From the NCBI GenBank assembly GCA_023262505.1, contig JALRAP010000003.1, positions 3,420-67,419 of the forward strand: a stretch of DNA of 64,000 nt. The letters run 5' to 3'. The notes below the pieces were generated by a model. The model saw nothing but the letters and a program-made list of their open reading frames with translations, had not been told where the DNA came from and made no database searches. Of this stretch, positions 1 to 64,000 are shown piece after piece; position 1 is the stretch's first letter; every line of letters begins with the position of its first letter. The stretch is from Bacteroidia bacterium (lineage in GTDB: Bacteria > Bacteroidota > Bacteroidia > AKYH767-A > OLB10). A program made the position numbers and the translations under genes.

Positions 1-1
1 C

Positions 2-694
2 CGGTATGGAATAGGTCCAGGTAAGCTTTCGATGTTTTTCCAAGACGGCGCAGGAGGATTTCGAGTGATGGATCACAAAGTGAACATGCCCAATCCTGAT
101 TTGGATTTGTATTTCAATGAGTCGCTCAAGGATGCTGATAAGAAGATCACCCATGCTTTAAACGACTACAATAGCAAGGGAGTAGTGTTGTTGCACGGCG
201 CCAAGGGTACAGGAAAAACAACCTATATGCGCAGTTTGATTTCGCGTATCAATAAAAAGTTTGTGATAGTGCCGGTGGATATGATTTTCGGATTGGCCAG
301 TCCGGGACTCTTGCCTCATTTCCTGAACATGCCCGACAGTATTCTGGTATTGGAGGACGCTGATCAATTGTTAGCGGATCGCCAAGGTATGGGCAACGAC
401 TTCGTGACTAACATTTGCGAATTCTCCGACGGATTATTGTCAGATTGTGTCAATTTGAAGTTCGTTCTCAGCTTCAGCACACCCATTGCTCAAATTGACC
501 AGAGTCTTGTTCGCCATGGTCGATTGCTCGCAAGTTATGAGTTTGAGGCTTTGACATCCGATAAGTGCAACCACCTGCTGAAGTCTTTGGATAAGGACAT
601 CCAAGTGGATAAAGCCATGACCTTGGCGGAGGTTTATCAACGAGCCATGCAGGGGGAGGCCAAGAATGAGAAGAAGCGGATAGGGTTTAAGTGA
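2..694 (+). CDS. AAA+ ATPase (classical AAA family), N-terminus cut by window edge
   Basis: Walker A GAKGTGKT, Walker B ILVLEDAD, RHGR arginine-finger region. The frame stays open from the listed Met at 32 back to base 2, so the gene probably starts outside the window. Confidence 0.75.
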   Translation, partial: RYGIGPGKLSMFFQDGAGGFRVMDHKVNMPNPDLDLYFNESLKDADKKITHALNDYNSKGVVLLHGAKGTGKTTYMRSLISRINKKFVIVPVDMIFGLASPGLLPHFLNMPDSILVLEDADQLLADRQGMGNDFVTNICEFSDGLLSDCVNLKFVLSFSTPIAQIDQSLVRHGRLLASYEFEALTSDKCNHLLKSLDKDIQVDKAMTLAEVYQRAMQGEAKNEKKRIGFK

Positions 695-875
695 TTTTTT
701 GGATGGCTATGATTGTTTTGATTTTTTATGATTCTTTTGTTGGCTACGGATAGAATGAAATAACTGGTAAGTGTTTGCTTGTTTATTGACAGCCGCCTGC
801 TATATTACATACAACTTATAAATCGTAAGTCTACTCAATTTTGCATGTTAGTTTATTAATAGAAAAGTTTAGGTC

Positions 876-1334
876 ATGAAAAATGTTTGTTTGTTCTGCA
901 TTGTTTTTTTGTTTTTATCATGTGGTGAAAGCATCAAGGAAAAAGCACAGGAAACTTTGAATAAGGGTGGGGAGGTTGTTGGTGAAACAGCAACCGAGGT
1001 TTTGGAGGGAATGCGTGAAGGCATGGATCAGTCTTTGGAATGTGACTTGGTGCTTTCGGAAGAATTAATCAAAGCGGGGGTTTCCAAAGGGAAATTCGAG
1101 GTGGTATCCGACTCCTTAGGTGGAAGCAATAATGTTTTGACAGCTTATCTGATATTCAACAAGGATTTTTCTGACACCTTATATGCAAAGGCCTATAGCA
1201 AAAAGGACCTTGAAGTGGGACGAAGCTTAGTGGTTGTTTCCGCTAAGGCAGGCGATGCGGCGTATTATGATTTCAAGTTCGACAAGCGCACATACATTGA
1301 AGTGAAGAGCAGGATAGAATTAGGTAAGCGCTGA
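876..1334 (+). CDS. hypothetical lipoprotein
   Basis: N-terminal signal peptide with lipobox-like FLSC (MKNVCLFCIVFLFLSC). No catalytic motif recognised. Confidence 0.5.
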   Translation: MKNVCLFCIVFLFLSCGESIKEKAQETLNKGGEVVGETATEVLEGMREGMDQSLECDLVLSEELIKAGVSKGKFEVVSDSLGGSNNVLTAYLIFNKDFSDTLYAKAYSKKDLEVGRSLVVVSAKAGDAAYYDFKFDKRTYIEVKSRIELGKR

Positions 1335-1338
1335 GGAG

Positions 1339-2499
1339 TTATCTTTTGTTGCTCATGCGCCTCATCCACGAAAGTTGCCGCCATATCCATTCGGCTGGAC
1401 CATACCGGTGAGATGAAAGCCAACGGCTGCTGAACCAAATAAGCAGGACTGCCCATGCAATTGCCATCAGCCATAGCTGGTAAATATTAATGGAAGGCAA
1501 CAATCCCAATCCGATACCATACAGCGTTATGATCATTAAAGCCGAAACCGAGAGGTAATTGGTAAGGGTCATTTTGCCAAGGTTCGCAATAAGATCTACA
1601 GGCTTATTGTTTTTATATTTTGAATATATCATTAGAGCCAGCGTGGAATAGAACAATGTGTTTAGCAATATTCCGACTTTTATGAAAGGGCTTATGAAAG
1701 GACTTTGTGGAATGAAAGATGATTCGCTCAAAAGCAATCCACGCAAAATCCAGTAAATCAGTACAGGGACGAATAAAAGGTAAATCAGGGTCTTCAGCTT
1801 TTCTGGAGATGCAACGAAGCTTTCGATTTTATTGGATTTGAGCAGCCAATAACCCAACAAGAATCTGCCAAGTGTTTCCGGGATATCATGCCACTCGGAT
1901 CCTGTTATGATGAACATGTCGTAATAGCCACGGATGTTCGCATTGAAAAGTGTGAGTAGGTTGTTCGACATCAATCCTGCATAAACATCATAGGCTAGGC
2001 GGTCGTTATGCCCAAAGGCGTAGTATGTCTTGATTATGGCCATAACCACTGAAGGGCCAATGGTGAGGGCTAATCCTATGGGAAGAAGATTTTTTGTTGA
2101 CACACTTCGAAACATCAACAGCGACACCCCGCAAATGGCGTACAGATGCAATACATCACCTAGCCAAAAACAGGTATGAATGATGCCAAGTAAGAAGAGC
2201 CAGGCCATACGCCGAAGGAAAAAAGCGTTCGGTTTTTCTCCAGCTTTCTCCACACTCGATAATATCACCCCGAAACCGTATCCGAATAATATCGAGAACA
2301 GACTCATGAATTTCCATTCGAGGAAAATCGTGTTGAACGACATCAGGAAATTGTCAATTCGGTTCGCGGATTCATTCAGTATTTCGAATGGTAATTGCTG
2401 TTCCAGATACGAATTGAAATTGGCGAAAACCACGCCTATCATGGCGATGCCACGCAGGAAGTCGATGTGAGTTTTCCGGTTGGGTTCAGCCTGAATCAT
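1339..2499 (-). CDS. DUF418/YeiB-like polytopic membrane protein
   Basis: 386 aa with about 10 hydrophobic segments. The N-terminal IDFLRGIAMIGVVFANF signature is typical of the DUF418 family. Confidence 0.6.
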   Translation of the reverse strand: MIQAEPNRKTHIDFLRGIAMIGVVFANFNSYLEQQLPFEILNESANRIDNFLMSFNTIFLEWKFMSLFSILFGYGFGVILSSVEKAGEKPNAFFLRRMAWLFLLGIIHTCFWLGDVLHLYAICGVSLLMFRSVSTKNLLPIGLALTIGPSVVMAIIKTYYAFGHNDRLAYDVYAGLMSNNLLTLFNANIRGYYDMFIITGSEWHDIPETLGRFLLGYWLLKSNKIESFVASPEKLKTLIYLLFVPVLIYWILRGLLLSESSFIPQSPFISPFIKVGILLNTLFYSTLALMIYSKYKNNKPVDLIANLGKMTLTNYLSVSALMIITLYGIGLGLLPSINIYQLWLMAIAWAVLLIWFSSRWLSSHRYGPAEWIWRQLSWMRRMSNKR

Positions 2500-2608
2500 G
2501 GCTATGCGTATTTAGGCGCCCCTAATGTAGGATAATAGTCAAATACCCCCCGTTTTTTTGTTTCAAATTAATTATTATACATTTACCCTCCTTCAAATCC
2601 TTCAAACC

Positions 2609-3565
2609 ATGAAGAAAATGCTCAGATACCTGGTGGTTACCATGGCAGTGGTGTTGGTTGTAGTGGTTAGTGGCGCTTCATTCATTCATTTCAAAGGGGT
2701 GCCGTTTTATGATAAGGCGAAATTGGTTTATCGGAATTCAAGCACACCCGCTAATATCGAGCGGGGCAAGAAGCTATCGATGATGCTTTGTTCAAATTGT
2801 CATTTGAACGTGAACACCGGTAGGCTCAGTGGCAAGCGAATGTCGGATGCGCCTCCCGAGTTCGGTGTGGTGTACTCAGCCAACATTACCCAATCGAAGG
2901 AAAATGGGATTGGAAATTATTCGGATGCCGAATTACTTTATCTATTGCGTACAGGTGTCAAGAAAAACGGTCAATATGCACCTCCATACATGGCCAAGTT
3001 GCCGCATATGTCGGACAGTGATATCAACGCCATCATATCTTTTCTGAGGTCAGATGACCCTATGGTACAAGCAGATGAAACACCAACTAAGCCGTGTGAA
3101 CCTTCGTTCCTGACAAAATTCCTTTGCAATACCGCGTTCAAACCTTTGCCTTTGCCGACCTCACCCATTGTAATGCCGGACAGTAGCGACAAGGTGGCGT
3201 TTGGAAAATACCTTGCCTTAAACCTTGATTGTTGGACATGCCATTCGGGCGATTTCACTAAGTTGGATATCATGAATCCTGAGAACAGTTACCATTTTTT
3301 TGGTGGGGGAAATCAGCCTTTGAATTTGGAAGGCCAACCCGTTGTGACATCAAACTTAACCCCGCACAAGGAAACAGGCATAGGTCTATGGTCGGAGGAG
3401 AAGTTTGTAAAGGCCTTGAAATACGGAATCGTGGATGGTCATCCCGCCTTGAGATATCCCATGGTACCTTATACGAAGCTTACCGACTATGAAGCTGCAG
3501 CTATTTATGCATATTTGCGGACGATTCCAGCGATAGAGAATAAAATCAATAAAAATCAACCTTAA
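2609..3565 (+). CDS. dihaem c-type cytochrome, membrane-anchored/secreted
   Basis: Two CxxCH motifs (CSNCH, CWTCH) and a hydrophobic N-terminus MKKMLRYLVVTMAVVLVVVV. Start moved from the listed 2558 to ATG 2609. Confidence 0.75.
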   Translation: MKKMLRYLVVTMAVVLVVVVSGASFIHFKGVPFYDKAKLVYRNSSTPANIERGKKLSMMLCSNCHLNVNTGRLSGKRMSDAPPEFGVVYSANITQSKENGIGNYSDAELLYLLRTGVKKNGQYAPPYMAKLPHMSDSDINAIISFLRSDDPMVQADETPTKPCEPSFLTKFLCNTAFKPLPLPTSPIVMPDSSDKVAFGKYLALNLDCWTCHSGDFTKLDIMNPENSYHFFGGGNQPLNLEGQPVVTSNLTPHKETGIGLWSEEKFVKALKYGIVDGHPALRYPMVPYTKLTDYEAAAIYAYLRTIPAIENKINKNQP

Positions 3566-3597
3566 TAATCAATTTTAATACACAAAAAACTAAGAAA

Positions 3598-3936
3598 ATG
3601 GATGCACAAAAAGTTGACATGTTCATGATGGCAAATAGCAAGTTCTTTGAAGCTGGACAGGCTTTTGCAATTAGAGAAAGATTGCTTCAAGTGGATGATT
3701 CCAAGTGGGGCGTTATTCAAACCATTCAATTCAAGGATCCGACAACCTTGTTAATCGTATCATTGCTGGGAGGAGGTTTGGGGATTGATCGGTTCATGTT
3801 AGGTGATACAGGAATGGGAGTAGGCAAGCTTCTGACGTGTGGCGGCTTGGGCATTTGGACCATTGTTGACTGGTTTATGATTCAAGACGCGGCCCGTCAA
3901 AAGAACATGGCATTGTTACAACCTCATCTGTATTAA
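3598..3936 (+). CDS. TM2 domain-containing membrane protein
   Basis: 112 aa with two TM helices and the GGLGIDRFMLGDTGMG pattern characteristic of TM2 domains. Confidence 0.7.
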   Translation: MDAQKVDMFMMANSKFFEAGQAFAIRERLLQVDDSKWGVIQTIQFKDPTTLLIVSLLGGGLGIDRFMLGDTGMGVGKLLTCGGLGIWTIVDWFMIQDAARQKNMALLQPHLY

Positions 3937-3937
3937 T

Positions 3938-4336
3938 ATGTCAATTCGCCAATTCAAAGTCTTTTCCACCCTGTTTGTTACTACAGGTATTTTGTGGTTG
4001 GTTTGGAATTGGGTTTTTTACAAATCCGTATCTCCTTGTTTGTTCAAGAATTTGACTGATATTCCCTGCCCTGGTTGTGGATCGACCAGGGCGGCTTTTC
4101 TAGCTTTGAGTTTTAGGTTCAGCGAAGCATTGGCATTAAACCCCCTTGGTATACTTTACGCAGTTGCAATATTTGTATTGCCATTCTGGTGGTTTTATGA
4201 CTTATTTTATCGATCGAACTCAATGTTCAATTATTGGAACAAGTTTGAAAACCTATGCAAGAGGAAATCGGTTTTGTTTATTTTATTTGTAATGATTGGA
4301 TCCATTTGGATTCATAACATTATGATAGGACTATGA
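3938..4336 (+). CDS. DUF2752-like membrane protein
   Basis: 132 aa with a CPGCGSTRA motif followed by TM helices. 1-nt gap after the TM2 gene. Confidence 0.6.
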   Translation: MSIRQFKVFSTLFVTTGILWLVWNWVFYKSVSPCLFKNLTDIPCPGCGSTRAAFLALSFRFSEALALNPLGILYAVAIFVLPFWWFYDLFYRSNSMFNYWNKFENLCKRKSVLFILFVMIGSIWIHNIMIGL

Positions 4337-4764
4337 ACCAAGACATCAATACTTACGAAGAACCAAACGATTCTGAAAAGGAGAAAGCATCAAATAGTTA
4401 TTTGATGTCACTTGTAGCGGTTATCGCCGGACTGCCTTTGCCGATAATTAATTTGTTGGCAACCCTATTCTTTTATTTGGGAAATAGAAGGGGAAGTTAT
4501 TTTGTTAGGTGGCATTGCACCCAGGCATTGCTGTCTCAATTAAGTCTACTGTTCATAAACAGCTATGGATTTTGGTGGACATTTTCTGTGGTTTTCGGTG
4601 GAGAACCTGCATCCGATGCTTACATCGGATATATATTGACAGCTGCCCTGTTCAATATAATAGAGTTGATTGCCACCATCCAGGCGGCTATAAAGACCCG
4701 CAAGGGCATTCATGTCCGTTGGTTTTTTTATGCTGATCTTACAAGCATTTTATGTAAACGTTAA
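4333..4764 (+). CDS. small polytopic membrane protein (DUF4870-like)
   Basis: 143 aa with 3-4 TM segments. 4-nt overlap with the upstream gene. Family assignment is by overall pattern only. Confidence 0.5.
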   Translation: MNQDINTYEEPNDSEKEKASNSYLMSLVAVIAGLPLPIINLLATLFFYLGNRRGSYFVRWHCTQALLSQLSLLFINSYGFWWTFSVVFGGEPASDAYIGYILTAALFNIIELIATIQAAIKTRKGIHVRWFFYADLTSILCKR

Positions 4765-4768
4765 AGTG

Positions 4769-5560
4769 ATGAAAAGTATTTTCAAAGGAATTGTATTAGT
4801 TGTCTCATTCTTGGGCGCAATGTATCTTATGCAACAGGTGCCATGGAGGGAAATGTTGAAGTTGGATAAAGCAAAAGACGCTACAGATGAAAAAATAGGA
4901 GAGCTATTGTGGGACTTTATCAAATCAAGTGAAAAGGAGATTTCCGACACATTGGTTGTAAAAACGGTTGACTCGATATTTGTTCAGGTGTGCGAGTCGA
5001 ATTTTATCAACCCTGAACAGTATCAAATTCATATTGTTGAAAACAGTGAAGTCAATGCGTTTGCGATACCTGGAGATAGAATCATCATACATTCGGGGTT
5101 AATTTCCGATTGCAAAAATGAGTCGGAGTTTACAGGAGTATTATCACATGAATTGGCACATTTGGAACTTAAGCATGTAACAAAAAAGTTGGTCAAGGAG
5201 TTCGGATTTGCTGTACTGGTTGAAATGACAGCTGGCGGAGGAGGTAAAATAATAAAAGAGGTTTTGAAGGTACTTTCATCTACGGCATATGATCGCTCAT
5301 TAGAAGAGGAGGCCGACCTAAAGGCAATTGAATACATGTCTAGTGCCGGGTTTGACCCTAAAGAGTTTGGAAATTTCATGTATCGATTAGCAGATGCTGA
5401 TCGATCCGATGCGTCTATTATGGAGTGGTTAAGCACGCATCCGGATTCTAAAGAACGAGCGGAATACATCATCAAAAACACGCCATCAAAAATTGGAAGG
5501 AAAATATTCATCACTCAATCGGATTGGGACCTGATGGTAAATCGAATGGAAATCAATTAA
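4769..5560 (+). CDS. M48-family zinc metallopeptidase
   Basis: HELAH (HExxH) motif and an N-terminal TM anchor. Start set at ATG 4769 (MKSIFKG), 5 nt after the upstream stop. Confidence 0.8.
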   Translation: MKSIFKGIVLVVSFLGAMYLMQQVPWREMLKLDKAKDATDEKIGELLWDFIKSSEKEISDTLVVKTVDSIFVQVCESNFINPEQYQIHIVENSEVNAFAIPGDRIIIHSGLISDCKNESEFTGVLSHELAHLELKHVTKKLVKEFGFAVLVEMTAGGGGKIIKEVLKVLSSTAYDRSLEEEADLKAIEYMSSAGFDPKEFGNFMYRLADADRSDASIMEWLSTHPDSKERAEYIIKNTPSKIGRKIFITQSDWDLMVNRMEIN

Positions 5561-5563
5561 AAT

Positions 5564-6283
5564 TTGGAACTCAATAGCCCCTATCTCCTTTCTGCCCTCG
5601 CAGCCGCACCTGGCTTAGCCATTTGCATATACATTTATTGGAAAGACAAATTTGATCCTGAGCCGCGCTCACTGCTTGTCAAAAGCTTTATTCTTGGTAT
5701 CGGTAGCGTGGTCCTGACGTTATTGATTTCAAAAATCATTCTTCCGCCATTGGGCTTTGAACATGAGAGCGCAAATTTGTTTTGGTCTTTGGCTTCATGT
5801 GTTTTGGGAATAGGTTTGGTGGAGGAGTATTCCAAGTATTTTTTTGTAAGATATTTTGCATACAAGAAATCGGCATTCAACGAGCCTTTTGATGGCATCA
5901 CCTATTGCGTTATTGTATCGATGGGCTTTGCCACCCTGGAGAACTTCATGTATGTTTTCCAAGATGAAGATGGTTTCAAAGTCGCCATTATGCGTATGTT
6001 CTTGTCGGTTCCTGCACATGCTGTGTTCGGCGTTATCATGGGGTACCACCTGGGATTGCAAAAGCATTACAATAGGAAATTCGCTGGAGCCTACGGACTA
6101 ATGTTGGCTGCAACATTGCATGGATTGTTTGATTTCTTTTTGTTTCAATCCTATATACCAGGAATGTTCTTGGGCGCATTGGCTTCATTAATATTCGGCT
6201 TACGCTATTCTTTACGAGCAATTCGCATGCATAGCGAAATATCTCCGTTTAACGGGAAAAACACGGCCGCACAAGATTTTTAA
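5564..6283 (+). CDS. PrsW-family intramembrane protease
   Basis: 239 aa with 7-8 TM segments. EEYSKY and conserved His segments resemble PrsW-type proteases. TTG start. Confidence 0.65.
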   Translation: MELNSPYLLSALAAAPGLAICIYIYWKDKFDPEPRSLLVKSFILGIGSVVLTLLISKIILPPLGFEHESANLFWSLASCVLGIGLVEEYSKYFFVRYFAYKKSAFNEPFDGITYCVIVSMGFATLENFMYVFQDEDGFKVAIMRMFLSVPAHAVFGVIMGYHLGLQKHYNRKFAGAYGLMLAATLHGLFDFFLFQSYIPGMFLGALASLIFGLRYSLRAIRMHSEISPFNGKNTAAQDF

Positions 6284-6304
6284 AAGAATTGGTAACCTGA
6301 ATAA

Positions 6305-7483
6305 TTATTCAGCCTGGTATGCAGAATCATCCCAAACCACCAAGCTCCGGTCGAGCTTAATCTTTTTTCGTTCTCCTCTTTGACCGTCGATGGCATAATG
6401 CTCAGCCATTTCTTCACCCACATGTCTGCTGAATTTGTTCCGCATTTTTGAAACGATTTCGCTTAATCGATTTTCCATTGGGTTTGTAACATCATCCAAC
6501 GTATTGTTCAAGTTGGCAAGTGTCAGATTGTGTCCAACAGTCATGTAGATTTCCTGCAATTGTTCCCTATGTTCTGAAAGTCGGTTGAAATATAGCCCTT
6601 CCGGGTTTTTGAGAAACAGTATGAATACTGCTTTTTCCAAGGGAGCCAACCGTAATTGGGAGTTGCCCATGTCGATAAACGTTATTGGCTCGCGGCCCGG
6701 TGTGATTGCTATGCGGCTAGGTAGTTGCAGCATCTCGAACCGCTCGCGAAATAAGAGCTGGGTCCGTATATGTTCCATGATTTGGAAACATTGTGATAGC
6801 AAATCACGGTTAATGCCTTTGTTGTTGATTGCTTGCATACAATCGGAACAAATATCCGCGGTTCGCATTTTCAGGATGATTTCCCTTTTGTTTTCACAGA
6901 AATCACTTATGCATCCCTTCGGGCTGTGATGTATGGCCATGTTTAACGACGTATAGCTATTGAACACCATTTTCTTGAGTATTCCAGTCGCAATGAGGTA
7001 GGCTACAGGAAAGCGGTTTTCCGAATCAAGGAAAAATTCCCATTGGTCCGAGTGTACAAAAAAGTTGTTTTCACCATTTGTGTCTGCAGCTGAAAACCAA
7101 TTATGTTCATTATTCAGTTCGGTTAATAGTACAATACGTTCATCCGGCGACAACTTGTTTTTTTTCCTGTACCTCCTACATATACCAAATAGCGATTCCC
7201 AAGATGCCACCCTAATTTCCCGTGGGTATGAATAGTCTTTGCTCAAGTGAAATTCTTGAAGCGATTCCATTTCCTCGTAATGCACCTCATCCGCTTTGAA
7301 AAACCTAGATCGGGAAGTGGTTTCTTCTTGGATTTCATCCTCCTCCAATAAGAACTTCTCATAATTGGCATCTGTAACAAAATTCATTGGGCCAGGAAAT
7401 TGCCGAAGAAGTGATGCCACTTCGTCGTAAAACTCGTCGCTTACATTGCCTGATCTTATTAGGTGGACCTTGAAAGGTGTCAT
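6305..7483 (-). CDS. hypothetical protein: unassigned N-domain + Cys/His cluster + OmpR/PhoB-like winged-helix C-terminus
   Basis: 392 aa from ATG 7483 (MTPFKVHL). Cys/His cluster HHSPKGCISDFC...ADICSDC. The C-terminal pattern LRLAPLEKAVFILFLKNPEG...SKMRNKF...YAIDGQRGERKKI resembles Trans_reg_C-type wHTH. Confidence 0.6.
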   Translation of the reverse strand: MTPFKVHLIRSGNVSDEFYDEVASLLRQFPGPMNFVTDANYEKFLLEEDEIQEETTSRSRFFKADEVHYEEMESLQEFHLSKDYSYPREIRVASWESLFGICRRYRKKNKLSPDERIVLLTELNNEHNWFSAADTNGENNFFVHSDQWEFFLDSENRFPVAYLIATGILKKMVFNSYTSLNMAIHHSPKGCISDFCENKREIILKMRTADICSDCMQAINNKGINRDLLSQCFQIMEHIRTQLLFRERFEMLQLPSRIAITPGREPITFIDMGNSQLRLAPLEKAVFILFLKNPEGLYFNRLSEHREQLQEIYMTVGHNLTLANLNNTLDDVTNPMENRLSEIVSKMRNKFSRHVGEEMAEHYAIDGQRGERKKIKLDRSLVVWDDSAYQAE

Positions 7484-7568
7484 GGTAAAAAATTTAAACG
7501 TTGTTGGATTTAAAGTTAACAAAAATCCCGTGCCGGACATTGTCCGACACAGGGGGGACTAAAAAAGA

Positions 7569-7940
7569 TTATTGGAGTTCGTAATAAATGGTACTGGGGT
7601 AATCGCCGAATACGAATTTGGTGACCGGGCAGAGCCACATCAGGTGGTTCATCCTCTTGCCATTAAGCAGGCGCGCTTTGTAGTAGGCGCCACCAATTAC
7701 CGGCATCTCAAAGAACCTTTCAATGCGGTTCGGCAACTGTTCGTTGAGACTGATGCGCATGCTGACTTGTGTCCCATTGCTCGAAAGCATATCGAGCCAG
7801 GTGTCGGCACCGGCAACCATTCTTAGATCCTCTCGGCTGCCATCATACTCGGGCAGTTCCACATACCATTTGCCTTGGTCTTTTACGAAATCAAACACTC
7901 TTGTTTCTGTGAATACGGGTTGTAGAATTGTAGCTGTCAT
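7569..7940 (-). CDS. small conserved hypothetical protein
   Basis: 123-aa ORF with no assignable motif. It may belong to a Bacteroidota DUF family, which I cannot verify. It lies 85 nt upstream of the 392-aa gene on the same strand. Confidence 0.55.
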   Translation of the reverse strand: MTATILQPVFTETRVFDFVKDQGKWYVELPEYDGSREDLRMVAGADTWLDMLSSNGTQVSMRISLNEQLPNRIERFFEMPVIGGAYYKARLLNGKRMNHLMWLCPVTKFVFGDYPSTIYYELQ

Positions 7941-7985
7941 AAGGTTTAGATTTAAGTGTTTTGATTTTCAGTACGAGAATAATAA

Positions 7986-8130
7986 GTGACATGTAACAAG
8001 TAACAAGTAACAAGTGATAAGAGATGTGTAAGAAGAGACGTGTTTGAATCTCTGCCGTAACAATTAAGTGTGTTAGGAATTGGAAAAATTCAAACACTTT
8101 TCACTTGTCACACATCACTTGTCACTTTCC
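7986..8130. repeat. imperfect long hairpin whose arms are heptamer tandem repeats
   Basis: Left arm gtaacaa x3, gtgataa, gagatgt, gtaagaa, gagacgt. Right arm acttttc, acttgtc, acacatc, acttgtc, actttcc. Complementary blocks are gtgtttgaa/ttcaaacac, gatgtgt/acacatc and acaagtgat/atcacttgt. Confidence 0.55.
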
Positions 8131-8141
8131 ATTAGTTATTA

Positions 8142-8798
8142 CTAAAACAAATCCTCCGAATCAACATCCTTCTTATCCAAGAAAGACTTCTTCATGCGGC
8201 CGGCTTTTTTCTCCATGATATAAGAATCCATCGAATTTGCCATGGCTTCGAACACACGATTTGAATCGGCTTTGCTATAACTGGCGGCATTTGCTTTTTG
8301 GATGTTCAGGTTCTGTGCCTGCTCCAAGGCGGCCATATCGGCTCCCAAGAAGCTGAACGTCCATTTGCCTGTAGCCTCCAATTCGCGAATCAGGTTACGC
8401 ACATTGTTCACCGAGAAGAAGCGAGAGGCGTTTTCGTAGCCGTCTGTAATAATGACGACAACTGCTGTAGCCTGGTCGTTGTTGAATTCATTACTTGCGC
8501 GGGATTTCAGCGACATTACTGACTCGCCAATGGCATCCAATAGCGCTGTGCTACCATCAGGTTGGTAGGTTTCAAGAGTTAGCAGCTCAGCATCTTGTGG
8601 TTTGCAGCAAGTGGTCACATGCGACACAAAATGATTAAATGCAGTTAACGATACTAAGATCTCCTGGTCGGGATTTAGCCGTTGTAAGTCGCGTATCATT
8701 TGAATTTGCTCGTTGTAACCGCTTATGGTTTCATTGACACATGAAGACATAGATCCCGACTTGTCGATGATCAGATGGTAATAGGTTTTGTTGTTCAT
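8142..8798 (-). CDS. stand-alone von Willebrand factor A (vWA) domain protein
   Basis: 218 aa with MIDAS DKSGSMS (DxSxS), DGSTALLDAI and ITDGYEN motifs. Confidence 0.8.
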   Translation of the reverse strand: MNNKTYYHLIIDKSGSMSSCVNETISGYNEQIQMIRDLQRLNPDQEILVSLTAFNHFVSHVTTCCKPQDAELLTLETYQPDGSTALLDAIGESVMSLKSRASNEFNNDQATAVVVIITDGYENASRFFSVNNVRNLIRELEATGKWTFSFLGADMAALEQAQNLNIQKANAASYSKADSNRVFEAMANSMDSYIMEKKAGRMKKSFLDKKDVDSEDLF

Positions 8799-9308
8799 TT
8801 TGTTTTGGTTTTAATTGTTTGTTGAAGCAAAGGTCAGTGGCCAGTGGCCCCCATTTAATTTCGACAAGCTTGTCGGTTTTGGAACAGTTGATTTACAAGA
8901 CCATTTGGATTTTTATTGATAGGTTCGACATACTTTTTGGCAATTGATTCTTAATTGGGGTTTACCCTACAGGGTTTCTTTAGGGGTAAAGGATGATTAG
9001 CACGTGTAGGAACGAACCATCTATACCATTACTGAGAAGTAGGGGGTAAGGAATTCAATTAAATCAGGGGAGGGGCAATTGCATTTACTATGCCAAGTAT
9101 GAAAACAGGAAAAATTGTCTGTGGAAACCATCTTTTTAGGAAACTATGTCGTTTCATCTATTGATTATTTGACAATTTGACCGCATCCGATTAACCAGTC
9201 TAGTTTTCCAAACCCCAATTACATGTATCAACATATATAAAGAATTTAGGTATCGGTTAAAATAATTGAGGCAAATAGTGGTTATTTGTCAAAAATTTAG
9301 AGCCTTTT

Positions 9309-10211
9309 ATGAGCAACCACAACAAGATTTTGCGGGTGTTCCAATTGATTGGTTTGTTGCGCACGGGGCCGCCCCGAACGTTGTCGAGCTTATCGTCTAC
9401 CTTGGGAAGCACGGAGCGTACTGTATACCGTTATCTGGATCTTTTAAAGGAACTTGGGCTATCCTTGCGCAGGGATCGCAAAGGACTTTATTATTTAGAT
9501 GGTGGTTTGGATGAGAAGGCATCACCTACATTTTCACCTGAGGAGATGCGGTACTTACAAGAGCTGGTGCTCACCTCCGGCAAGTACAACAAGCTCCGGG
9601 ATGCGGTGATGCATAAGTTATATGTGCACTCTGACATGAAGGTGCAGTCTGATTTGCTTTCGCGGGCTCATTTGGGAAAGATTGTACAGGACTTAGGTCG
9701 TGCGATACAAGAGCGCAAGCAAGTCGTGTTGAAGAAATACCATTCGGCAAACTCAAACGCCATTGCTGATAGACTGGTTGAGCCGGTAAAGCTTACTCCA
9801 AATTTACAGCGCGTGTTGTGTTTCGAGCCTTCAACAGGGCAGAACAAGTTTTTCAATATCGAACGCATCACAGAAGTCAAGATCACCCCCAAGAAGTTCA
9901 AGTTTGAAAAGCAACACAAGTACACCCAGCCCGATGTTTTCGGTTTCAGCGATAATGGAAAGAGTTACGAGGTGGACTTGGGGATGACGTTGCGCGCCTG
10001 CGTTTTGTTGCGCGAGGAGTATCCAATGGCGTCAGCATTCATAAAGTCAACAAGGGGGCCAATGGGATATCGATTCCATGCGTATGTGCATGATTTGCGG
10101 CCCGTGGTCCGTTTTATCATGGGCCTTTTACCCGAAGTCGAGGTCGGAGGTGGTGCTGAATTGAAGCAGACGCTGCAAAACGCTTTACACGATCACTTGA
10201 AGGGTGGGTGA
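9309..10211 (+). CDS. HTH + WYL domain transcriptional regulator (BrxR/CapW-like architecture)
   Basis: N-terminal HTH (STLGSTERTVYRYLDLLKELG), central WYL-type segment (KFFNIERITEV), about 300 aa. Divergent from the vWA gene across a 510-bp spacer. Confidence 0.75.
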   Translation: MSNHNKILRVFQLIGLLRTGPPRTLSSLSSTLGSTERTVYRYLDLLKELGLSLRRDRKGLYYLDGGLDEKASPTFSPEEMRYLQELVLTSGKYNKLRDAVMHKLYVHSDMKVQSDLLSRAHLGKIVQDLGRAIQERKQVVLKKYHSANSNAIADRLVEPVKLTPNLQRVLCFEPSTGQNKFFNIERITEVKITPKKFKFEKQHKYTQPDVFGFSDNGKSYEVDLGMTLRACVLLREEYPMASAFIKSTRGPMGYRFHAYVHDLRPVVRFIMGLLPEVEVGGGAELKQTLQNALHDHLKGG

Positions 10212-10251
10212 GAATTAATGTATCTCAAAAACAACTGCCCTGAGTTTGGAT

Positions 10252-11145
10252 TTACTCCGCAGTGGTTGTAGAATCAGGCCTCCTATGCTTCCACCTCCTA
10301 TGGCTCCACAGCCAGTATTCCGGATGTTGGCGGATGTCGCGCTCCAGTAATTGCGTGTGCAGCTCTGTGAGCTTGCCGTAAGGAAGTGCACGGGGAGATT
10401 CGGTGATTAACTCGAAGACACCTTCGTAATAGCCGCGCTTCACTTTATGCAGCGTGCAGAAGTAAACCGGACAATCATAGTCGTTCGCGAACTTTTCAGA
10501 TCCGAACAAAACGGCCGTGTCGCGACCTAGGAAACGTGTCCAATAAGCCCGATGTGGGTTGCTTGGCGATTGGTCGGTGGCGAACACCACGGCCGCAGGC
10601 GATTGGGATTGGAGTGTGTCGAACAGTTCCTTCACCTTTTTGATGGAATACATCCGCAAGCCGAACTTTCCACGAGAGGTCCGCATCTTCTCATCGAAGA
10701 AAAGATTCTTCAAGGGCTTGTACAGTGCGTATACATCGTGCTTCAAGGATTGGTCAACCGCTACGGCAAATAACTCCCAGTTGTTGTAATGCCCACCGGC
10801 AATGATCACATGGCGGCCCTCAGCGTAATGTTTGTCGAGCAACTCGGGATTTCTGAATCGCATGCGCGACATCGCCTTGTGTGATGAGATTTGGAAAATC
10901 ATAAGGCTTTCCACAATCAAATCACAGAAATGACGGTAAAATCCGCGCATGATGTGTTCGACCTCCGCCTTCGACTTCTCAGGAAACGACTTTTCTATGT
11001 TGTCGCGAACCACTTTCTTCCGATAACCGACCACATGGTAAAACAGCAGGAACATCAAATCAGAAAGCCTGTAAAGCACAAAAGATGGCAACATGGAAAT
11101 CGGCAGGATAACCACGTAATATAGCAATAGGTTCAGTATTCGCAT
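10252..11145 (-). CDS. lipid A biosynthesis (LpxL/HtrB-like) lysophospholipid acyltransferase
   Basis: HX4E motif GGHYNNWE, an N-terminal TM segment and about 297 aa, typical of late acyltransferases. Confidence 0.75.
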   Translation of the reverse strand: MRILNLLLYYVVILPISMLPSFVLYRLSDLMFLLFYHVVGYRKKVVRDNIEKSFPEKSKAEVEHIMRGFYRHFCDLIVESLMIFQISSHKAMSRMRFRNPELLDKHYAEGRHVIIAGGHYNNWELFAVAVDQSLKHDVYALYKPLKNLFFDEKMRTSRGKFGLRMYSIKKVKELFDTLQSQSPAAVVFATDQSPSNPHRAYWTRFLGRDTAVLFGSEKFANDYDCPVYFCTLHKVKRGYYEGVFELITESPRALPYGKLTELHTQLLERDIRQHPEYWLWSHRRWKHRRPDSTTTAE

Positions 11146-11257
11146 CGCTCTGCGAAGATAGGAAATGGTCCGATGCCCTACTTACACAGGCATGACGGCA
11201 GTCATATGCGTTCTATGGCGATCCGCATACTTTTGGTCCTGTAAAAACAATCAATCC

Positions 11258-11854
11258 ATGGAAACCACCACTTTCAAAGCCAAACTCACCGCATTCATCA
11301 ATAAGGCACAAGAGGAAGCTGATGCCCTTAGGGTGAAAGCAGCTCTTGGTCGTATGGAAGCCAGCGAAGTTTTAAACGAATTAAGCAAGGAGGTGAACAC
11401 CAGTCTCCATTCCTTGTCGCACGACCTAAAAAAAGAAGGAACAGCATTAGCCGCCATCGCCAATGATAATTTGGAGCGACTGCGATTGCAGTTTACACTT
11501 GGTAAGGCCGAGGCTGGCAAGGCCTACGAGGATCGGAAGGAAGCCATTAAAAAGTCGATCCATGAAATCGAAAAGTGGCTATCAACCGAAGGAATGGATT
11601 TACCGGTTGACTTGCGGCTGCGGTTGCAAAACGAATTGGAAAAACTCCAATTGAAGATGGATATCCTGCGCATCCGTTTTGAGTTGGGTCGCTTGGAAGC
11701 ACGTGAAGTAATCGAAGAGAAACGGGATCACTTCAAAAAGGATTTCCAGGAGTTGATGTCGACAATCAAGACAGAAGCGGCGCTGAAAAAAGAAGATGCC
11801 GGCAATAAATTGCGCTCGGCTTACGAAGCCCTTCGACGGTCGTGGGTTTCTTGA
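11258..11854 (+). CDS. hypothetical coiled-coil protein
   Basis: Lys/Glu/Leu/Ala-rich helical sequence. Start set at ATG 11258 (METTTFKAK). Confidence 0.5.
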   Translation: METTTFKAKLTAFINKAQEEADALRVKAALGRMEASEVLNELSKEVNTSLHSLSHDLKKEGTALAAIANDNLERLRLQFTLGKAEAGKAYEDRKEAIKKSIHEIEKWLSTEGMDLPVDLRLRLQNELEKLQLKMDILRIRFELGRLEAREVIEEKRDHFKKDFQELMSTIKTEAALKKEDAGNKLRSAYEALRRSWVS

Positions 11855-11858
11855 TCCC

Positions 11859-13037
11859 TCAATGGGAAACCACTACCTTCCGGGTTACCACGTGGCCGGT
11901 AGGTGATTGGAATCGCATCAGGTAAAGGCCGCTTTCCACATTTGTTAAATCAATAGTATGGGCCTCGGTGCCTCCGATTCGGAATTCAGGCAGAGCCACG
12001 TTTTTCCCATCGGGTGAGTAAACCGTTACAAGGGTATTGGCTGTGCCGTTTTTTATTTGGATGATTCCGTTTCCTACCGATGGGTAAACCTCCATGGCAG
12101 ACATACCCCCGTCCACCTCGTCAATTGAGACGGTACAGAAGTAACAGTTTTTCTGTGCGGTAAATCCGGTTGGATTTGTAACGAGCAACTCAAAAGCCAA
12201 TCCCGCTGTACAATCGTTTTCCAATTCGAATTTCAGCCAAGGAACAATCAACGAATTGACGATGGAATGTTGCGTTGCGCGGGAAATGGCTGCGGCAGGT
12301 GTGCAGGTTAATTCTCCGAATGTGCAGTTGAAATTGCTATTGGCGAATTGGCAATGGCTAGCCCCGTCTATACTCACATAAACCTTGCAGTTGCTGCCCA
12401 GTGCATTGTACATGGCCAATTGGTTCGCAGTGGGAGGGGTTACGCAGTCGTTTCCACCTGCGATTACCAGGGCATGCTGGGTGATTGCGCCGCAGGCCGC
12501 TATGGCGGATGGGTTTGTTTCTGCAGCAGCCAAATTCACAACGGCGGTGATGTTCGGATTGTACTGCATAGCCAGGAAGCTACTGCCGCCTCCCATGCTG
12601 TGTCCCATCACAGCAGAGGTATAATCAACACGTCCGAAGAACGGTGAGGAGGCATTGTTGCCCTCTCCTTGCATAGCCGTTACCAGAAAGGCGATGTCTT
12701 TGCCGAACTCGGTATGGTTCGGGGAGAATCCGCTTTCGGTGGTTGGAAATACCGCGATGAAACCGTTTTCTGTCAATGGCGTCCATATATTCTCGTACGC
12801 CGACCACACCATCACAAACCCGTGTCCGAAAACCACTACGGGAAATGTACCGCCCTGTGTCGCTAGGGGCACGTTCTCGCCATCCGCGTCAGCGGGGTAA
12901 TAAACCTCTGCAGGAATACTACGGTTGCTACGTGTAGCGTCTGTAAATGTGATCGTGGTGTGTCCCGTTGAAAATGTTTGCCCCAACAGCGTGCTGCAAG
13001 AAATGAAAACAAGCAGGGTCGAAATAGCGATCCTCAT
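11859..13037 (-). CDS. secreted alpha/beta hydrolase (cutinase/PET-hydrolase/dienelactone-hydrolase-like) with T9SS C-terminal sorting domain
   Basis: Nucleophile elbow GHSMGGG, Asp in GGNDCVTP, His in GASHC. Signal peptide MRIAISTLLVFISCSTLLGQ from ATG 13037. C-terminus GLYLMRF...TRKVVVSH. Confidence 0.75.
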   Translation of the reverse strand: MRIAISTLLVFISCSTLLGQTFSTGHTTITFTDATRSNRSIPAEVYYPADADGENVPLATQGGTFPVVVFGHGFVMVWSAYENIWTPLTENGFIAVFPTTESGFSPNHTEFGKDIAFLVTAMQGEGNNASSPFFGRVDYTSAVMGHSMGGGSSFLAMQYNPNITAVVNLAAAETNPSAIAACGAITQHALVIAGGNDCVTPPTANQLAMYNALGSNCKVYVSIDGASHCQFANSNFNCTFGELTCTPAAAISRATQHSIVNSLIVPWLKFELENDCTAGLAFELLVTNPTGFTAQKNCYFCTVSIDEVDGGMSAMEVYPSVGNGIIQIKNGTANTLVTVYSPDGKNVALPEFRIGGTEAHTIDLTNVESGLYLMRFQSPTGHVVTRKVVVSH

Positions 13038-13068
13038 GAATTTGAATTTATGGGTTAGGTTTTTGGAT

Positions 13069-13419
13069 TTATTCTTCGGTCTCCTCTTCCCAGGCATAAA
13101 AAAGCTCCTTGAGGAACAGGTTTTCCTTGGGTGAAATCTCCTTGTCGGCAACAACCAAACGCGTTGCAAGGTCAAGGAAGCGATTGCGGTCTTCGCGTGT
13201 GGATTGCATGTAGAACTGGTTCATGGCGTTGTTGAAGTGAACGGCATAGTCCACCTCATCTATCGTACTGATGACAGCCAATTCTTCGTCGTAATTTATC
13301 GAACCATGCGGCACCTCCTCCATGAACTCACGGATAACCTTGTCCTCTTTGCCATTGAATTTTCCATCAACAGCAGAAAGGATCATCAACATGTGGTATC
13401 CGGCAACGGGGCGTGTCAT
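13069..13419 (-). CDS. TerB-like helical protein (tentative)
   Basis: 117 aa from ATG 13419. The DGKFNGKEDKVIREF ... VADKEISPKENLFL pattern is reminiscent of TerB-family domains. Confidence 0.45.
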   Translation of the reverse strand: MTRPVAGYHMLMILSAVDGKFNGKEDKVIREFMEEVPHGSINYDEELAVISTIDEVDYAVHFNNAMNQFYMQSTREDRNRFLDLATRLVVADKEISPKENLFLKELFYAWEEETEE

Positions 13420-13584
13420 AACAAGATTATCTCGACTTAAAATTATAAAAAAAGGTAATCGGGATATTGACATATGGTTAAAGGTTGCTCAGAATGGTTA
13501 GAAGTAGTCATCATAAAATTGATAAACAGGGTGTTGTGAAAGCCCTGGCCGGATAAAATTTGAATATCTTTGAGCCTGGCACCC

Positions 13585-14919
13585 ATGCGGATACTGATAG
13601 TCACATCTTTTTTCCCTCCTCAAAACTCCATTGCATCACATAGGCCTTATTCATGGGCCAAATATTGGTCGAGAGCAGGTCATCAGGTAACGGTGGTAAC
13701 CACCCCTAAAAGGCATAATGATCCAATGGCTATGCCAATGGATTCTGCAGGATTCACAGTGGTGGAATTGGGTTACGGAGGCCTTTTCGACAAGTTGGTG
13801 GCGTACTACAAAAGGAATAAAGGCCATGCCCAAACAGCGTCAAAGCCAACATCCGTAAGCAAACCCGGCTTCTTTAAGAGGTTATTCAGCGCATTGGATC
13901 AATATAGGAGCCGCCGCGGATTTTTTGATATGCGGCGATTTCCAGACTTCAGTCACTTTTGGGCCGGCAAAGCAGCGAAGTGGGCATCACAGAACGCAAA
14001 ATGGGACCTTGTGGTGAGCACATATGCTCCGTATACGGCCCATTTGGCCGCATATAATATCAGAAAGAATGGATATGCGGATTTTTGGGTTGCCGATTAT
14101 CGCGACTTGTGGACGGACGATCATATTTTCAAGGGGATGCACGGAGTGGTTTGGTATGAAAGCATATTGGAGAAGAAATTGCTGAAGCTTGCGGATTTGT
14201 TAACCACTGTAAGTGATCCGTTGGGTAAAAAACTACAGCAGCGTTTTGGTAAGCGTGCCGTAGTCATAGAAAACGGGTATGAGCCATCAGACTTGGGTGT
14301 TCTTCCAAATGAGCAAGCATTTGCCGGATTGCCGGAGAAGATTCGGCTCGTGTATACCGGATCTATTTACAAGAGCACTCGTGACCCATCACCACTATTC
14401 GAAGCCATTGCGCGCATTGCGCAAAGCGATAACGGTTCGAAGCTTCTGGAAAAACTCGAGATCCTTTTTGTTGGGGGCAACATTGGATTGCTAAGTGAGC
14501 TCGTGAGCCAATACCAAGTGCAACCATGGGTTAGATTGGAAGGTTTTGTTACACGCACAAGGGCCTTGATGATGCAGCGCGATGCCGATGTTTTACTTTT
14601 CCTCGAAAGCAATTCCAATGGAGTTGATGGCATTCTCACAGGTAAGATTTTCGAATATCTCTCATCTGGAACCGAGGTTTGGGCCATCGGTGTGACGCCG
14701 GAATCCACCCCGGGGATGCTTATCAATTCTAGCGGCGCCGGTCTTGTTTTTGGCAAGGATGTGGATTCAATACAGACCCGTTTGGTGAAGTTGTTGAATG
14801 ATGGTCCCGCCCCAAAAAACCAAGTCGATCTTTCAATCTTAAAACGTTATACACGTGAAGGATTGGCTTTACGGATGTTGGATACCATTGCATCCGCGAT
14901 GCAAAAAACTCAGCCGTGA
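13585..14919 (+). CDS. glycosyltransferase (GT-B, family 4-like)
   Basis: MRILIVTSFFPP N-terminus and a C-terminal GKIFEYLSSGTEVWAIG segment. Start at ATG 13585. Confidence 0.7.
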   Translation: MRILIVTSFFPPQNSIASHRPYSWAKYWSRAGHQVTVVTTPKRHNDPMAMPMDSAGFTVVELGYGGLFDKLVAYYKRNKGHAQTASKPTSVSKPGFFKRLFSALDQYRSRRGFFDMRRFPDFSHFWAGKAAKWASQNAKWDLVVSTYAPYTAHLAAYNIRKNGYADFWVADYRDLWTDDHIFKGMHGVVWYESILEKKLLKLADLLTTVSDPLGKKLQQRFGKRAVVIENGYEPSDLGVLPNEQAFAGLPEKIRLVYTGSIYKSTRDPSPLFEAIARIAQSDNGSKLLEKLEILFVGGNIGLLSELVSQYQVQPWVRLEGFVTRTRALMMQRDADVLLFLESNSNGVDGILTGKIFEYLSSGTEVWAIGVTPESTPGMLINSSGAGLVFGKDVDSIQTRLVKLLNDGPAPKNQVDLSILKRYTREGLALRMLDTIASAMQKTQP

Positions 14920-15680
14920 AGCTCCGTTGAAGTAGGCTTCACGTGGTGCGTGTAGTATTCACAAATCTCATCTACCGAGCCCTCGGCAGTCACAACGCCC
15001 TCTTCCATGAAAATGGCGCGTGTGCAGATGTTTTTTATTTCATCCAGGTGATGCGATACGTACATGATGGTGGTTCCTTCGCTCTTGATTTGCTTGATAC
15101 GCTCGGCGCACTTCTCTCGGAAGCCCAAATCACCCACAGCCAATGCCTCGTCAACAATCAAAACATCCGGCGTGTTGGCAGCAGCGATTGAAAAGGCAAG
15201 TCGGGAAATCATACCCGAAGAGTACCGTTTCATCTGCATGTCTATTTCAGCGTCTGTAAGTTCCGAGAATAGGATGATGTTGTTGATGGAATCTTGAAGT
15301 TGGTCTTTGGTGAACCCCATCAAGGTTCCAACCAATTCAATGTTTTCGCGGCCTGTCAACTCCATTTCAAAACCAACGCCCAATGTCATCAACGGGGCTA
15401 CACGGCCCTTAACCTCCAAACTTCCTGATGTAGGTGTCATGATGCCTGCCACAGCTCGAAGCAAGGTGCTTTTGCCACAACCATTACGGCCCATAACAGC
15501 AAGGCACTCGCCCTTTTTCACTTTCAGGTTCACTCCTTTCAACACAGGCTTTTTCTCGAATGGCGATTGGAATCCCATCGAAAGCAAAAAGCTCTTGATT
15601 GACTTGATGCCTTGTTTCTGAACGGTGAAACTCACATGCAGGTCGCGTGCTTCTATGACAATATCGCTTTCGGCCGCCAT
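14910..15680 (-). CDS. polysaccharide/O-antigen ABC exporter ATP-binding protein (Wzt/TagH-like)
   Basis: Walker A GRNGCGKST, signature YSSGM, Walker B LIVDEAL, H-loop VSHH. Confidence 0.85.
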   Translation of the reverse strand: MAAESDIVIEARDLHVSFTVQKQGIKSIKSFLLSMGFQSPFEKKPVLKGVNLKVKKGECLAVMGRNGCGKSTLLRAVAGIMTPTSGSLEVKGRVAPLMTLGVGFEMELTGRENIELVGTLMGFTKDQLQDSINNIILFSELTDAEIDMQMKRYSSGMISRLAFSIAAANTPDVLIVDEALAVGDLGFREKCAERIKQIKSEGTTIMYVSHHLDEIKNICTRAIFMEEGVVTAEGSVDEICEYYTHHVKPTSTELHG

Positions 15681-15681
15681 T

Positions 15682-16452
15682 TTAGAATTGGGAAATGAAT
15701 CCCCCTTTTAACTTGTTGAATATGGTCATCCCCGCCCACATACTCACTACAGAGATGGCTACAACCACCAACCAAGAGAATGCATCGGGCATCCGGTTGT
15801 AATAAATAAGGTCGCGTAGGAACGAAACATAGTGGTGTATGGGGTTCAGCTGAATTATGATTCGGAACTTTTCGGGAATGATTTCGGGCGTGTAGGCGAT
15901 GGGCGTGGCATAAAAGATTGCGGGCATGAAGGATGCCCAAGCTATTTGCACATCGCGGAAATATACGTTGAAGGCTGTTAAAATAAGTGAAACACCGAAT
16001 GTGAAGATCGAGAACAGGACAACAAGTGGAACGAACAGCAGGATTTCCCAGCCAATGCGCATCCCGAATATCGCCATCATCACCGAAAAAGGAATCAGCA
16101 TCAGCAGAAAACTCACAATTGAAGAGTATAAACCACCCAAAGGCAGTGCAATGTTAGGAATGCTCACACTTTTGATTACACCGGTGTTGCGTGTTATGGA
16201 CTCGATGATTTGAACGCTGGTAGTGGTGAACAAGGTCCAAAGCAACAACCCACTCAGCACGTACAACGGGTAGCGGTCGATTTCCGAAAACATGTTTCCG
16301 AAAACAAAAGAGAATATCACCAGGTAGATGATCGGATTGAACATCCCCCAAAGGAATCCGAAGATCGAATTCTTGTATTTAAGCTTCAGGTTTTTGATGC
16401 CCAATACAACTACCAATCGGGTAAATCTGGAAGGATCCTTGAAAACGGACAT
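15682..16452 (-). CDS. ABC-2 type polysaccharide exporter permease (Wzm-like)
   Basis: 256 aa with six TM segments. 1-nt gap to the ATPase gene. Confidence 0.8.
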   Translation of the reverse strand: MSVFKDPSRFTRLVVVLGIKNLKLKYKNSIFGFLWGMFNPIIYLVIFSFVFGNMFSEIDRYPLYVLSGLLLWTLFTTTSVQIIESITRNTGVIKSVSIPNIALPLGGLYSSIVSFLLMLIPFSVMMAIFGMRIGWEILLFVPLVVLFSIFTFGVSLILTAFNVYFRDVQIAWASFMPAIFYATPIAYTPEIIPEKFRIIIQLNPIHHYVSFLRDLIYYNRMPDAFSWLVVVAISVVSMWAGMTIFNKLKGGFISQF

Positions 16453-16507
16453 GCAGGTTGTTCGGGGTGTGGTGCGAAGATATCAAATAACGATGAACAC
16501 AGGCCGA

Positions 16508-17815
16508 TTATCCCTTGAACATCATCTTCACCGTATCCAGGATGATTTTCAAATCGAACAGGAAGGACCAGTTGTTCACATAGAAGAGGTCCAACTTCAC
16601 GCGGTTCTTGAGCTTTTCGAAATCATCGGTTTCACCACGATAGCCTTTCGATTGAGCCAGGCCGGTGATGCCAGGCTTTATTTTATGCCGTTCCATGAAA
16701 CGGTCCACTTCGGCACTGAACTCGGTTGTGTGTTTCAGCATGTGCGGCCGTGGACCAACAACCGACATATCACCCAACAAAACATTGAAAAACTGGGGCA
16801 ATTCGTCGAGACTGGTTTTTCTCAAGAAACCACCCACGCGTGTGATCCTGGAGTCGTTGCGGGTGGCTTGTTTGGTATCGCTCTCGGTATTGACACGCAT
16901 GGTGCGTAGCTTGTAGCACCAGAAGGAACGGTTGTCGCGTCCTGTTCTTTTTTGTCTGAAAAACACCGGTCCGCGCGAATCGATGATGACTGCCAAGGCA
17001 AGTAATGGCATCAGCCAACTGAGCAGGCAAACGATTACCAATACAGAGAAGAGGATGTCGAATATGCGTTTGATGAGTTGGTTGTTCCAGTTATCCAGCG
17101 GAGTGGTGTGTAGTTTGATTACAGGCAGGTCGCCGATGCGCTCGATTTCCAAATCGGTGAAATTCACCCAACGGAAATCAGCCACCAACCTTACCCGTAT
17201 CAGATTTTCTTCTGCGAAATGAATCAAATCTGCCAGCAGGCTGTAGTTCACCATTGAGATCGGAAAAAATATCTCATGTATTTCATTGCCCTCGCATTGG
17301 GCTCGGATGATCTCATTGGTGCGATCGCGCTCCGATTCGCGGATGCGGATTACGTTTTTAACATGATATCCGTACTCCGGCCTGTTGCCGATGAATGATG
17401 AGAGCTGATCTTCCTCGCCTTCGTGCATCACCAAAACGATATTCCGGTAGTTGAATCCTTTTTTACGGAATTGTCTGATGGCAAAATGGAACACGATACG
17501 GTAAAGCATGATGCTCGCAAAACCTGTGCTGTAAAACCACAGCAGCAACTCGCGGGAGTATCGATACTCTTGTTGGAAAACATAAAACGCGAAAACCAGC
17601 AACATGTGCATCAGCAAAGCTGAAGCCGTTCCCCGAATAATGGAGAATAAAGTGCTTGATCTTTTGATGTCATATGCACGAGTAAGCGCAATGGAGACAA
17701 CCCAGGCGAAGTTCACATACAGCAAAAGTGAGGGGAAGGGGTGTTGGAATGCCCCGTGCTTGTAGTAGAACATGGAGATGAAAGCTCCATTGAGCAGCAG
17801 GAGCTCCACAACCAT
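16508..17815 (-). CDS. polyprenyl-phosphate glycosylphosphotransferase (WbaP/WcaJ-like initiating sugar transferase)
   Basis: N-terminal TM bundle plus the canonical C-terminal DELPQFFNVLLGDMSVVGPRP motif. Confidence 0.85.
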   Translation of the reverse strand: MVVELLLLNGAFISMFYYKHGAFQHPFPSLLLYVNFAWVVSIALTRAYDIKRSSTLFSIIRGTASALLMHMLLVFAFYVFQQEYRYSRELLLWFYSTGFASIMLYRIVFHFAIRQFRKKGFNYRNIVLVMHEGEEDQLSSFIGNRPEYGYHVKNVIRIRESERDRTNEIIRAQCEGNEIHEIFFPISMVNYSLLADLIHFAEENLIRVRLVADFRWVNFTDLEIERIGDLPVIKLHTTPLDNWNNQLIKRIFDILFSVLVIVCLLSWLMPLLALAVIIDSRGPVFFRQKRTGRDNRSFWCYKLRTMRVNTESDTKQATRNDSRITRVGGFLRKTSLDELPQFFNVLLGDMSVVGPRPHMLKHTTEFSAEVDRFMERHKIKPGITGLAQSKGYRGETDDFEKLKNRVKLDLFYVNNWSFLFDLKIILDTVKMMFKG

Positions 17816-17889
17816 GTGGATTCTTCGAATATATTTGGAGTATCGTGTCAGGGCTTTATAGGTCTTTTGAAGGCGAAATCATCAGTCTC

Positions 17890-19110
17890 TTACTTATTGA
17901 TTGTTTCGACTTCCGATTTTCCAATCACAAAAATATGCAAAGCAAGCAAGTAGCAAAATGCTACGATTCCATTTTGACGGGTAAGCAGGTTTTCGGTTTG
18001 CATCGCCCCAATGAAAAGCAAGAGTATGCAAACCCCAGTCCAGTCATTGCGCTTCCACAGTGTCAGTATGCTTAAGACGAATAAAAGCAACAACATCACA
18101 GGGCCAATTATGCCTAAGCCGGCCCAGTAATCCATGAACTGGTTATGGGTGTTGAAGTTCTTGTTCTTGTAAACATCCGGCGCTATGTCGTTGTAACAAT
18201 CATTTAAAAGGGATTTCACTTGACCAGGACCCACTCCCCAGATCCAATGTGCTTTGATGATTCCCAAGCCACAGTGGAATATGCCTGTGCGAAGATTGAA
18301 GGAATCTTCCGACTTTTTATCCGGCAGTTTTGTGTTTTCAACGGAAACCTCTTTGAACCTGGCTGAAAAAGACGGTACGGTTTGGAAAAACAGTACCGCA
18401 CTGGCGGCAATCACCGCAACCATGATGCCTGATTTGACAACGCTTTTTGTGTATAGTGCTACCATGAGCACCATGCAGGCCAACGTGGCAGCAATAGGAG
18501 TACGGGATGCCAACAAAGCCAATATGATGCCTGCAAAAACCATCAAAGAGCCGATCAACCAAAGGTTGTTTTTACGTTCAAGCAATTTCTGAAGAAGCTT
18601 CAGCATTGTAGCGCCCAACAGTACGGACGCATAAGTTGGATGATAACGAACCGCGTTTTCAAAAAAAGTGCGGATATGGAATGAAAGTAAGTCTTGGCTT
18701 TCGATTTGCATTTGCGATACTTGTGCAAGGGAGTAGCTCATGCCAAACGCGAAGGCGATTAAGGTAGAGGCAATGAAAAGCCATTCTGCCACACTCGTTT
18801 CTCTCGTGCTGAATGCTCCCGACTTCAACTTGAAAGCCATTGGAATCAAAAGTAGGCTAACCGAAACTTCGATATAGCTCAGCGATTCCGGGTTTTGATT
18901 TGGAAACAGACAGCGCAAAAAGATGAATAAGAACAGTCCGCTTGTTACTAATATGATTGACTTGTCGGTTTTTAAAAAGCCCTTGTGATTCCCCGTTATC
19001 AATGCCATTAACACAAAAAGACCGATGGCCCACACTGTTGTTTTCATTCCAATCAGCGGGAAGCACGAGAGCAGGTAAAGCGCCCATGTGTCTATTTTGA
19101 AATTACGCAT
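17890..19110 (-). CDS. O-antigen ligase/polymerase-like (Wzy_C) membrane protein
   Basis: 406 aa with at least 10 TM segments. Embedded between the initiating transferase and glycosyltransferase genes. Confidence 0.55.
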   Translation of the reverse strand: MRNFKIDTWALYLLSCFPLIGMKTTVWAIGLFVLMALITGNHKGFLKTDKSIILVTSGLFLFIFLRCLFPNQNPESLSYIEVSVSLLLIPMAFKLKSGAFSTRETSVAEWLFIASTLIAFAFGMSYSLAQVSQMQIESQDLLSFHIRTFFENAVRYHPTYASVLLGATMLKLLQKLLERKNNLWLIGSLMVFAGIILALLASRTPIAATLACMVLMVALYTKSVVKSGIMVAVIAASAVLFFQTVPSFSARFKEVSVENTKLPDKKSEDSFNLRTGIFHCGLGIIKAHWIWGVGPGQVKSLLNDCYNDIAPDVYKNKNFNTHNQFMDYWAGLGIIGPVMLLLLFVLSILTLWKRNDWTGVCILLLFIGAMQTENLLTRQNGIVAFCYLLALHIFVIGKSEVETINK

Positions 19111-20200
19111 GCGCGTGTTGGCGGATAAAGGTTGAGATGCTGTTTCTGAAACGCTCGGTCGAGAAGCTTTCCACGTTTTTGGTGAAATCGATTTCTTCGA
19201 ATGGTTTATCCATTCCTTCGAATGTTAATATGGCGTTGCGAATGGAGTCCGCTGTTTGTTCGTTGAAGAAGACACCGGTTTTGTTTTCCACTACGGTTTC
19301 GAGGTAGCCGCCGCGCTTTAAAGCGATTACAGGAGTTAAACAGGATTGTGCTTCCAAGCTTGTGATTCCGAAATCCTCTTCGGCAGCGAGCACAAACGCC
19401 TTCGCTTTTTGAACCCGAGACACCAAATCATTTTTACTGATGAATCCGAGAAATTCCACATTAGGGGGAGCGCTTGCGCGGATCTTCGCGAGGGCGGGAC
19501 CATCGCCGGAAACCACCAGTTTCTTATCGGGCATCAGGCGGAATGCATCTACAATCAAATCGAGTCTTTTGTAAGGCACCACTCGCAAACTAGTGAAATA
19601 ATAGTTTTCTTTCTGATGATAAGGTGTGAATCCTTTAATATCCACAGGGGGGTAAATTACCGTGGAATCGCGGTTGTAAATGCGTTTGATGCGCTCAGCC
19701 ACATTTTTTGAGTTGGCGATAAAGTGATCAACTTCACCTATGGTTTTCAAATCCCACTGGGCGATGTGATCAAGTATCAGACCTGCAATCATGCGCTTCA
19801 GTCCGCCAAGCCTCGATAGATAAGCTTGACGTAAATCCCAAGCGTACCTCACTGGTGAGTGGCAATAGCAAATGTGAATTTGGCCCTTCCTTTTGCGGAT
19901 GCCTTTGGCTACGGCATAAGAGGAGGAAATGATTAAATCGTAGCCTGATAAATCCAAGCTTCTAATGGCATGCGGAAAAAACACCAGGTAATTGCGGAAT
20001 GAGTTACGTGCATTTGGGACGTTTTGAATCCAACTCGTCTTAACTTTTTTGCCGTTTAGTATATCATTTCGGTCTTTCTCATCCAGAAAATCAACCAAGC
20101 CAAACACATCTGCATCGGGAAATATATGGATGAATTCACGGAAGACCTTTTCGGCACCGCCATTCACAACAAACCAGTCCTGTATAAGTGCGACTTTCAT
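19103..20200 (-). CDS. glycosyltransferase family 4
   Basis: GT-B pattern with EDFGITSLEAQSCLTPVIA. Start at ATG 20200 (MKVALIQDW). Confidence 0.8.
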   Translation of the reverse strand: MKVALIQDWFVVNGGAEKVFREFIHIFPDADVFGLVDFLDEKDRNDILNGKKVKTSWIQNVPNARNSFRNYLVFFPHAIRSLDLSGYDLIISSSYAVAKGIRKRKGQIHICYCHSPVRYAWDLRQAYLSRLGGLKRMIAGLILDHIAQWDLKTIGEVDHFIANSKNVAERIKRIYNRDSTVIYPPVDIKGFTPYHQKENYYFTSLRVVPYKRLDLIVDAFRLMPDKKLVVSGDGPALAKIRASAPPNVEFLGFISKNDLVSRVQKAKAFVLAAEEDFGITSLEAQSCLTPVIALKRGGYLETVVENKTGVFFNEQTADSIRNAILTFEGMDKPFEEIDFTKNVESFSTERFRNSISTFIRQHAHA

Positions 20201-20233
20201 CAGCAGCTGCAAATATAGTCCTTAAACGCCCTC

Positions 20234-21205
20234 TTATGGCTTGGTCATTCTCAAAGACTTCTCAGCCTTCTGCCGGACCGAAATCCCCAAGGGTGGTTTT
20301 TTCGCAACAAACATCTTGCACATGTCCATTATGCAAAGCCACGCATATCGGTATGTCCGGTTACCACGAATCAACGCAATTACAGAACGGAATAGGGCTT
20401 CGCAATAAACCATAGCAGTCATGGATAGTGATTCCCAGCGAGGCCTGTTGCGTTGAAAAAACAACATCCTGCTATGCCTGGTATAAACGCGGATGATTGG
20501 AGGAGTGGAGCGGTTTTGTAATGGATGGCGGTGGCAAACCGACATGGAAGGATCGTATGATGTTTGGTATCCGCCTGCTTGCACTTTGTGGCAGAAATCG
20601 GTCTCTTCAAAGTATAGGAAGTAGTCCTCACAAAATCCTCCAACCGCTTCAAAAACATCTTTTCGGATTAACATGAACGCCCCCGTAACCCAATCCACTT
20701 GTTGGCTTTTTTCCGGATTCATATCGGAATACCGCCTTTTATTGGACGACATGAAGACCTCTTTGAATATCCTACTGAATGAAGGGAAGGGCCCGGCGGA
20801 TGCCTGTATGCTTCCATCCGGGTTGGTTAGCTTGGTGCCTATAACAGCAACCTGTTTTTTTGAATCGTAACTATCTAAAAGCCTCATGACCTGTGAAAGC
20901 GTTTCCGTTTCGAGGGTTACATCCGGATTCAGTAACAACAACCATTTACCTTGAGCAACTCTAGCTCCGGCGTTGACTCCAGCTGCGAACCCTCCGTTTT
21001 CAGGTAGACCCAGCCATTTGATACTTGTATCAATGGGCTTTTTGGAAGTTGCTGCAGCCGTTGATGCATTATCGACTACCAACAATTCCATTTCACCTTC
21101 CTGGTGGGCCGATTGAAAAGACGTCGCTTGCAACAGCACATCCGGCCATGAATTGTAGTTGACAACGATGATGCTGAGTTTCACAGAGTAATGGGTCGCG
21201 TTCAA
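20234..21205 (-). CDS. glycosyltransferase family 2
   Basis: LSIIVVNYNSW N-terminus, VVDNAS and GFAAGVN motifs of the GT-A fold. Non-ATG (TTG) start as listed. Confidence 0.8.
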   Translation of the reverse strand: MNATHYSVKLSIIVVNYNSWPDVLLQATSFQSAHQEGEMELLVVDNASTAAATSKKPIDTSIKWLGLPENGGFAAGVNAGARVAQGKWLLLLNPDVTLETETLSQVMRLLDSYDSKKQVAVIGTKLTNPDGSIQASAGPFPSFSRIFKEVFMSSNKRRYSDMNPEKSQQVDWVTGAFMLIRKDVFEAVGGFCEDYFLYFEETDFCHKVQAGGYQTSYDPSMSVCHRHPLQNRSTPPIIRVYTRHSRMLFFQRNRPRWESLSMTAMVYCEALFRSVIALIRGNRTYRYAWLCIMDMCKMFVAKKPPLGISVRQKAEKSLRMTKP

Positions 21206-21278
21206 AGTTCAAAGAAATACAATCTCTTCCGAAGTGTGCTCACCTAATTTGTATTTTAGCCACGGATTCAATTATTCC

Positions 21279-23021
21279 ATGATGAAAAAAGCCATCTCCT
21301 TCGCTTTTGTTTGTGTTCTCAGCTTTTCAGCACAAGCGCAACAATTACCTCACACATTCGCCCCTGGTGAGCGCGAAGCCATGCCGGGTTACTTACAGTC
21401 CAGGGCAGTCGGAAGTGCTACTGCTAATATGATCACCACCCCTCCAACATCACCCGTCAGGACTATAGCCGAATGGGAGGAACTGCAAGGGCTTACCATA
21501 TCATGGACTTCCTACAACAGCATGCTTAGGGAAATCGTTCGAAACGCCAAAGAAGAAACCCGTGTGTATATCCTTACAAGTAACCCATCGAGCACCATCA
21601 ATTACCTAGCCTCGGGAGGAGTGGATACCGTTAATGTTACATGCCTTCAGATTCCATTCAATTCGGTTTGGTGCCGGGATTATGGTTTGTGGAGTGCCTA
21701 TACCAATGATGTGGATTCACTCATCAGCATCGATTGGATTTACAACCGTCCACGACCTGCCGATGATGCTTCGCCCGTTCAACTTTCAGCTGCAGTTGGA
21801 GTACCCGTTTACCAAACCACCGTTGCTCCTTGGGACCTGATCCATACTGGCGGGAACTTCATGACCGACGGATTCGGCACGGGCTTTTCCTCCAATCTCA
21901 TCATCGATGAGAACCCGAACAAAACTGTGGCGCAAATCGATACCATCATGAACCGTTTCATGGGTATCAGTCGATACATCAAGATGAATGAGTTGCCTTA
22001 CGACCAGATACACCATATCGACATGCACATGAAGCTTCTCGATGAGGAGACTATTCTCATGGGTCAATATCCGACGGGTGTTGCCGACGGTCCGCAAATT
22101 GAAGCCAATCTGCTTTATGTGCTCAATAATTTCAATTCGGTTTATGGCACTCCTTACAAAGTGGTGCGTATACCTATGCCGGCCGACAATGGTCAATATC
22201 CGAACAGTGGTGGAAGGTATTTCACTTATACGAACGCATCCTTCATTAATAAAACCATCATTGTGCCCACATACAACGTTCCCACTGACACCACTGCTTT
22301 GCGAATTTATCGTGATGCACTGCCAGGGTACAAGGTTGTCGGCATCAACTCGCTTTCCAGCATCGGTTCATTGGGGGCATTGCATTGCATCACCAAGGAG
22401 ATGGCCACACCCGATCCATTGCTCATCAGTCACCAACCCCTAAACGACACATACGACACTTTGAATTCATATGCAGTGGAGGCGCTCATCCGCCACAGGT
22501 CTGGGATCAACAGTGCACTTTTATGGTGGCGCACCGATACGCTCCAGCCGTATGTTCCAGTGAACATGCTCCAAAGCGCAACCAATCCTGATTATTGGAC
22601 GGGCTCCATCCCGCCAATGCCTCCGGGAACCTTGGTGATGTATTATATCGAGGCAAATGCCGTTTCAGGCAAAAACCAGGTCCGTCCAATGCCAGCTCCT
22701 GCCGGTTTTTGGCCATTTAAGGTTTTGGGAAATCCAACGGGCTCGGGTTTGGAATCCGTTCAAGTTAATGTAACATCCTTGTTTCCAAACCCTTCCAAGG
22801 GGATAACCTGCCTAGAGTTGTCGGACTCAAAAGGCGGGAACGAGCTATCAATCAACTTAAAAGATGTTGCTGGAAGGGATATCATGCACGTTTTCAAGGG
22901 ATTGACGCGATTCGGCGAAAATCGATACTTTTTTGATACCACTCACTTGGCTTCGGGCCTTTATTCGATTCAAATAAACACATTATCAGGTAGTTATACT
23001 AAAAAACTGATGGTTCGTTGA
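21279..23021 (+). CDS. agmatine deiminase / Porphyromonas-type peptidylarginine deiminase family protein with T9SS sorting domain
   Basis: VWCRDYG and catalytic-Cys motif GALHCITKE. Signal peptide MMKKAISFAFVCVLSFSAQA. C-terminus GLYSIQINTLSGSYTKKLMVR. Confidence 0.75.
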   Translation: MMKKAISFAFVCVLSFSAQAQQLPHTFAPGEREAMPGYLQSRAVGSATANMITTPPTSPVRTIAEWEELQGLTISWTSYNSMLREIVRNAKEETRVYILTSNPSSTINYLASGGVDTVNVTCLQIPFNSVWCRDYGLWSAYTNDVDSLISIDWIYNRPRPADDASPVQLSAAVGVPVYQTTVAPWDLIHTGGNFMTDGFGTGFSSNLIIDENPNKTVAQIDTIMNRFMGISRYIKMNELPYDQIHHIDMHMKLLDEETILMGQYPTGVADGPQIEANLLYVLNNFNSVYGTPYKVVRIPMPADNGQYPNSGGRYFTYTNASFINKTIIVPTYNVPTDTTALRIYRDALPGYKVVGINSLSSIGSLGALHCITKEMATPDPLLISHQPLNDTYDTLNSYAVEALIRHRSGINSALLWWRTDTLQPYVPVNMLQSATNPDYWTGSIPPMPPGTLVMYYIEANAVSGKNQVRPMPAPAGFWPFKVLGNPTGSGLESVQVNVTSLFPNPSKGITCLELSDSKGGNELSINLKDVAGRDIMHVFKGLTRFGENRYFFDTTHLASGLYSIQINTLSGSYTKKLMVR

Positions 23022-23153
23022 GTTGTTTTTCGTGTCAATCATAAGCGTCTGTATATCAATTGCTTTGAATTGATTTTGAGAGAAGCGAATAATTAGCTTT
23101 AATAATCCGCTTCAAATACGTAACTTTGCCCGCTTCGTTTGGACAACCTACGG

Positions 23154-23681
23154 ATGACGGATAGCCTCAACAAATATTCGATCCCATTCGCTGGATTAGC
23201 TGAAGGAAGCCATCGGTTTGAATACGAAATCGATGATTCGTTCTTTGAACTCTTCGACCACTCGGTGGTGCACCATGCAAAAGTTCGCGTGGAGCTTGAC
23301 TTCATCAAGTCGGCCACAGTTCTCACCTTGGTGTTCCGCATCCGCGGTCATATTACTATGACTTGCGACCGTTGTCTTGACGATTTCGACATGCCTGTTG
23401 ATTTCAGTCAAACCTTGTTGGTTCGCTTTGGCGACGAAGCCCGCGAGGAATCAGATGACGTGATTGTTATCCCACATGGAGAGTTGGTGCTGGATGTGTC
23501 GCAACATATTTACGAATACATCAGCCTGCAAGTCCCCATGAGAGCGGTGCATCCCGAAGATGAAAACGGAGTTTCAGGATGTGATCCCGAAGTGATCCGC
23601 AAGCTAAACGAAGGTTCGCAAGCGCCTGAAGAAACCACCGATCCTAGGTGGGAAGCATTGAAGAAGTTCAGGGAAACCTGA
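23154..23681 (+). CDS. YceD/DUF177 family protein
   Basis: CDRCLDDF motif and conserved position immediately upstream of rpmF. ATG 23154 preferred over the listed TTG 23139. Confidence 0.75.
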   Translation: MTDSLNKYSIPFAGLAEGSHRFEYEIDDSFFELFDHSVVHHAKVRVELDFIKSATVLTLVFRIRGHITMTCDRCLDDFDMPVDFSQTLLVRFGDEAREESDDVIVIPHGELVLDVSQHIYEYISLQVPMRAVHPEDENGVSGCDPEVIRKLNEGSQAPEETTDPRWEALKKFRET

Positions 23682-23732
23682 TTATGATTGAATACTTAAA
23701 AACTGAATATAAACGAATAACATCCATACAAA

Positions 23733-23921
23733 ATGCCAAATCCAAAGCACAAACATTCGAAATCGAGAAGCGCCAAAAGGAGAACTCACTACAAGGCTAC
23801 GGCTCCAACCGTTGCAATTTGTCCAACCACAGGCGAATCACATCTTATGCACCGTGCCTACTGGCATGAGGGCAAGATGTATTACAAGGGCAAGGTGGTC
23901 ATGGAGCAACCCGCCGCATAA
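23733..23921 (+). CDS. rpmF: 50S ribosomal protein L32
   Basis: [22 protein letters not shown]-terminus, 62 aa. Confidence 0.95.
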
Positions 23922-23957
23922 CGGGCTTTTCTCTCCTAACACATCCTGTCGCCTTCG

Positions 23958-24926
23958 ATGAGAATCGGCATTGACATGATGGGGGGCGACTTCGCACCCC
24001 TTGAAACCACCCTCGGCGCCCTCCATGCCCGCAGGGAATTGGACAACGCACACACATTGGTGCTGATAGGCCATGAAGCGGAAATCCGCTCCATCATGGC
24101 ACAGCATGGTGGCGATGCATCCGCCTTTGAGTTCGTGAACACGGATGAGGTAATCGGCATGGCCGAGAACCCGACCAAAGCATTCCAACAAAAGCCGGGC
24201 TCAAGCATTGCAGTGGGTTTTCACCTGCTAAAGGAAAAAAAGATTGATGCTTTCGCCAGCGCAGGCAATACAGGTGCCATGATGGTTGGCTCCATGTTCG
24301 CCATCAAACCTGTGAACGGCATTCTTCGTCCAGCCATTTCCTCCATCGTTCCTAAGGAAGATGGAGGCGTAGGCATATTGTTGGATGTAGGCATCAACGC
24401 AGATTGCAAACCCGAGATGCTTCAGCAGTTCGCCATCCTCGGTTCCATATTTGCCGAAGACGTTTACCGAATCGCCAATCCTCGCGTCGGACTCATGAGC
24501 ATCGGCGAGGAAGATGAGAAGGGTAACATGCTTACCAAGGAGGCAAACACCTTATTGAAAACCACGCCACACATAAACTTCATTGGAAATTTGGAAGGTC
24601 GCGACTTGTTCAACAACAAAGCCGATGTGATCGTTTGTGATGGATTCACCGGCAACGTGATGCTGAAACTGGCCGAATCATTTTATTCTTTGATTCGCAA
24701 GCGCGGTTTGCATGACACCTATTTCGACCGTTTTGATTTCGAGAACTATGGCGGCACTCCGGTTTTGGGAGTGAACTCCACCGTCATCATCGCCCATGGT
24801 ATTTCCAATGCCAAGGCAATAAAGAATATGATTCTGCATGCATGCGATGTGGCTCAAGCCGGCATGCCCGACAAAATATCCCGTGCGCTCTCTGAGATTT
24901 CATTGGGCGAGCAACTTTCGAAATAA
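23958..24926 (+). CDS. plsX: phosphate acyltransferase PlsX
   Basis: MRIGIDMMGGDFAP start, GNTGA and DGFTGNV motifs. Conserved rpmF-plsX-fabH order. Confidence 0.95.
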   Translation: MRIGIDMMGGDFAPLETTLGALHARRELDNAHTLVLIGHEAEIRSIMAQHGGDASAFEFVNTDEVIGMAENPTKAFQQKPGSSIAVGFHLLKEKKIDAFASAGNTGAMMVGSMFAIKPVNGILRPAISSIVPKEDGGVGILLDVGINADCKPEMLQQFAILGSIFAEDVYRIANPRVGLMSIGEEDEKGNMLTKEANTLLKTTPHINFIGNLEGRDLFNNKADVIVCDGFTGNVMLKLAESFYSLIRKRGLHDTYFDRFDFENYGGTPVLGVNSTVIIAHGISNAKAIKNMILHACDVAQAGMPDKISRALSEISLGEQLSK

Positions 24927-24931
24927 CCAGG

Positions 24932-25930
24932 ATGGAGAAGATCAGGGCCGCCATTACAGCAGTAAACGCATGGGTTCCCGACTACGTGCTAACCAATGCC
25001 GAAATTGAAAAGCTGGTAGACACCACCGACGAGTGGATTACCTCTCGCACGGGCATCAAGGAGCGCCATATACTTAAAGGTGATGGCAAAGGCTCTTCTG
25101 ATATCGCAGTGGAAGCGATCAAAGGACTTCTTCAAAAACGCGGCATCGGTCCAGAGGAAATTGAATTGGTGATTTGTGCCACCACCACGCCCGACATGCA
25201 GTTCCCTGCTACCGCCAATATCATTTGCGACAAGGTGGGTATGGTGAATGCCTTTGGCTACGACATCAACGCAGCCTGTTCCGGATTCATTTATTCTTTG
25301 GTCACTGGCTCAAAATTCATCGAGAGCGGACAATATAAGAAAGTGATTGTAGTGGGTGTCGATAAGATGTCATCCATAATCGACTATACCGATCGCGCCA
25401 CTTGTGTCATCTTCGGTGACGGTGGCGGGGCAGTATTGCTCGAACCGGAAAGCAGCGGCAACGGCATCATGGATTCCATTCTGCGAAGCGATGGTTCCGG
25501 TCGTGTGTATCTGCATCAGAAAGCAGGCGGCAGTGTTCTGCCGGCATCACACGACACCGTTGATGCCAAGCAACATTATGTTTATCAAGAAGGTCAAGCC
25601 GTATTCAAATTCGCTGTTACCAAAATGGCGGATGTATCGGCCGAAATAATGGAGCGAAACCATCTCAAGGCTGAAGACATCGCTTGGCTCGTTCCGCATC
25701 AAGCCAACAAACGCATCATCGATGCCACTGCAAACCGCATGGGCCTGGGCAATGAAAAAGTGATGCTGAACATCGAGCGTTACGGAAACACCACCAACGG
25801 CACCATACCAATTTGCCTTTGGGAATGGGAGAAGCGATTGCATAAGGGCGATGTGGTGATATTGGCCGCCTTCGGCGGCGGATTCACCTGGGGCTCCGTA
25901 TATCTGCGCTGGGCCTACGACACAAAATAA
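24932..25930 (+). CDS. fabH: beta-ketoacyl-ACP synthase III
   Basis: Active-site ACSGF Cys, HQAN His and GNTTNG Asn motifs. Confidence 0.95.
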   Translation: MEKIRAAITAVNAWVPDYVLTNAEIEKLVDTTDEWITSRTGIKERHILKGDGKGSSDIAVEAIKGLLQKRGIGPEEIELVICATTTPDMQFPATANIICDKVGMVNAFGYDINAACSGFIYSLVTGSKFIESGQYKKVIVVGVDKMSSIIDYTDRATCVIFGDGGGAVLLEPESSGNGIMDSILRSDGSGRVYLHQKAGGSVLPASHDTVDAKQHYVYQEGQAVFKFAVTKMADVSAEIMERNHLKAEDIAWLVPHQANKRIIDATANRMGLGNEKVMLNIERYGNTTNGTIPICLWEWEKRLHKGDVVILAAFGGGFTWGSVYLRWAYDTK

Positions 25931-25964
25931 TTTTTTAACGCATCCTAACACAACAACCTGTATC

Positions 25965-26444
25965 ATGAACAAGAAGGAAATTGAAGAATTGATTCGCTTT
26001 GTTTCCAAATCTGGAGTAAGCGAAGTCAGCCTTGAGCAAAAAGACTTCAAGATTACCATCAAGAACGCGCCCCGCGAACTGCAGGTCGTAACTGCTGCTC
26101 CAGCTGTTGTACAAATGGCACCCCCTGTTGCCGCTCCTGCAGCTGCTCCTGTTGCCGCTTCTGCCACACCAGCGCCTGCTGCAAAAGCAAGTGATGAGTC
26201 AAAATACCATGTGGTTAAATCTCCCATGATCGGCACTTTTTACCGTCAGCCCTCTCCCGACAAACCGAACTTTGTGAATGTGGGTGACGAAGTGAAACCA
26301 GGGCAGGTTATCTGCATCATCGAAGCGATGAAGCTCTTCAACGAAATCGAAAGTGATGTGAAAGGCCGCATCGTGAAGGTGCTGGTTGACAATGCCACAC
26401 CGATCGAATACGACCAACCACTCTTTTTGGTTGATCCTTCCTGA
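25965..26444 (+). CDS. accB: acetyl-CoA carboxylase biotin carboxyl carrier protein
   Basis: Ala/Pro-rich linker and biotinylation motif EAMKLFNEIES. Confidence 0.95.
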   Translation: MNKKEIEELIRFVSKSGVSEVSLEQKDFKITIKNAPRELQVVTAAPAVVQMAPPVAAPAAAPVAASATPAPAAKASDESKYHVVKSPMIGTFYRQPSPDKPNFVNVGDEVKPGQVICIIEAMKLFNEIESDVKGRIVKVLVDNATPIEYDQPLFLVDPS

Positions 26445-26465
26445 TAATTCAACCGACCAAGCCGC

Positions 26466-27803
26466 ATGTTCAAGAAAATCCTGATCGCCAACAGGGGCGA
26501 AATCGCATTACGCATCATACGTACCTGCAAGGAGATGGGCATCCGCACGGTTGCCGTGTACTCCACTGCCGACCGTGAAAGCCTCCACGTGCGTTTCGCC
26601 GACGAGGCCGTGTGTATCGGACCTCCACCCAGTCGCGATTCCTACCTCAACATGCCCAACCTGATTGCGGCAGCTGAGATCACCAATGCCGATGCCATAC
26701 ATCCGGGTTACGGATTCCTTTCGGAGAATGCCAAATTCTCCGACATCTGCGCCAAGCACAACATCAAGTTCATTGGTGCATCGCCTGAGATGATCGATTC
26801 CATGGGCGACAAATCCAATGCGAAAGACACTATGAAGCGTGCCGGTGTTCCTACCATCCCAGGCTCCGACGGTTTGTTGGAAAGCGTTGCCGAGGGGAAG
26901 GAGATCGCCAAGAAGATCGGATATCCTGTGATATTGAAAGCGACTGCCGGAGGAGGAGGTCGCGGTATGCGTATCGTTTGGAACCCTGATGAATTTGAAG
27001 CCGCATGGTCTTCGGCACGTCAAGAGGCCGGTGCCGCATTTGGTAATGATGGCATGTACCTCGAGAAATACATCGAAGAGCCACGTCATATCGAGATTCA
27101 GATCGCCGGCGACCAGTATGGCAAAGCCTGTCACTTATCGGAACGCGACTGCTCCATACAACGTCGCCACCAGAAGTTGTTAGAGGAAACCCCATCACCT
27201 TTCATGATACCAGAGCTTCGTGAGAAGATGGGTGAAGCGGCCGTGAAAGCCGCGTTGGCTGTGAAATACGAAGGTGTTGGTACCGTTGAATTCCTTGTCG
27301 ACAAACACCGCAATTTCTATTTCATGGAGATGAACACCCGTATCCAGGTGGAGCATCCCGTAACCGAGGAGGTAATCAACTACGACCTCATCAAGGAACA
27401 AATCAAGATAGCAGCAGGAATCGAAATTTCGGGAATCAACTATTATCCGAACATGCATGCCATCGAGTGCCGCATTAACGCCGAGGACCCTTACAATAAC
27501 TTCCGTCCATCACCAGGCCGCATCACCAACCTCCACGTTCCCGGTGGCCACGGAGTGCGTGTGGATTCACATGTGTATGCAGGTTACACCATTCCTTCCA
27601 ACTACGATTCCATGATCAGCAAGCTGATCACCATCGCACAAACCCGCGAAGAGGCCATCCAAACCATGGAGCGCGCACTCAGTGAATATGTGATCGAAGG
27701 AGTGAAAACAACCATACCTTTCCACCAGCAATTGATGCAGAACGAGGATTTCCGCAAAGGGAACTATACCACCAAATTCCTCGAGAGCTTTCAATTGAAA
27801 TAA
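26466..27803 (+). CDS. accC: acetyl-CoA carboxylase biotin carboxylase subunit
   Basis: [14 protein letters not shown] start, GGGGRGMR glycine loop and an ATP-grasp core. 445 aa. Confidence 0.97.
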
Positions 27804-27839
27804 GCTTTCACAGCATTTCTCATTTTTAATCCCGACACC

Positions 27840-28406
27840 ATGAACCTAAGTATGAAGGAAATCATCACGGTGTCTATGATTCTTTTCGCCGTGATTGACA
27901 TCATCGGCTCCATCCCGGTGTTGATACAAATCAGAAAACAGGCAGGTAGCATCCATTCCGAAAAGGCCACACTGGTGTCGCTAGGCATCATGATCATGTT
28001 CCTTTTCATTGGGGAAAACCTTCTCAAGTTCTTAGGCCTGGACCTTTCCTCATTCGCCATCGCCGGTTCGTTGGTGCTCTTCTTCATTGCGCTTGAAATG
28101 ATATTAGGTATACGCATCCACAAAGACGACATGCCCGCTACGGCATCTATAGTGCCGGTGGCATTTCCTTTGATCGCCGGAACCGGCACAATGACCACGT
28201 TGCTTTCTTTGCGCGCAGAATATGATTCTGTAACCATCATCATCGGCATTCTGTTGAATCTTACAGTCGTTTACCTCTGCTTGCGCAATCTCGGGTTCTT
28301 GGAGCGTTTACTGGGCCCGGTAGGCATCGGAGTGGTGCGCAAGGTCTTTGGTTTTATTCTGCTCGCAATCGCTGTCAAGATTTTCCGGACCCATGCCGGA
28401 CTATAA
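27840..28406 (+). CDS. MarC family (UPF0056) membrane protein
   Basis: 188 aa with six TM segments and the typical FAVIDIIGSIPV N-terminal motif. Confidence 0.8.
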   Translation: MNLSMKEIITVSMILFAVIDIIGSIPVLIQIRKQAGSIHSEKATLVSLGIMIMFLFIGENLLKFLGLDLSSFAIAGSLVLFFIALEMILGIRIHKDDMPATASIVPVAFPLIAGTGTMTTLLSLRAEYDSVTIIIGILLNLTVVYLCLRNLGFLERLLGPVGIGVVRKVFGFILLAIAVKIFRTHAGL

Positions 28407-28427
28407 TATTTTTAATATTCACCATTT

Positions 28428-28886
28428 ATGGTAACCATTTACACCGACGGTTCGTCGCGCGGCAATCCTGGTCCAGGGGGTTTTGGTGTGGTGATGATAT
28501 CAGGTCCACACCGCAAGGAGATTTCACAAGGTTACCGTAAAACCACCAACAACCGAATGGAGTTGTTGAGCGTGATTGTTGGGTTGGAGGCGCTGAAGCG
28601 GATGGATGAGGCGGTAACCGTGGTATCCGACAGCAAGTACGTGGTGGATGCAGTTGAGAAAGGATGGGTTTTTGGTTGGGCCAAGAAGAATTTCCAAGGA
28701 AAGAAGAATGCCGATTTATGGATCCGCTTCCTGGCCATTTATGCCCGGCACCAAGTCCGTTTCCGATGGGTCAAAGGGCATAATAACCACGTAGAAAATG
28801 AGTATTGCGACATGCTTGCTGTGACAGCAGCCACAGGTGGAGGCCTTTTGGTTGATGAGGGCTTCGAATCGGGTCGCTACAATTGA
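28428..28886 (+). CDS. rnhA: ribonuclease HI
   Basis: IYTDGSSRGNPGPGG, NNRMEL, SDSKYV and GHNNHVENEYCD catalytic DEDD-type pattern. Confidence 0.9.
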   Translation: MVTIYTDGSSRGNPGPGGFGVVMISGPHRKEISQGYRKTTNNRMELLSVIVGLEALKRMDEAVTVVSDSKYVVDAVEKGWVFGWAKKNFQGKKNADLWIRFLAIYARHQVRFRWVKGHNNHVENEYCDMLAVTAATGGGLLVDEGFESGRYN

Positions 28887-28938
28887 TTTGTTCCCCTTAT
28901 CTTTAGCTATATTTGATGGCTAACCTTCACTGTTATCT

Positions 28939-29715
28939 ATGAAAAAAACAATCCTTGCCATGGCTGTCATGATGTCACCATGGCTGGTGTCGGGCCAGAA
29001 CAAACAACCGGAAGTTGAACGTGAAATCATGGTCAACACCATTACACAGACCACCATGGGCCCTAAGAAGGTAGTGGTTACCGGAAGTGCCGAGATGGAT
29101 GTTGAACCAGATCAGGTGGATGCCTATTTCGTTTTGGCGGAGTACATTGATAACCGCAAGGAGAAAGTGCAAATGGAGTCTATTCGCAAAGAGTTCCTGA
29201 AGGCTTGTGCCGATGCGGGAATCCCCAAAGACAGCATCCGTGTCGATGGCTTATCAGGTGGAGCCTACCATGATTTGGTTCGCAAGAAACGCAAAGACGA
29301 TCCCGGCCTGATGGAGAACGTGACATTTGTGATACGTTTGAACAACTCCAAACAGATAGATGCGATTGCTTCCAGGCTTAACGACAAGGCTGTTGTAAAC
29401 ATGTACATCGGCAGAAGATGGCATTCGCGCATGGAGGAATTCAAAAAGGAGTTGCGAATCAGGGCCGTAAAAGCCGCTCGAGACAAGGCCTCTTACATGA
29501 CTGAGGCCATAGGGGAAAAGATCGCAGGTGCGCTCCTGATCGAGGATATGGATGCTGGTATGCCGGTTCTGTTCACGCGTAGCAATGTGAATGTGTCAAT
29601 GGAGGCTTCTTCAGACGGATACGCGGGAGAGTCATCGTTACCATTTCAGAAAATCACTGTCCGGTCCGATGTGCGTGCCGAGTTTGAACTTGTGAACGCA
29701 GATAAAAGCAAATGA
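28939..29715 (+). CDS. secreted SIMPL/DUF541-like protein (tentative)
   Basis: Signal peptide present. The VVVTGSAEMDVEPDQVDAYF segment resembles the SIMPL-domain N-terminal pattern. Confidence 0.5.
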   Translation: MKKTILAMAVMMSPWLVSGQNKQPEVEREIMVNTITQTTMGPKKVVVTGSAEMDVEPDQVDAYFVLAEYIDNRKEKVQMESIRKEFLKACADAGIPKDSIRVDGLSGGAYHDLVRKKRKDDPGLMENVTFVIRLNNSKQIDAIASRLNDKAVVNMYIGRRWHSRMEEFKKELRIRAVKAARDKASYMTEAIGEKIAGALLIEDMDAGMPVLFTRSNVNVSMEASSDGYAGESSLPFQKITVRSDVRAEFELVNADKSK

Positions 29716-30506
29716 CACGCTTCCAGAACAAGGTTGCCTTGGTTTCCGGTGGACGCAGCGGCATTGGCTTTGCCATTGCAAAGCGATTGTTGCAAGAAGG
29801 CGCAACGGTATTCATCACAAGCCGCAAACAGGAATTGTTGGAGGCTGCCGCCAATGAACTATCCGCCTTCGGAAGTTGTTACGCTTACGCATGCGACATC
29901 CGCGAAAGCGAGCAAATAAAATCATTGATGGAGTTTATGAAGGCCAAAGCAGGTCGATTGGATGTTTTAGTGAATAATGCAGGCGGGCAATTTCCCGTGT
30001 TGGCCGAGTATCTCAACGACAAAGGATGGAATGCGGTCATCAACAACAATCTCAATGGAACATTTTTCATGACCAGGGAAGCAGCCAACGCATTCTTCAT
30101 TCCACAACTATCAGGGTCTATAGTGAATATAACGGCCAGCGTTGGCAGAGGCGCTCCAGGCATGGTTCATACGGGTGCAGCACGGGCAGGAGTTGAAAAC
30201 ATGACCAAGACGCTTGCATTGGAATGGAGCGGTTTCAAAATTCGGATAAACTGCATCGCACCAGGCATCATCGATTCGGATGGATTGAAAACCTATGGCG
30301 ATGAGATCCGCGAGAAAATGAATCAAGCTGCCGAGGCCGTTCCAATGAAACGTTTAGGCACTCCTGAAGAAGTTGCAGCTGCTGTTTGTTTCATCGCCTC
30401 TGATGAGGCCTCCTACATCAGCGGAGTAACACTAGCTGTTGATGGAGCGCAGCAACTTGACTTCAGACAAACCGGTTTATCTGATCTTTTACGGTCATAC
30501 CTATAA
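29712..30506 (+). CDS. SDR oxidoreductase, PECR/DECR-like enoyl-CoA reductase subfamily
   Basis: Cofactor loop SGGRSGIGFAI. The unusual active-site segment VHTGAARAGVENMTKTLALEW matches the HSGAARAGV motif I recall from trans-2-enoyl-CoA reductases. Confidence 0.8.
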   Translation: MTRFQNKVALVSGGRSGIGFAIAKRLLQEGATVFITSRKQELLEAAANELSAFGSCYAYACDIRESEQIKSLMEFMKAKAGRLDVLVNNAGGQFPVLAEYLNDKGWNAVINNNLNGTFFMTREAANAFFIPQLSGSIVNITASVGRGAPGMVHTGAARAGVENMTKTLALEWSGFKIRINCIAPGIIDSDGLKTYGDEIREKMNQAAEAVPMKRLGTPEEVAAAVCFIASDEASYISGVTLAVDGAQQLDFRQTGLSDLLRSYL

Positions 30507-30512
30507 TCAGCA

Positions 30513-32162
30513 TTGAAAGCGCCGATAGAAAATTTTTACGACTGGGTTCAGTGGACGCCCGATGCCCCTTTCCTCAGGCAGCCGTACGGTAACACTTGGA
30601 AGGTTTATACTTACCGCGAAGCTTTCGATGAAGCAGCTTCAGTCGCAACTTCGATGCTTGACCGGGGATTGAATAAGGGTGACCATGTAGCCATCCTTTC
30701 CCGCAATTGCTGCCATTGGATTTTGGCCGACATCGCCATCATGATGGCTGGCATGGTATCAGTGCCACTCTATCCAACCTTGCCTCCCGATCAAATCCGC
30801 GATATATTGGCACATGCCGATGCGAAAGCGTTGTTTGCTGGCAAAATTGAAAAGTGGGATAGTGCTTCACTTCCCCAAGGTGTTCAACTGTTCCAATTCC
30901 CCCAATACGCAGGATGTGCAGCGGTTGATTCTGGAATTTCTTGGGATGATTTGATAGCTTCGTCTTCATCGGCGTTCACGCCCCATGTTCCCTCGCTGGA
31001 CGAGCTTTGGACTATCCTATACACTTCAGGAACCACAGGCAAACCCAAAGGGGTTATGCATACGTACCGTTGCCCGGCAACCATATTCGATCTTGAAATG
31101 CGTTACGGAACCATGGGCATGGCCAGGCTTGGGCAGTATCGGTTTTTTTCATTCTTGCCACTCAATCATGTCGCCGAACGCATCGCTATTGAAATGAATG
31201 GCATGGTAATGGGCGGCTCCATTTCATTTGCCGAGAATATCGACACCTTCATTCAGAACATCGTTTCCGTACAACCTACCTTTTTCTTTGCTGTTCCGCG
31301 AATCTGGATGAAATTCCAATCCGGTGTATTGGAAAAAGCCGGAGAGCAAAAATTGAAATTTCTTTTGTCGCTTCCTATTGTTGGTTCTCTCGTCAGAAAA
31401 CGCATCCGGCATGCATTAGGACTTTCAAGTGCGAGCATCACGCTTACCGGTGCAGCCATCACGCCGCAACCTGTCAAGGAGTGGTTCCGTCGTTTGGGGA
31501 TTCAGCTTCGGGAGGTTTACGGTATGACAGAAGCGTGTGGTCCCGTTTCTCTTACCCCTTTCGGGGGATGGAGCGTAGGCGATGTAGGCCGTGCATTACC
31601 AGGTACGGATGTGCGCGTGGATGAAGGCAGTGGAGAAATCATTTTCAGAAGCCCGCATTTGATGTCGGGTTACTACAAGGATACGATAGCCACCTCCGAA
31701 ATGATGCAAGATGGTTGGATTTACAGCGGTGACCGTGGCAGGAAGGATGATCATGGGAACCTTTTTGTGTTGGGTAGGATCAAGGATGTTTTCAAAACAT
31801 CCAAGGGCGTGTTTGTGGCTCCTGATCCAATCGAGGAGGAGTTATCCAAGAACCCGATTATAGCTCAGGTGTGCGTTTCCGGTTTGGGATTGCCTCAGCC
31901 CATCGCATTGGTGAATATCGCGAATCACGATTTGGATGCAAATGGATTGCAGTCAGCATTGGAAAGCCATTTGAAGGAGGTGAACCTACGACTTTCGAGT
32001 CATGAGAAAATCTCCAATTTGGTTATTTGCAAAGACACTTGGTCGGAGGCGAATCATCTTTTAACGCCAACCTTGAAAACCCGCCGCGTTGCCATCAATG
32101 ATCGATATGGTGCAAGGTTTTCTGATTGGCAAAAAAGCGGACAAAGCATTATCTGGGAATGA
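30513..32162 (+). CDS. AMP-dependent (long-chain) acyl-CoA synthetase
   Basis: YTSGTTGKPKGV AMP-binding motif and GWIYSGDRG. TTG start. Confidence 0.85.
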   Translation: MKAPIENFYDWVQWTPDAPFLRQPYGNTWKVYTYREAFDEAASVATSMLDRGLNKGDHVAILSRNCCHWILADIAIMMAGMVSVPLYPTLPPDQIRDILAHADAKALFAGKIEKWDSASLPQGVQLFQFPQYAGCAAVDSGISWDDLIASSSSAFTPHVPSLDELWTILYTSGTTGKPKGVMHTYRCPATIFDLEMRYGTMGMARLGQYRFFSFLPLNHVAERIAIEMNGMVMGGSISFAENIDTFIQNIVSVQPTFFFAVPRIWMKFQSGVLEKAGEQKLKFLLSLPIVGSLVRKRIRHALGLSSASITLTGAAITPQPVKEWFRRLGIQLREVYGMTEACGPVSLTPFGGWSVGDVGRALPGTDVRVDEGSGEIIFRSPHLMSGYYKDTIATSEMMQDGWIYSGDRGRKDDHGNLFVLGRIKDVFKTSKGVFVAPDPIEEELSKNPIIAQVCVSGLGLPQPIALVNIANHDLDANGLQSALESHLKEVNLRLSSHEKISNLVICKDTWSEANHLLTPTLKTRRVAINDRYGARFSDWQKSGQSIIWE

Positions 32163-33598
32163 AAACAACAATGATTCAACGTACACCTTCTGAAGAAATA
32201 TCGCGGATTTTTCAATTGCAGTCGGCGCATTCCAATCTAATGCGTTTGCGCACCACTAATGCCAGCGAAAGATTGCGGAAAGTTCGTACTGTGAAATCCT
32301 ATTTGCTGCGCAAGGAAAACATTGAAATGCTTTGCAAAGCGCTGCATGCTGATTTAAGGAAATCCCACTCAGAGACTGAGGCCAATGAATTGGCTCCTGT
32401 TCTTTTGGTTATCAAACATATTGAAGACAACCTCCGTAAATGGATGTCGGATCGCAAAGTGGAGACGCCATTGGCCATGTCTGGACTCTCTTCACATGTG
32501 CGATACGAATCGAAAGGTGCGGTGCTGGTGATAGCCCCATGGAATTATCCGTTTCAGCTGGTGCTGGTTCCGTATTTGCATGCCATGGTTGCGGGCAATG
32601 CCGTAATGGTAAAGCCTTCCGAATACGTACCGGCCACATCCGCATTCCTCGAATCGATGTTCAAGGAACTTTTTGATGAGAGCGAAGTCGCCTTTGCGTT
32701 CGGAGAGGCCGATGTCGCACAGGAAGTTTTGAACCTTCCATTCCATCATATATTTTTCACGGGTAGTCCAAGCGTGGGCAAATTAGTGATGCAGGCTGCT
32801 GCTCGCAATCTGACTTCCGTTACGTTGGAGCTTGGAGGGAAATCGCCGGTGGTTATACACGAGTCATATGACATCCGTGTAGCAGCCAAAAAAATCGCTT
32901 GGGCAAAAACCATGAATTGCGGACAAACCTGCATTGCCCCTGATTATGTGCTTTTGCCGGAGGGCAGCGAAAAAAGGTTTGCAGAAGAGTTTGCAAAAGC
33001 TGTTGCAGAATTCTACAATCCAAGCGGTGGCGGCATTGCTGCTTCAACCGATTATTCGCGGATCATCAACCGCAAGAATCTGATACGATTGAAGAACTTG
33101 ATGGAGCAAGATCTGGAGGCAGGTGCGCAATTGCTCTATGGTGGTGCCATGGACGAGGATGACTTGTTCATCGAGCCTACTTTGTTGTGTAATATGACGC
33201 CATCCATGGGATTGATGCAACAGGAGATCTTCGGACCGATTCTTCCTGTGTGCACTTACAAGAGAATGGATGATGCCCTACATACAATCAACGGACTCGA
33301 ACGGCCTTTGGCTTTGTATATTCTTTCCAACGATAGCAAAGCCATAAAACATATGTTGATTAATACCACCTCAGGGGGTGTTGGCATCAATGAATTGATG
33401 GTTACATCCGTCAATCCGGCACTTCCTTTTGGCGGTGTCAATCATTCCGGTATCGGAAGATCAAACGGTTTGGCCGGATTCATTTCATTCTCCAATGAGC
33501 GCGGTGTTGTTCGTAGGAGATGGGGTACATTCGCACCCATATACCCACCGTATAAACCATGGCTCATTTCATTGCTAAGAAAGCTCACGCGGTTTTGA
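32159..33598 (+). CDS. aldehyde dehydrogenase (class-3/fatty-aldehyde-like)
   Basis: FTGS, ELGGKSP, catalytic CGQTCIAPDY, EIFGPILP. ATG 32159 overlaps the upstream stop (ATGA). Confidence 0.9.
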   Translation: MKTTMIQRTPSEEISRIFQLQSAHSNLMRLRTTNASERLRKVRTVKSYLLRKENIEMLCKALHADLRKSHSETEANELAPVLLVIKHIEDNLRKWMSDRKVETPLAMSGLSSHVRYESKGAVLVIAPWNYPFQLVLVPYLHAMVAGNAVMVKPSEYVPATSAFLESMFKELFDESEVAFAFGEADVAQEVLNLPFHHIFFTGSPSVGKLVMQAAARNLTSVTLELGGKSPVVIHESYDIRVAAKKIAWAKTMNCGQTCIAPDYVLLPEGSEKRFAEEFAKAVAEFYNPSGGGIAASTDYSRIINRKNLIRLKNLMEQDLEAGAQLLYGGAMDEDDLFIEPTLLCNMTPSMGLMQQEIFGPILPVCTYKRMDDALHTINGLERPLALYILSNDSKAIKHMLINTTSGGVGINELMVTSVNPALPFGGVNHSGIGRSNGLAGFISFSNERGVVRRRWGTFAPIYPPYKPWLISLLRKLTRF

Positions 33599-34374
33599 AG
33601 CAGGCATTAATCACCGGAGGCTCGTCGGGCATAGGTTTTGCCTTGTCAAAGCATTTTGCAAAGGCAGGTTACACGCTTCTTTGGGTTTCTGAAAACGAAT
33701 CACAACTGAGAGACGCAGCCAATGTGTTGCGGAATAATTTTCCATCCACTCGAGTGGAAACACTGTGTGTAGACTTGAACGAGCTAAATAGCTGCGATCA
33801 AGTTTACTCTTGGGCATTGGGATTTGGAGGCGTGGATGTATTGGTAAATAGTGCAGGTTTCGGGACTTATGGTAAGCTTCATGAGACCGATTTGAATGCG
33901 GAATTGCGGATGATTCGTTTGAATGTCTTTGCAACCTATAAGCTAACGCGCTTGTTTGCTGACCATATGTTGCAACGAGGAAGCGGCCGCATCGGCAACA
34001 TCGCTTCTAACTCTATCTTACAGCCAGTACCCCACATGGCCACCTATGCAGCCACCAAGTCATTTGTATACCAGTTCTCACGCTCGTTACATGAAGAATT
34101 GAGGTATACAGGTGTTGCTGTTACAACAGTAATACCGCCTGCTACACCGGGTACCGGATTTCAACAAGCTGCCAATATGGATGGGGTACGTACATTCGGT
34201 GGTCTGTTGGCCACTTCCGTGGATGAGGTGGCGCGTTTGGCCTATTCGGCCATTATGCGAGGCGATCGTATATGCTATGCCAGTCGAAAGCTGAGATGGA
34301 CACGGCCCTTGGCCGCACTATTGCCCCACAGCATTATTCAAAAGCTGATTCGTTGGGAGCTAGGTAAAGCGTAG
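33595..34374 (+). CDS. SDR family oxidoreductase
   Basis: ITGGSSGIGFAL cofactor loop and YAATK (YxxxK). TTG 33595 gives a classic M-KQALITGG N-terminus and a 4-nt overlap. The listed ATG 33559 would overlap the ALDH gene by 40 nt. Confidence 0.8.
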   Translation: MKQALITGGSSGIGFALSKHFAKAGYTLLWVSENESQLRDAANVLRNNFPSTRVETLCVDLNELNSCDQVYSWALGFGGVDVLVNSAGFGTYGKLHETDLNAELRMIRLNVFATYKLTRLFADHMLQRGSGRIGNIASNSILQPVPHMATYAATKSFVYQFSRSLHEELRYTGVAVTTVIPPATPGTGFQQAANMDGVRTFGGLLATSVDEVARLAYSAIMRGDRICYASRKLRWTRPLAALLPHSIIQKLIRWELGKA

Positions 34375-34419
34375 TATTTTTATTATATTTGCTCAAACGA
34401 CCAAATACATCAGACGATT

Positions 34420-34719
34420 ATGACCATTGAAGAACTGATGCCGAAGCTTGCTGAGAAGGCTGCTGCTAGTGCACCTATTGGCAAAACGCTCTGCTTCGAT
34501 ATGGGCAGTAAGCAATTGTACCTTGACGGTACAGGTGATACCAACAAGCTCACTTTTGAAAACAAGCCAGCTGATTGCCATATAACTGTATCTGAAACGG
34601 ATTTGGTGGCCTTGGCAACGGGTAAGCTTAACCCTATGGCTGCGGTTATGGGTGGAAAGGTCAAAATCAAAGGTGAGATGGGGGTTGCCATGAAACTGGG
34701 ATCCTTGTTCAGCGCATAA
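34420..34719 (+). CDS. SCP2 sterol/lipid-binding domain protein
   Basis: 99 aa with GKLNPMAAVMGGKVKIKGEMGVAMKL, typical of the SCP2 fold. Confidence 0.75.
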   Translation: MTIEELMPKLAEKAAASAPIGKTLCFDMGSKQLYLDGTGDTNKLTFENKPADCHITVSETDLVALATGKLNPMAAVMGGKVKIKGEMGVAMKLGSLFSA

Positions 34720-34741
34720 TCCTCTAGTATTTTCCTGATTC

Positions 34742-35842
34742 ATGGAGCAAACCGAAACATCCAACAATTCGGCGCTACCATATTTTCCCAACCTAGATGG
34801 ATTGCGATTCTTCGGCTTTTTGGTTGTTTTTTGCTCACACGGCATAATTGGCACCACAGGTTTATTTACGGAATTTAATTACCGTGCTTCCGTAGGATTA
34901 GACATGTTTTTTGTGATGTCGGCTTTTTTGATAACGTTCAGACTTATCAAAGAAAAAGAGCAATTGGGTACAATTAGCCTCAGGCGTTTTTTTTGGAGAA
35001 GAAGCCTGCGGGTTTGGCCGCTCTATTTTGCAATGGTTTTCTTCGGATACGGATTGCATGCATATTTGAAACACTTGGGGCAAAATCTAGAAGAGCTGCC
35101 TCCTATTTGGACATTTTTAACTTTTACCATGAATTTTTGGGTTGTCGAAAACGGAGAGTCATTCCTCTTTTTCATGGTCATACTTTGGTCTGTGTGTCTG
35201 GAGGAACAATTTTATTTATTGATCGGATTTTTCATGCGCTACTTGGAGCGAATGTTATTGCCTTTTTCAATTCTTTTAATAATGGGATCCATGTTGTTCC
35301 GATATACCCATCAAAAAGAATCGCTGCAAATGATGTACAACAGCATATCTCTGGCCGGTAGCTTTGGCATGGGAATTTTTGCTGCATGGACATATCAACG
35401 CTTTCAACACACTTGGGTTTCCGCATTAGGAAACAGGAAAACATTTTGGATTTTCGTCTATTTACTCTTCTTAACGAATTTCCTTCTTTATCCTGTTTTG
35501 TACGATAATAAACCATGGGGATATGTTGATAGACCCGTATTGTGGGTTTTCATGGCTGTGATTATTGTGGGACAGTGCTTGCCAATAAAGACCTTTATGC
35601 CAATGGGGGCCTACCCAGTGTTCAGGTACCTGGGGAAAATATCTTATGGACTTTATGTTTTTCATGGCGCAGTAATATCAGCATTCCTGATGCTCCCATT
35701 TGCCTTTGAACCAAATGGACTTTATCATTTGGTGTTTAGACCAATCTTGATTCTTGGAGTCACAATCCTAGTCGCCTCCAGCAGCTACAACTATTTTGAA
35801 AGACCATTCCTCAGGCTGAAGGCCCGACTTAGTGGCGTCTAA
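34742..35842 (+). CDS. acyltransferase family 3 membrane protein
   Basis: LDGLRFFGFLVVFCSH N-terminal motif and about 10 TM segments. Confidence 0.8.
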   Translation: MEQTETSNNSALPYFPNLDGLRFFGFLVVFCSHGIIGTTGLFTEFNYRASVGLDMFFVMSAFLITFRLIKEKEQLGTISLRRFFWRRSLRVWPLYFAMVFFGYGLHAYLKHLGQNLEELPPIWTFLTFTMNFWVVENGESFLFFMVILWSVCLEEQFYLLIGFFMRYLERMLLPFSILLIMGSMLFRYTHQKESLQMMYNSISLAGSFGMGIFAAWTYQRFQHTWVSALGNRKTFWIFVYLLFLTNFLLYPVLYDNKPWGYVDRPVLWVFMAVIIVGQCLPIKTFMPMGAYPVFRYLGKISYGLYVFHGAVISAFLMLPFAFEPNGLYHLVFRPILILGVTILVASSSYNYFERPFLRLKARLSGV

Positions 35843-35898
35843 CTTCCCTTTTGTATCTTTACAATCGGAATATTTGAATCTCAATAACATTTCCGCAC

Positions 35899-36684
35899 AT
35901 GCGCGTAGCCGTCCTCGACATGTACAATAACCGCCCCGGACAAGGTATCAGGGGCATACGGTCTTTGCTAGACGGCAATCCGCTTGTTAGCCATTATGAG
36001 ATTTTCAATGTAAGAGGCGCCAACCAAGTTCCCGACAACTCGTTCGATGCATACATTTCATCAGGCGGTCCTGGTAACCCTTTAGAGCAACATTATCCTT
36101 GGTACCAGCCATGGGTTGCGTTGATGGACGATTTGCTCAATAACCATCAAGGCAAGAAGCATGTGTTCCTCATTTGCCACTCATTCCAAGTGATGTGTCA
36201 TCATTTGGGAATAGCAGAGGTCAAGTTACGGAAGTCACCCGCTTTCGGCATTTTTCCGGTTCATAAATCTGAACATGGCCAAGGAGAGCCTCTCTTCAAG
36301 AATCTTGCTGATCCATTCTATGCGGTTGATTCCCGCAACTGGCAGGTTGTGCAACCCGATCCGGATAAATTGAAGTCCATCAACGCCCAAGTACTTTGCA
36401 TAGAAAAAGAACGGCCGCATGTAGACCTTGAAAGGGCTTGCATGGGTATCAGGTTCTCTGAATCATTCATTGGGTTTCAGTTCCATCCCGAGGCTGATGC
36501 GCACGGCATGATGGTTTATTTCAGGTCGCCACAGAAGAAACGCGAGGTTATCCGCGACCACGGCGAAGAAAAGTACAACGAAATGCTTCGTTTGCTGGAT
36601 GATGAACATAAGATCGTACACACATATAAGTGTATCATCCCGGCTTTCCTTCAAGCGGCCTCACAAGCTGTATCCGTACGGTGA
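35899..36684 (+). CDS. class-I glutamine amidotransferase-like protein
   Basis: Nucleophile elbow FLICHSFQ and His/Glu in FQFHPE. Confidence 0.7.
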   Translation: MRVAVLDMYNNRPGQGIRGIRSLLDGNPLVSHYEIFNVRGANQVPDNSFDAYISSGGPGNPLEQHYPWYQPWVALMDDLLNNHQGKKHVFLICHSFQVMCHHLGIAEVKLRKSPAFGIFPVHKSEHGQGEPLFKNLADPFYAVDSRNWQVVQPDPDKLKSINAQVLCIEKERPHVDLERACMGIRFSESFIGFQFHPEADAHGMMVYFRSPQKKREVIRDHGEEKYNEMLRLLDDEHKIVHTYKCIIPAFLQAASQAVSVR

Positions 36685-36693
36685 TAATTTCAG

Positions 36694-37890
36694 ATGGACA
36701 GCATAGCCCGCATCAAATTCAATAACGAATTTACAGAAGAGCGCTACCGCATTTTTTTGGATGATATCACAAAAAGTTCGGGCACCAATATACCCTTCCG
36801 TATAGCTGAAACGCCTGTATTCATATCAACGGAACTTCTGCAGATTCTTTTAAACGCAGGAAAGGAGATTATCTCGCAATTACTATTGCCAATAAATTTG
36901 GAACGAAGCCTTGAGGCGGTTCCTGATGCTTGCAAGGTACCCGGTGCCAACGGCAAGCCCACAATGTTAGCACTTGATTTTGCGCTCGTGTTTGATGAGG
37001 GAAAAAATATCGTTCCTCGTTTGATAGAGCTTCAAGGTTTCCCTTCATTGTTTTATTATCAAAATTTGTTGGCTGAGAAATACAAGGAGGCCTTTCCTGA
37101 ATTCAGTGATTGGTCGCATCTGTTCATGGAGGATGCCGTTTGGAAAGAAAAAATGAGAGAGCTAATTCTCGGAGGTCATCATCCGGAGGAAGTTGTTCTG
37201 ATGGAGTTGGATCCCCGGAATCAAAACACTTACATCGACTTCCTTGAAACAGCTCGAAATACAGGAATCGATATAGTTTGCATCAGCGAACTGTTTGTTG
37301 AAAATGGTTTCATATACAGGAACAAAAACGGTTTGAATAGGAAGGTTCATCGAATATATAACCGCGTTATTTTCGACGAGCTTCAAAAACGACCTGAACT
37401 TTTTAAAGGGTTTCATCCAACTAACCACGTGGAAGTCGAGTGGGTTTGTCACCCCGATTGGTATTTCCGAATCAGCAAGCATACACTGCCCTTTCTTCAA
37501 TCCGAATTTGTTCCACACACCATTTTTGCAAATGATCCCGCTGTGGTAGGACTTGAATTATCAGATTATGTTTTGAAGCCGCTTTATTCTTTTTCGGGAA
37601 GCGGTGTTGAATTGGAAGTGGATTCAAAAATGATATCCGAACTTGTTGATCCATCCCAATACATATTGCAAAGAAAAATCGAGTATGCTCCATGCATCCA
37701 GACACCTGATGGATATGCCAAGGTCGAGATTAGGATGATGTATGCTTGGTTCGGAAATGATGATCAGCCTTCTCCAGTCATCACATTGGCTCGACTAAGC
37801 AAAGGCGCCATGGTAGGAGTGAAGTACAACCAAAACCGCTCATGGGTAGGTAGTAGCGTTGGGCTTTGGGATGCCGCAATTTATGGCTAA
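36694..37890 (+). CDS. hypothetical protein, ATP-grasp-like (possibly circularly permuted) fold, tentative
   Basis: 398 aa. Segments IELQGFPS and YVLKPLYSFSGSGVEL resemble ATP-grasp nucleotide-binding strands. 9-nt gap after the GATase gene. Confidence 0.4.
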   Translation: MDSIARIKFNNEFTEERYRIFLDDITKSSGTNIPFRIAETPVFISTELLQILLNAGKEIISQLLLPINLERSLEAVPDACKVPGANGKPTMLALDFALVFDEGKNIVPRLIELQGFPSLFYYQNLLAEKYKEAFPEFSDWSHLFMEDAVWKEKMRELILGGHHPEEVVLMELDPRNQNTYIDFLETARNTGIDIVCISELFVENGFIYRNKNGLNRKVHRIYNRVIFDELQKRPELFKGFHPTNHVEVEWVCHPDWYFRISKHTLPFLQSEFVPHTIFANDPAVVGLELSDYVLKPLYSFSGSGVELEVDSKMISELVDPSQYILQRKIEYAPCIQTPDGYAKVEIRMMYAWFGNDDQPSPVITLARLSKGAMVGVKYNQNRSWVGSSVGLWDAAIYG

Positions 37891-37920
37891 CAATACGCTA
37901 AAGGGGTAACGGCGATTTTT

Positions 37921-38925
37921 TCAAAAGAACTTTTTGATGGCCTTGCGGATGTTTCGAAGTCTTTTCAGGTTCATCATCAAAGCCAGTCCCATTTGGAAAG
38001 GCAATAGCAGTCGGTAAAGGGCCAATTGCATAACATTCCCTCTTTCCCCTGTGAGTTCATATTCGAAATGAAGCATCAGGTCACGGTTTGCTCTTTCACA
38101 AATGGCAACCTCTGATCGGTTCAATCCGGTTTTCCATTTTCCCCTTCTGCCTTTGTCTATGCCTCGCTCCATTGATTGGTCAGCCGCATTCGAAGAGCCG
38201 ACTTTAGGAACGTCCAGCATGGATGGCTCGAAATCGATACCTAGATGTTTGCAAATACGGTTCACTAATAGCTCGGGTTGCTCGGTCAGGTCTTCGTACC
38301 GAACACACAACACCCGGTTGTCTTGTATGTGTTGAAGTGCTTCGTTGTAGGTGGATTTCCATATCCTGCTAATGGTTTCAGGATGGTAGTTGACGCGACT
38401 TCGTACCGATTCCCAAAAGGGAATATCGCCTCCGGACAGTTTCCTTCTTTTCCACTTCCCTTTTTGCGAAAGCAAAACCTCCCGCGGATCACGGACCATC
38501 AAAACCACACGCGCTGTTGGAATATGATGCAGCAAGGCATCCAAAGCAAAAACGGTTTGCGGGGTTTGTTCGCAGGGAATTGATTTTCCGTTCAGCTTCG
38601 ATTCCTTTGAGAGAAACCCAAGCAGCAGCTCCATGGATGATAACGCTGGCCCTTTTAGTTCTGACTCTGATTCCTCAGCAAACCTTTTCCAATCCCGTGG
38701 TCCAAAATATCCTTCCCGTTGAATTGACTTCAACAGCGAAAGCAGCTCTATCGACTTTTCCTTAGAAATGGGTTTCGAAGCATTTTCCGCAGTAGCTAAT
38801 TCATCGAAAAAATGGAGTTCCTGGAAGGCGAATACGGACGAATGGTTGCCCAATATACGCGACATCATAGTGGTGCCGCTACGACTACTTCCACAAACGA
38901 AAACAAACACCTTTGGGACGTCCAT
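37921..38925 (-). CDS. PAPS-dependent sulfotransferase
   Basis: 5'-PSB loop GSSRSGTTMM and 3'-PB segment MVRDPREVLLSQ. Confidence 0.8.
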   Translation of the reverse strand: MDVPKVFVFVCGSSRSGTTMMSRILGNHSSVFAFQELHFFDELATAENASKPISKEKSIELLSLLKSIQREGYFGPRDWKRFAEESESELKGPALSSMELLLGFLSKESKLNGKSIPCEQTPQTVFALDALLHHIPTARVVLMVRDPREVLLSQKGKWKRRKLSGGDIPFWESVRSRVNYHPETISRIWKSTYNEALQHIQDNRVLCVRYEDLTEQPELLVNRICKHLGIDFEPSMLDVPKVGSSNAADQSMERGIDKGRRGKWKTGLNRSEVAICERANRDLMLHFEYELTGERGNVMQLALYRLLLPFQMGLALMMNLKRLRNIRKAIKKFF

Positions 38926-39001
38926 GCTTCAAAGGTAATCAGTTGATCTCATGCTTAAACAACGAACATGGTTATATTTGCATAAACCCGAAACACCATC
39001 C

Positions 39002-40549
39002 ATGTTCCGCCAGGCTTACTTCAAATTCCTACTCCCCCTCATCTTGGTGATACCATTGGTGGCATGGGCGTTCCTTGGCGTAAATCCATCCCAGCCTTTT
39101 TCTGATAAGCAGATTATCAAGGTTTCAAAGGCATTAGTTCTTAAGACCTTCCCGAAATCATTTTTCGGGTTCAATGCACAGCAGATCAGGGGGCCTGTAT
39201 TGAGTGACAACAGTTTCATCCAAGCAGTTAAAGGACTTAATCCCGCGGTGCTTCGTTATCCTGGAGGTACCGTAGCAAGTTATTGGGATTGGAAATCCGG
39301 CTGGTTCAAAGACGAAATCCCTCTGAAGAAAGACTGGAGGGAGATCCGTAAAAACCCCATTCGATTGGAGGATCTGAAGGCGGCTTGTGACTCTACGGGA
39401 GCAGCACCTTTGCTGGTTTTGAATATGTGCACAAGCACACTGGAATACCAGTTAGACATGTTGCGGCATGCCAGGAAAATCGGGATGAAAGTCAATTATG
39501 TAGAACTCGACAACGAGCTATATATTTCTGAAAGCATTTACACGGATCGCTTCGGTTCTGGAGAAGATTATGCCAACGAGTGTAACAAGTGGATAGCAGC
39601 CATCAAGAAGGAATTTCCCAATATGCGAATTGCAGTGGTAGGTTACTCCGCCAAAGACAGTGATTTTCGTAAAAACAAGAATGATGTAACTCGAGCGGTG
39701 AACTGGAACCGTGAGGTGTTAGGAGCCATCCGTGGGGCGGATGCGATGACCTTCCACACTTATGGTGGCAATGCGCTGAATTATTTACGCGGCCCGGGTG
39801 ATATATCAGGGGATGAAGATAAGGAGCCTTTGGAATATCAAGCCATATTCGACCGTGGTACCTCTCCACCTTTGGCTTTGGGCATCCCATTCAGCAGATG
39901 GGAAAACGCCAAGGCCTATGATTTGCAAATATTACCCTCGGGTATGAAAGCATGGGTCACCGAGTATAACCTTTTCGAACGCGAAGGCGTAATGGCTGGA
40001 ACGTGGCTGCATGGCTTGTATGCCGTAACGCAAACGCTATTGATGCTCGAAAGTGATCTTGTGGAACTGTCCTGCTATCACAACTTGTCATCATCAGCCC
40101 AGTTTGGGGCTATATTCAATTCCGATCAAGGATTCATCAAAGCGGTAAGACAAAAGCCTACCACTGAACTTGGTCTCTCTGCCGCAGGATATACATTATC
40201 GATGGCTGGAAAAGCGTTCAAGGATGCCACTAACTATTCTCAGCTTCATTTTGATGGAGTAGAATCCATAAAGGGTGCAAGAGGGCATGCATATCCAGCT
40301 TTGATCGGCGTTTCCTGTAAAGGCTCCAAAGGCGAGAGGTTGTTGGTAGTTAACCTATCTAACAAGTCCGTCCGAATGGACGTATCCGCTGTTTTACCAA
40401 TGGGAGGAAGTTGGAGTCAGATGATTTCCAAGCCGGCCACCCAAGTGGCTTCATCTGCCGATGTTGAAAAAAGTAAAACCAAATCTGCGACAGCGAGTGA
40501 CTTGCCACCCTACTCCATCACACTGATAAGCTCGGGTGTTGAACCGTAG
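39002..40549 (+). CDS. membrane-anchored clan GH-A-like glycoside hydrolase (tentative)
   Basis: N-terminal TM anchor. ELDNELY is a candidate acid/base NE and WVTEYNLFE a candidate nucleophile. ATG 39002 or listed ATG 38951 are both possible starts. Confidence 0.45.
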   Translation: MFRQAYFKFLLPLILVIPLVAWAFLGVNPSQPFSDKQIIKVSKALVLKTFPKSFFGFNAQQIRGPVLSDNSFIQAVKGLNPAVLRYPGGTVASYWDWKSGWFKDEIPLKKDWREIRKNPIRLEDLKAACDSTGAAPLLVLNMCTSTLEYQLDMLRHARKIGMKVNYVELDNELYISESIYTDRFGSGEDYANECNKWIAAIKKEFPNMRIAVVGYSAKDSDFRKNKNDVTRAVNWNREVLGAIRGADAMTFHTYGGNALNYLRGPGDISGDEDKEPLEYQAIFDRGTSPPLALGIPFSRWENAKAYDLQILPSGMKAWVTEYNLFEREGVMAGTWLHGLYAVTQTLLMLESDLVELSCYHNLSSSAQFGAIFNSDQGFIKAVRQKPTTELGLSAAGYTLSMAGKAFKDATNYSQLHFDGVESIKGARGHAYPALIGVSCKGSKGERLLVVNLSNKSVRMDVSAVLPMGGSWSQMISKPATQVASSADVEKSKTKSATASDLPPYSITLISSGVEP

Positions 40550-41529
40550 CCAAGGCGGTGAGAAACCTTTTTGATGGCTTCCGCTAAAACCGGATGAACC
40601 TTGGGGTGGTGGTGTATGTTCTGCTTTTTGATGGTTTGACGGCCATATGCCAACATCTTCTCATCTGTAGGTAGGCCTGCGAAATCACAAATACGCTGCA
40701 GTTCGCGATTGCTGTTTTCACAGAGATCCTCGTAACGAATACGGAGTACGCAGTCCGGGTATTTCAATATTTGTTTCAGCCCGTGGTTCATGGAAACAAT
40801 CCATTCAACAGCTGCCTTATCGCTCTCGGATGTGAGTCCACGTACTGTTTCCACATGATTGGATAAGTCCTCATCTTGAGGCACCACCTGTTCCACGAGC
40901 AGTTTCCATTTCCTGCCTTCAACTCCCCACCAATCCTCCTTAGATGCCTCGATACGATGCTTAACTGTCCAGTTGGTTGTGGATGCGATGGTGTCAGCTG
41001 CATTACGACTTAGGAAAATGAACCGGGGTTTTGCAAACATCTCGCACAAGTAATCTGTGCGAAACAACATCTCAGGATATTTGTCAACTATTTTACGTGT
41101 GCCCGTGAATTTGAGTGATCGAGAATAAACCCCCTTAACATCTTTTGCGCAACCGTTAACCAGGTCCTTCCCGTACATAATGTATCGACCTTCTTTACTT
41201 GCATAACTACCGATGATGTCATCTGCAGGATTGGCCAAATACCACATGGCTTTGGCTTCATTCAAGAACAACACATCTTTATGCGCAGACAATACCATTC
41301 CTAAAATGGTAGAGCCACTTCTTCCGGTGCCTGTGATAAACAGTGGTGATTCCGATTCGGCTATGGTTTTGGACTTAGATGCAGTTCGTAGAAAGGCGAA
41401 TGTAACAGGATTGAACCAGCGACCTTTGGTAGTGGCAGGTCGTCCTTCGATGAAAAAATAAGAATATAGCCTGGATAGTATTTTCTTGGGGAAGGATTTG
41501 GCGTATTCACGGTTGAGCTGTGCAATCAT
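40510..41529 (-). CDS. PAPS-dependent sulfotransferase
   Basis: 5'-PSB loop GTGRSGSTIL and sulfotransferase-fold length (339 aa). Confidence 0.75.
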   Translation of the reverse strand: MIAQLNREYAKSFPKKILSRLYSYFFIEGRPATTKGRWFNPVTFAFLRTASKSKTIAESESPLFITGTGRSGSTILGMVLSAHKDVLFLNEAKAMWYLANPADDIIGSYASKEGRYIMYGKDLVNGCAKDVKGVYSRSLKFTGTRKIVDKYPEMLFRTDYLCEMFAKPRFIFLSRNAADTIASTTNWTVKHRIEASKEDWWGVEGRKWKLLVEQVVPQDEDLSNHVETVRGLTSESDKAAVEWIVSMNHGLKQILKYPDCVLRIRYEDLCENSNRELQRICDFAGLPTDEKMLAYGRQTIKKQNIHHHPKVHPVLAEAIKKVSHRLGYGSTPELISVME

Positions 41530-41581
41530 ATCTGAAAATTAGCAGCCTTTCGGCATAATTTACGGATAAAAATACGGATTG

Positions 41582-42826
41582 TCAAGATTGGACACCCATG
41601 GCATCCTTGTAAATTGCCAACAACCTGTTGTAGAAAGCGCTATCCGTAAATAGTTTATCCGCATACTCCTTGGCATTTCGCCCCATTTGCATGGCTTGGG
41701 TGGGGTTTAACCAGAGGTTGCGGATGCATGAGGCGAGTTTTTCAGGGTCGTTTGATGGATAAACATGGCCAGTGACTCCTTCATCAATATACTCGGGAAT
41801 TCCTCCCTTGTCGGAACCCACCACGGCTTTGCCGCGTGCAAAAGCTTCCATCATCACGTATGGGAAGTTCTCATGCCATATGCTAGGCACCACCACAAAT
41901 CTACATCCACTGAACAGCTTTTCAAGCTCTGCTCCGGATTTCGAACCTACGAACTCCACATTTTTGATTTGCTCCGCAGCAGCCAGCGACTCCAATGAGG
42001 GACGGAAACCACCATCACCAGCAATAACCAATCTGGCCTCTGGAACTTGCTTCATCGCATGCAGCAAAATATCGACACCCTTTTCATCCGATAGCCTTCC
42101 GAGATACAATAGGTATCCTTCATCGAGATACGAAGCACTCCATCTTGAAGCATTGAAAGGCTTACCAAGGAATTTCAAGCGGGCTTTGCCTGATCCCCAG
42201 AACTCTTCCGTTTTTTTCAACATGAAATTGCTCTCGAACAAAAACGTGTGTACGTTGCCTTTCCAAATGTTCTTGCGATCATGAACATAGGCCTCCACGG
42301 CGCTAATAGCACTAACGGCTAATGAATGTTTGCAACAGTTGTTCAAAATGGCATTGTAGAACTTACCGCCTTTACAATCCTCACAAATCTTGCCATGGTG
42401 GAATAGCCGATAATTTGGACAAATATGTTTGTAATCATTGCAAGACATCACCACAGGAATGCCTTCCTCACGACAAGTATCCAATATGCTGGGTGTGATT
42501 GTCACATATATGGCGAATACGTGAACCACATCAGGCTTTACCTTGCGAAGCAGTTGCCGGAACTCCTCTTTGTTTTCCTTTGAATAAATGATTTTCGGAA
42601 TGTTTCCGATGCGTTTTAATAAACCGCCTTGCAGGTAGTCGAATGATTTTCCGAAATGGGTCTTTTCATCGGCTTGGAAAACATCCATCGCGCCTTCGGC
42701 TTCAAAAGCCGTAGTGTATATATGCACCTCGTGACCTTGGTCGCGTAGGATCCGGGCGGTGTCCTGAAAATACACTTCAGCCCCGCCGACTTTCTTCCAG
42801 AACTTATGAACCAGTAGTATTTTCAC
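41582..42826 (-). CDS. glycosyltransferase family 4
   Basis: MKILLVHKFW N-terminus and C-terminal NFPYVMMEAFARGKAVVGS (EX7E-type). Confidence 0.85.
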   Translation of the reverse strand: MKILLVHKFWKKVGGAEVYFQDTARILRDQGHEVHIYTTAFEAEGAMDVFQADEKTHFGKSFDYLQGGLLKRIGNIPKIIYSKENKEEFRQLLRKVKPDVVHVFAIYVTITPSILDTCREEGIPVVMSCNDYKHICPNYRLFHHGKICEDCKGGKFYNAILNNCCKHSLAVSAISAVEAYVHDRKNIWKGNVHTFLFESNFMLKKTEEFWGSGKARLKFLGKPFNASRWSASYLDEGYLLYLGRLSDEKGVDILLHAMKQVPEARLVIAGDGGFRPSLESLAAAEQIKNVEFVGSKSGAELEKLFSGCRFVVVPSIWHENFPYVMMEAFARGKAVVGSDKGGIPEYIDEGVTGHVYPSNDPEKLASCIRNLWLNPTQAMQMGRNAKEYADKLFTDSAFYNRLLAIYKDAMGVQS

Positions 42827-44234
42827 TTGTGAGGGGTAGTCCTTGTTTTTCCAATGCTTTCAGTCTGCGCCATTCGGCAAATACCAAACCCGCAATCAGC
42901 CAAAAGTAGAAACCCCAGGCTCTGAAAACAAATGTCCGAAGGATGAACGAGTAGGGTATGGCGAGTATGACAATGGCTACAAAGGCCAACGCGAATATCC
43001 TTAGATAGGGGTCGGGTGTGTTGCGGTAAACAAACAAGGAGCCTTTGAACAGTTTGAACAAGATGAACCAAAAGATGGCCAATCCGATGATACCATAATA
43101 AATGATGAACGCAACCCAATACACATCATTGATGATGGGCAGGTTGTTGATGGGCATGTTCGATCCGAAAAGTTTTGTTGCAGCCTTTTCCAAAGCAAAC
43201 TCCTGTGCCGGACTGTATCCTAAAAGCTTGAACGATGATACCAGTTCTCCACCAATCTCTGTAAGGATGGCGCCTCTAGAGAATTGCATGGTGTTCTCCA
43301 CATAGCTGCTGGTGAAAACCGCGAAAATATTGGAGATGGGGTCGGTATATTTGATCTTGGGGTTGATGTAGCCAGGGCTCTTGTTCGAATCGCCAACGAC
43401 ACCAAACAGAATTATCGGCGATAGAGCGATTACCCCTACTGTAAGGTATATCAACAATTTTTTTCGTCCGCCCGAAAAAAACATGATGAGTGGTATGGCA
43501 GCCAAAGCCAATAATACGGATCCTCTGGAATAAGTGAAGAATAGTGATGCGAGAGAAAGCCCTGTTAATGCAAAAACCATCCAACGCTGTTGCTTGCTTT
43601 CCAAATTGCCTTTTTGCAAGGCGGCAATCAAAACAGCAAAGGCTATAACCAAAAACAAAGCTAGAAAAACCGAATCGCCGAATGTGCCGATTCCAACTCC
43701 CATTTCGCGTCCGCCACCGAAGGATGTATTCAATAACTTGAAGGAAAACTGCTTGCCACCGATTTCCAATTCGGAGGCACGCGGGAACCAAATTTGATTC
43801 AGTCCAACATAGTGCTGCCAACCGGTTATCAGTGTTTGAATACCTATGATGGCGAGCAATCCACGAAATATAGTCCTAGGAAAATGCTCACTAGTTTGGA
43901 TGAAACATAGTACATAAAATAAGGGCACGTATCTAAGCAGCACCCTGAGTCCGATGAACGATTGCAACATCGGTGCCTGGTTAATAACGGTAATCACCAA
44001 CGAGTAGGCGATGAATATCCACAGGGGTTTGTCGAGCGGCGTGCCTGAAGGAAGCTTGCGAGATGCCAGGAAACGGAACAATACCAAACCCGCCAGCAGG
44101 TATATGAAGACCTCAACGCCGAAAAGCATCAGTCCATATATCCGGTCAGAAACAGGCAGGTATTTCAATACGATTACCTCGAAAGGAACGAACAGGAAAA
44201 GGAAGTATATGGCCCAGGTCAGACGGAACTTCAT
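42804..44234 (-). CDS. O-antigen polymerase/ligase-like (Wzy_C) membrane protein
   Basis: 476 aa with at least 10 TM segments and a YSRGSVLLAL loop motif. Confidence 0.6.
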   Translation of the reverse strand: MKFRLTWAIYFLFLFVPFEVIVLKYLPVSDRIYGLMLFGVEVFIYLLAGLVLFRFLASRKLPSGTPLDKPLWIFIAYSLVITVINQAPMLQSFIGLRVLLRYVPLFYVLCFIQTSEHFPRTIFRGLLAIIGIQTLITGWQHYVGLNQIWFPRASELEIGGKQFSFKLLNTSFGGGREMGVGIGTFGDSVFLALFLVIAFAVLIAALQKGNLESKQQRWMVFALTGLSLASLFFTYSRGSVLLALAAIPLIMFFSGGRKKLLIYLTVGVIALSPIILFGVVGDSNKSPGYINPKIKYTDPISNIFAVFTSSYVENTMQFSRGAILTEIGGELVSSFKLLGYSPAQEFALEKAATKLFGSNMPINNLPIINDVYWVAFIIYYGIIGLAIFWFILFKLFKGSLFVYRNTPDPYLRIFALAFVAIVILAIPYSFILRTFVFRAWGFYFWLIAGLVFAEWRRLKALEKQGLPLTSENTTGS

Positions 44235-44238
44235 TGTT

Positions 44239-45141
44239 TTATGTCCAAGGTGGCGTAAGCCCTGTTAGCGATTTTATTTTACCGGCTTCCGCTGCGTAAT
44301 AATCATTAATGAAAGAAAGTGTTTGATTATTCACTTCATTTTGTTTTTTGCCGACTGTATTGGACCCGGCAAGCATGCTTTCGAGCTCGTGCGATGCTAA
44401 TTTAAGTTTTTTGCGTATTCCTTTCGGAAGGCGCTGTTTCAGGGGCTTGATGAATCTTTTGAATTTTCGGAAAACGCGTGCGGGAAAGGAAGCCTTTGAT
44501 TCGGAAGATTTGTTGAACACCTTGAATTCATAGCCTGAAAAATATTGAGGATCCAGTCGGGCGAATTGTGCAACTAGCTTGCAAAGGCCTTCCGGATCGC
44601 GCACAAGGTCTTCATAAAAACAAACCAGTATACGGTCTTTCCCCAGCAACTTATAGGCGTCTTCAAGATAGGTGGAGTAACGGCCTTGCTCAAGTGAACG
44701 AAGATGTTGGGGCGGATCCGACTGGTTCTGCTGAATCGTCACAAAGCCTTCCAACGACATATGCTCGTCAATCAAGCCAAGTTGCCGCGCATATTTGTAC
44801 CACGATTCCAATCTGCCTTGTGGCCGGCGTAGTATGAACACCATTTTTGCGTTTGGCAGTTCTTCGGCAATCCTTTTCAATGCATGATGCGAGTACAGGT
44901 AATCCGGGGTCGCTTCCAAATGTGTTTTACCAGGTGTGCTGTTTGGGAACAGCTCATTGAATTCGTGGATGGCTGAATGGTCGCGTTTTTGGGCAACCAA
45001 CTTGTAACCGGCTTCCAGGAAATACCTCGACTCTTTCATAGAACATGCGCAGACTTCAGGATGGAATTCAAAATAATTGAATAGCGAAGTGGTGCCGCAT
45101 TTGGTGCTGCCGCCGATAATCAGGTAGTGGTTACGGTCCAT
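44239..45141 (-). CDS. PAPS-dependent sulfotransferase
   Basis: 5'-PSB loop GGSTKCGTTSL and FILRRPQGRLES 3'-PB-like segment. Confidence 0.8.
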   Translation of the reverse strand: MDRNHYLIIGGSTKCGTTSLFNYFEFHPEVCACSMKESRYFLEAGYKLVAQKRDHSAIHEFNELFPNSTPGKTHLEATPDYLYSHHALKRIAEELPNAKMVFILRRPQGRLESWYKYARQLGLIDEHMSLEGFVTIQQNQSDPPQHLRSLEQGRYSTYLEDAYKLLGKDRILVCFYEDLVRDPEGLCKLVAQFARLDPQYFSGYEFKVFNKSSESKASFPARVFRKFKRFIKPLKQRLPKGIRKKLKLASHELESMLAGSNTVGKKQNEVNNQTLSFINDYYAAEAGKIKSLTGLTPPWT

Positions 45142-46467
45142 TCAGGAAATAAAGGGCAGATAAAATGAATTTAGACCAAGTTTAATGCGAATATATATAA
45201 CGCACGCAATGTTGTAGGTAACGATGAAGAGCGAAGACGCCAAGGCCGAGCCCATGATGCCGTATTGTGGAATCAATATGAAGCATAAAACGATATTGAT
45301 GGCGGTTGTAACAATCATGATGTTGCGGAAAGCGTTCTGATGGCCGGTCATGTTGAGTAGGTTACCGGTCGGACCGGTCAGCGCACCAATCAACCTGCCA
45401 ACTGTAGAAACCATCATAGCCTGAGAGCCCATTAGAAAAGCAGGACCAAACAGCAGCAGCAACCAATCATTGCAGATGAACATGAAGGCGAACACGGGCA
45501 GAGATGCCCAGAAAATTATTTTCGAAGCGAGCCTCACATGTTTTTTCAATCCATCCAAATCATTGGCATGGTGTAGCTGAGCGAAGCGCGGAGTGGTGAA
45601 TCCATTAACAGATAAGATAATGAAGTTGCCGAAGTTGGTTATTTTCAAAATCACAGCAAAAACACCTAACTCCTCCTCGCCTCGGTATGCGCCCAATATG
45701 AGCGTGTTGATCCATCCTGAAATAAGCAGAAGCGACCCTGCCATCATCATAGGCGATGAGGTTCGAATCCATTCAGCATAGCCGATTTCGCTCGATGGCG
45801 AATCTGAATTGTTCTTGATTTTTCGCATTACCATCCACGTACTGCTAATTGCAAGAACAGCTAAACTAACTACGAAAGCAATATTGGGTAAAAGTTCATT
45901 TTCGGAAACAAGTGAAAGCGCACCTAGTATGACCGTGGCATAAATGAAGTATCCCACATTTTGACTGTATGCGTATTCTTTGTTCATTCCGAAACCCCTA
46001 TAGCATTCGGAATTGATGAAGCGCAACACCATTGGCAAAACAGCGAATGAAATCAGCTGCAGATAGGGTTCAACATGAGGTTTCTTGAAAACCACAGTGG
46101 CAATCAACCCCGATGAAAAATACAGTATAGCCGTTAAAGCAAGTCCTACCCAGATGGAGATTCGGAGGGTTTTGCTGTAAACTTCATGAATGCGATCCCA
46201 TCGTCCATTCATGCGGTCGGCTGAAAAGGTTTTCACGATATGGGTATCCATGCCCAACCTGCCCAACACAGTGAAAAGCATCAACACGGTTGTAGAAAGC
46301 GTGTGGGCCCCCAAAACACTTGCGCCGAAAAGCCGGCTTACCAACAGAGTGAAGGCATAGCCTGCAATCAATCCGAGAACACGTAGAATGAAATTGGAGG
46401 CGCTGCCACGGACTGTTTCTGCAGATGGATTATCGCCCGATAACTTTTTCCTTATGGATTGGATCAT
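45142..46467 (-). CDS. polysaccharide flippase (Wzx/MOP superfamily)
   Basis: 441 aa with about 12-14 TM segments. Directly abuts the sulfotransferase gene and overlaps cysQ by 4 nt. Confidence 0.75.
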   Translation of the reverse strand: MIQSIRKKLSGDNPSAETVRGSASNFILRVLGLIAGYAFTLLVSRLFGASVLGAHTLSTTVLMLFTVLGRLGMDTHIVKTFSADRMNGRWDRIHEVYSKTLRISIWVGLALTAILYFSSGLIATVVFKKPHVEPYLQLISFAVLPMVLRFINSECYRGFGMNKEYAYSQNVGYFIYATVILGALSLVSENELLPNIAFVVSLAVLAISSTWMVMRKIKNNSDSPSSEIGYAEWIRTSSPMMMAGSLLLISGWINTLILGAYRGEEELGVFAVILKITNFGNFIILSVNGFTTPRFAQLHHANDLDGLKKHVRLASKIIFWASLPVFAFMFICNDWLLLLFGPAFLMGSQAMMVSTVGRLIGALTGPTGNLLNMTGHQNAFRNIMIVTTAINIVLCFILIPQYGIMGSALASSLFIVTYNIACVIYIRIKLGLNSFYLPFIS

Positions 46468-47318
46468 CCTTCATAGAACCCTTTTCCGTATACAACGAAA
46501 TGCGGGTTTAGCAGTTGTTCTTTGTTGTATTGCAATGGTTGGCCAGTGGCATGTTCGATCACGCTGCAACCTGCCGCTGAGGCGATGGCATCTCCTGCAG
46601 CAATATCCCACTCCATCGTAGGCGCCATCCGTGGATAAACATCCGCTGCACCCTCTGCCACCAGACATAGTTTCAATGAACTGCCCTTGGAAATGACATC
46701 GATTTCCCCATGTATTTCTTTGAGTGAGTCTAAGAAAGACGAAGTATCTGAATTCAGATGAGAGCGGCTCGCTACGGCAGTAACCGTACTGCGGCTGGTA
46801 TGATATGGGAGCGCTTTTGCCGATGACAACAACGAATCGAAATCGTGCATCGCATTTTGAATCAAACTCAAATCTCCGATGCGATGGCTTCCCAGCTGTT
46901 GCCCGCCGAAATAGAGGGTGTTCGTACCAGGAACCAAAATTACGCCCATCGAAGGTCTGTTTCCTTCTATCAATGCGATATTGACGGTGAACTCACCGTT
47001 GCGGTTCAAAAACTCCTTGGTGCCATCCAACGGATCCACCAACCAGAACCTGTTCCAATTTCTGCGTTTCTCATAAACCATCTCGCTGTCTTCTTCACTG
47101 AGCATTGGAATCCGCGTAAGCGCAAGCATGGTTGAGATGATGTCGTGTGAGACCTTGTCGGCCTTGGTAAGCGGCGACAAATCGCTTTTTAGTACCGAGT
47201 CGAAATCGCCGCTTTCGTACACTTCCATAATCGCCTTGCCAGCTTCATAGGCTGCGGCAATAGCTGTTTTCATCAGCTGCACTTCATTCAGGTTATCCAC
47301 GGTTTTCGGGTGTGCCAT
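46464..47318 (-). CDS. cysQ: 3'(2'),5'-bisphosphate nucleotidase
   Basis: Inositol-monophosphatase-fold motifs SEED and WLVDPLDGTKEF. Confidence 0.85.
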   Translation of the reverse strand: MAHPKTVDNLNEVQLMKTAIAAAYEAGKAIMEVYESGDFDSVLKSDLSPLTKADKVSHDIISTMLALTRIPMLSEEDSEMVYEKRRNWNRFWLVDPLDGTKEFLNRNGEFTVNIALIEGNRPSMGVILVPGTNTLYFGGQQLGSHRIGDLSLIQNAMHDFDSLLSSAKALPYHTSRSTVTAVASRSHLNSDTSSFLDSLKEIHGEIDVISKGSSLKLCLVAEGAADVYPRMAPTMEWDIAAGDAIASAAGCSVIEHATGQPLQYNKEQLLNPHFVVYGKGFYEG

Positions 47319-47332
47319 AAGGGGTTTTTATA

Positions 47333-48619
47333 TCAAACAATCATGCCTGCGCCAACCGTTTCATTCGTGCCCTCGTCAATCAGTATCACGCTGCCCGTGA
47401 TGCGGTTTTTGCGATAGCTGTCGAAGAACAGTGGTGCGGTGGTTCGGATATGGATGCGGCCAATGTCATTCATGCCGATGGTTTTGTCAGACTCGTGACG
47501 GTGCAGCGTGTCGATGTCGATCTTGTATCGGATGTCTTTCACCACGCAGCGCACATCACGTGTGGTATGCTTGAGTGCGTACTTGCCTCCGATACTCAAG
47601 GCCTTTTCACTCATCCAACAAACCATGATATCCAAATCCTGCTCCGACTCCGGCATATTGTTTTCGCGTACGAGCATATCACCGCGTGACACATCTACAT
47701 CGGCATCCAGGGTCATGGTAACCGACATCGGCGCGAATGCCTCCTTTACGGTTTCATTAAGCGACAAATCCTTCAATGAATGGATTTCTTTGATTTTTGC
47801 AGTGAACCCGGATGGCAGCACCTTCACCGTGTCTCCCGGCCTGAAGACGCCTCCGGCGATGCGCCCCGCATATCCGCGGAAGTCGTGGTGCTCTTGTGAT
47901 TGCGGACGGATCACATATTGTACAGGAAAGCGGCAGTCAATGTGATTTTCGTCGCTACTGATATGAATGGTTTCCAAAAGGTACATCAAGGTGGCACCTT
48001 TGTACCACTTCATGTTGTTTGATTTTTCAACCACATTGTCGCCATTCAACGCGCTTATGGGAATGAATTGCACGTCTTTCACATCCAGCTTCAGCGAAAG
48101 CTTGCGGTATTCCTCAACGATGTTTTCAAAAACCTCCTGGCTGTAATCCACCAGGTCCATTTTGTTGATGCAAACGATGATGTGTGGGATTTGAAGCAGC
48201 GATGCGATGAATGAATGCCGGTTGGTTTGTTCCACGATGCCTTTGCGAGCATCCACCAATATAAGTGCGAGGTTGGCAGTGGAAGCCCCCGTAACCATGT
48301 TGCGGGTGTATTGGATGTGGCCGGGTGTGTCGGCAATGATGAACTTGCGCTTGGGTGTTGCGAAGTAGCGGTAGGCCACATCGATGGTGATGCCTTGTTC
48401 GCGCTCTGCACGCAAACCGTCGGTCAACAAGGCGAGGTCCACGTGTTCGAAACCTTTCATCTTGCTGGTACGCTCTACGGCTTCAAGTTGGTCGGCGAAA
48501 ATCGATTTGCTGTCGTACAGCAGCCTTCCTATGAGTGTGCTTTTCCCATCGTCAACACTGCCGGCAGTTGTGAACCGCAGCATCTCCATATTCAAGTAAC
48601 TGTTTCCTTTTTTCGACAC
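47333..48619 (-). CDS. cysN: sulfate adenylyltransferase subunit 1 (GTPase)
   Basis: G1 GSVDDGKST, G3 DTPGH, G4 NKMD. 428 aa with no fused kinase domain. Confidence 0.92.
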   Translation of the reverse strand: MSKKGNSYLNMEMLRFTTAGSVDDGKSTLIGRLLYDSKSIFADQLEAVERTSKMKGFEHVDLALLTDGLRAEREQGITIDVAYRYFATPKRKFIIADTPGHIQYTRNMVTGASTANLALILVDARKGIVEQTNRHSFIASLLQIPHIIVCINKMDLVDYSQEVFENIVEEYRKLSLKLDVKDVQFIPISALNGDNVVEKSNNMKWYKGATLMYLLETIHISSDENHIDCRFPVQYVIRPQSQEHHDFRGYAGRIAGGVFRPGDTVKVLPSGFTAKIKEIHSLKDLSLNETVKEAFAPMSVTMTLDADVDVSRGDMLVRENNMPESEQDLDIMVCWMSEKALSIGGKYALKHTTRDVRCVVKDIRYKIDIDTLHRHESDKTIGMNDIGRIHIRTTAPLFFDSYRKNRITGSVILIDEGTNETVGAGMIV

Positions 48620-48636
48620 GGCTTGTGTTTTGTTGA

Positions 48637-49545
48637 TCAGAAATATCCTTGCTTCTTACGGTCTTCCATCGCTGTTTCGGACCGCTTATCGTCGGAACGG
48701 GTACCTCTTTCGGTGACACGTGATGATGCTACTTCGCTGATGATTTCTGCCAAGGTGTTGGCATTCGACATTACAGCGCCGGTGCAGGTCATGTCTCCAA
48801 CGGTGCGGTAACGCACATGCATCATCTCCGGTTTTTCAGTCGGCTTAAGCGGAATGAAATCGGAGGTTGCGAGGATCACGCCATCGCGCACCACGCATTC
48901 GCGGTCGTGCGAGAAATAAATGGAAGGTATGCGCAAATTCTCTTGTGCAATGTACATCCATACATCCATCTCGGTCCAGTTGCTGAGTGGAAACACACGG
49001 AAATGTTCTCCCACGCGTTTCTTGCCGTTCAACAGGTTCCATAGTTCCGGACGCTGGTTTTTCGGATCCCATTGGCCGAAATCGTCGCGATGTGAAAAGA
49101 AGCGTTCTTTGGCGCGTGCTTTCTCTTCATCGCGGCGTGCTCCACCCAAGCAAGCATCAAACTTGTATTGTTCGATGGTATCGAGCAGTGTCACGGTTTG
49201 CAACATGTTGCGGCTGGCGTTGATGCCCTTCTCCTCTGTAACCCGACCAGCATCGATACTTTCTTGTACGGATCCGACTATTAGTTGGGCGCCCGCATCC
49301 TCCACTAGCCAGTCGCGAAACACAATCGTTTCGGGGAAGTTGTGTCCGGTGTCGATATGTACCAATGGAAACGGAATACGTGCAGGATAAAACGCCTTAC
49401 GCGCCAGATGTACCATTACAATGGAATCTTTGCCTCCTGAAAAAAGCAAGGCTGGTCTTTCGAACTGTGCCGCCGTTTCGCGGATCACATAAATGGCCTC
49501 TGACTCGAGGATGCGTAAGTGATTAAGGTTGTATTGAATCATCAA
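48637..49545 (-). CDS. cysD: sulfate adenylyltransferase subunit 2
   Basis: PP-loop FSGGKDS. 302 aa. Confidence 0.95.
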   Translation of the reverse strand: MMIQYNLNHLRILESEAIYVIRETAAQFERPALLFSGGKDSIVMVHLARKAFYPARIPFPLVHIDTGHNFPETIVFRDWLVEDAGAQLIVGSVQESIDAGRVTEEKGINASRNMLQTVTLLDTIEQYKFDACLGGARRDEEKARAKERFFSHRDDFGQWDPKNQRPELWNLLNGKKRVGEHFRVFPLSNWTEMDVWMYIAQENLRIPSIYFSHDRECVVRDGVILATSDFIPLKPTEKPEMMHVRYRTVGDMTCTGAVMSNANTLAEIISEVASSRVTERGTRSDDKRSETAMEDRKKQGYF

Positions 49546-50168
49546 GCGGGTATGATCAGCTTTAATACATGTTGGGCTATATGCGATGACGCATGTTCTA
49601 TGCTTATTTCCGCAGTGCGGATGGTGATTTCAGGATTCTCTGGGTTTTCAAATGGCGAACTGATGCCTGTGAAGTCGGGAATTTCGCCGGCACGGGCTTT
49701 TTTGTAAAGTCCTTTCACGTCCCGTTGCTCGCAGACGTCCACAGGACAATCCACAAACACCTCCACGAATTCGTTCGCCTCCACCAACGAACGTACGAAT
49801 GCCCGGTCTGATTTGAACGGCGAGATGAAGGCAGTCAACACAACAACCCCCGCATCCACAAAGAGCTTGGATACTTCTCCGATTCGTCGGATGTTTTCAT
49901 TGCGACCCTCGGGAGAAAAATCCAAGTTGCTGTTCAGTCCTTGTCGGATGTTGTCCCCATCCAACACATAGGTGTGGATGCCTCTTTCCATCAACAACTG
50001 TTCTACGGCATTGGCCAAGGTGCTCTTGCCAGAACCAGAAAGCCCCGTGAACCAAACCACACATGGCCTATGGCCATTCTGTGTAATGCGGGTTGATTTC
50101 CCGATTTTGTACGCTTGAGGGATGATGTGGGTAGGAGCAGACATTATGGAATTAATCCATGTAGGCAT
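49542..50168 (-). CDS. cysC: adenylyl-sulfate (APS) kinase
   Basis: P-loop GLSGSGKSTLA. 4-nt overlap with cysD. Confidence 0.92.
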   Translation of the reverse strand: MPTWINSIMSAPTHIIPQAYKIGKSTRITQNGHRPCVVWFTGLSGSGKSTLANAVEQLLMERGIHTYVLDGDNIRQGLNSNLDFSPEGRNENIRRIGEVSKLFVDAGVVVLTAFISPFKSDRAFVRSLVEANEFVEVFVDCPVDVCEQRDVKGLYKKARAGEIPDFTGISSPFENPENPEITIRTAEISIEHASSHIAQHVLKLIIPA

Positions 50169-50235
50169 TAGCTGACAAATTTAGCCAATTCACGAGGCTA
50201 TTTCGTCAGTTTGCCCATCGGCCCATCACTAGTTA

Positions 50236-51810
50236 TTAACGGCTTTTTACAACACTCAATTTGCCCGTGGCCAATTGGTTGTACCTCGAAACTGCCTTGT
50301 AAAAATACATGCCGGACGAATTGGAATTGTCAGGCACTCGCCAAGTCACATAGCTGCTGCCTTCGATGGGTTCGGGAACAAGTATCTCTTCCGACTTTCG
50401 TCCCGACAAATCGCTGATTTCCAATGTGGATCCGCCCCAAGACTCACCCATAAGACGGATATTGAATACGTCGCTTGATGGGTTGGGATAAGCATACGAA
50501 TGTTGTGGACTTTCCGTGGAGATCGGTGGCAAGCCGGTACTGGTCGCCAATAACGAGTCGCCCGCTAGCAATGCTCCAATGTCGATCAGCTCGTCGCCTG
50601 CCTGATAGGTCGTAAACAGAAATCCATCAAACAGCATCTCATCCGTGGTGTTTAATCCGGCGGTAACCAATTGAGGCGGGTTGTTTGGATTGTTTGGATT
50701 CAACAAGGTGTTATCATAAACATGTCTAGAGAATAATTGATAACCTGCAGGCACTTTCACCAATCTTCTATAGAAGTAATATCCCTGCCATTCAAAATCC
50801 CAATTGTTGATTTTGATGAGCTTGACCGTATCCGTTCCTTGCCAAGCGTAATTGATGATGCTTTTGCATAACTTGTGTGAATGGGGGAAGGCGCCCATGA
50901 CCGAGATTGGTACGGGAAGGGCTTGGAAGGTGGCCGTGAATGGTGTGACGGTATTCGCCGGAATGGCTAAGTTCCAATTTTGCAGAGGGGTTACAGCCTG
51001 TATGGGTCTGATGCCTGTGGTTCCAACAGGATAGAAGTACATGCGGATTTTAGTGCTATCCTGCTGCCCTGCGCTTCCTGCGGGATAATGGATTTGTAAG
51101 ACGATTTTCGATCCTGCCTTGATACGCATACCCAGCTTCAGCGGGGCTTGTCCAGGAGCAACGGTGGGAGGAGCGCCTGGCGCATATCCACCAATGCTGA
51201 AATCACCGGGAGGATTGAAACAGTTTCCAGAAAGATTATTGGTTGTATTGCCAGTGGTGTCTACATTGATGATGACGTGGTGTACGATGGCGGGATTTCC
51301 TGGTACGATTTCAAATGCCCTCAAATACCGGTCTTGTGTAAGATTGGTAGGAAGTGAAAAACACACATAACTGTCGTTGGTGCTTGCATTACTGGTGAAA
51401 GTTGGAATTTGCAATTCCATGCTGGGGACACCTTGTAATTGGTAGTTTCCAAACACGGGTGGAGGGGGAGCAAGTGTGGTGTCACCAGGAGGCGTGTTTG
51501 AATTGATCCAACTGATGATGGCGTTTTTTTCGGAGTCGGTGATGATGCGCTCGGCAAAGAACCTCGAGTAAGAAGTATCAGGTGGCCAAGGAGGCATGGT
51601 GCCGGTTTGCAGCGCGTTTTGAATCAAACTTGCATAGGCGGCGGTTTGGGTGTAGTTGGTGAAAGGGTGATGACCAGGTCCGCCATCGTGGTGGCAAGAA
51701 GCACATCTGTTAAAGAAAATTGGTGCTACGTCTTTGTACTCCAATTGAGCCCAGCTTGGAAGCGCAATAATCAGAAGCAGGATTGCGAGCAAGGATTTTT
51801 TCATTTCCAT
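50236..51810 (-). CDS. T9SS-secreted protein: N-terminal CxxCH (planctomycete-type cytochrome c-like) module + copper type-II monooxygenase-like domain (tentative)
   Basis: Signal peptide. CASCH followed by MPPWPP. His clusters HHVIINV, HYPAGS and HSHKLC. C-terminus GMYFYKAV...KLSVVKSR, typical of T9SS sorting domains. Confidence 0.5.
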   Translation of the reverse strand: MEMKKSLLAILLLIIALPSWAQLEYKDVAPIFFNRCASCHHDGGPGHHPFTNYTQTAAYASLIQNALQTGTMPPWPPDTSYSRFFAERIITDSEKNAIISWINSNTPPGDTTLAPPPPVFGNYQLQGVPSMELQIPTFTSNASTNDSYVCFSLPTNLTQDRYLRAFEIVPGNPAIVHHVIINVDTTGNTTNNLSGNCFNPPGDFSIGGYAPGAPPTVAPGQAPLKLGMRIKAGSKIVLQIHYPAGSAGQQDSTKIRMYFYPVGTTGIRPIQAVTPLQNWNLAIPANTVTPFTATFQALPVPISVMGAFPHSHKLCKSIINYAWQGTDTVKLIKINNWDFEWQGYYFYRRLVKVPAGYQLFSRHVYDNTLLNPNNPNNPPQLVTAGLNTTDEMLFDGFLFTTYQAGDELIDIGALLAGDSLLATSTGLPPISTESPQHSYAYPNPSSDVFNIRLMGESWGGSTLEISDLSGRKSEEILVPEPIEGSSYVTWRVPDNSNSSGMYFYKAVSRYNQLATGKLSVVKSR

Positions 51811-51906
51811 ATGTTTGGTTCAGGTAAAGGTAGGTTTTGAATGGCCGCTAGACAAGGATGTTGGGGTGGTTTATTAACAGAAGTACCGGTACTATTTGTA
51901 GTATCA

Positions 51907-52050
51907 GTTGCAGTAGGCAGCGGCAGGAGGCAGTGGCGGTACCAGTGGCAGTAGGCAGCGGCGGGAGGCAGTTGCAGTAGGCAGTACCAGTGGCAGTGGC
52001 GTGTGGCAGTAGCAGAACTAGTAGCATTGGCAGATAGCGGCGGCGGTATG
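51907..52050. repeat. degenerate 6-7-nt tandem array (GGCAG/GGCGG words) with internal ~64-nt duplication
   Basis: gttgcagtaggcag occurs at 51907 and 51971. taccagtggcagt occurs at 51940 and 51985. About 20 consecutive units of type t(a)ggcag / cggc(a/g)g. Confidence 0.7.
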
Positions 52051-52102
52051 CGAAATTTGGTACATATAACTTTTCACCTAAATGTGCCGGCGGGTGGCTT
52101 GT

Positions 52103-52197
52103 CCACGAACGGTGCGAACCGTAAGATTGGTCGGCCCGGGGGTGTAGCTGTGTGCGACAAGACCAATCAAACGGTTGGCGTTCGTGGTGCCTTTTTT
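52103..52197 (+). terminator. long imperfect hairpin followed by T-tract (terminator-like or structured RNA)
   Basis: Three complementary blocks: ccacgaac/gttcgtgg (52103-52110 vs 52180-52187), aaccgt/acggtt, and gattggtc/gaccaatc (52125-52132 vs 52161-52168). Followed by tgcctttttt. Confidence 0.4.
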
Positions 52198-52327
52198 GGT
52201 TACTTTTTGGGCAAGCAAAAAGTGACAAGAAGCCAAAGGCAGAAAGTCAAAGCGGTCATTTTTCAAATAAATTTGTCGCTGTCATTAAATTAAATCACTG
52301 AAAAACAATTTAATATAAATTATTATA

Positions 52328-52369
52328 GTACTATGTATTGCATAGTACAAGGCAAAGGATATATCTTTG
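52328..52369 (+). promoter_or_regulatory. putative padR promoter (TTG ... TAtcTTTG) with overlapping palindromic operator
   Basis: Perfect inverted repeat gtactatg-N5-catagtac at 52328-52348 overlapping TTG at 52338-52340. The -7-like box tatctttg at 52362-52369 lies 20 nt before ATG 52389. Confidence 0.5.
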
Positions 52370-52388
52370 CGTCATCTTATAGCACGAC

Positions 52389-52721
52389 ATGGTAAACCTC
52401 GAAAACACAAAAGCCCAGATGCGGAAGGGGGTCCTGGAGTTCTGTACCCTCAGCATCATAGCCAAGGGACAGATATACCCGTCCGACATCATCGCCCAGC
52501 TGCGCAACTCCCAAATGATGGTGGTGGAGGGAACATTGTATCCGTTACTCACCCGCTTGAAAAACGCCGGCCTCATCACATACACTTGGGTAGAGTCGAA
52601 CGCAGGGCCGCCCCGGAAATATTTCACCATCACCGACCAAGGTCAGGCTTTTTTGAAGGAACTCGAATCAACTTGGCAGGAACTGGTGTCATCGGTAAAC
52701 AACACCATCAAACATTCTTAA
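52389..52721 (+). CDS. PadR family transcriptional regulator
   Basis: 110 aa with the EGTLYPLLTRLKNAGLI winged-helix signature. Confidence 0.9.
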   Translation: MVNLENTKAQMRKGVLEFCTLSIIAKGQIYPSDIIAQLRNSQMMVVEGTLYPLLTRLKNAGLITYTWVESNAGPPRKYFTITDQGQAFLKELESTWQELVSSVNNTIKHS

Positions 52722-52732
52722 AACAGCAATAC

Positions 52733-54400
52733 ATGAACAAGACCATTTCAGTTAACATCGGCGGTTTCGTTTTTCATATCGAAGAACAGGCCTATGCCGA
52801 ACTTCGACAATATCTTGAAACCATTTCCAACGGCATCCCAATCAATGAAGGTCGCCAGGAAATCATGTCCGACATTGAAGCGCGCATCGCCGAGATATTC
52901 AAGGATGCCTTGCAAACTTCTAAGAAAGAAGTGGTGGTTGCTGACGATGTGAAATCAGCCATCAACACCATGGGTCGTCCCGAAGAGATTACTGATCCGT
53001 TTCAACAATCATCGGAGCAAAAAGAAAATACGGAATCAACTACCTTCTCGAGGCCATATAAGATGCTTTATCGCGATGGCGACGAGCGCATCATAGGAGG
53101 TGTATGCTCCGGACTAGGACATTACTTCGGCATCAATCCTTTGCTTTTCAGGGCAGCCTTTGCCATTGCGTTTGTTTTCTGGGGCTCCGGATTGCTGTTA
53201 TATATCATACTGTTGTTAATCATCCCCAAAGCCAAAACCACTGCAGAGAAATTGGAGATGCGCGGCCGTCCGGTAAATCTGAAGGAGATCCGCAAGAACA
53301 TGGAGGAGGAATTCGGAGAAATTGGTAGAAGCGCAGAGGCGGGATATAGCAAGATGGAGTCGGAAATAAAAAACAGCAACTGGAAAGGTCGTGTCAATGG
53401 CTTTTTCGATATGCTGGGAGTTTTGCTGACGCGCTTCTTCAAGATCGTAGCCAAATTCTTCGCGATCATAGTATGGTTTGTATCCGTGGTTTTGCTGGTG
53501 GGTGTTACGGCGGCCGTCATCGCCAAATTGTTCGGCTCGGAGAACGTAACAGTAATGGACATCAACGGAATGGAGTTTTTCGAAGGCAACAATGCCAATT
53601 TGTTCGTGATCGGGATCTGTTTGCTCATTGGTGTTCCAGCATTTGCACTGACATACATCACCACCAAGTACATCTTTGGCATCAAAAAATCATTCAAGCC
53701 GATGCCTTGGTTGCTTTCGGTTCTTTTCCTAGTAGGATTGATTTGTTTAATCATCGCATCCATCCAAACTGCCAGTGATTTCAAATCGAAATCATCCGTC
53801 ACCAACCCCATTCCAATTGCACAGCCAAAATCCGACACATTGGTTGTTTCCATGGCGAATGGGAATCCGGATGAGGATTTTTGGGAGGGTGAGGAAATTC
53901 AAATACATACCCCGTTTTTCTCCGACTCAATAGATGCCGGAAGTGTCAAATGGGAATTGTTGTCGGCCTCAACAGATTCTTTCCAACTGGAAGAGACCCG
54001 CACATCCCGAGGTAAAAACATGGAAGAAGCCAAGGACAATAGCTCCAAGGTGATTTACAAGATGACCCAAACAGGCGATACCCTGATGTTGGAACCGAAT
54101 TTTGATTTGCAGGATCAAGCAAAATTCAGATTTCAAAAGATGCGTATTGGTGTGAAAGTGCCTAAGGGGAAATCCATTCTTGTCACAGAATCCGCAGCCA
54201 AATACTTGCGCAGAGTGGAAGGATACAACGGGGACATGGAGTCTTATAACTTAGTTGGGGTTTGGACGAACGGACCTGATGGACTGCAATGCGCCGAATG
54301 TGAGCCATCACATCCATCCGCAAAGCATGGCAAGAAGTCATCCACCATTATGGAAATACGTGTGGATACCTCCGGTGTCACGATTAAAAAGGAGGAGTAG
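52733..54400 (+). CDS. PspC domain-containing membrane protein
   Basis: GGVCSGLGHYFGINPLLFRAAFAIAF PspC motif. Start at ATG 52733 (MNKTISVNIGGF). The listed ORF start 52367 overlaps padR and is rejected. Confidence 0.8.
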   Translation: MNKTISVNIGGFVFHIEEQAYAELRQYLETISNGIPINEGRQEIMSDIEARIAEIFKDALQTSKKEVVVADDVKSAINTMGRPEEITDPFQQSSEQKENTESTTFSRPYKMLYRDGDERIIGGVCSGLGHYFGINPLLFRAAFAIAFVFWGSGLLLYIILLLIIPKAKTTAEKLEMRGRPVNLKEIRKNMEEEFGEIGRSAEAGYSKMESEIKNSNWKGRVNGFFDMLGVLLTRFFKIVAKFFAIIVWFVSVVLLVGVTAAVIAKLFGSENVTVMDINGMEFFEGNNANLFVIGICLLIGVPAFALTYITTKYIFGIKKSFKPMPWLLSVLFLVGLICLIIASIQTASDFKSKSSVTNPIPIAQPKSDTLVVSMANGNPDEDFWEGEEIQIHTPFFSDSIDAGSVKWELLSASTDSFQLEETRTSRGKNMEEAKDNSSKVIYKMTQTGDTLMLEPNFDLQDQAKFRFQKMRIGVKVPKGKSILVTESAAKYLRRVEGYNGDMESYNLVGVWTNGPDGLQCAECEPSHPSAKHGKKSSTIMEIRVDTSGVTIKKEE

Positions 54401-54457
54401 TTTTTGAAAACGGCTGCATTTTCAGCATAGTTTTCAAACAGAAAATAACTACTCCTC
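54392..54457. terminator. nested hairpin terminator between convergent genes
   Basis: Outer stem gaggagtagtt / aactactcctc and inner stem tttgaaaac / gttttcaaa. Overlaps the pspC-like stop codon. An adjacent palindrome caaacctgcaggtttg follows. Confidence 0.6.
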
Positions 54458-54480
54458 AAACCTGCAGGTTTGGACTTGGT

Positions 54481-55047
54481 TCAAAACGCCGCATCCAAAT
54501 CCAAGCAGATGCTTTTGATATCGGGGTCGTGTATGGCTTGAGCTTTTATTTTTTCGAAAAGTTCTGGACGGAAACGTTTAGCCCTAAGTGTTACAAACAA
54601 TAGGAATTCAATTCCTTTTTGGAAATATGCCTTAGGCGAGGACTCTTCCTTTATCGCAATATTTCGGTATTCCTTCTCGTACGCGGTAGCGAATGACGTC
54701 AAAGAACTATGTTCGTCGAAATTTTGGTACCAATGACCTTCAACATGGATAAAAGAATCCAAGGCATCTATGACTTGCTCAGGGGCTTCCAACGCAATTT
54801 TATTCAGATCATATACTTTGGAAATTTTCAACTCTTCCCATAATGTGAATACACCTAATGTGTATCCAATAGACCATTTCAAATCTTCCTGTTTTTGGGT
54901 CTTGAGGTACTTGTTCGACGGATGGTTCCAGATGTTGTAGCACAAAGTGCCGAACATCTTTTCCCATGGACGCATGGCGCCCAAGCGGGATTTGATCAAT
55001 GCTCCGAGCTTGCGGAGTTCTTCTTGATTGAATTCATTTTTTTCCAT
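54481..55047 (-). CDS. hypothetical protein (last gene of MoxR/vWA/MAT-like operon)
   Basis: 188-aa ORF starting 13 nt after the MAT-like gene. No TM segment or catalytic motif recognised. Confidence 0.6.
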   Translation of the reverse strand: MEKNEFNQEELRKLGALIKSRLGAMRPWEKMFGTLCYNIWNHPSNKYLKTQKQEDLKWSIGYTLGVFTLWEELKISKVYDLNKIALEAPEQVIDALDSFIHVEGHWYQNFDEHSSLTSFATAYEKEYRNIAIKEESSPKAYFQKGIEFLLFVTLRAKRFRPELFEKIKAQAIHDPDIKSICLDLDAAF

Positions 55048-55060
55048 TTTGATTTTTGTT

Positions 55061-56173
55061 TTAAAGGTTCATAATCTGTTTGCTGGCCAAGGTCTTTACT
55101 GGACTGCACCAGGATAATGTGTCATTGTAGAAGGTTCCTAATCCGGATAGTTGATATTCGAGATCCGACTCGTTTACCCTTTCGCGCATATTGTCGAAGT
55201 GGAAATAATCATGCGCATCAAGCGTAGGTCTACGGTCTGTTTTCAAGTCGATCATTAATGGCGCTGCCATGCCTGGTGCAAAGCATATCCGCACCAGCGC
55301 CTCTTGGGCTCCATTCCGTACCAGTTCCAATGCAAAGCGCCTGGCTTGGAAAGCACCAAGTCGGTCGATGTGGTACAGGTCTTTGCCATAAATGGCTCCT
55401 CCTCCAATGGCAATCCGTGGACCGTAATAATCCATTACCAGTTTGCGGCCGGTCTGTCCATTGTCTGCGGCACTACCGCCATTCACCAACGGACCATTCG
55501 GATTTACGATTAGTTGAATCTCATCCCACCGGCCAATCCAACGGTGGTCGTGTTGGCGTAGTTTTTTCCATGCTTGATGAAGCACCTGTTCGACACGTTC
55601 TGTGAGTTCATAAAACGACAAAGATTCCTGCTGCTGGAGTGTAACCAGTATGGTTTGGGGCTTCCATCCATCGTGTTCCTCAAACATTGTAATCAGCACT
55701 TTCCCATCTGGACCTTGGTCTTGCAGCAAGCCTCTTTCGATGGAATCCATAAGCGAATCGCGTAGATGCCATACCAGGAATTGTTCGGGAGGAAGAAAAC
55801 GGGTTTTGGCATCATATCCCGCATATCCAGTAACTATATTTTGGTCGCCTGAGAAACCGGTCCACTTGCGTGGATTTCCAACGACCTTGCAGATTTCATC
55901 GATGATGACATAATCCGTAGCTTTCACACAATTCCTGTTGGTGTAACCGATCTCTTCTCCCAACTCCACCACCAATTCACGGATTGGTATGGTTACTGGG
56001 TTCTTTGTGACCCATGCTCCGGTCAGGAAAATCTTGTTCGACCAAACGGAAACTTCGATCTGGGCATATGCTCCGGTTTCTTTCCTGTAAAGTTCACGGA
56101 TGATGCGGTCGGCCAGCAAATCGCAAAACTTGTCGGGGTGGCCGTTCAAGACAGCCTCGGCAAAATGTTTCAT
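55061..56173 (-). CDS. divergent S-adenosylmethionine synthetase (methionine adenosyltransferase, MetK-fold) homologue
   Basis: GHPDKFCDLLADRI, GDQNIVTGYA, GPDGK, VNPNGPLVNGGSAADNGQTGRK and GGGAIYGKDLYHIDR align with MetK motifs GHPDK, GDQG, PDxK, TGRK and GGGAFSGKD. 370 aa. Confidence 0.8.
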   Translation of the reverse strand: MKHFAEAVLNGHPDKFCDLLADRIIRELYRKETGAYAQIEVSVWSNKIFLTGAWVTKNPVTIPIRELVVELGEEIGYTNRNCVKATDYVIIDEICKVVGNPRKWTGFSGDQNIVTGYAGYDAKTRFLPPEQFLVWHLRDSLMDSIERGLLQDQGPDGKVLITMFEEHDGWKPQTILVTLQQQESLSFYELTERVEQVLHQAWKKLRQHDHRWIGRWDEIQLIVNPNGPLVNGGSAADNGQTGRKLVMDYYGPRIAIGGGAIYGKDLYHIDRLGAFQARRFALELVRNGAQEALVRICFAPGMAAPLMIDLKTDRRPTLDAHDYFHFDNMRERVNESDLEYQLSGLGTFYNDTLSWCSPVKTLASKQIMNL

Positions 56174-57480
56174 TTATCAATTGGTTTTAGGTGGTATGCG
56201 GCAATTCCGATGGAGTTGAACATATCGGCTTTTCCGTCTGGGGTTATGATGGCGGAGATATTCCGCTTTTCTACACCATGCAATTCTCCGATGCCGATGT
56301 TTTCCACATAGCCATCCGTTACGATCAATGCTTTTTTGAATTTTTTCTTTTCCATATGTTCGAAAACGGATTCCAATACCGTCCCATTGGTGGTTTCACA
56401 GTTCAAAACTCCGTTTTTGAATTTGGCAGGTACTACCTCGGTAGAGAATGTCCAAATCGGTAGCCGTATTTGTTGGTTGAATTTCTGTATCAATGGCATC
56501 AGATGGGGTAACACCTTGTCCATGGACGCGCTCACATCTATGTAAATGTTCATAAGCTCGCCAGGCAAACCGTTGGCCACTTCCATCCTGGACATCGGCA
56601 GTAGACTGGATGCGTATAGCAGCGCAAAGGCTCTGCGATCTTGATTTGAAATGAATGGCATCAGGGCCTGCGAACCCTTGTCTTTTTTGGCCTTCGGGTC
56701 AGGTTGCAAGCATCTCAAAAGCAATGGCAGTGTAGCCCTTTTCCATGCATGGAGCTTTGCCTTTTCCATTTTTTTACCGATGATGTTCAGCTCGTTCTTG
56801 TTGCCGGATGTTTTTGCCTTTCCGAAAAATGCACCCGTATTGAGGTTTTTGAAAATATCGCTCAACAGCCTGCGGTTTTCGTCTGAAATCTCCTCGAACT
56901 GGCCACGATGATCTCCAATGAAAAAAATATGATATAACTCCAACTTTGTATTGACAAGAGACTGGGCCAACTCATGAACATCCTCGGCAGATATTTCCCC
57001 ATTGTAGACTTTTTCGTGTAAATCCACAATTCGATGATCCCGAAAACTTGATCTGGATTCACAATGATCGAATGGGCGTAATAGTTGTTGCAGGCCCACA
57101 GGCGCATATATGTTTTTGAAGAAATTTGAAAATCTTGGGCCATGTACCCGATGTATGATGCTGTTGATGACTGTATCCAAGGCCAAATTCAAAAGAAAAG
57201 TCATTTTTTTGAATTTGTTGGTGTGTTCCAAAAGCACGTGTAGGAACTCGTGCAGTAGTACGGCCTTCAAGTCGTCTTCATTTCGGCAGCAATTGTTCAC
57301 AAAATGCGGATTGATGTATAATGTAGGATTGCTCTTCAGGCTGACCGCCAACGTTCTCACGTCAACTGTTAATTGTACCTCCGCAATCCTGTAAAGCGCC
57401 CTTGTTGCAAACAGGTTTTCATCTGCCAGATCCAGCATGACCTGGGTTATTTTATTCTTCGTCCATTCCATAGTATTCAC
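56170..57480 (-). CDS. HExxH metallopeptidase-like N-domain + vWA-like C-domain protein (DUF2201-type architecture)
   Basis: HEFLHVLLEH motif and a MIDAS-like YIDVSASMDK in the C-terminal half. ATGA overlap with the MAT-like gene. Alternative start at ATG 57438. Confidence 0.7.
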   Translation of the reverse strand: MNTMEWTKNKITQVMLDLADENLFATRALYRIAEVQLTVDVRTLAVSLKSNPTLYINPHFVNNCCRNEDDLKAVLLHEFLHVLLEHTNKFKKMTFLLNLALDTVINSIIHRVHGPRFSNFFKNIYAPVGLQQLLRPFDHCESRSSFRDHRIVDLHEKVYNGEISAEDVHELAQSLVNTKLELYHIFFIGDHRGQFEEISDENRRLLSDIFKNLNTGAFFGKAKTSGNKNELNIIGKKMEKAKLHAWKRATLPLLLRCLQPDPKAKKDKGSQALMPFISNQDRRAFALLYASSLLPMSRMEVANGLPGELMNIYIDVSASMDKVLPHLMPLIQKFNQQIRLPIWTFSTEVVPAKFKNGVLNCETTNGTVLESVFEHMEKKKFKKALIVTDGYVENIGIGELHGVEKRNISAIITPDGKADMFNSIGIAAYHLKPIDK

Positions 57481-57862
57481 GGGTATTTAATTCGATCAAT
57501 CTCACGCTGCGATTCAAACGATTCTGGGTGCAGATCATCGGGCTGTTTGGCCAATAGCGATTCGTGTTGGATTTGCTCAATATCATGGCTGCCCTGAGCA
57601 TGGATTTCTTGTCTATCGGAGATTCGAAATCCTGCAAGGTTGGGAACAACAACATGGTTTTTGCAGGCAGATTCAACGCTTTTCCGGCCTCCTCCCAATC
57701 CTTGTATCCACAGGCATGCAGCAGTTTCTCCATCCACTTTTCCAAATCCGCTGTTTTTTTCGGTGGTTTCAATGAAACGATTTCACAAAGCACCCCTTGG
57801 CTTTCGCCCTCGAAAATGGATTCATACACCTTTTCAGTTTTTACAACAGATCTTGGTCCCAT
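57452..57862 (-). CDS. hypothetical protein
   Basis: 136-aa ORF, 7 nt after the MoxR-like gene, overlapping the next gene by up to 29 nt. No motif recognised. Confidence 0.5.
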   Translation of the reverse strand: MGPRSVVKTEKVYESIFEGESQGVLCEIVSLKPPKKTADLEKWMEKLLHACGYKDWEEAGKALNLPAKTMLLFPTLQDFESPIDKKSMLRAAMILSKSNTNRYWPNSPMICTQNRLNRSVRLIELNTREYYGMDEE

Positions 57863-57869
57863 GCTGATT

Positions 57870-59324
57870 TCAGGATTTTGCTTCTTTTAGGAAGCGGGTT
57901 ACCTTGTCAAAGCATATGTTCAATTCCTCCTCCAAAGTCGCCGCATCGCTGATGGTTTCGAATTTCAACAGTAGGTAAAGGATCAGCTGCTTGGCCCGTT
58001 TCTTGCGAAGCGTGTTTTTCTTCGGGAAGGAGTTGATCAGTTTTTGGCATTCAGCCCAAATGGGATGTTTGTCGCTTTTGATTTCCTGGTTCACCATTTC
58101 CTTCCATTTCAATTCGCCATTCACCTCCATGATTTCGGATGTGATCTTCAACATGTCGCTCAACGCATCCTCAGTCAGCATCGACTGGGAACTTAGTGCA
58201 GGGTAAGCGGAAAAACAGAAAATGGCTCTGCTCTCGTGATCCATCCTCATCATTTTTTGGATTACGGCGATGCTCTTGGTGTCTTTGTCGATTTGGGCTT
58301 CGAACAGCATGTCGATGCAAGTTGCCACCTGCTCTGTTTTTAAAAACTCAGCTACCCAGGATTGTGCTTCATCACCAGCCAAAACCAAGCGAGCCGCCTC
58401 CGCGTGTGCGGTGTCTATTTGGTGCTGTGCCACTTGTTCCCGATATGCCCGATGCGGAACGCTCCAGGTCAAGGTGAGTTTGAACAAGCTCATCAATTGT
58501 TTTTCGTCCAGCTCACCTTTCAATTCTTGGACCACACAAGCAACCGCGGTGATGTTGCGTGCAAGCAATCGAGCTCGGCGCGGAGAAATCCGCATACCGG
58601 CTTCATGCAAAAACGATGTGACCAAACGAACGTAGTTGACCGTTCGCTTATCTGGGTTTTGTATGGCCTCTTCGAATACGGGTTTCAATTTGTATACAAA
58701 ATCATACAGGCCCCCATTGTCATTCGAAAGGGCGTTCTCCCCAGCGGGATCAATCACGCCTAACTGTTCATCTTTTTTCAAGTCGGGCCAATCGGGCACC
58801 TCTATGATGAATGCGAATCGGTCGGCTAATGCCTGATCCAATGCCTGGCTGCCTTCGTAATGGTCGTCGTCGCCATTCATTTGGAATGGATTCATGGCCG
58901 CCCAGCGATAGGTCAGCTTTTCAAGAGCGATGCCCTGAATTTTCCGCTCGTGTACGATTGAGAAAAATTTGTTTTGGCTTTCTGGTTTGCACCGGCTGAG
59001 CTCATCCACTAAAACTGATTGGGCGCCCCATACGGTAGCCGGTGTTTGAAGGAATCGGATGGAGTTCCCATCCGCATCCGGAGCGGGGAATCCGATCAGG
59101 TCATCGAACGAAATCAGACTCGCATTGTAATGCCGATGCTCCAGTCGCATGGCTTCCGAGATGCTGTTCAGTAAAAATGTTTTTCCGGTGCCGGCTTCTC
59201 CGATGAGTAGTATCGGGTCTTCCGATACCAATGCGGCCAAAATGAGTGGTTCAACTTCGTCGAAGCCGAACACGCCGAGTTTCCTCAGAAACCCTTTCGA
59301 TTTTGTTGGTTGCTTTTTTTCCAT
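57870..59324 (-). CDS. MoxR-like AAA+ ATPase with ~270-aa helical C-terminal extension
   Basis: Walker A GEAGTGKT, Walker B VLVDELSR, sensor-1 AAMNP, DRF, sensor-2 ISPRRARLLARNI. Confidence 0.85.
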   Translation of the reverse strand: MEKKQPTKSKGFLRKLGVFGFDEVEPLILAALVSEDPILLIGEAGTGKTFLLNSISEAMRLEHRHYNASLISFDDLIGFPAPDADGNSIRFLQTPATVWGAQSVLVDELSRCKPESQNKFFSIVHERKIQGIALEKLTYRWAAMNPFQMNGDDDHYEGSQALDQALADRFAFIIEVPDWPDLKKDEQLGVIDPAGENALSNDNGGLYDFVYKLKPVFEEAIQNPDKRTVNYVRLVTSFLHEAGMRISPRRARLLARNITAVACVVQELKGELDEKQLMSLFKLTLTWSVPHRAYREQVAQHQIDTAHAEAARLVLAGDEAQSWVAEFLKTEQVATCIDMLFEAQIDKDTKSIAVIQKMMRMDHESRAIFCFSAYPALSSQSMLTEDALSDMLKITSEIMEVNGELKWKEMVNQEIKSDKHPIWAECQKLINSFPKKNTLRKKRAKQLILYLLLKFETISDAATLEEELNICFDKVTRFLKEAKS

Positions 59325-59858
59325 GTTGCAGTTTTTTTGGCTGCATCACGGAATAAAACGGACAGGAAATGTGGTGGGTGAACATTTTTGGCATTCCTTG
59401 CCCGCATCGTTCGGCCACCGTGGTGTTCCACTCGGTTGGCACCCATTTAAGGGTTCGTGATGCTGCCGCAAAGTTACGGCGATTTTCAAAAATCCAACAT
59501 CCAAACAAAAATATTTTTAGAAACGCCTGATGATGAGACCCATAAATTTTGGCTGTTACACAATAATATGTGTGTGGACATTTTCAACATTTCAATGCTC
59601 AAACACAGAAGTGCATCGCAATGGTAAGCGGGCAATCAGTGCCCAAAGGACGAAACAGGGGCATATTCCCCATGCCCTAATTTTCAAGACCATTTCCTAA
59701 TTTCGCCTTGATACCGCCTAGGTTAAATTAGATGGCGCGGTTGTTTCGCAATTTACGGGTCTGGAGTGCGATTCTCCAGTCGACCCTGCAAAAACAAATG
59801 AATAAGAGTCGTGAATCATCTATATCCAAACAATAATAATCCCAAACAACATCCAAAC

Positions 59859-62588
59859 ATGAAAAACCTCTTTAGGTTGCTTCTCTGTGCGCTGCTGATG
59901 GCGCCAATCGTAACATCGGCCCAAAAGAAACCGGCCGCTGCTCCGGTAAAAGTCACTTCCGTGGAAGGCATCACCGAGTACCAATTGGCGAACGGCATGA
60001 AAGTGCTTCTGTTCCCCGACCCTTCCAAATCCACCATCACCGTTAACATCACCTACCTGGTGGGCTCACGCCACGAAGGATATGGCGAAAGCGGCATGGC
60101 CCACTTGTTGGAGCACATGGTTTTCAAAGGAACACCTAAGCATCCCAACATCCCACAAGAATTAACGGCGCACGGTGCAAGGCCTAATGGAACGACTTGG
60201 CTCGACCGCACCAACTATTTCGAAACATTCAACGCTACCGAAGAAAACCTGCGTTGGGCACTTGACATGGAGTCTGACCGTATGATCAATTCCTTCATAG
60301 CTAAAAAGGATTTGGAGAGCGAATTCTCAGTTGTGAGAAATGAATTCGAATCTGGTGAGAACGACCCAAGCGGAGTATTGATGGAGCGTGTGATGTCTAC
60401 GGCTTATCTGTGGCACAATTACGGAAAGTCAACTATCGGCTCTCGTGAAGATATCGAGCGTGTGCCTATCGAGAACCTCCAGGCTTTTTATAAGAAGTTT
60501 TATCAGCCCGACAACGCAGTGTTGATGGTGGCTGGCAAAATCGACGAGGCCAAGACATTGCAAATGGTGAATGAGTATTTCGGAGTCATTCCCAAGCCAA
60601 CGCGTGTGCTGCAGCCTACTTATACCGTTGAGCCTACCCAAGACGGCGAGCGCCATGTGGTGCTGCGTCGTGTTGGTGATGTGCAAGTGGCCGCTATGGG
60701 ATACCATGTGCCTGCCGGTGCTCATCCTGATTACCCAGCAGTTGATTTGTTGACAGACATCCTTACCAACGAGCCTTCCGGCCGCTTGTACAAGGCCTTA
60801 GTTGAAACCAAGATGGCCACCAGTGTTGGCGGATTCGCCTTCGAACTCAAGGATCCTGGTTATGCCTATTTCACCGCAGACGTACTCAAGGAGAAATCAC
60901 TTGATGAGGTGATGAATACCATGCAGTCGATCATGGATAATTTGAAAGACAACCCAGTCACACCTGCCGAAGTTGAGCGCGCCAAAAACAAATCACTCAA
61001 GTTTTTCGAACAAACTTACAATAACAGTGAGCGTGTGGGTTTGACACTATCCGAATACATCGCCAAAGGCGATTGGAGATTATTCTTCCATCAGCGTGAT
61101 ATGACCGAGAAAGTCACTGCCGCAGATGTGAACCGTGTTGCTGCCGCTTATTTCAAGCCTTCCAACCGCACCACTGGAAAATTCATTCCTGATGCGGCAC
61201 CTGATCGCGCTGTGATTACCGCAGCTCCAGATCCTGCTGCGTTGCTCAAGGATTACAAAGGGAAACAAGCACTCAAACAAGCCGAGGATTTTGAAGCCAC
61301 TCCAGATAATATCGCACAGCGCACCGTAAAAGGAGAGATATCCGGCGGCGCCAAGTATGCTTTCTTGAAAAAGACCACCCGTGGTGGAACCGTCAACGTA
61401 TCGATGACTTTGCGCATTGGCAGTGTGGCTGCTTTACAAGGTAAGTCAACCGTTGCCGATATGACCGCTGCGATGTTGCGTCGCGGAACCGCGAGAATGA
61501 GCATGGAGCAGATCAACGATGCGTTCGACAAAATGAAATCCAGCGTGAGTATATACGGATCCGGTCAAACGGTGAGTGTAAGCATCTCAACTACGGCTGA
61601 GCAATTGGAAAACACGTTGAAGCTTGTTCAGGAAATACTTCGTACCCCCTCCTTCCCACAAGCCGAACTGAGCAAGTTAGTAGACGAAGAATTGGCCGAC
61701 ATCGAAAAGCAGCGTAGCGAGCCGCAAAGCATTGCAGGACTTGAATTTTCACGCATCATGAAATCTTATCCTAAAAACGATTTCCGTTATGCAATGGATT
61801 TCGATGAGCAGGTGGCATCGGTAAAGGCGGTTACAATCGACCAGATCAAGAAGCTTTACCAGGATATGTACAACAGCACCAACGCTACGGTTGCCATCGT
61901 TGGCGACTTTGACGACAAAGCCATATTGGGTGTGTTGAAGCAAATGCTGGGCGATTGGAAATCACCGGTGGCATATGAGCGTGCCGTTGACACATACACC
62001 GCATCCAAACCTGGCACCAAGAAAATCAACACGCCTGATAAGACCAACGCCATGATGATGGCTGGTTTGAATGTCGAGTTCAAAGATGATAATGACGATA
62101 TGGCCGCCATGGTTATCGGCAACTACATCCTGGGCGGTGGATTCCTCAATTCCCGTCTGGCAGTCCGCATCCGTCAGAAGGAAGGTATCAGCTACGGTGT
62201 AGGATCGCAATTTCAACCCGGACAACTTGATAACTCCGGCATGTTCATGTCTTTTGCCATATACAATCCTGAAAACTCAGAGAAATTGGTTGCTTGCTTG
62301 CGCGAGGAACTGAAGCGCATCGTGAACGATGGCATTACCGAGCAAGAGTTGAAGGACGCTTCCAGTGGTTACCTACAAAGCCGCAAGGTGAGCCGTTCCC
62401 AAGACCGTGAACTAGTAGGAAGATTGAATAACTATCTGTTCCTGAATCGCGACATCTTCTGGGATCGCGACTTGGAATACCGCGTTACCAAACTCGATGT
62501 TAAACAAGTGAACGACGCCCTGAAGCGTTGGATCAAGCCCGACGATATCTACGTGGTAGAAGCAGGCGAGTTTGAGAAGAAGAAATAA
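59859..62588 (+). CDS. secreted M16 (pitrilysin) family zinc peptidase, two-unit fusion
   Basis: Inverted zinc motif HLLEHMVFKGT. Signal peptide MKNLFRLLLCALLMAPIVTSAQ from ATG 59859. About 909 aa. Confidence 0.9.
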   Translation: MKNLFRLLLCALLMAPIVTSAQKKPAAAPVKVTSVEGITEYQLANGMKVLLFPDPSKSTITVNITYLVGSRHEGYGESGMAHLLEHMVFKGTPKHPNIPQELTAHGARPNGTTWLDRTNYFETFNATEENLRWALDMESDRMINSFIAKKDLESEFSVVRNEFESGENDPSGVLMERVMSTAYLWHNYGKSTIGSREDIERVPIENLQAFYKKFYQPDNAVLMVAGKIDEAKTLQMVNEYFGVIPKPTRVLQPTYTVEPTQDGERHVVLRRVGDVQVAAMGYHVPAGAHPDYPAVDLLTDILTNEPSGRLYKALVETKMATSVGGFAFELKDPGYAYFTADVLKEKSLDEVMNTMQSIMDNLKDNPVTPAEVERAKNKSLKFFEQTYNNSERVGLTLSEYIAKGDWRLFFHQRDMTEKVTAADVNRVAAAYFKPSNRTTGKFIPDAAPDRAVITAAPDPAALLKDYKGKQALKQAEDFEATPDNIAQRTVKGEISGGAKYAFLKKTTRGGTVNVSMTLRIGSVAALQGKSTVADMTAAMLRRGTARMSMEQINDAFDKMKSSVSIYGSGQTVSVSISTTAEQLENTLKLVQEILRTPSFPQAELSKLVDEELADIEKQRSEPQSIAGLEFSRIMKSYPKNDFRYAMDFDEQVASVKAVTIDQIKKLYQDMYNSTNATVAIVGDFDDKAILGVLKQMLGDWKSPVAYERAVDTYTASKPGTKKINTPDKTNAMMMAGLNVEFKDDNDDMAAMVIGNYILGGGFLNSRLAVRIRQKEGISYGVGSQFQPGQLDNSGMFMSFAIYNPENSEKLVACLREELKRIVNDGITEQELKDASSGYLQSRKVSRSQDRELVGRLNNYLFLNRDIFWDRDLEYRVTKLDVKQVNDALKRWIKPDDIYVVEAGEFEKKK

Positions 62589-62605
62589 AAGTTGTTGTTG
62601 ATTGT

Positions 62606-62638
62606 AAAAAAGGCTTTTCGAAAGAAAAGCCTTTTTTA
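62606..62638. terminator. bidirectional rho-independent terminator
   Basis: aaaaa-aggcttttc-gaaa-gaaaagcct-ttttt: a perfect 9-bp stem flanked by A and T runs. Confidence 0.75.
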
Positions 62639-62739
62639 TTTACGATTTACGATGGACGATTTACGATTGCATCACGAAATCTTATACATAATGAATAATT
62701 TTATTGTCAATCGTACATCGTCAATCGTACATCGTCAAT
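62639..62739. repeat. long hairpin whose arms are heptamer tandem repeats
   Basis: Left arm tttacga, tttacga, tggacga, tttacga (62639-62666). Right arm tcaatcg, tacatcg, tcaatcg, tacatcg (62707-62734). About 25 of 29 positions are complementary, with a 38-nt loop. Confidence 0.65.
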
Positions 62740-63607
62740 TACCTACCGGGTGCCATGTCGTTTTCATCTCCAACATATCCAAAATCATGTAGGGTGATTG
62801 ACACGTTTCGGCCGACCAGTTTTTGAAGTCGTGGTGGATCACACGCTTCACATTCAAGGAGGCGTTGGAACGGATGGAAGCAAGTTCCTCCTTGTCGTTA
62901 CCGCAATAGATCGTGGCGTTTACATCCATGTGGTTGCTTAATCCCGATAATAATTCTTTGCGGTGACCGGTAAGGATGTTGATGGCGCCGGAGGTGACAT
63001 CAGAGGCTTGAATGACTTCGGCTAGCTCTATAGCGGTGAGTGGAAATTTATCAGAAGCCAACGCAACAACGGTGTTGCCGCTCGCAATGGCTGGCATGAT
63101 GGTAGACACCAAGCCTAGCAATCCGTATTCCAATGGTGAAATTATGGTTACCACACCTGTAGGCTCCGGATAAGTAAAATTGAAATGGGATGACTCTACG
63201 GGGTTCACCGCACTGAAGATCTGTTGGTATTTGTCGCACCACCCCGCATAATATACAATGCGGTCGATGGATGCCATCACTTCATCCATGGCCGCCGCCG
63301 GCTTCATGCCTTGCAAACACAAGGTTTCTGCAAACTGCGCCTTGCGGCCTTCCAATGTTTCTGCGATGCGATATAGAATTTGTCCGCGGTTGTAAGCGGT
63401 TTTCTTGCTCCATTCACCAAAGCCTTTCCGTGCAGCCACTACGGCATCACGAACATCTTTCTTGGAGCCGCGACAAACATTGGCGATGACATCGCCTTGC
63501 GTGTTCAACAACTTGTAATAGCGACCGGATTCGGTTCTCGGGAATTTGCCTCCGATGTAAAGCTTATATGTTTTTTGAATGGGAATGCGCTTGCTGCTGG
63601 TTGCCAT
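62735..63607 (-). CDS. short aldehyde-dehydrogenase-family protein lacking the catalytic-domain motifs
   Basis: KLYIGGKFPRTESGRYY ALDH-type N-terminus and cofactor-domain pattern. Only 290 aa, with no ELGGK / catalytic Cys / EEIFGP motifs. Confidence 0.7.
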   Translation of the reverse strand: MATSSKRIPIQKTYKLYIGGKFPRTESGRYYKLLNTQGDVIANVCRGSKKDVRDAVVAARKGFGEWSKKTAYNRGQILYRIAETLEGRKAQFAETLCLQGMKPAAAMDEVMASIDRIVYYAGWCDKYQQIFSAVNPVESSHFNFTYPEPTGVVTIISPLEYGLLGLVSTIMPAIASGNTVVALASDKFPLTAIELAEVIQASDVTSGAINILTGHRKELLSGLSNHMDVNATIYCGNDKEELASIRSNASLNVKRVIHHDFKNWSAETCQSPYMILDMLEMKTTWHPVGN

Positions 63608-63637
63608 ATTGCTATTTGTTTCGCTTTCGCGGAAGGG

Positions 63638-64000
63638 TTAGAGTTTGACATACGGATACAGTCCATGCAGACCACCTTCGCGGCCCATGCCACTTTCCTT
63701 GTATCCGCCGAAAGGCGAGGTAGGATCGAATTTGTTGTAAGTGTTCGCCCAGATAACGCCTGCACGGATTTTGGATGACACCTTGAAAACCTTCGACCCT
63801 TTGTCGGACCACACACCACCTGATAATCCATAAGGGGTGTTGTTTGCTTTCTCGATAGCTTCTTCTGCGGTGCGGAATGTTTGTATGGCAAGCACGGGTC
63901 CGAAGATTTCCTCTTGCACGATACGACTCGCTTGACTCACGCCAGTGAAAAGTGTTGGACGGAACCAGAATCCTTTGCCGGGTAATTTACAGCTTGCTTG
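63638..64000 (-). CDS. aldehyde dehydrogenase, C-terminal part (N-terminus beyond window)
   Basis: GFWFRPTLFTGV...EEIFGPVLAI...PYGLSGGVWS...GGYKESGMGRE. The frame stays open to the window end. Confidence 0.85.
   Translation of the reverse strand, partial: QASCKLPGKGFWFRPTLFTGVSQASRIVQEEIFGPVLAIQTFRTAEEAIEKANNTPYGLSGGVWSDKGSKVFKVSSKIRAGVIWANTYNKFDPTSPFGGYKESGMGREGGLHGLYPYVKL

Follow-up and report, generated by a model that had tools for sequence, protein, structure and literature searches.

A conserved four-gene cassette behind a SAM riboswitch that combines a MoxR-type AAA+/vWA pair with a divergent methionine-adenosyltransferase-fold protein

The stretch of 64,000 nucleotides analyzed here (the window) contains a genuine, conserved and co-transcribed unit of four genes, A-B-C-D, whose arrangement goes far beyond chance and which apparently has not been described so far. 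It couples a MoxR-type AAA+ ATPase and a vWA protein to a divergent methionine-adenosyltransferase (MAT)-fold enzyme, and it carries a SAM riboswitch in its leader. This coupling, pointed out in a preliminary description of the region, is genuine, and no described system of the kind was found in the literature searched, PADLOC, Pfam or NCBIfam. The best reading, to which we give an even chance of being right, is that of a module expressed at low SAM, in which the AAA+/vWA pair, working like NorQD or CbbQO, matures or reactivates a neofunctionalized adenosyltransferase.

Operon layout and SAM riboswitch

The five tightly packed minus-strand ORFs of the preliminary description were borne out. 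Gene A (positions 57870 to 59324) encodes a 484-aa AAA+ ATPase of the MoxR family (AAA_5 type) and is followed after a gap of 7 nt by gene B (57452 to 57862), coding for a small conserved partner protein of 136 aa that belongs to no known family. Gene C (56170 to 57480) overlaps B by 29 nt when started at a GTG (436 aa), or by 20 nt from the ATG at 57471 used in the public database (433 aa); its product, of the DUF2201 type, combines an N-terminal zincin-like (HExxH) domain with a C-terminal vWA/MIDAS domain. Gene D (55061 to 56173), sharing an ATGA with the end of C (56170-56173), encodes a 370-aa divergent MAT-fold protein with a rebuilt acceptor pocket, and 13 nt beyond it lies gene E (54481 to 55047), a lineage-specific orphan of 188 aa. 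The domain calls made earlier (AAA_5/AAA_3 in A, HExxH plus MIDAS in C, three S-AdoMet_synt domains in D and no family for B or E) hold. The nested hairpin taken for a terminator is also real, with a minus-strand stem at 54393 to 54456 that folds as RNA at -31.8 kcal/mol (z = -5.28; 0 of 200 shuffles folded as well), followed by a U-run at 54380-54392. This intrinsic terminator is common to the gene E side and to a convergent gene for a PspC-domain protein.

The decisive feature had been overlooked, as the supposed 534-bp noncoding spacer upstream of gene A holds a SAM-I/IV riboswitch aptamer (RF01725; 59374 to 59468, minus strand) in the 5' leader of that gene. The full Rfam model (1-99) is matched at 52.5 bits (gathering score, 41.1; E = 1e-7), and a purpose-built model, R1, scores the aptamer at 85.4 bits. 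Among 33 homologous leaders, 94.3% of the cells are paired, compared to 28 to 46% in control alignments that had been slid, with compensatory changes in 11 of 18 pairs; covariation is likewise seen in the pseudoknot that pairs the P3 loop with the 3' tail. Direct reading of the sequence placed a candidate Bacteroidota-type promoter (59469 to 59499, minus strand) abutting the riboswitch on its 5' side, with a TTG at 59498-59496, a 19-nt spacer and a -7 box, TAACTTTG, at 59476-59469; the same box stands 5' of the aptamer in one related locus (L008). The candidate matches the published consensus of Bacteroides promoters, TTTG/TAnnTTTG.

Considering the 61 nonredundant loci with upstream sequence, a SAM riboswitch was located directly before gene A in ca. 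43 and anywhere in the co-directional upstream region in ca. 53, several of these matches being below Rfam thresholds. Between 8 and 18 of the 61 had no detectable riboswitch at the expected place, and this, like the low-scoring matches, counts against our preferred reading. This position is shared by three SAM classes, namely SAM-I/IV in Bacteroidota, Ignavibacteria, Verrucomicrobia, Chloroflexi and one MAG labeled as Firmicutes, SAM-I in Acidobacteria (78.9 bits in L077 and 67.3 bits in L064), and SAM-II in Proteobacteria and Gemmatimonadetes (55.5 bits in L080). The presence of a SAM riboswitch in the leader, with other classes at the same position in other phyla, indicates that the operon belongs to the SAM regulon, of which A-B-C-D would be a self-contained, horizontally mobile cassette. 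As in the SAM-controlled metK and methionine genes of the S-box, SAM-II and SAM-I/IV regulons, the 5' leader contains an aptamer belonging to a known class, a Shine-Dalgarno sequence or start codon lies at its 3' edge (in L077 and L085 the Shine-Dalgarno overlaps or abuts the 3' end of the aptamer), and canonical metK genes adjoining the cassettes bear the same aptamers. In contrast to those regulons, the riboswitch here controls the gene for a MoxR ATPase together with those for a zincin-vWA protein and a noncanonical MAT, none of which was found as a SAM-regulon member in the literature searched. We infer that the riboswitch is of the OFF type and that the operon would accordingly be made at low SAM.

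Conservation and distribution of the cassette

A search of 185,579 species (one genome each) turned up relatives in 363 places, scattered over many phyla in a patchy manner. Whether the neighborhood is conserved was a check proposed at the outset, and the A-B-C-D order recurs in essentially all related loci with a long enough contig (n = 87, more than 12 phyla). After profile iteration, 80 of the 87 loci showed gene B in the slot separating A from C, and all gene C homologues examined sit inside an A-B-C-D block. The idea that unrelated genes were packed together by accident in one genome draws on the lack of a prior description and nothing more; its probability is vanishingly small, and it is refuted by the recurrence of the same order, with overlapping stop and start codons, across these phyla. 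The conserved unit has four genes and not the five first proposed. Gene E, for which no family or structure match was found, appears among the 87 loci only in the closest relatives, L008 and L010, and elsewhere its slot is empty or taken by unrelated genes, e.g., by an FGase (L001) or a 145-aa ORF (L007). It is co-transcribed here, yet it lies outside the conserved cassette.

The patchy distribution and some of the neighbors would fit a conflict system too, which counts against our preferred reading. SAM would be lowered by a SAM lyase or an inhibitor of MetK coming from a phage, and the riboswitch would de-repress the operon; the cassette would then either keep SAM available for restriction or BREX-type systems or consume ATP so that the cell is killed or arrested. 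We regard such an anti-phage guard of the SAM pool as unlikely. In its favor, the cassette is patchily distributed over more than 12 phyla at variable insertion sites, some of them beside a tRNA, and some flanks contain restriction-modification genes, UvrD/GajB-like helicases, DUF4143/PDC-S01, WYL or AAA_15/21 proteins. An extra metK accompanies the cassette in some loci, and its identity to E. coli MetK is only 52 to 59%, even where the MAG is labeled as proteobacterial. MoxR/vWA cores have reportedly been proposed for conflict systems, and ternary MoxR-vWA-VMAP systems are said to combine, as here, a MoxR-type ATPase and a vWA protein in a mobile, patchy cassette. However, the bpMoxR match of gene A is far below the cut-off (15.6 versus 27 bits), the PADLOC search suggested in the preliminary description gave no significant match for any of the five proteins, and neither VMAP or effector domains nor a nuclease, pore, TIR or SIR2-type effector was detected in the cassette proteins. 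The flanking genes are mostly housekeeping, with restriction-modification, UvrD or WYL genes as occasional neighbors, and no further gene family, defense families included, was present in more than 2 of the 150 flanking genes surveyed in related loci. Moreover, the D clade is missing from plasmid, phage and IMG/VR collections, and ordinary methionine starvation would likewise trigger the operon. With no PADLOC match, no conserved effector and mostly housekeeping flanks, the defense or signaling module suggested earlier finds no direct support.

Gene D and its methionine pocket

Gene D has the three-domain MAT fold of MetK (TIGR01034; PF00438, PF02772, PF02773), with matches to the N, M and C domains of S-AdoMet_synt in Pfam, although it falls below the TIGR01034 equivalog cut-off (144 versus 309 bits) and is only 24% identical to E. 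coli MetK. H15, D17, E43, D119, K166, R245, K246, K266 and D272 are unchanged from MetK and invariant in 119 relatives, D239 is kept in 118 of these, and position 18 is K or R. Unlike in MetK, E56 is changed to G, A or S, K270 to H (118 of 119) and I303 to P (119 of 119), and Q99 is mostly L, I or V; the gating loop is shortened and has a new conserved P..W motif, and the last ca. 58 residues are different. Judged from these residues, the protein retains the whole MAT machinery for ATP binding, C5'-O5' bond cleavage and tripolyphosphate hydrolysis, with all ATP, tripolyphosphate and metal residues kept and the methionine-contact residues replaced family-wide. No canonical metK was found within the 64-kb window.

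Gene D might be a second, stress-induced SAM synthetase that uses methionine and ATP in a reshaped pocket, with A, B and C as its folding or assembly chaperone, but this seems to us rather improbable. In its support, control by SAM riboswitches is exactly that of metK, and the full ATP/PPPi catalytic set is conserved. The roles of Glu70, Gln113, Asp258 and Lys289 come from work on human MAT2A, in which Q113A retains 75% activity (PMC6850014), so loss of the Gln alone is no proof of lost methionine use. In the same enzyme, however, SAM synthesis, though not phosphatase activity, is lowered by K289N, a change at the equivalent of K270 (PMC6850014). The replacement of E56, K270 and I303 in 118 to 119 of the 119 relatives, the altered gating loop and the low TIGR01034 score also argue against a second synthetase. 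In addition, a canonical metK adjoins the cassette in 12 related loci, with its own riboswitch detected in most, so that a second ordinary synthetase would be redundant. The score, the replaced methionine contacts and these adjoining metK genes show that gene D is not a housekeeping metK. It may bind methionine in a new way, or else pass the 5'-deoxyadenosyl group from ATP on to some acceptor that is not free L-methionine.

The AAA+/vWA pair and its putative client

Gene A matches AAA_5 with 32 bits (cut-off, 22) and AAA_3 with 28 bits (cut-off, 27) in Pfam, and its closest solved structures are midasin AAA domains. The residues conserved in at least 93% of the sequences in 55 orthologues are Walker A (G42..K48-T49), Walker B (D107-E108), N145, R169, R249 and R250, indicative of a catalytically intact AAA_5/MoxR ATPase. 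In gene C, H77, E78, H81, H86 and D102 are invariant, and so is the MIDAS set D315-x-S317-x-S319, T367 and D389; both the HExxH motif and the MIDAS vWA domain appear intact at the sequence level. The window's protein scores below the cut-off for PF13203 (21.5 versus 23.2), and its relatives bear PF13203, PF09967 or PF05762. Its AlphaFold model (pLDDT of 84.7) found its best fold matches in NorD of the NorQD complex (9qhe_G; probability of 0.99 and E = 6.7e-3, with a TM-score of only 0.24 to 0.39) and in the Rea1 MIDAS domain. Gene B, with no match in Pfam, NCBIfam, PHROG or PDB and an unusable AlphaFold model (pLDDT of 43), shows conservation of an N-x-G-G-P-x-S-R motif, and the Tyr within its C-terminal F/Y-Y-x tail is invariant.

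Established MoxR/vWA pairs (CbbQO, NorQD, CoxDE, CobST, BchID) are known to act each on a single client enzyme of their own, the gene for which lies close by, and in most cases they insert a metal or release an inhibitor. As in NorQ/NorD and CbbQ/CbbO, an AAA_5-type ATPase gene with intact motifs adjoins one for a C-terminal MIDAS vWA protein, for which NorD itself is the best model match, and the client, here presumably D, is encoded in the same operon. The cassette differs from both in having a MAT-fold enzyme as its presumed client instead of nitric-oxide reductase or Rubisco, an N-terminal HExxH zincin-like domain in the vWA protein, the conserved small fourth protein B and SAM riboswitch control, and membership of the NorD or CbbO families was not detected at the sequence level for any of its proteins. 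An AAA_5 ATPase paired with a vWA protein is likewise found in the cobaltochelatase CobS/CobT and in phage CobS-like genes, and gene A matches phrog_249 ("porphyrin biosynthesis," CobS-like) and gene C phrog_1314; however, the cassette has neither a CobN/BchH-type large subunit nor an AdoCbl riboswitch, and its similarity to BchD is merely marginal (E = 0.05).

A pure activase model leaves the invariant HExxH domain of gene C unexplained, and gene B shows no recognizable fold, both of which are points against our preferred reading. A and C could instead form a trans-acting AAA+/zincin protease with FtsH-like logic for the degradation or processing of a SAM-pathway protein (e.g., MetK, D or B), with D as an ATP-binding adaptor, decoy or pseudoenzyme. 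In its favor, E78 is never lost, gene C is weakly similar to peptidases of the M48, SprT and DUF2201_N kinds as well as to a "metallo-protease" family of phages, and gene B relatives have a variable N-terminal leader ahead of the conserved GGP motif. MAT active sites form across the dimer interface, so mixed MetK:D oligomers are conceivable. Nevertheless, we consider the protease distinctly unlikely: all catalytic residues of D are invariant, including those for PPPi hydrolysis, which is unexpected in a decoy, and ATPases of the MoxR family are not known to act as processive unfoldases. The window's gene B begins straight at the GP motif, without a leader, so that cleavage at that point cannot be essential.

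Activation of the MAT-like enzyme by the AAA+/vWA pair, one of the two hypotheses originally put forward, is still the best mechanistic reading. A and C, with B as an adaptor or cofactor, would form a remodeling machine like NorQ/NorD or CbbQ/CbbO with D as its client, either inserting a metal into the new Cys95/His268 pocket of D or reopening D when locked by a product or inhibitor, and in about one-fifth of the loci the additional canonical MetK, itself under a riboswitch, would assist. A remodeling ATPase, its small partner, a protease-like/adhesion protein and a MAT look-alike with a rebuilt methionine pocket behind a SAM riboswitch probably make this cassette a new low-SAM response centered on a new enzyme activity, the net purpose of which would be to restore or substitute SAM-linked chemistry under SAM starvation.

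Gene organization and a SAM riboswitch in the operon leader

As set out in the preliminary description, five co-directional minus-strand genes were found in the ORF listing of the window, namely, A (AAA+ ATPase; 57870-59324, 484 aa), B (small protein; 57452-57862, 136 aa), C (zincin-vWA protein; 56170-57480, 436 aa from a GTG start, whereas the public gene call begins at the ATG at 57471 and has 433 aa), D (methionine adenosyltransferase [MAT]-like protein; 55061-56173, 370 aa), and E (orphan; 54481-55047, 188 aa). Their tight packing was equally borne out, with A and B separated by 7 nt, B and C overlapping by 29 nt (or 20 nt), C and D sharing an ATGA overlap, and D and E lying 13 nt apart, and so was the nested hairpin terminator downstream of the operon (-31.8 kcal/mol; z = -5.3), which is followed by a U-run. 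The domain calls held for A (AAA_5/AAA_3) and D (three S-AdoMet synthetase domains), while C was only weakly assigned to DUF2201_N by Pfam; B and E are indeed orphans without any Pfam match. The 534 bp upstream of A had been taken for a noncoding spacer, a view that has to be abandoned, as this region holds a full-length SAM-I/IV aptamer (RF01725; 59374-59468, minus strand) scoring 52.5 bits versus a gathering score of 41.1. Its 3' end lies 49 nt before the ATG of A on the same strand, and immediately 5' of it there is a Bacteroidota-type -7 box, TAACTTTG, which may be a promoter element of the A-E operon. An Rfam scan of the whole 64-kb window at the gathering threshold reported nothing, because the speed filters drop the aptamer, and the same aptamer was found above threshold once the search was confined to a short region (59250-59900). 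A negative large-window Rfam scan is not evidence of absence.

A covariance model built from homologous leaders was used to search the related loci in other genomes (designated by L numbers, each with its own coordinates), and the aptamer appeared before A in nearly all Bacteroidota and Ignavibacteria loci with upstream sequence. The aptamer helices were paired in 94.3% of cells, compared to 28 to 46% in slid controls, with compensatory changes in 11 of 18 pairs; the pairs of the pseudoknot between the P3 loop and the 3' tail were ca. 80% paired and also showed compensatory changes. In other phyla, SAM riboswitches also took this position. SAM-I/IV aptamers preceded A in L059 (64.7 bits), L062 (48.5), L004 (48.2), L048 (44.2), and L047 (43.2), SAM-I aptamers in L077 (78.9 bits) and L064 (67.3) and, more weakly, in L046, L052, and L074, and SAM-II aptamers in L080 (55.5 bits), in L085 as tandem copies, and in others. 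By our own tally of 61 nonredundant loci with upstream sequence, a SAM riboswitch was located directly before A in ca. 43 and anywhere in the co-directional upstream region in ca. 53, part of these matches being below the Rfam thresholds though placed exactly in the leader. The position of the Shine-Dalgarno sequence in L077 and L085, within the aptamer or at its 3' edge, is the usual layout of an OFF switch. The presence of three unrelated aptamer classes before the same operon in different phyla is strong evidence that the cassette (the conserved unit A-B-C-D) would be expressed at low SAM only.

Proteobacterial cassettes are accompanied by a family of 218- to 270-aa proteins without Pfam match that carry the motifs DLEFRP..YFWP and VVDEYGG (L075, 3575-4387; L076, 3429-4124; L060, 5379-6035). 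In L075 (tandem) and L076, these genes are directly behind SAM-II riboswitches, making the family a candidate for another member of the SAM regulon.

The operon of the window is flanked on one side by genes for a PadR regulator and a PspC-domain membrane protein (52389-54400, plus strand) and on the other by a divergent M16 peptidase of two domains that probably bears a signal peptide (59811-62588, plus strand; start more likely the ATG at 59859). Next to the operon, a minus-strand block for PAPS synthesis, consisting of an APS kinase (49542-50168), a CysD-like protein (48637-49545), a CysN-like GTPase (47333-48619), and a CysQ-like phosphatase (46464-47318), adjoins two sulfotransferases, a glycosyltransferase, and a polysaccharide exporter, the whole (40510-50168, minus strand) being probably a sulfated-polysaccharide cluster. 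A link of this cluster to the operon was ruled out because it is absent from the other cassette loci.

Conservation and genomic surroundings of the cassette

Protein D belongs to a large family of relatives of ca. 360 aa each. We searched one genome per species (185,579 species) and found relatives at 363 places, nearly all in metagenome-assembled genomes (MAGs), distributed among Bacteroidota, Ignavibacteria, Verrucomicrobia, Lentisphaerae, Acidobacteria, Proteobacteria, Chloroflexi, Gemmatimonadetes, Armatimonadetes, Elusimicrobia, Latescibacterota, and others. Profile searches of 87 loci recovered A in 78, B in 80, C in 84, and D in 86, and contig ends account for most of the missing genes. 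The order A-B-C-D was invariant across these loci, with C two genes downstream of A in every one, and all C homologs with examined context were inside such a block. This shared order refutes an accidental adjacency. Of the five-gene unit originally proposed, the first four genes stand as the conserved core; E occurred only in the two closest relatives among the 87 loci (L008 and L010).

No conserved flanking genes emerged from clustering or from Pfam and PADLOC searches of 150 immediate neighbors, in which no family occurred more than twice; the flanks contain housekeeping genes mixed with occasional restriction-modification, UvrD, or DUF4143 genes. In plasmid, phage, and IMG/VR collections, the D clade was absent and only canonical or phage MATs with at most 34% identity were detected. 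The tRNA genes or group II intron fragments near the cassettes of L062 (6173-6245, a tRNA ca. 390 nt upstream of the riboswitch), L100 (10082-10155), L047 (56-139 and 11962-12067), and L054 (17358-17411) would fit an integration of the cassette into variable or island regions. Among the carriers found, just one is cultured, Cnuella takakiae (GCA_900129015.1; locus L088, 1-21290; FQUO01000001.1, 498642-519931). Its cassette, at roughly 506.8 to 511.2 kb of that contig, has as neighbors an AAA_15/AAA_21/DUF3696 ATPase, a WYL-WCX regulator, a small vWA protein, a UvrD helicase, DUF5675, and DUF5715, and the surroundings look like a defense or mobile island.

The MAT-like protein and its canonical neighbors

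The divergence of D from MetK noted earlier proved to be considerable, with 24% identity to the E. coli enzyme and 144.2 bits against the TIGR01034 metK equivalog, below the cutoff of 309.4. Among 119 relatives, the residues binding ATP, Mg/K, and tripolyphosphate (H15, D17, E43, D119, K166, R245, K246, K266, and D272) are invariant, D239 is present in 118, and K18 is K or R. The methionine contacts (E56, Q99, K270, and I303 in E. coli numbering; Glu70, Gln113, and Lys289 in human MAT2A) were replaced family-wide, E56 by G, A, or S, Q99 mostly by L, I, or V, K270 by H (118/119), and I303 by P (119/119). A shortened gating loop carries a new conserved P..W motif, and there is an invariant Cys95 two residues before the Gln position. 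In human MAT2A crystal structures, the methionine main chain is held by Glu70, Gln113, and Asp258; the K289N variant has lowered SAM formation with unaffected phosphatase activity, while Q113A keeps 75% of the activity (PMC6850014). From the pattern of kept and replaced residues, we infer that D would still cleave ATP at C5' and hydrolyze PPPi, but with a different acceptor. The new Cys/His pair may form a metal site. That D is a plain backup SAM synthetase appears unlikely.

In 12 loci, a canonical MetK with all methionine-contact residues intact is encoded upstream of the cassette on the same strand, among them L019 (5163-6500), L030 (399-1532), L035 (2982-4139), L042 (5456-6634), L054 (5314-6474), L060 (3642-4829), L071 (4217-5380), L075 (4541-5758), L038 (1954-3138), L049, and L050. 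A SAM riboswitch of its own was detected for most of these genes. Their products have 52 to 59% identity to E. coli MetK even in MAGs labeled as proteobacterial, where their similarity to proteobacterial MetK structures does not exceed that to other ones, which suggests that they may be cassette-linked extra copies and not the housekeeping gene. Behind duplicated SAM-I/IV riboswitches, we found decay products of metK, as a 131-aa fusion of the MetK N and C termini (L016, 6222-6617), a C-terminal remnant among three tandem aptamers (L009, 951-1178), and an IS200/RAYT-like transposase replacing the gene (L017, 5525-6511). No canonical metK was present within the 64-kb window. The adjoining canonical copies in the 12 loci tie the cassette to SAM metabolism and, together with the TIGR01034 score and the replaced methionine contacts, rule out that D is the housekeeping MetK.

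The AAA+/vWA pair and its proposed client

Protein A exceeded the Pfam cutoffs of AAA_5 (32 bits; cutoff, 22) and AAA_3 (28 bits; cutoff, 27), and its closest relatives of solved structure are midasin AAA domains. Walker A (G42..K48-T49), Walker B (D107-E108), sensor-1 N145, and the arginine residues R169 and R249/R250 show a conservation of 93% or more among 55 orthologs. Protein C carries both an HExxH..H motif (H77, E78, H81, and H86) and a MIDAS set DxSxS...T...D (D315, S317, S319, T367, and D389), the former invariant and the latter invariant in 59 sequences, and is putatively a DUF2201-type zincin-like metallopeptidase fused to a vWA domain. It scored 21.5 bits against PF13203 (DUF2201_N; cutoff, 23.2), several relatives have precomputed PF13203, PF09967, or PF05762 matches, and one is named "DUF2201 family putative metallopeptidase" by NCBI. 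In its AlphaFold model (pLDDT, 84.7), the best Foldseek matches of the vWA domain were NorD of the NorQD complex, the Rea1 MIDAS domain, and integrin I domains (probabilities of 0.9 to 0.99), with low TM-scores because the model has two domains.

Conserved in protein B are an N-x-GGPxSR motif and, within an F/Y-Y-x tail at the C terminus (57452-57470, minus strand, in the window), a Tyr that is invariant in 35 of 35 sequences (alignment A2). Outside Bacteroidota, the C terminus of B is hydrophobic-Tyr-X and resembles the HbYX tails by which proteasomal ATPases dock on ring complexes. The AlphaFold model of B was unusable (pLDDT, 43). Profiles of B, C, and E found nothing among PDB sequences, and when all five proteins were compared with PADLOC, NCBIfam, and PHROGs, neither a defense system nor a specific family could be assigned to B, C, or E. 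In PHROGs, A matched phage ATPase families, including the CobS-like phrog_249 ("porphyrin biosynthesis"), and C matched phrog_1314 over two stretches (E = 3e-18), whose label, "HNH endonuclease," is probably wrong; relatives of both A and C are thus encoded by phages. We regard it as very unlikely that A and C form an AAA+/zincin protease for SAM-pathway proteins in which D is the adaptor and the HExxH..H motif of C is put to use.

MoxR/vWA pairs are generally dedicated to a single neighboring client enzyme, as in CbbQO (Rubisco), NorQD (NO reductase), CoxDE, CobST, and BchID. Given this habit, and since D is the only invariant partner here, it is most economical to assume that D is acted on by A and C together with B, and the earlier proposal that the AAA+/vWA pair activates the MAT-like enzyme is kept in this form. 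Low SAM would lead to expression of the riboswitch-controlled cassette, and the A/C machine, helped by B, would mature or reactivate D, the whole unit being a low-SAM response; we give this model an even chance of being correct. A corrinoid or metal-centered adenosyltransferase with a CobST-like motor is only remotely possible, there being no CobN-like subunit and no AdoCbl riboswitch.

The alternative proposal, a defense or signaling module, found no positive support. A SAM-depletion-triggered defense or a guard of the SAM pool would fit the patchy distribution of the cassette and some defense-like neighbors, but there is no significant PADLOC match (the best in PADLOC-DB v2 was mad8, with E = 3e-4 and to the P-loop only, and B, C, D, and E had none) and no effector domain. 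Compared with the MoxR-vWA-VMAP conflict systems, A reached only 15.6 bits against PF20030 (bpMoxR), below the cutoff of 27, and neither VMAP nor effector domains were detected by Pfam in B, C, D, or E. We consider such a role quite unlikely. Highly doubtful, too, is a version in which the SAM riboswitch would itself be the sensor of infection or stress. A phage SAM lyase or a MetK inhibitor would collapse the SAM pool, the leader would open, and the cell would produce the MoxR/vWA/zincin machine together with the MAT-derived enzyme, which would either use ATP to form a novel 5'-deoxyadenosyl compound (as signal or SAM surrogate) or drain ATP. If true, this would be the first riboswitch-gated immune or guard system and the first MAT-fold enzyme with a nonmethionine acceptor.

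Returning to the model in which D is the client of A and C, the parts of the cassette are of known kinds (MoxR/vWA activase, MAT fold, and SAM riboswitches). In the literature and the four profile libraries searched, we found neither the cassette described nor the D clade treated as an enzyme in its own right nor these genes listed as SAM riboswitch targets, in agreement with the earlier statement that no described system coupling an AAA+/vWA pair to a MAT fold is known. Few regulators have been studied as well as the SAM riboswitches, whose regulons are regarded as consisting of genes for methionine/SAM synthesis, salvage, and transport. Here, three classes of them, in more than a dozen phyla, would control proteins without a known place in SAM metabolism, adding an unexpected protein machine to a classic regulon. 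To our knowledge, the MAT fold is regarded as devoted to a single reaction. The large D clade, with its ATP/tripolyphosphate chemistry kept and its methionine pocket rebuilt with an invariant Cys and a His, suggests that adenosyl transfer of a new type takes place or that a novel sulfonium/adenosyl metabolite is made. D would also be a new class of client for MoxR/vWA remodeling machines, with the vWA adaptor fused to a zincin domain, and the cultured isolate Cnuella takakiae makes the cassette directly testable.

Follow-up and report, generated by a model that had tools for sequence, protein, structure and literature searches.

We examined a window of 64,000 nucleotides, the whole stretch of DNA analysed here, from the Bacteroidia bacterium assembly GCA_023262505.1 (contig JALRAP010000003.1, positions 3,420 to 67,419 of the forward strand). 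Within it, five consecutive open reading frames on the reverse strand lie behind a SAM riboswitch aptamer. The first, at 57870-59324 (-), encodes an AAA_5/MoxR-type AAA+ ATPase of 484 aa, and is followed by a small protein of 136 aa (57452-57862, -), by a protein of 436 aa (56170-57480, -) in which a HExxH metallopeptidase-like, DUF2201_N-like N-domain is fused to a C-terminal vWA domain with a complete MIDAS, and by a diverged MetK-fold protein of 370 aa (55061-56173, -), whose start overlaps the preceding stop by 4 nt (ATGA). A fifth ORF (54481-55047, -; 188 aa), 14 nt further downstream, has no known domain and no family match. Since its homologues were found only in the closest relatives (loci L010 and L012) and other loci carry different genes or none at this position, we regard it as a lineage-specific accessory gene. 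The PAPS and sulfotransferase genes that are also present in the window at first looked relevant to sulfur metabolism. However, they belong to a polysaccharide-sulfation cluster and are not conserved next to the cassette.

The leader of this operon contains a SAM-I/IV aptamer at 59374-59468 (-), about 50 nt upstream of the first start codon. It scored 52.5 bits against Rfam RF01725 (gathering score 41.1, E 1e-7) and 84.9 bits with a covariance model that we built ourselves (R1). An Rfam scan of the whole window at the gathering score returned no RNA and the aptamer was recovered only when the leader was scanned by itself, indicating that negative gathering results on long inputs are unreliable. 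Immediately 5' of the aptamer is a promoter-like motif, TAACTTTG (59469-59476, -), that conforms to the Bacteroidota -7 type (TAnnTTTG) and sits at the same place in other Bacteroidota-type leaders; its function here is inferred. A candidate expression-platform segment of 8 nt next to the start codon, CGUGAUGC (59343-59350, -), is complementary to the 5' strand of aptamer helix P1 (GCAUCACG, 59456-59463), and the two segments pair with each other in the ligand-free minimum free energy fold of 59310-59475 (-53.2 kcal/mol, z -2.96). No terminator-like site was found in the leader between the aptamer and the start codon. These observations do not settle how, or whether, ligand binding is coupled to gene expression, and the switching mechanism is inferred. 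SAM binding by the leader and SAM-dependent repression were not measured.

We next inspected the partner proteins. The ATPase matched Pfam AAA_5 (32 bits) and AAA_3 (28 bits), its Walker A (GTGKT) and Walker B (DE) motifs are invariant in 29 orthologues, and a profile search of PDB returned midasin and MoxR 2r44; its C-terminal half of about 300 aa is family-specific. The small protein has a conserved GGPxSRxR near the N-terminus and FYxxD at the C-terminus, but gave no match in Pfam, PADLOC, NCBIfam, PHROG or PDB, and its gene overlaps the next one in 30 of 31 loci. The Pfam match of the third protein to DUF2201_N is weak (21.5 bits), although H77, E78, H81 and H86 are invariant, as are the MIDAS residues D315, S317, S319, T367 and D389. 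Profile searches of PDB with the alignments of this protein and of the small protein found nothing. An AlphaFold2 model of the vWA/peptidase protein (pLDDT 85.7) was compared with known structures using Foldseek, and the best matches, NorD of the NorQD complex, the Rea1 MIDAS domain and integrin I domains, were all weak (E 0.013 or worse). The partner proteins look active on the basis of their invariant motifs.

The initial annotation had described the product of 55061-56173 as a MetK-fold paralogue that retains most catalytic motifs but is strongly diverged overall, and this observation is confirmed. The protein hits all three MetK Pfam domains (N, 45.5 bits; C, 68.8 bits; M, 27.4 bits, the last just under its cut-off of 29), and its best PDB sequence matches are MetK/MAT enzymes (E 1e-30). 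An AlphaFold2 model (pLDDT 91, pTM 0.90) superposes on MetK structures over its full length, about 375 columns, with a TM score of 0.82 and 22-26% identity. The motifs GHPDK, DQ, PDGK, TGRK and GGGA..GKD..H.DR are present in order, and the second Lys of GKDPSK (E. coli K269), which had been thought replaced, is His268. Typical identity to MetK, above 50%, had been named in advance as a result that would overturn the description, but identity was 24% to E. coli MetK (the reference used is 100% identical to PDB 7ll3_A) and averaged 25.5% to 13 canonical MetKs, which share 54% with each other. Moreover, the whole protein scored only 144.2 bits against the TIGR01034 equivalog, far below the curated cut-off of 309.4. 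The length of 370 aa, which had been singled out as short, is not remarkable, since the canonical MetKs seen here are 373-393 aa. Similarly, a gating loop that we first read as 7 aa shorter than in MetK is so only by comparison with E. coli; other canonical MetKs have loops just 2 aa longer than those of the family, and this claim was dropped.

Loss of essential catalytic residues had been set out beforehand as the other finding that would count against the paralogue, and this too was not seen. In 121 relatives, residues corresponding to E. coli H14, D16, E42, D118, Q119, D163, K165, R244, K245, K265 and D271 are invariant, K17 is K (109) or R (10), and D238 is kept in 120 of 121, with one Asn; all of the ATP/triphosphate, Mg2+/K+ and catalytic residues examined are present in the window protein. 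In contrast, the residues that hold methionine are systematically replaced. E55, which the family never has, becomes G, A, S or F; Q98 becomes L, I, V or M; K269 is His in 120 of 121; I302 is Pro in 121 of 121; and T/S227 is Asn in 121 of 121, so that the window protein has A53, V97, H268, P300 and N226, the last three of which are themselves invariant or nearly so. F230 is mostly replaced. All 13 canonical controls keep E55, Q98, F230, K269 and I302. The roles of Glu70, Gln113, Asp258 and Phe250 of human MAT2A, equivalent to E. coli E55, Q98, D238 and F230, were taken from PMC6850014. The change of K269 to His is only one of several pocket changes, and because Q113A in human MAT2A keeps about 75% activity (PMC6850014), use of methionine cannot be excluded on pocket changes alone. 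The interpretation first offered, a specialised paralogue with a retained adenosyltransferase-type site and possibly an altered substrate, is supported by the data, although activity was not assayed, whether SAM formation from ATP and L-methionine or any other reaction.

The initial annotation missed the genomic context. A separate clade associated with MoxR and vWA genes had been suggested as something to look for, and the protein indeed belongs to a distinct clade always linked to genes for a MoxR-type ATPase and a vWA protein; both this linkage and the pocket replacements fit an altered acceptor. The gene is the terminal core member of a translationally coupled cassette, in the order AAA_5/MoxR-type ATPase, small protein, HExxH-peptidase/vWA(MIDAS) protein, MetK-like protein, which is kept in about 150 fetched loci from more than 15 phyla, in every locus with enough upstream DNA. 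The ATGA overlap between the vWA gene and the MetK-like gene recurs in 30 of 55 loci. Two related clades of the cassette were recognized, comprising 363 loci for clade 1 and at least 586 for its sister clade (clade 2) among 185,579 species genomes, a patchy distribution that amounts to at least about 950 species-level genomes and includes a cultured carrier, Cnuella takakiae, in which experiments are feasible. The pocket positions differ between the clades, being A/G, hydrophobic and H in one and R, D/E/G and K in the other.

SAM aptamers of the SAM-I/IV, SAM-I or SAM-II class were found upstream of the cassette in 54 of 62 clade-1 loci. In 45 of these the aptamer lies directly upstream of the ATPase gene, and in 9 more it lies further upstream, 6 of these being in front of a linked metK; the remaining eight loci showed no aptamer. 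In the sister clade at least 25 of about 53 loci carry one. The leader of one locus, L170, is structured but unclassified. Full Rfam was not run on the leaders of all of the roughly 950 loci, and these fractions refer to the loci examined. A canonical metK, or a remnant of one, lies immediately upstream in 11 loci, often with its own SAM aptamer, and a canonical metK coexists next door in 10 loci. We tested whether the linked canonical MetK represents a cassette-specific clade, but the 80 closest relatives of one linked MetK in species genomes lack the cassette where the flank is long enough, and the linked MetKs fall into at least three groups, so that this idea is not supported. No recurrent fifth gene or flanking gene was found, and 121 flanking proteins from 17 loci represented 117 different Pfam families. 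Literature searches on the component families, on anti-phage systems and on SAM riboswitches found no description of this cassette.

Taken together, we somewhat favor the view that the cassette encodes a SAM-starvation-induced, adenosyltransferase-type enzyme with a remodelled acceptor pocket. What the analysis itself demonstrates is the conserved order and tight coupling of the cassette across many phyla, the presence of three classes of SAM aptamer in its leader, the retention of the residues that MetK uses to bind Mg-ATP/triphosphate, cleave the C5'-O5' bond and hydrolyse tripolyphosphate, and the replacement of those that hold the amino, carboxylate and methyl groups of methionine and, in part, of the adenine-stacking Phe. 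The occupied leaders would mean that the cassette is made when SAM is low. Beyond this we reason by inference that the protein is still a nucleoside-5' (adenosyl) transferase or tripolyphosphatase that handles its acceptor differently, either taking a sulfur nucleophile other than free L-methionine or binding methionine in a new way, and that it acts in SAM homeostasis as a starvation-induced back-up or salvage route to SAM or a SAM-like sulfonium compound. It is likewise inferred that the ATPase and the vWA protein act on it, or on canonical MetK, as NorQ/NorD or CbbQ/CbbO act on their client enzymes, with the MIDAS site docking on the client and ATP-driven remodelling serving assembly, metal loading or release of a tightly bound product; only strict synteny and translational coupling with the MetK-like gene were observed, and remodelling of a client was not assayed. 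Complexes of the MetK-like protein with itself, with canonical MetK or with the vWA protein, and of the small protein with the vWA MIDAS site, were not predicted. The HExxH domain may process a partner. Several observations weigh against this view. The difference in pocket positions between the two clades argues against one shared small acceptor bound at that site and could instead mean water as acceptor, a protein-bound acceptor or no second substrate, while nothing in a simple back-up SAM synthase explains the need for an ATPase, a vWA protein, a peptidase domain and a small protein. In addition, the patchy distribution, with integrases, transposases or restriction/defence genes beside the cassette in several genomes, is more typical of accessory or conflict systems.

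An anti-phage or conflict system that uses SAM depletion as its alarm is a reading that we regard as unlikely but the strongest of the alternatives. Phage SAM lyases or MetK inhibitors lower SAM, which in this view would de-repress the cassette through the riboswitch, whereupon the MetK-like protein would act as an effector that consumes ATP or makes a toxic or signalling nucleoside, as an inhibitor-insensitive SAM source that restores methylation-based immunity, or as a decoy of MetK watched by the ATPase/vWA/peptidase module. The sporadic distribution across phyla is consistent with this, as are the integrases, transposases, type I R-M specificity subunits and PD-Lambda-2_B-like, DRT-like and AbiEii-like genes in some flanks, and MoxR-vWA pairs are core parts of predicted conflict systems (PMC7159879). 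However, none of the five operon proteins convincingly matched a model in PADLOC-DB v2 (best E-values 3e-4 to 8e-3, on short P-loop or chance stretches), NCBIfam and PHROG scans of the same proteins gave no named system, and SAM riboswitches characteristically control methionine and SAM metabolism genes. The flanks are mostly unrelated and include housekeeping genes; without a background rate for comparison, and with enrichment in defence islands not examined genome-wide, the neighbourhoods leave the matter of a consistent defence-island location undecided.

Less likely still, the MetK-like protein could be mainly a non-catalytic or half-site partner that co-assembles with canonical MetK, whose active sites are built from two subunits, and recruits it to the ATPase/vWA/peptidase machine for reactivation, regulation or turnover when SAM is low. 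The linked metK genes and the retention of the full MetK fold are compatible with such a role, and since the changed residues E55 and Q98 come from one subunit and the retained D238 from the partner subunit (PMC6850014), we infer that a mixed dimer could keep one near-canonical site. Conservation of the triphosphate, metal and catalytic residues across hundreds of sequences is nevertheless hard to explain for a pure adaptor, most loci have no linked canonical metK, and the relatives of one linked MetK occur without the cassette in the 80 loci fetched. We also doubt that the enzyme adenosylates a residue of the small protein or another polypeptide in a RiPP-like or protein-modification module, with the HExxH domain as processing peptidase and the AAA+/vWA pair as handler. 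Although a conserved small protein is encoded between the ATPase gene and the peptidase/vWA gene, the HExxH motif is invariant, and the lack of conservation between clades at the positions for the amino and carboxylate groups of free methionine would fit an acceptor held by protein-protein contacts, the small protein has no invariant Met or Cys and no hypervariable core, no transporter or other typical RiPP gene is present, and SAM-riboswitch control is not explained. Finally, it appears very unlikely that the protein is simply an unusually diverged housekeeping SAM synthetase. The fold, the catalytic motifs and the SAM riboswitch, which is typical of metK, would suit this reading, but the TIGR01034 score, the low identity, the replaced methionine contacts, the membership in a four-gene cassette and the canonical metK next door in 10 loci do not; the proteins of all cassette-bearing genomes were not scored for a canonical metK.

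SAM is the universal methyl donor, and MetK has long been treated as its only bacterial source and as a near-invariant housekeeping enzyme. The recurrent placement of different SAM riboswitch classes in front of this cassette points to a selected but unknown function in coping with low SAM, and offers a testable new member of the SAM regulon, a possible new adenosyl-transfer reaction with value for biocatalytic SAM analogues, and a new client class for MoxR/vWA chaperones. It is possible, though we put this forward only tentatively, that the cassette is a previously unrecognised, widespread SAM-starvation response built around new MetK-fold chemistry, in which the adenosyl (or another nucleosyl) group of an NTP is transferred to an acceptor other than free L-methionine, for example another thioether or thiol, a keto or N-blocked methionine derivative, or a protein-bound residue. 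This would give a new route to SAM or to a SAM surrogate, by an enzyme needing a dedicated NorQ/NorD-like AAA+/vWA activase that carries a peptidase domain. Alternatively, the same hardware would be an immune module in which a metabolite riboswitch serves as the infection sensor, and for a defence system gated in this way we know of no precedent.

Among known systems, the closest is methionine adenosyltransferase itself (MetK, MAT; EC 2.5.1.6), which has the same three-domain fold and the same triphosphate, Mg/K and catalytic residues (GHPDK, E42, DQ, PDGK, D238, GRK, GGGA..GK, DR) and is likewise often under SAM-riboswitch control, but from which the protein differs in sequence, in its methionine-contacting positions and in being encoded with an AAA+ ATPase, a small protein and a peptidase/vWA protein. 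Phage-encoded MetKs (PHROG 1569; Streptococcus and other temperate phages) are of similar length, and the PHROG profile scored 151 bits against the window protein. However, the two phage proteins inspected are 46-48% identical to E. coli MetK, keep E55, Q98, K269 and I302, and sit among replication and DNA-methylase genes without ATPase or vWA partners, and we therefore rejected them as the same family. With respect to the partners, the "activase" pairs NorQ/NorD, CbbQ/CbbO, CoxD/CoxE and RavA/ViaA similarly combine an AAA+ ATPase with intact Walker motifs and a vWA protein with a complete MIDAS, encoded with a candidate client enzyme, and NorD (NorQD complex, 9qhe) is the best, though weak, structural match of the vWA domain. 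Here the client would be a MetK-like enzyme, which to our knowledge is not known for any such pair, the vWA protein carries an N-terminal HExxH domain, an extra conserved small protein is present, the ATPase has a long unique C-terminal half, and the whole set lies behind a riboswitch. The MoxR-vWA-centric ternary conflict systems (Kaur, Burroughs, Iyer and Aravind 2020, PMC7159879) share a MoxR-vWA core with a third conserved component and a patchy distribution that looks horizontally spread. In those systems the third component is VMAP, iSTAND, FtsH or a beta-propeller protein, a SAM synthetase is not mentioned and there is no SAM riboswitch, whereas the third conserved enzyme here is MetK-like and the bpMoxR Pfam match reached only 15.6 bits against a cut-off of 27. 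As regards the SAM riboswitch regulons (SAM-I RF00162, SAM-I/IV RF01725, SAM-II RF00521), an AAA+ ATPase, a vWA/peptidase protein and a MetK paralogue are not described as their members in the papers searched, but the cassette resembles them in carrying the aptamer in the 5' leader on the coding strand, with independent classes occupying the same position in different phyla, as is seen for methionine and SAM genes.

We first examined the ORF at 55061-56173 on the minus strand, which encodes a protein of 370 aa. It matches the three MetK Pfam domains, with 45.5 bits for the N domain, 27.4 bits for the M domain (just under its cut-off of 29) and 68.8 bits for the C domain, but it scores only 144 bits on the MetK equivalog model TIGR01034, for which the cut-off is 309. 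The best sequence matches in the PDB are MetK/MAT enzymes at an E-value of about 1e-30, over residues 5-312. An AlphaFold2 model built from 42 relatives was confident (pLDDT 91, pTM 0.90) and superposed on solved MetK structures over its full length (TM 0.82, 22-26% identity). The E. coli MetK sequence used for residue numbering is 100% identical to PDB 7ll3_A. The observation made in the initial annotation therefore held: all of the catalytic motifs that it had listed are present, and the second lysine of GKDPSK is indeed histidine, as it had suggested.

To determine whether this protein is a drifting housekeeping MetK or a member of a separate clade, we searched for relatives. A protein search returned over a hundred proteins of about 355-375 aa at 45-87% identity, which NCBI names only as 'methionine adenosyltransferase domain-containing protein' or 'hypothetical'. 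A pattern scan of 185,579 species genomes found 363 loci in many phyla, including Bacteroidota, Ignavibacteria, Verrucomicrobia, Acidobacteria, Proteobacteria, Chloroflexi, Cyanobacteria, Elusimicrobia and Gemmatimonadota. Members of the family share 58% identity with each other but 25.5% with 13 canonical MetKs (E. coli, ten from other phyla and two from phages), which share 54% among themselves. These data indicate a separate clade rather than a drifting housekeeping gene.

Across 121 family sequences, the residues that MetK uses for ATP/triphosphate, Mg2+/K+ and catalysis are conserved, namely H14, D16, K17 (K or R), E42, D118, Q119, D163, K165, D238, R244, K245, K265 and D271. All of these are invariant apart from K17 and a single Asn at D238. 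In contrast, positions that contact methionine are replaced: E55 becomes G/A/S/F and Q98 becomes L/I/V/M, while K269 becomes H in 120 of 121 sequences and the pocket residue I302 becomes P in 121 of 121. In addition, T/S227 becomes N in 121 of 121, and the adenine-stacking F230 becomes L in 88 of 121. All 13 canonical controls keep E55, Q98, F230, K269 and I302. Identity above 50% to canonical MetK, or loss of essential catalytic residues, had been named in advance as grounds for abandoning the reading of a specialised paralogue with a possibly altered substrate, and neither was found; that interpretation is thus supported. The protein looks like an enzyme that still handles a nucleoside triphosphate as MetK does but treats its second substrate differently, although this is an inference, as no activity was measured.

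The MetK-like gene lies within a group of five genes arranged head to tail on the minus strand. These encode an AAA_5/MoxR-type ATPase (59324-57870), a 136-aa protein (57862-57452), a 436-aa protein with an HExxH domain and a C-terminal vWA domain (57480-56170), the MetK-like protein, and a 188-aa ORF. The first four occur in the same order and spacing in every fetched locus with enough upstream sequence. The stop of the vWA gene overlaps the start of the MetK-like gene (ATGA) in 30 of 55 loci, and the small gene overlaps the vWA gene in 30 of 31. The fifth gene is found only in the closest relatives, whereas other loci have different genes at this position. Occasional extra genes are attached to the cassette in three of the fetched loci (L062, 3049-3513; L001, 9101-9880; L021, 8253-9254), and these are an HD_4-domain protein between metK and the ATPase gene, an N-formylglutamate amidohydrolase-family gene overlapping the MetK-like stop, and a WYL/HTH regulator downstream. 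The partner proteins look functional, since Walker A and B, HExxHxxxxH, and the MIDAS residues D315, S317, S319, T367 and D389 are invariant. The best structural match of the vWA domain is NorD in the NorQD complex, followed by the Rea1 MIDAS domain and integrin I domains, but these matches are weak (best E 0.013). The ATPase profile hits midasin and a MoxR structure.

The surroundings of the operon were also inspected. Judged from sequence reading only, its neighbours are a small PadR-like regulator followed by a long membrane protein (52389-54400, plus strand), for which the listed ORF reaches 677 aa from an upstream TTG start, and a 925-aa M16-type peptidase-like protein (59811-62588, plus strand). 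The peptidase also neighbours the cassette in a close relative, locus L010. A PAPS-synthesis and sulfation cluster is located at 40510-50168 (minus strand), where APS kinase, a PAPS_reduct-domain protein (CysD-like), a GTPase (CysN-like), an inositol-monophosphatase-family (CysQ-like) protein, a polysaccharide flippase, two sulfotransferases and a glycosyltransferase are encoded. This suggests a sulfated polysaccharide, and the cluster is not conserved next to the cassette elsewhere. Between the sulfation cluster and the PadR/PspC-like genes lies a 524-aa protein (50236-51810, minus strand) with an N-terminal signal-like sequence and no Pfam match at E<=1e-5.

The key new finding, which the initial annotation did not include, came from a focused Rfam scan of the operon leader (701 nt), which revealed a SAM-I/IV riboswitch aptamer at 59374-59468 on the minus strand. 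It scores 52.5 bits against a gathering score of 41.1 and lies about 50 nt upstream of the ATPase start codon. A gathering-score scan of the whole 64-kb window had reported no RNA at all, so the fast filters can lose true riboswitches in long inputs. A Bacteroidota-type -7 promoter motif (TAACTTTG) lies just 5' of the aptamer. Moreover, an 8-nt segment next to the start codon is complementary to the P1 5' strand and pairs with that strand in the ligand-free MFE fold; this is a plausible expression platform, but it is inferred.

We then asked how often such aptamers accompany the cassette, using Rfam together with three covariance models that we built from the Rfam hits. Among 62 non-redundant clade-1 loci (those of the family described so far) with an ATPase gene and at least 250 nt of upstream sequence, 45 have a SAM aptamer directly upstream of the ATPase gene, 9 more have one further upstream on the same strand, 6 of these in front of a linked canonical metK, and 8 have none detected. 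Three aptamer classes are involved: SAM-I/IV, SAM-I and SAM-II/SAM_alpha. Some of these matches are below the Rfam gathering score or come from our narrow models, and were counted because they sit in exactly the expected place. A cultured carrier, Cnuella takakiae, has the cassette and a weak SAM-I/IV-like match at the expected place (17.7 bits). In L045, the SAM-II aptamer is separated from the ATPase gene by about 1.5 kb (2063-3708), and this stretch holds a 148-aa ORF (2682-3128) that, from sequence reading alone, looks like a small inserted element (GxxExxY-type protein). In six other loci (L011, 605-1339; L014, 258-1149; L017, 971-1337; L067, 3485-3793; L059, 2591-2759; L074, 2993-3710), two or three SAM aptamers lie in tandem or in close succession upstream of the cassette, and these may be true tandem riboswitches or leftovers of a lost upstream metK. 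The recruitment of unrelated riboswitch classes to the same position in different phyla is strong evidence that the cassette is selected to be expressed when SAM is low.

In 10 loci a canonical metK (53-58% identical to E. coli MetK) lies just upstream on the same strand, and in several of these both metK and the cassette have their own aptamer. A further locus, L018, has a truncated remnant (131-aa N-terminal fragment) with its own SAM-I/IV aptamer directly upstream of the cassette's aptamer (3046-3617), which hints that aptamer-metK-aptamer-cassette may be an older arrangement that decays. In a deltaproteobacterial locus (L040, 861-1577; genomic context of P0117), the cassette is preceded by a canonical metK, a PNP_UDP_1 protein (the family that includes MTA/SAH nucleosidases) and three unknown genes. 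This looks like a possible larger SAM-cycle gene cluster, and no aptamer was detected in the part of the locus that was examined. We considered whether the linked MetKs form a cassette-specific clade; however, they fall into at least three groups and the closest relatives of one of them (80 loci fetched) occur without the cassette where the flank is long enough, so this idea was not supported.

An exhaustive profile-free search of 1.84 billion representatives, followed by tabulation of signature residues, showed a second, larger group of MetK-like proteins. In this sister clade (clade 2) E55 becomes R, Q98 becomes D/E/G, K269 is kept, I302 becomes P, and TGRK is changed to SGKK, and intermediates also exist. 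Its members sit in the same four-gene cassette. A scan found at least 586 loci in Verrucomicrobia, Planctomycetota, Lentisphaerae, Kiritimatiellia, Firmicutes, Actinobacteria, Chloroflexi and others. At least 25 of about 53 such loci, which is a lower bound, have SAM-I-like or SAM-II-like aptamers in the leader. One clade-2 cassette from a Bacteroidota-like contig (L170, 3379-3549) has a leader of about 160 nt with a strong hairpin after a TAACTTTG promoter-like motif; it did not match our SAM-I/IV, SAM-I or SAM-II models and was left unclassified. I302 to P and the cassette context define the wider family, while the E55, Q98 and K269 positions differ between clades.

We next considered whether the cassette serves defence or metabolism. 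No PADLOC model matched. The flanks of 17 loci (121 proteins) hit 117 different Pfam families, including four integrases, a transposase, R-M specificity subunits and a few defence-like genes, but also PEPCK, G6PD, IlvD and other housekeeping genes. The cassette is therefore an accessory, mobile unit without a fixed neighbourhood. SAM riboswitches control methionine and SAM genes, and the MoxR-vWA conflict systems (PMC7159879) have different third components and do not mention a SAM synthetase. We therefore rank a role in SAM homeostasis first, with moderate confidence, and a defence role triggered by SAM depletion second, as a less likely possibility.

What the analysis demonstrates is a conserved, coupled four-gene operon with SAM aptamers in its leader, intact residues for NTP/triphosphate chemistry and a remodelled acceptor pocket in the MetK-like protein, and intact ATPase, MIDAS and HExxH motifs in its partners. 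Beyond this, we infer expression at low SAM, and adenosyl (nucleosyl) transfer or tripolyphosphate chemistry with a non-standard acceptor or binding mode. The acceptor and the roles of the peptidase domain and the small protein were not identified, nor was it established whether carriers always keep a canonical metK. It is likewise inferred that the ATPase/vWA pair would act on the MetK-like protein, or on canonical MetK, as NorQ/NorD or CbbQ/CbbO act on their clients. Neither the combination nor the paralogue clades themselves are described in any of the papers that we were able to search, and there is a realistic chance of new chemistry. The individual parts, in comparison, belong to known families: the MetK superfamily, AAA_5/MoxR-vWA pairs and SAM riboswitches.
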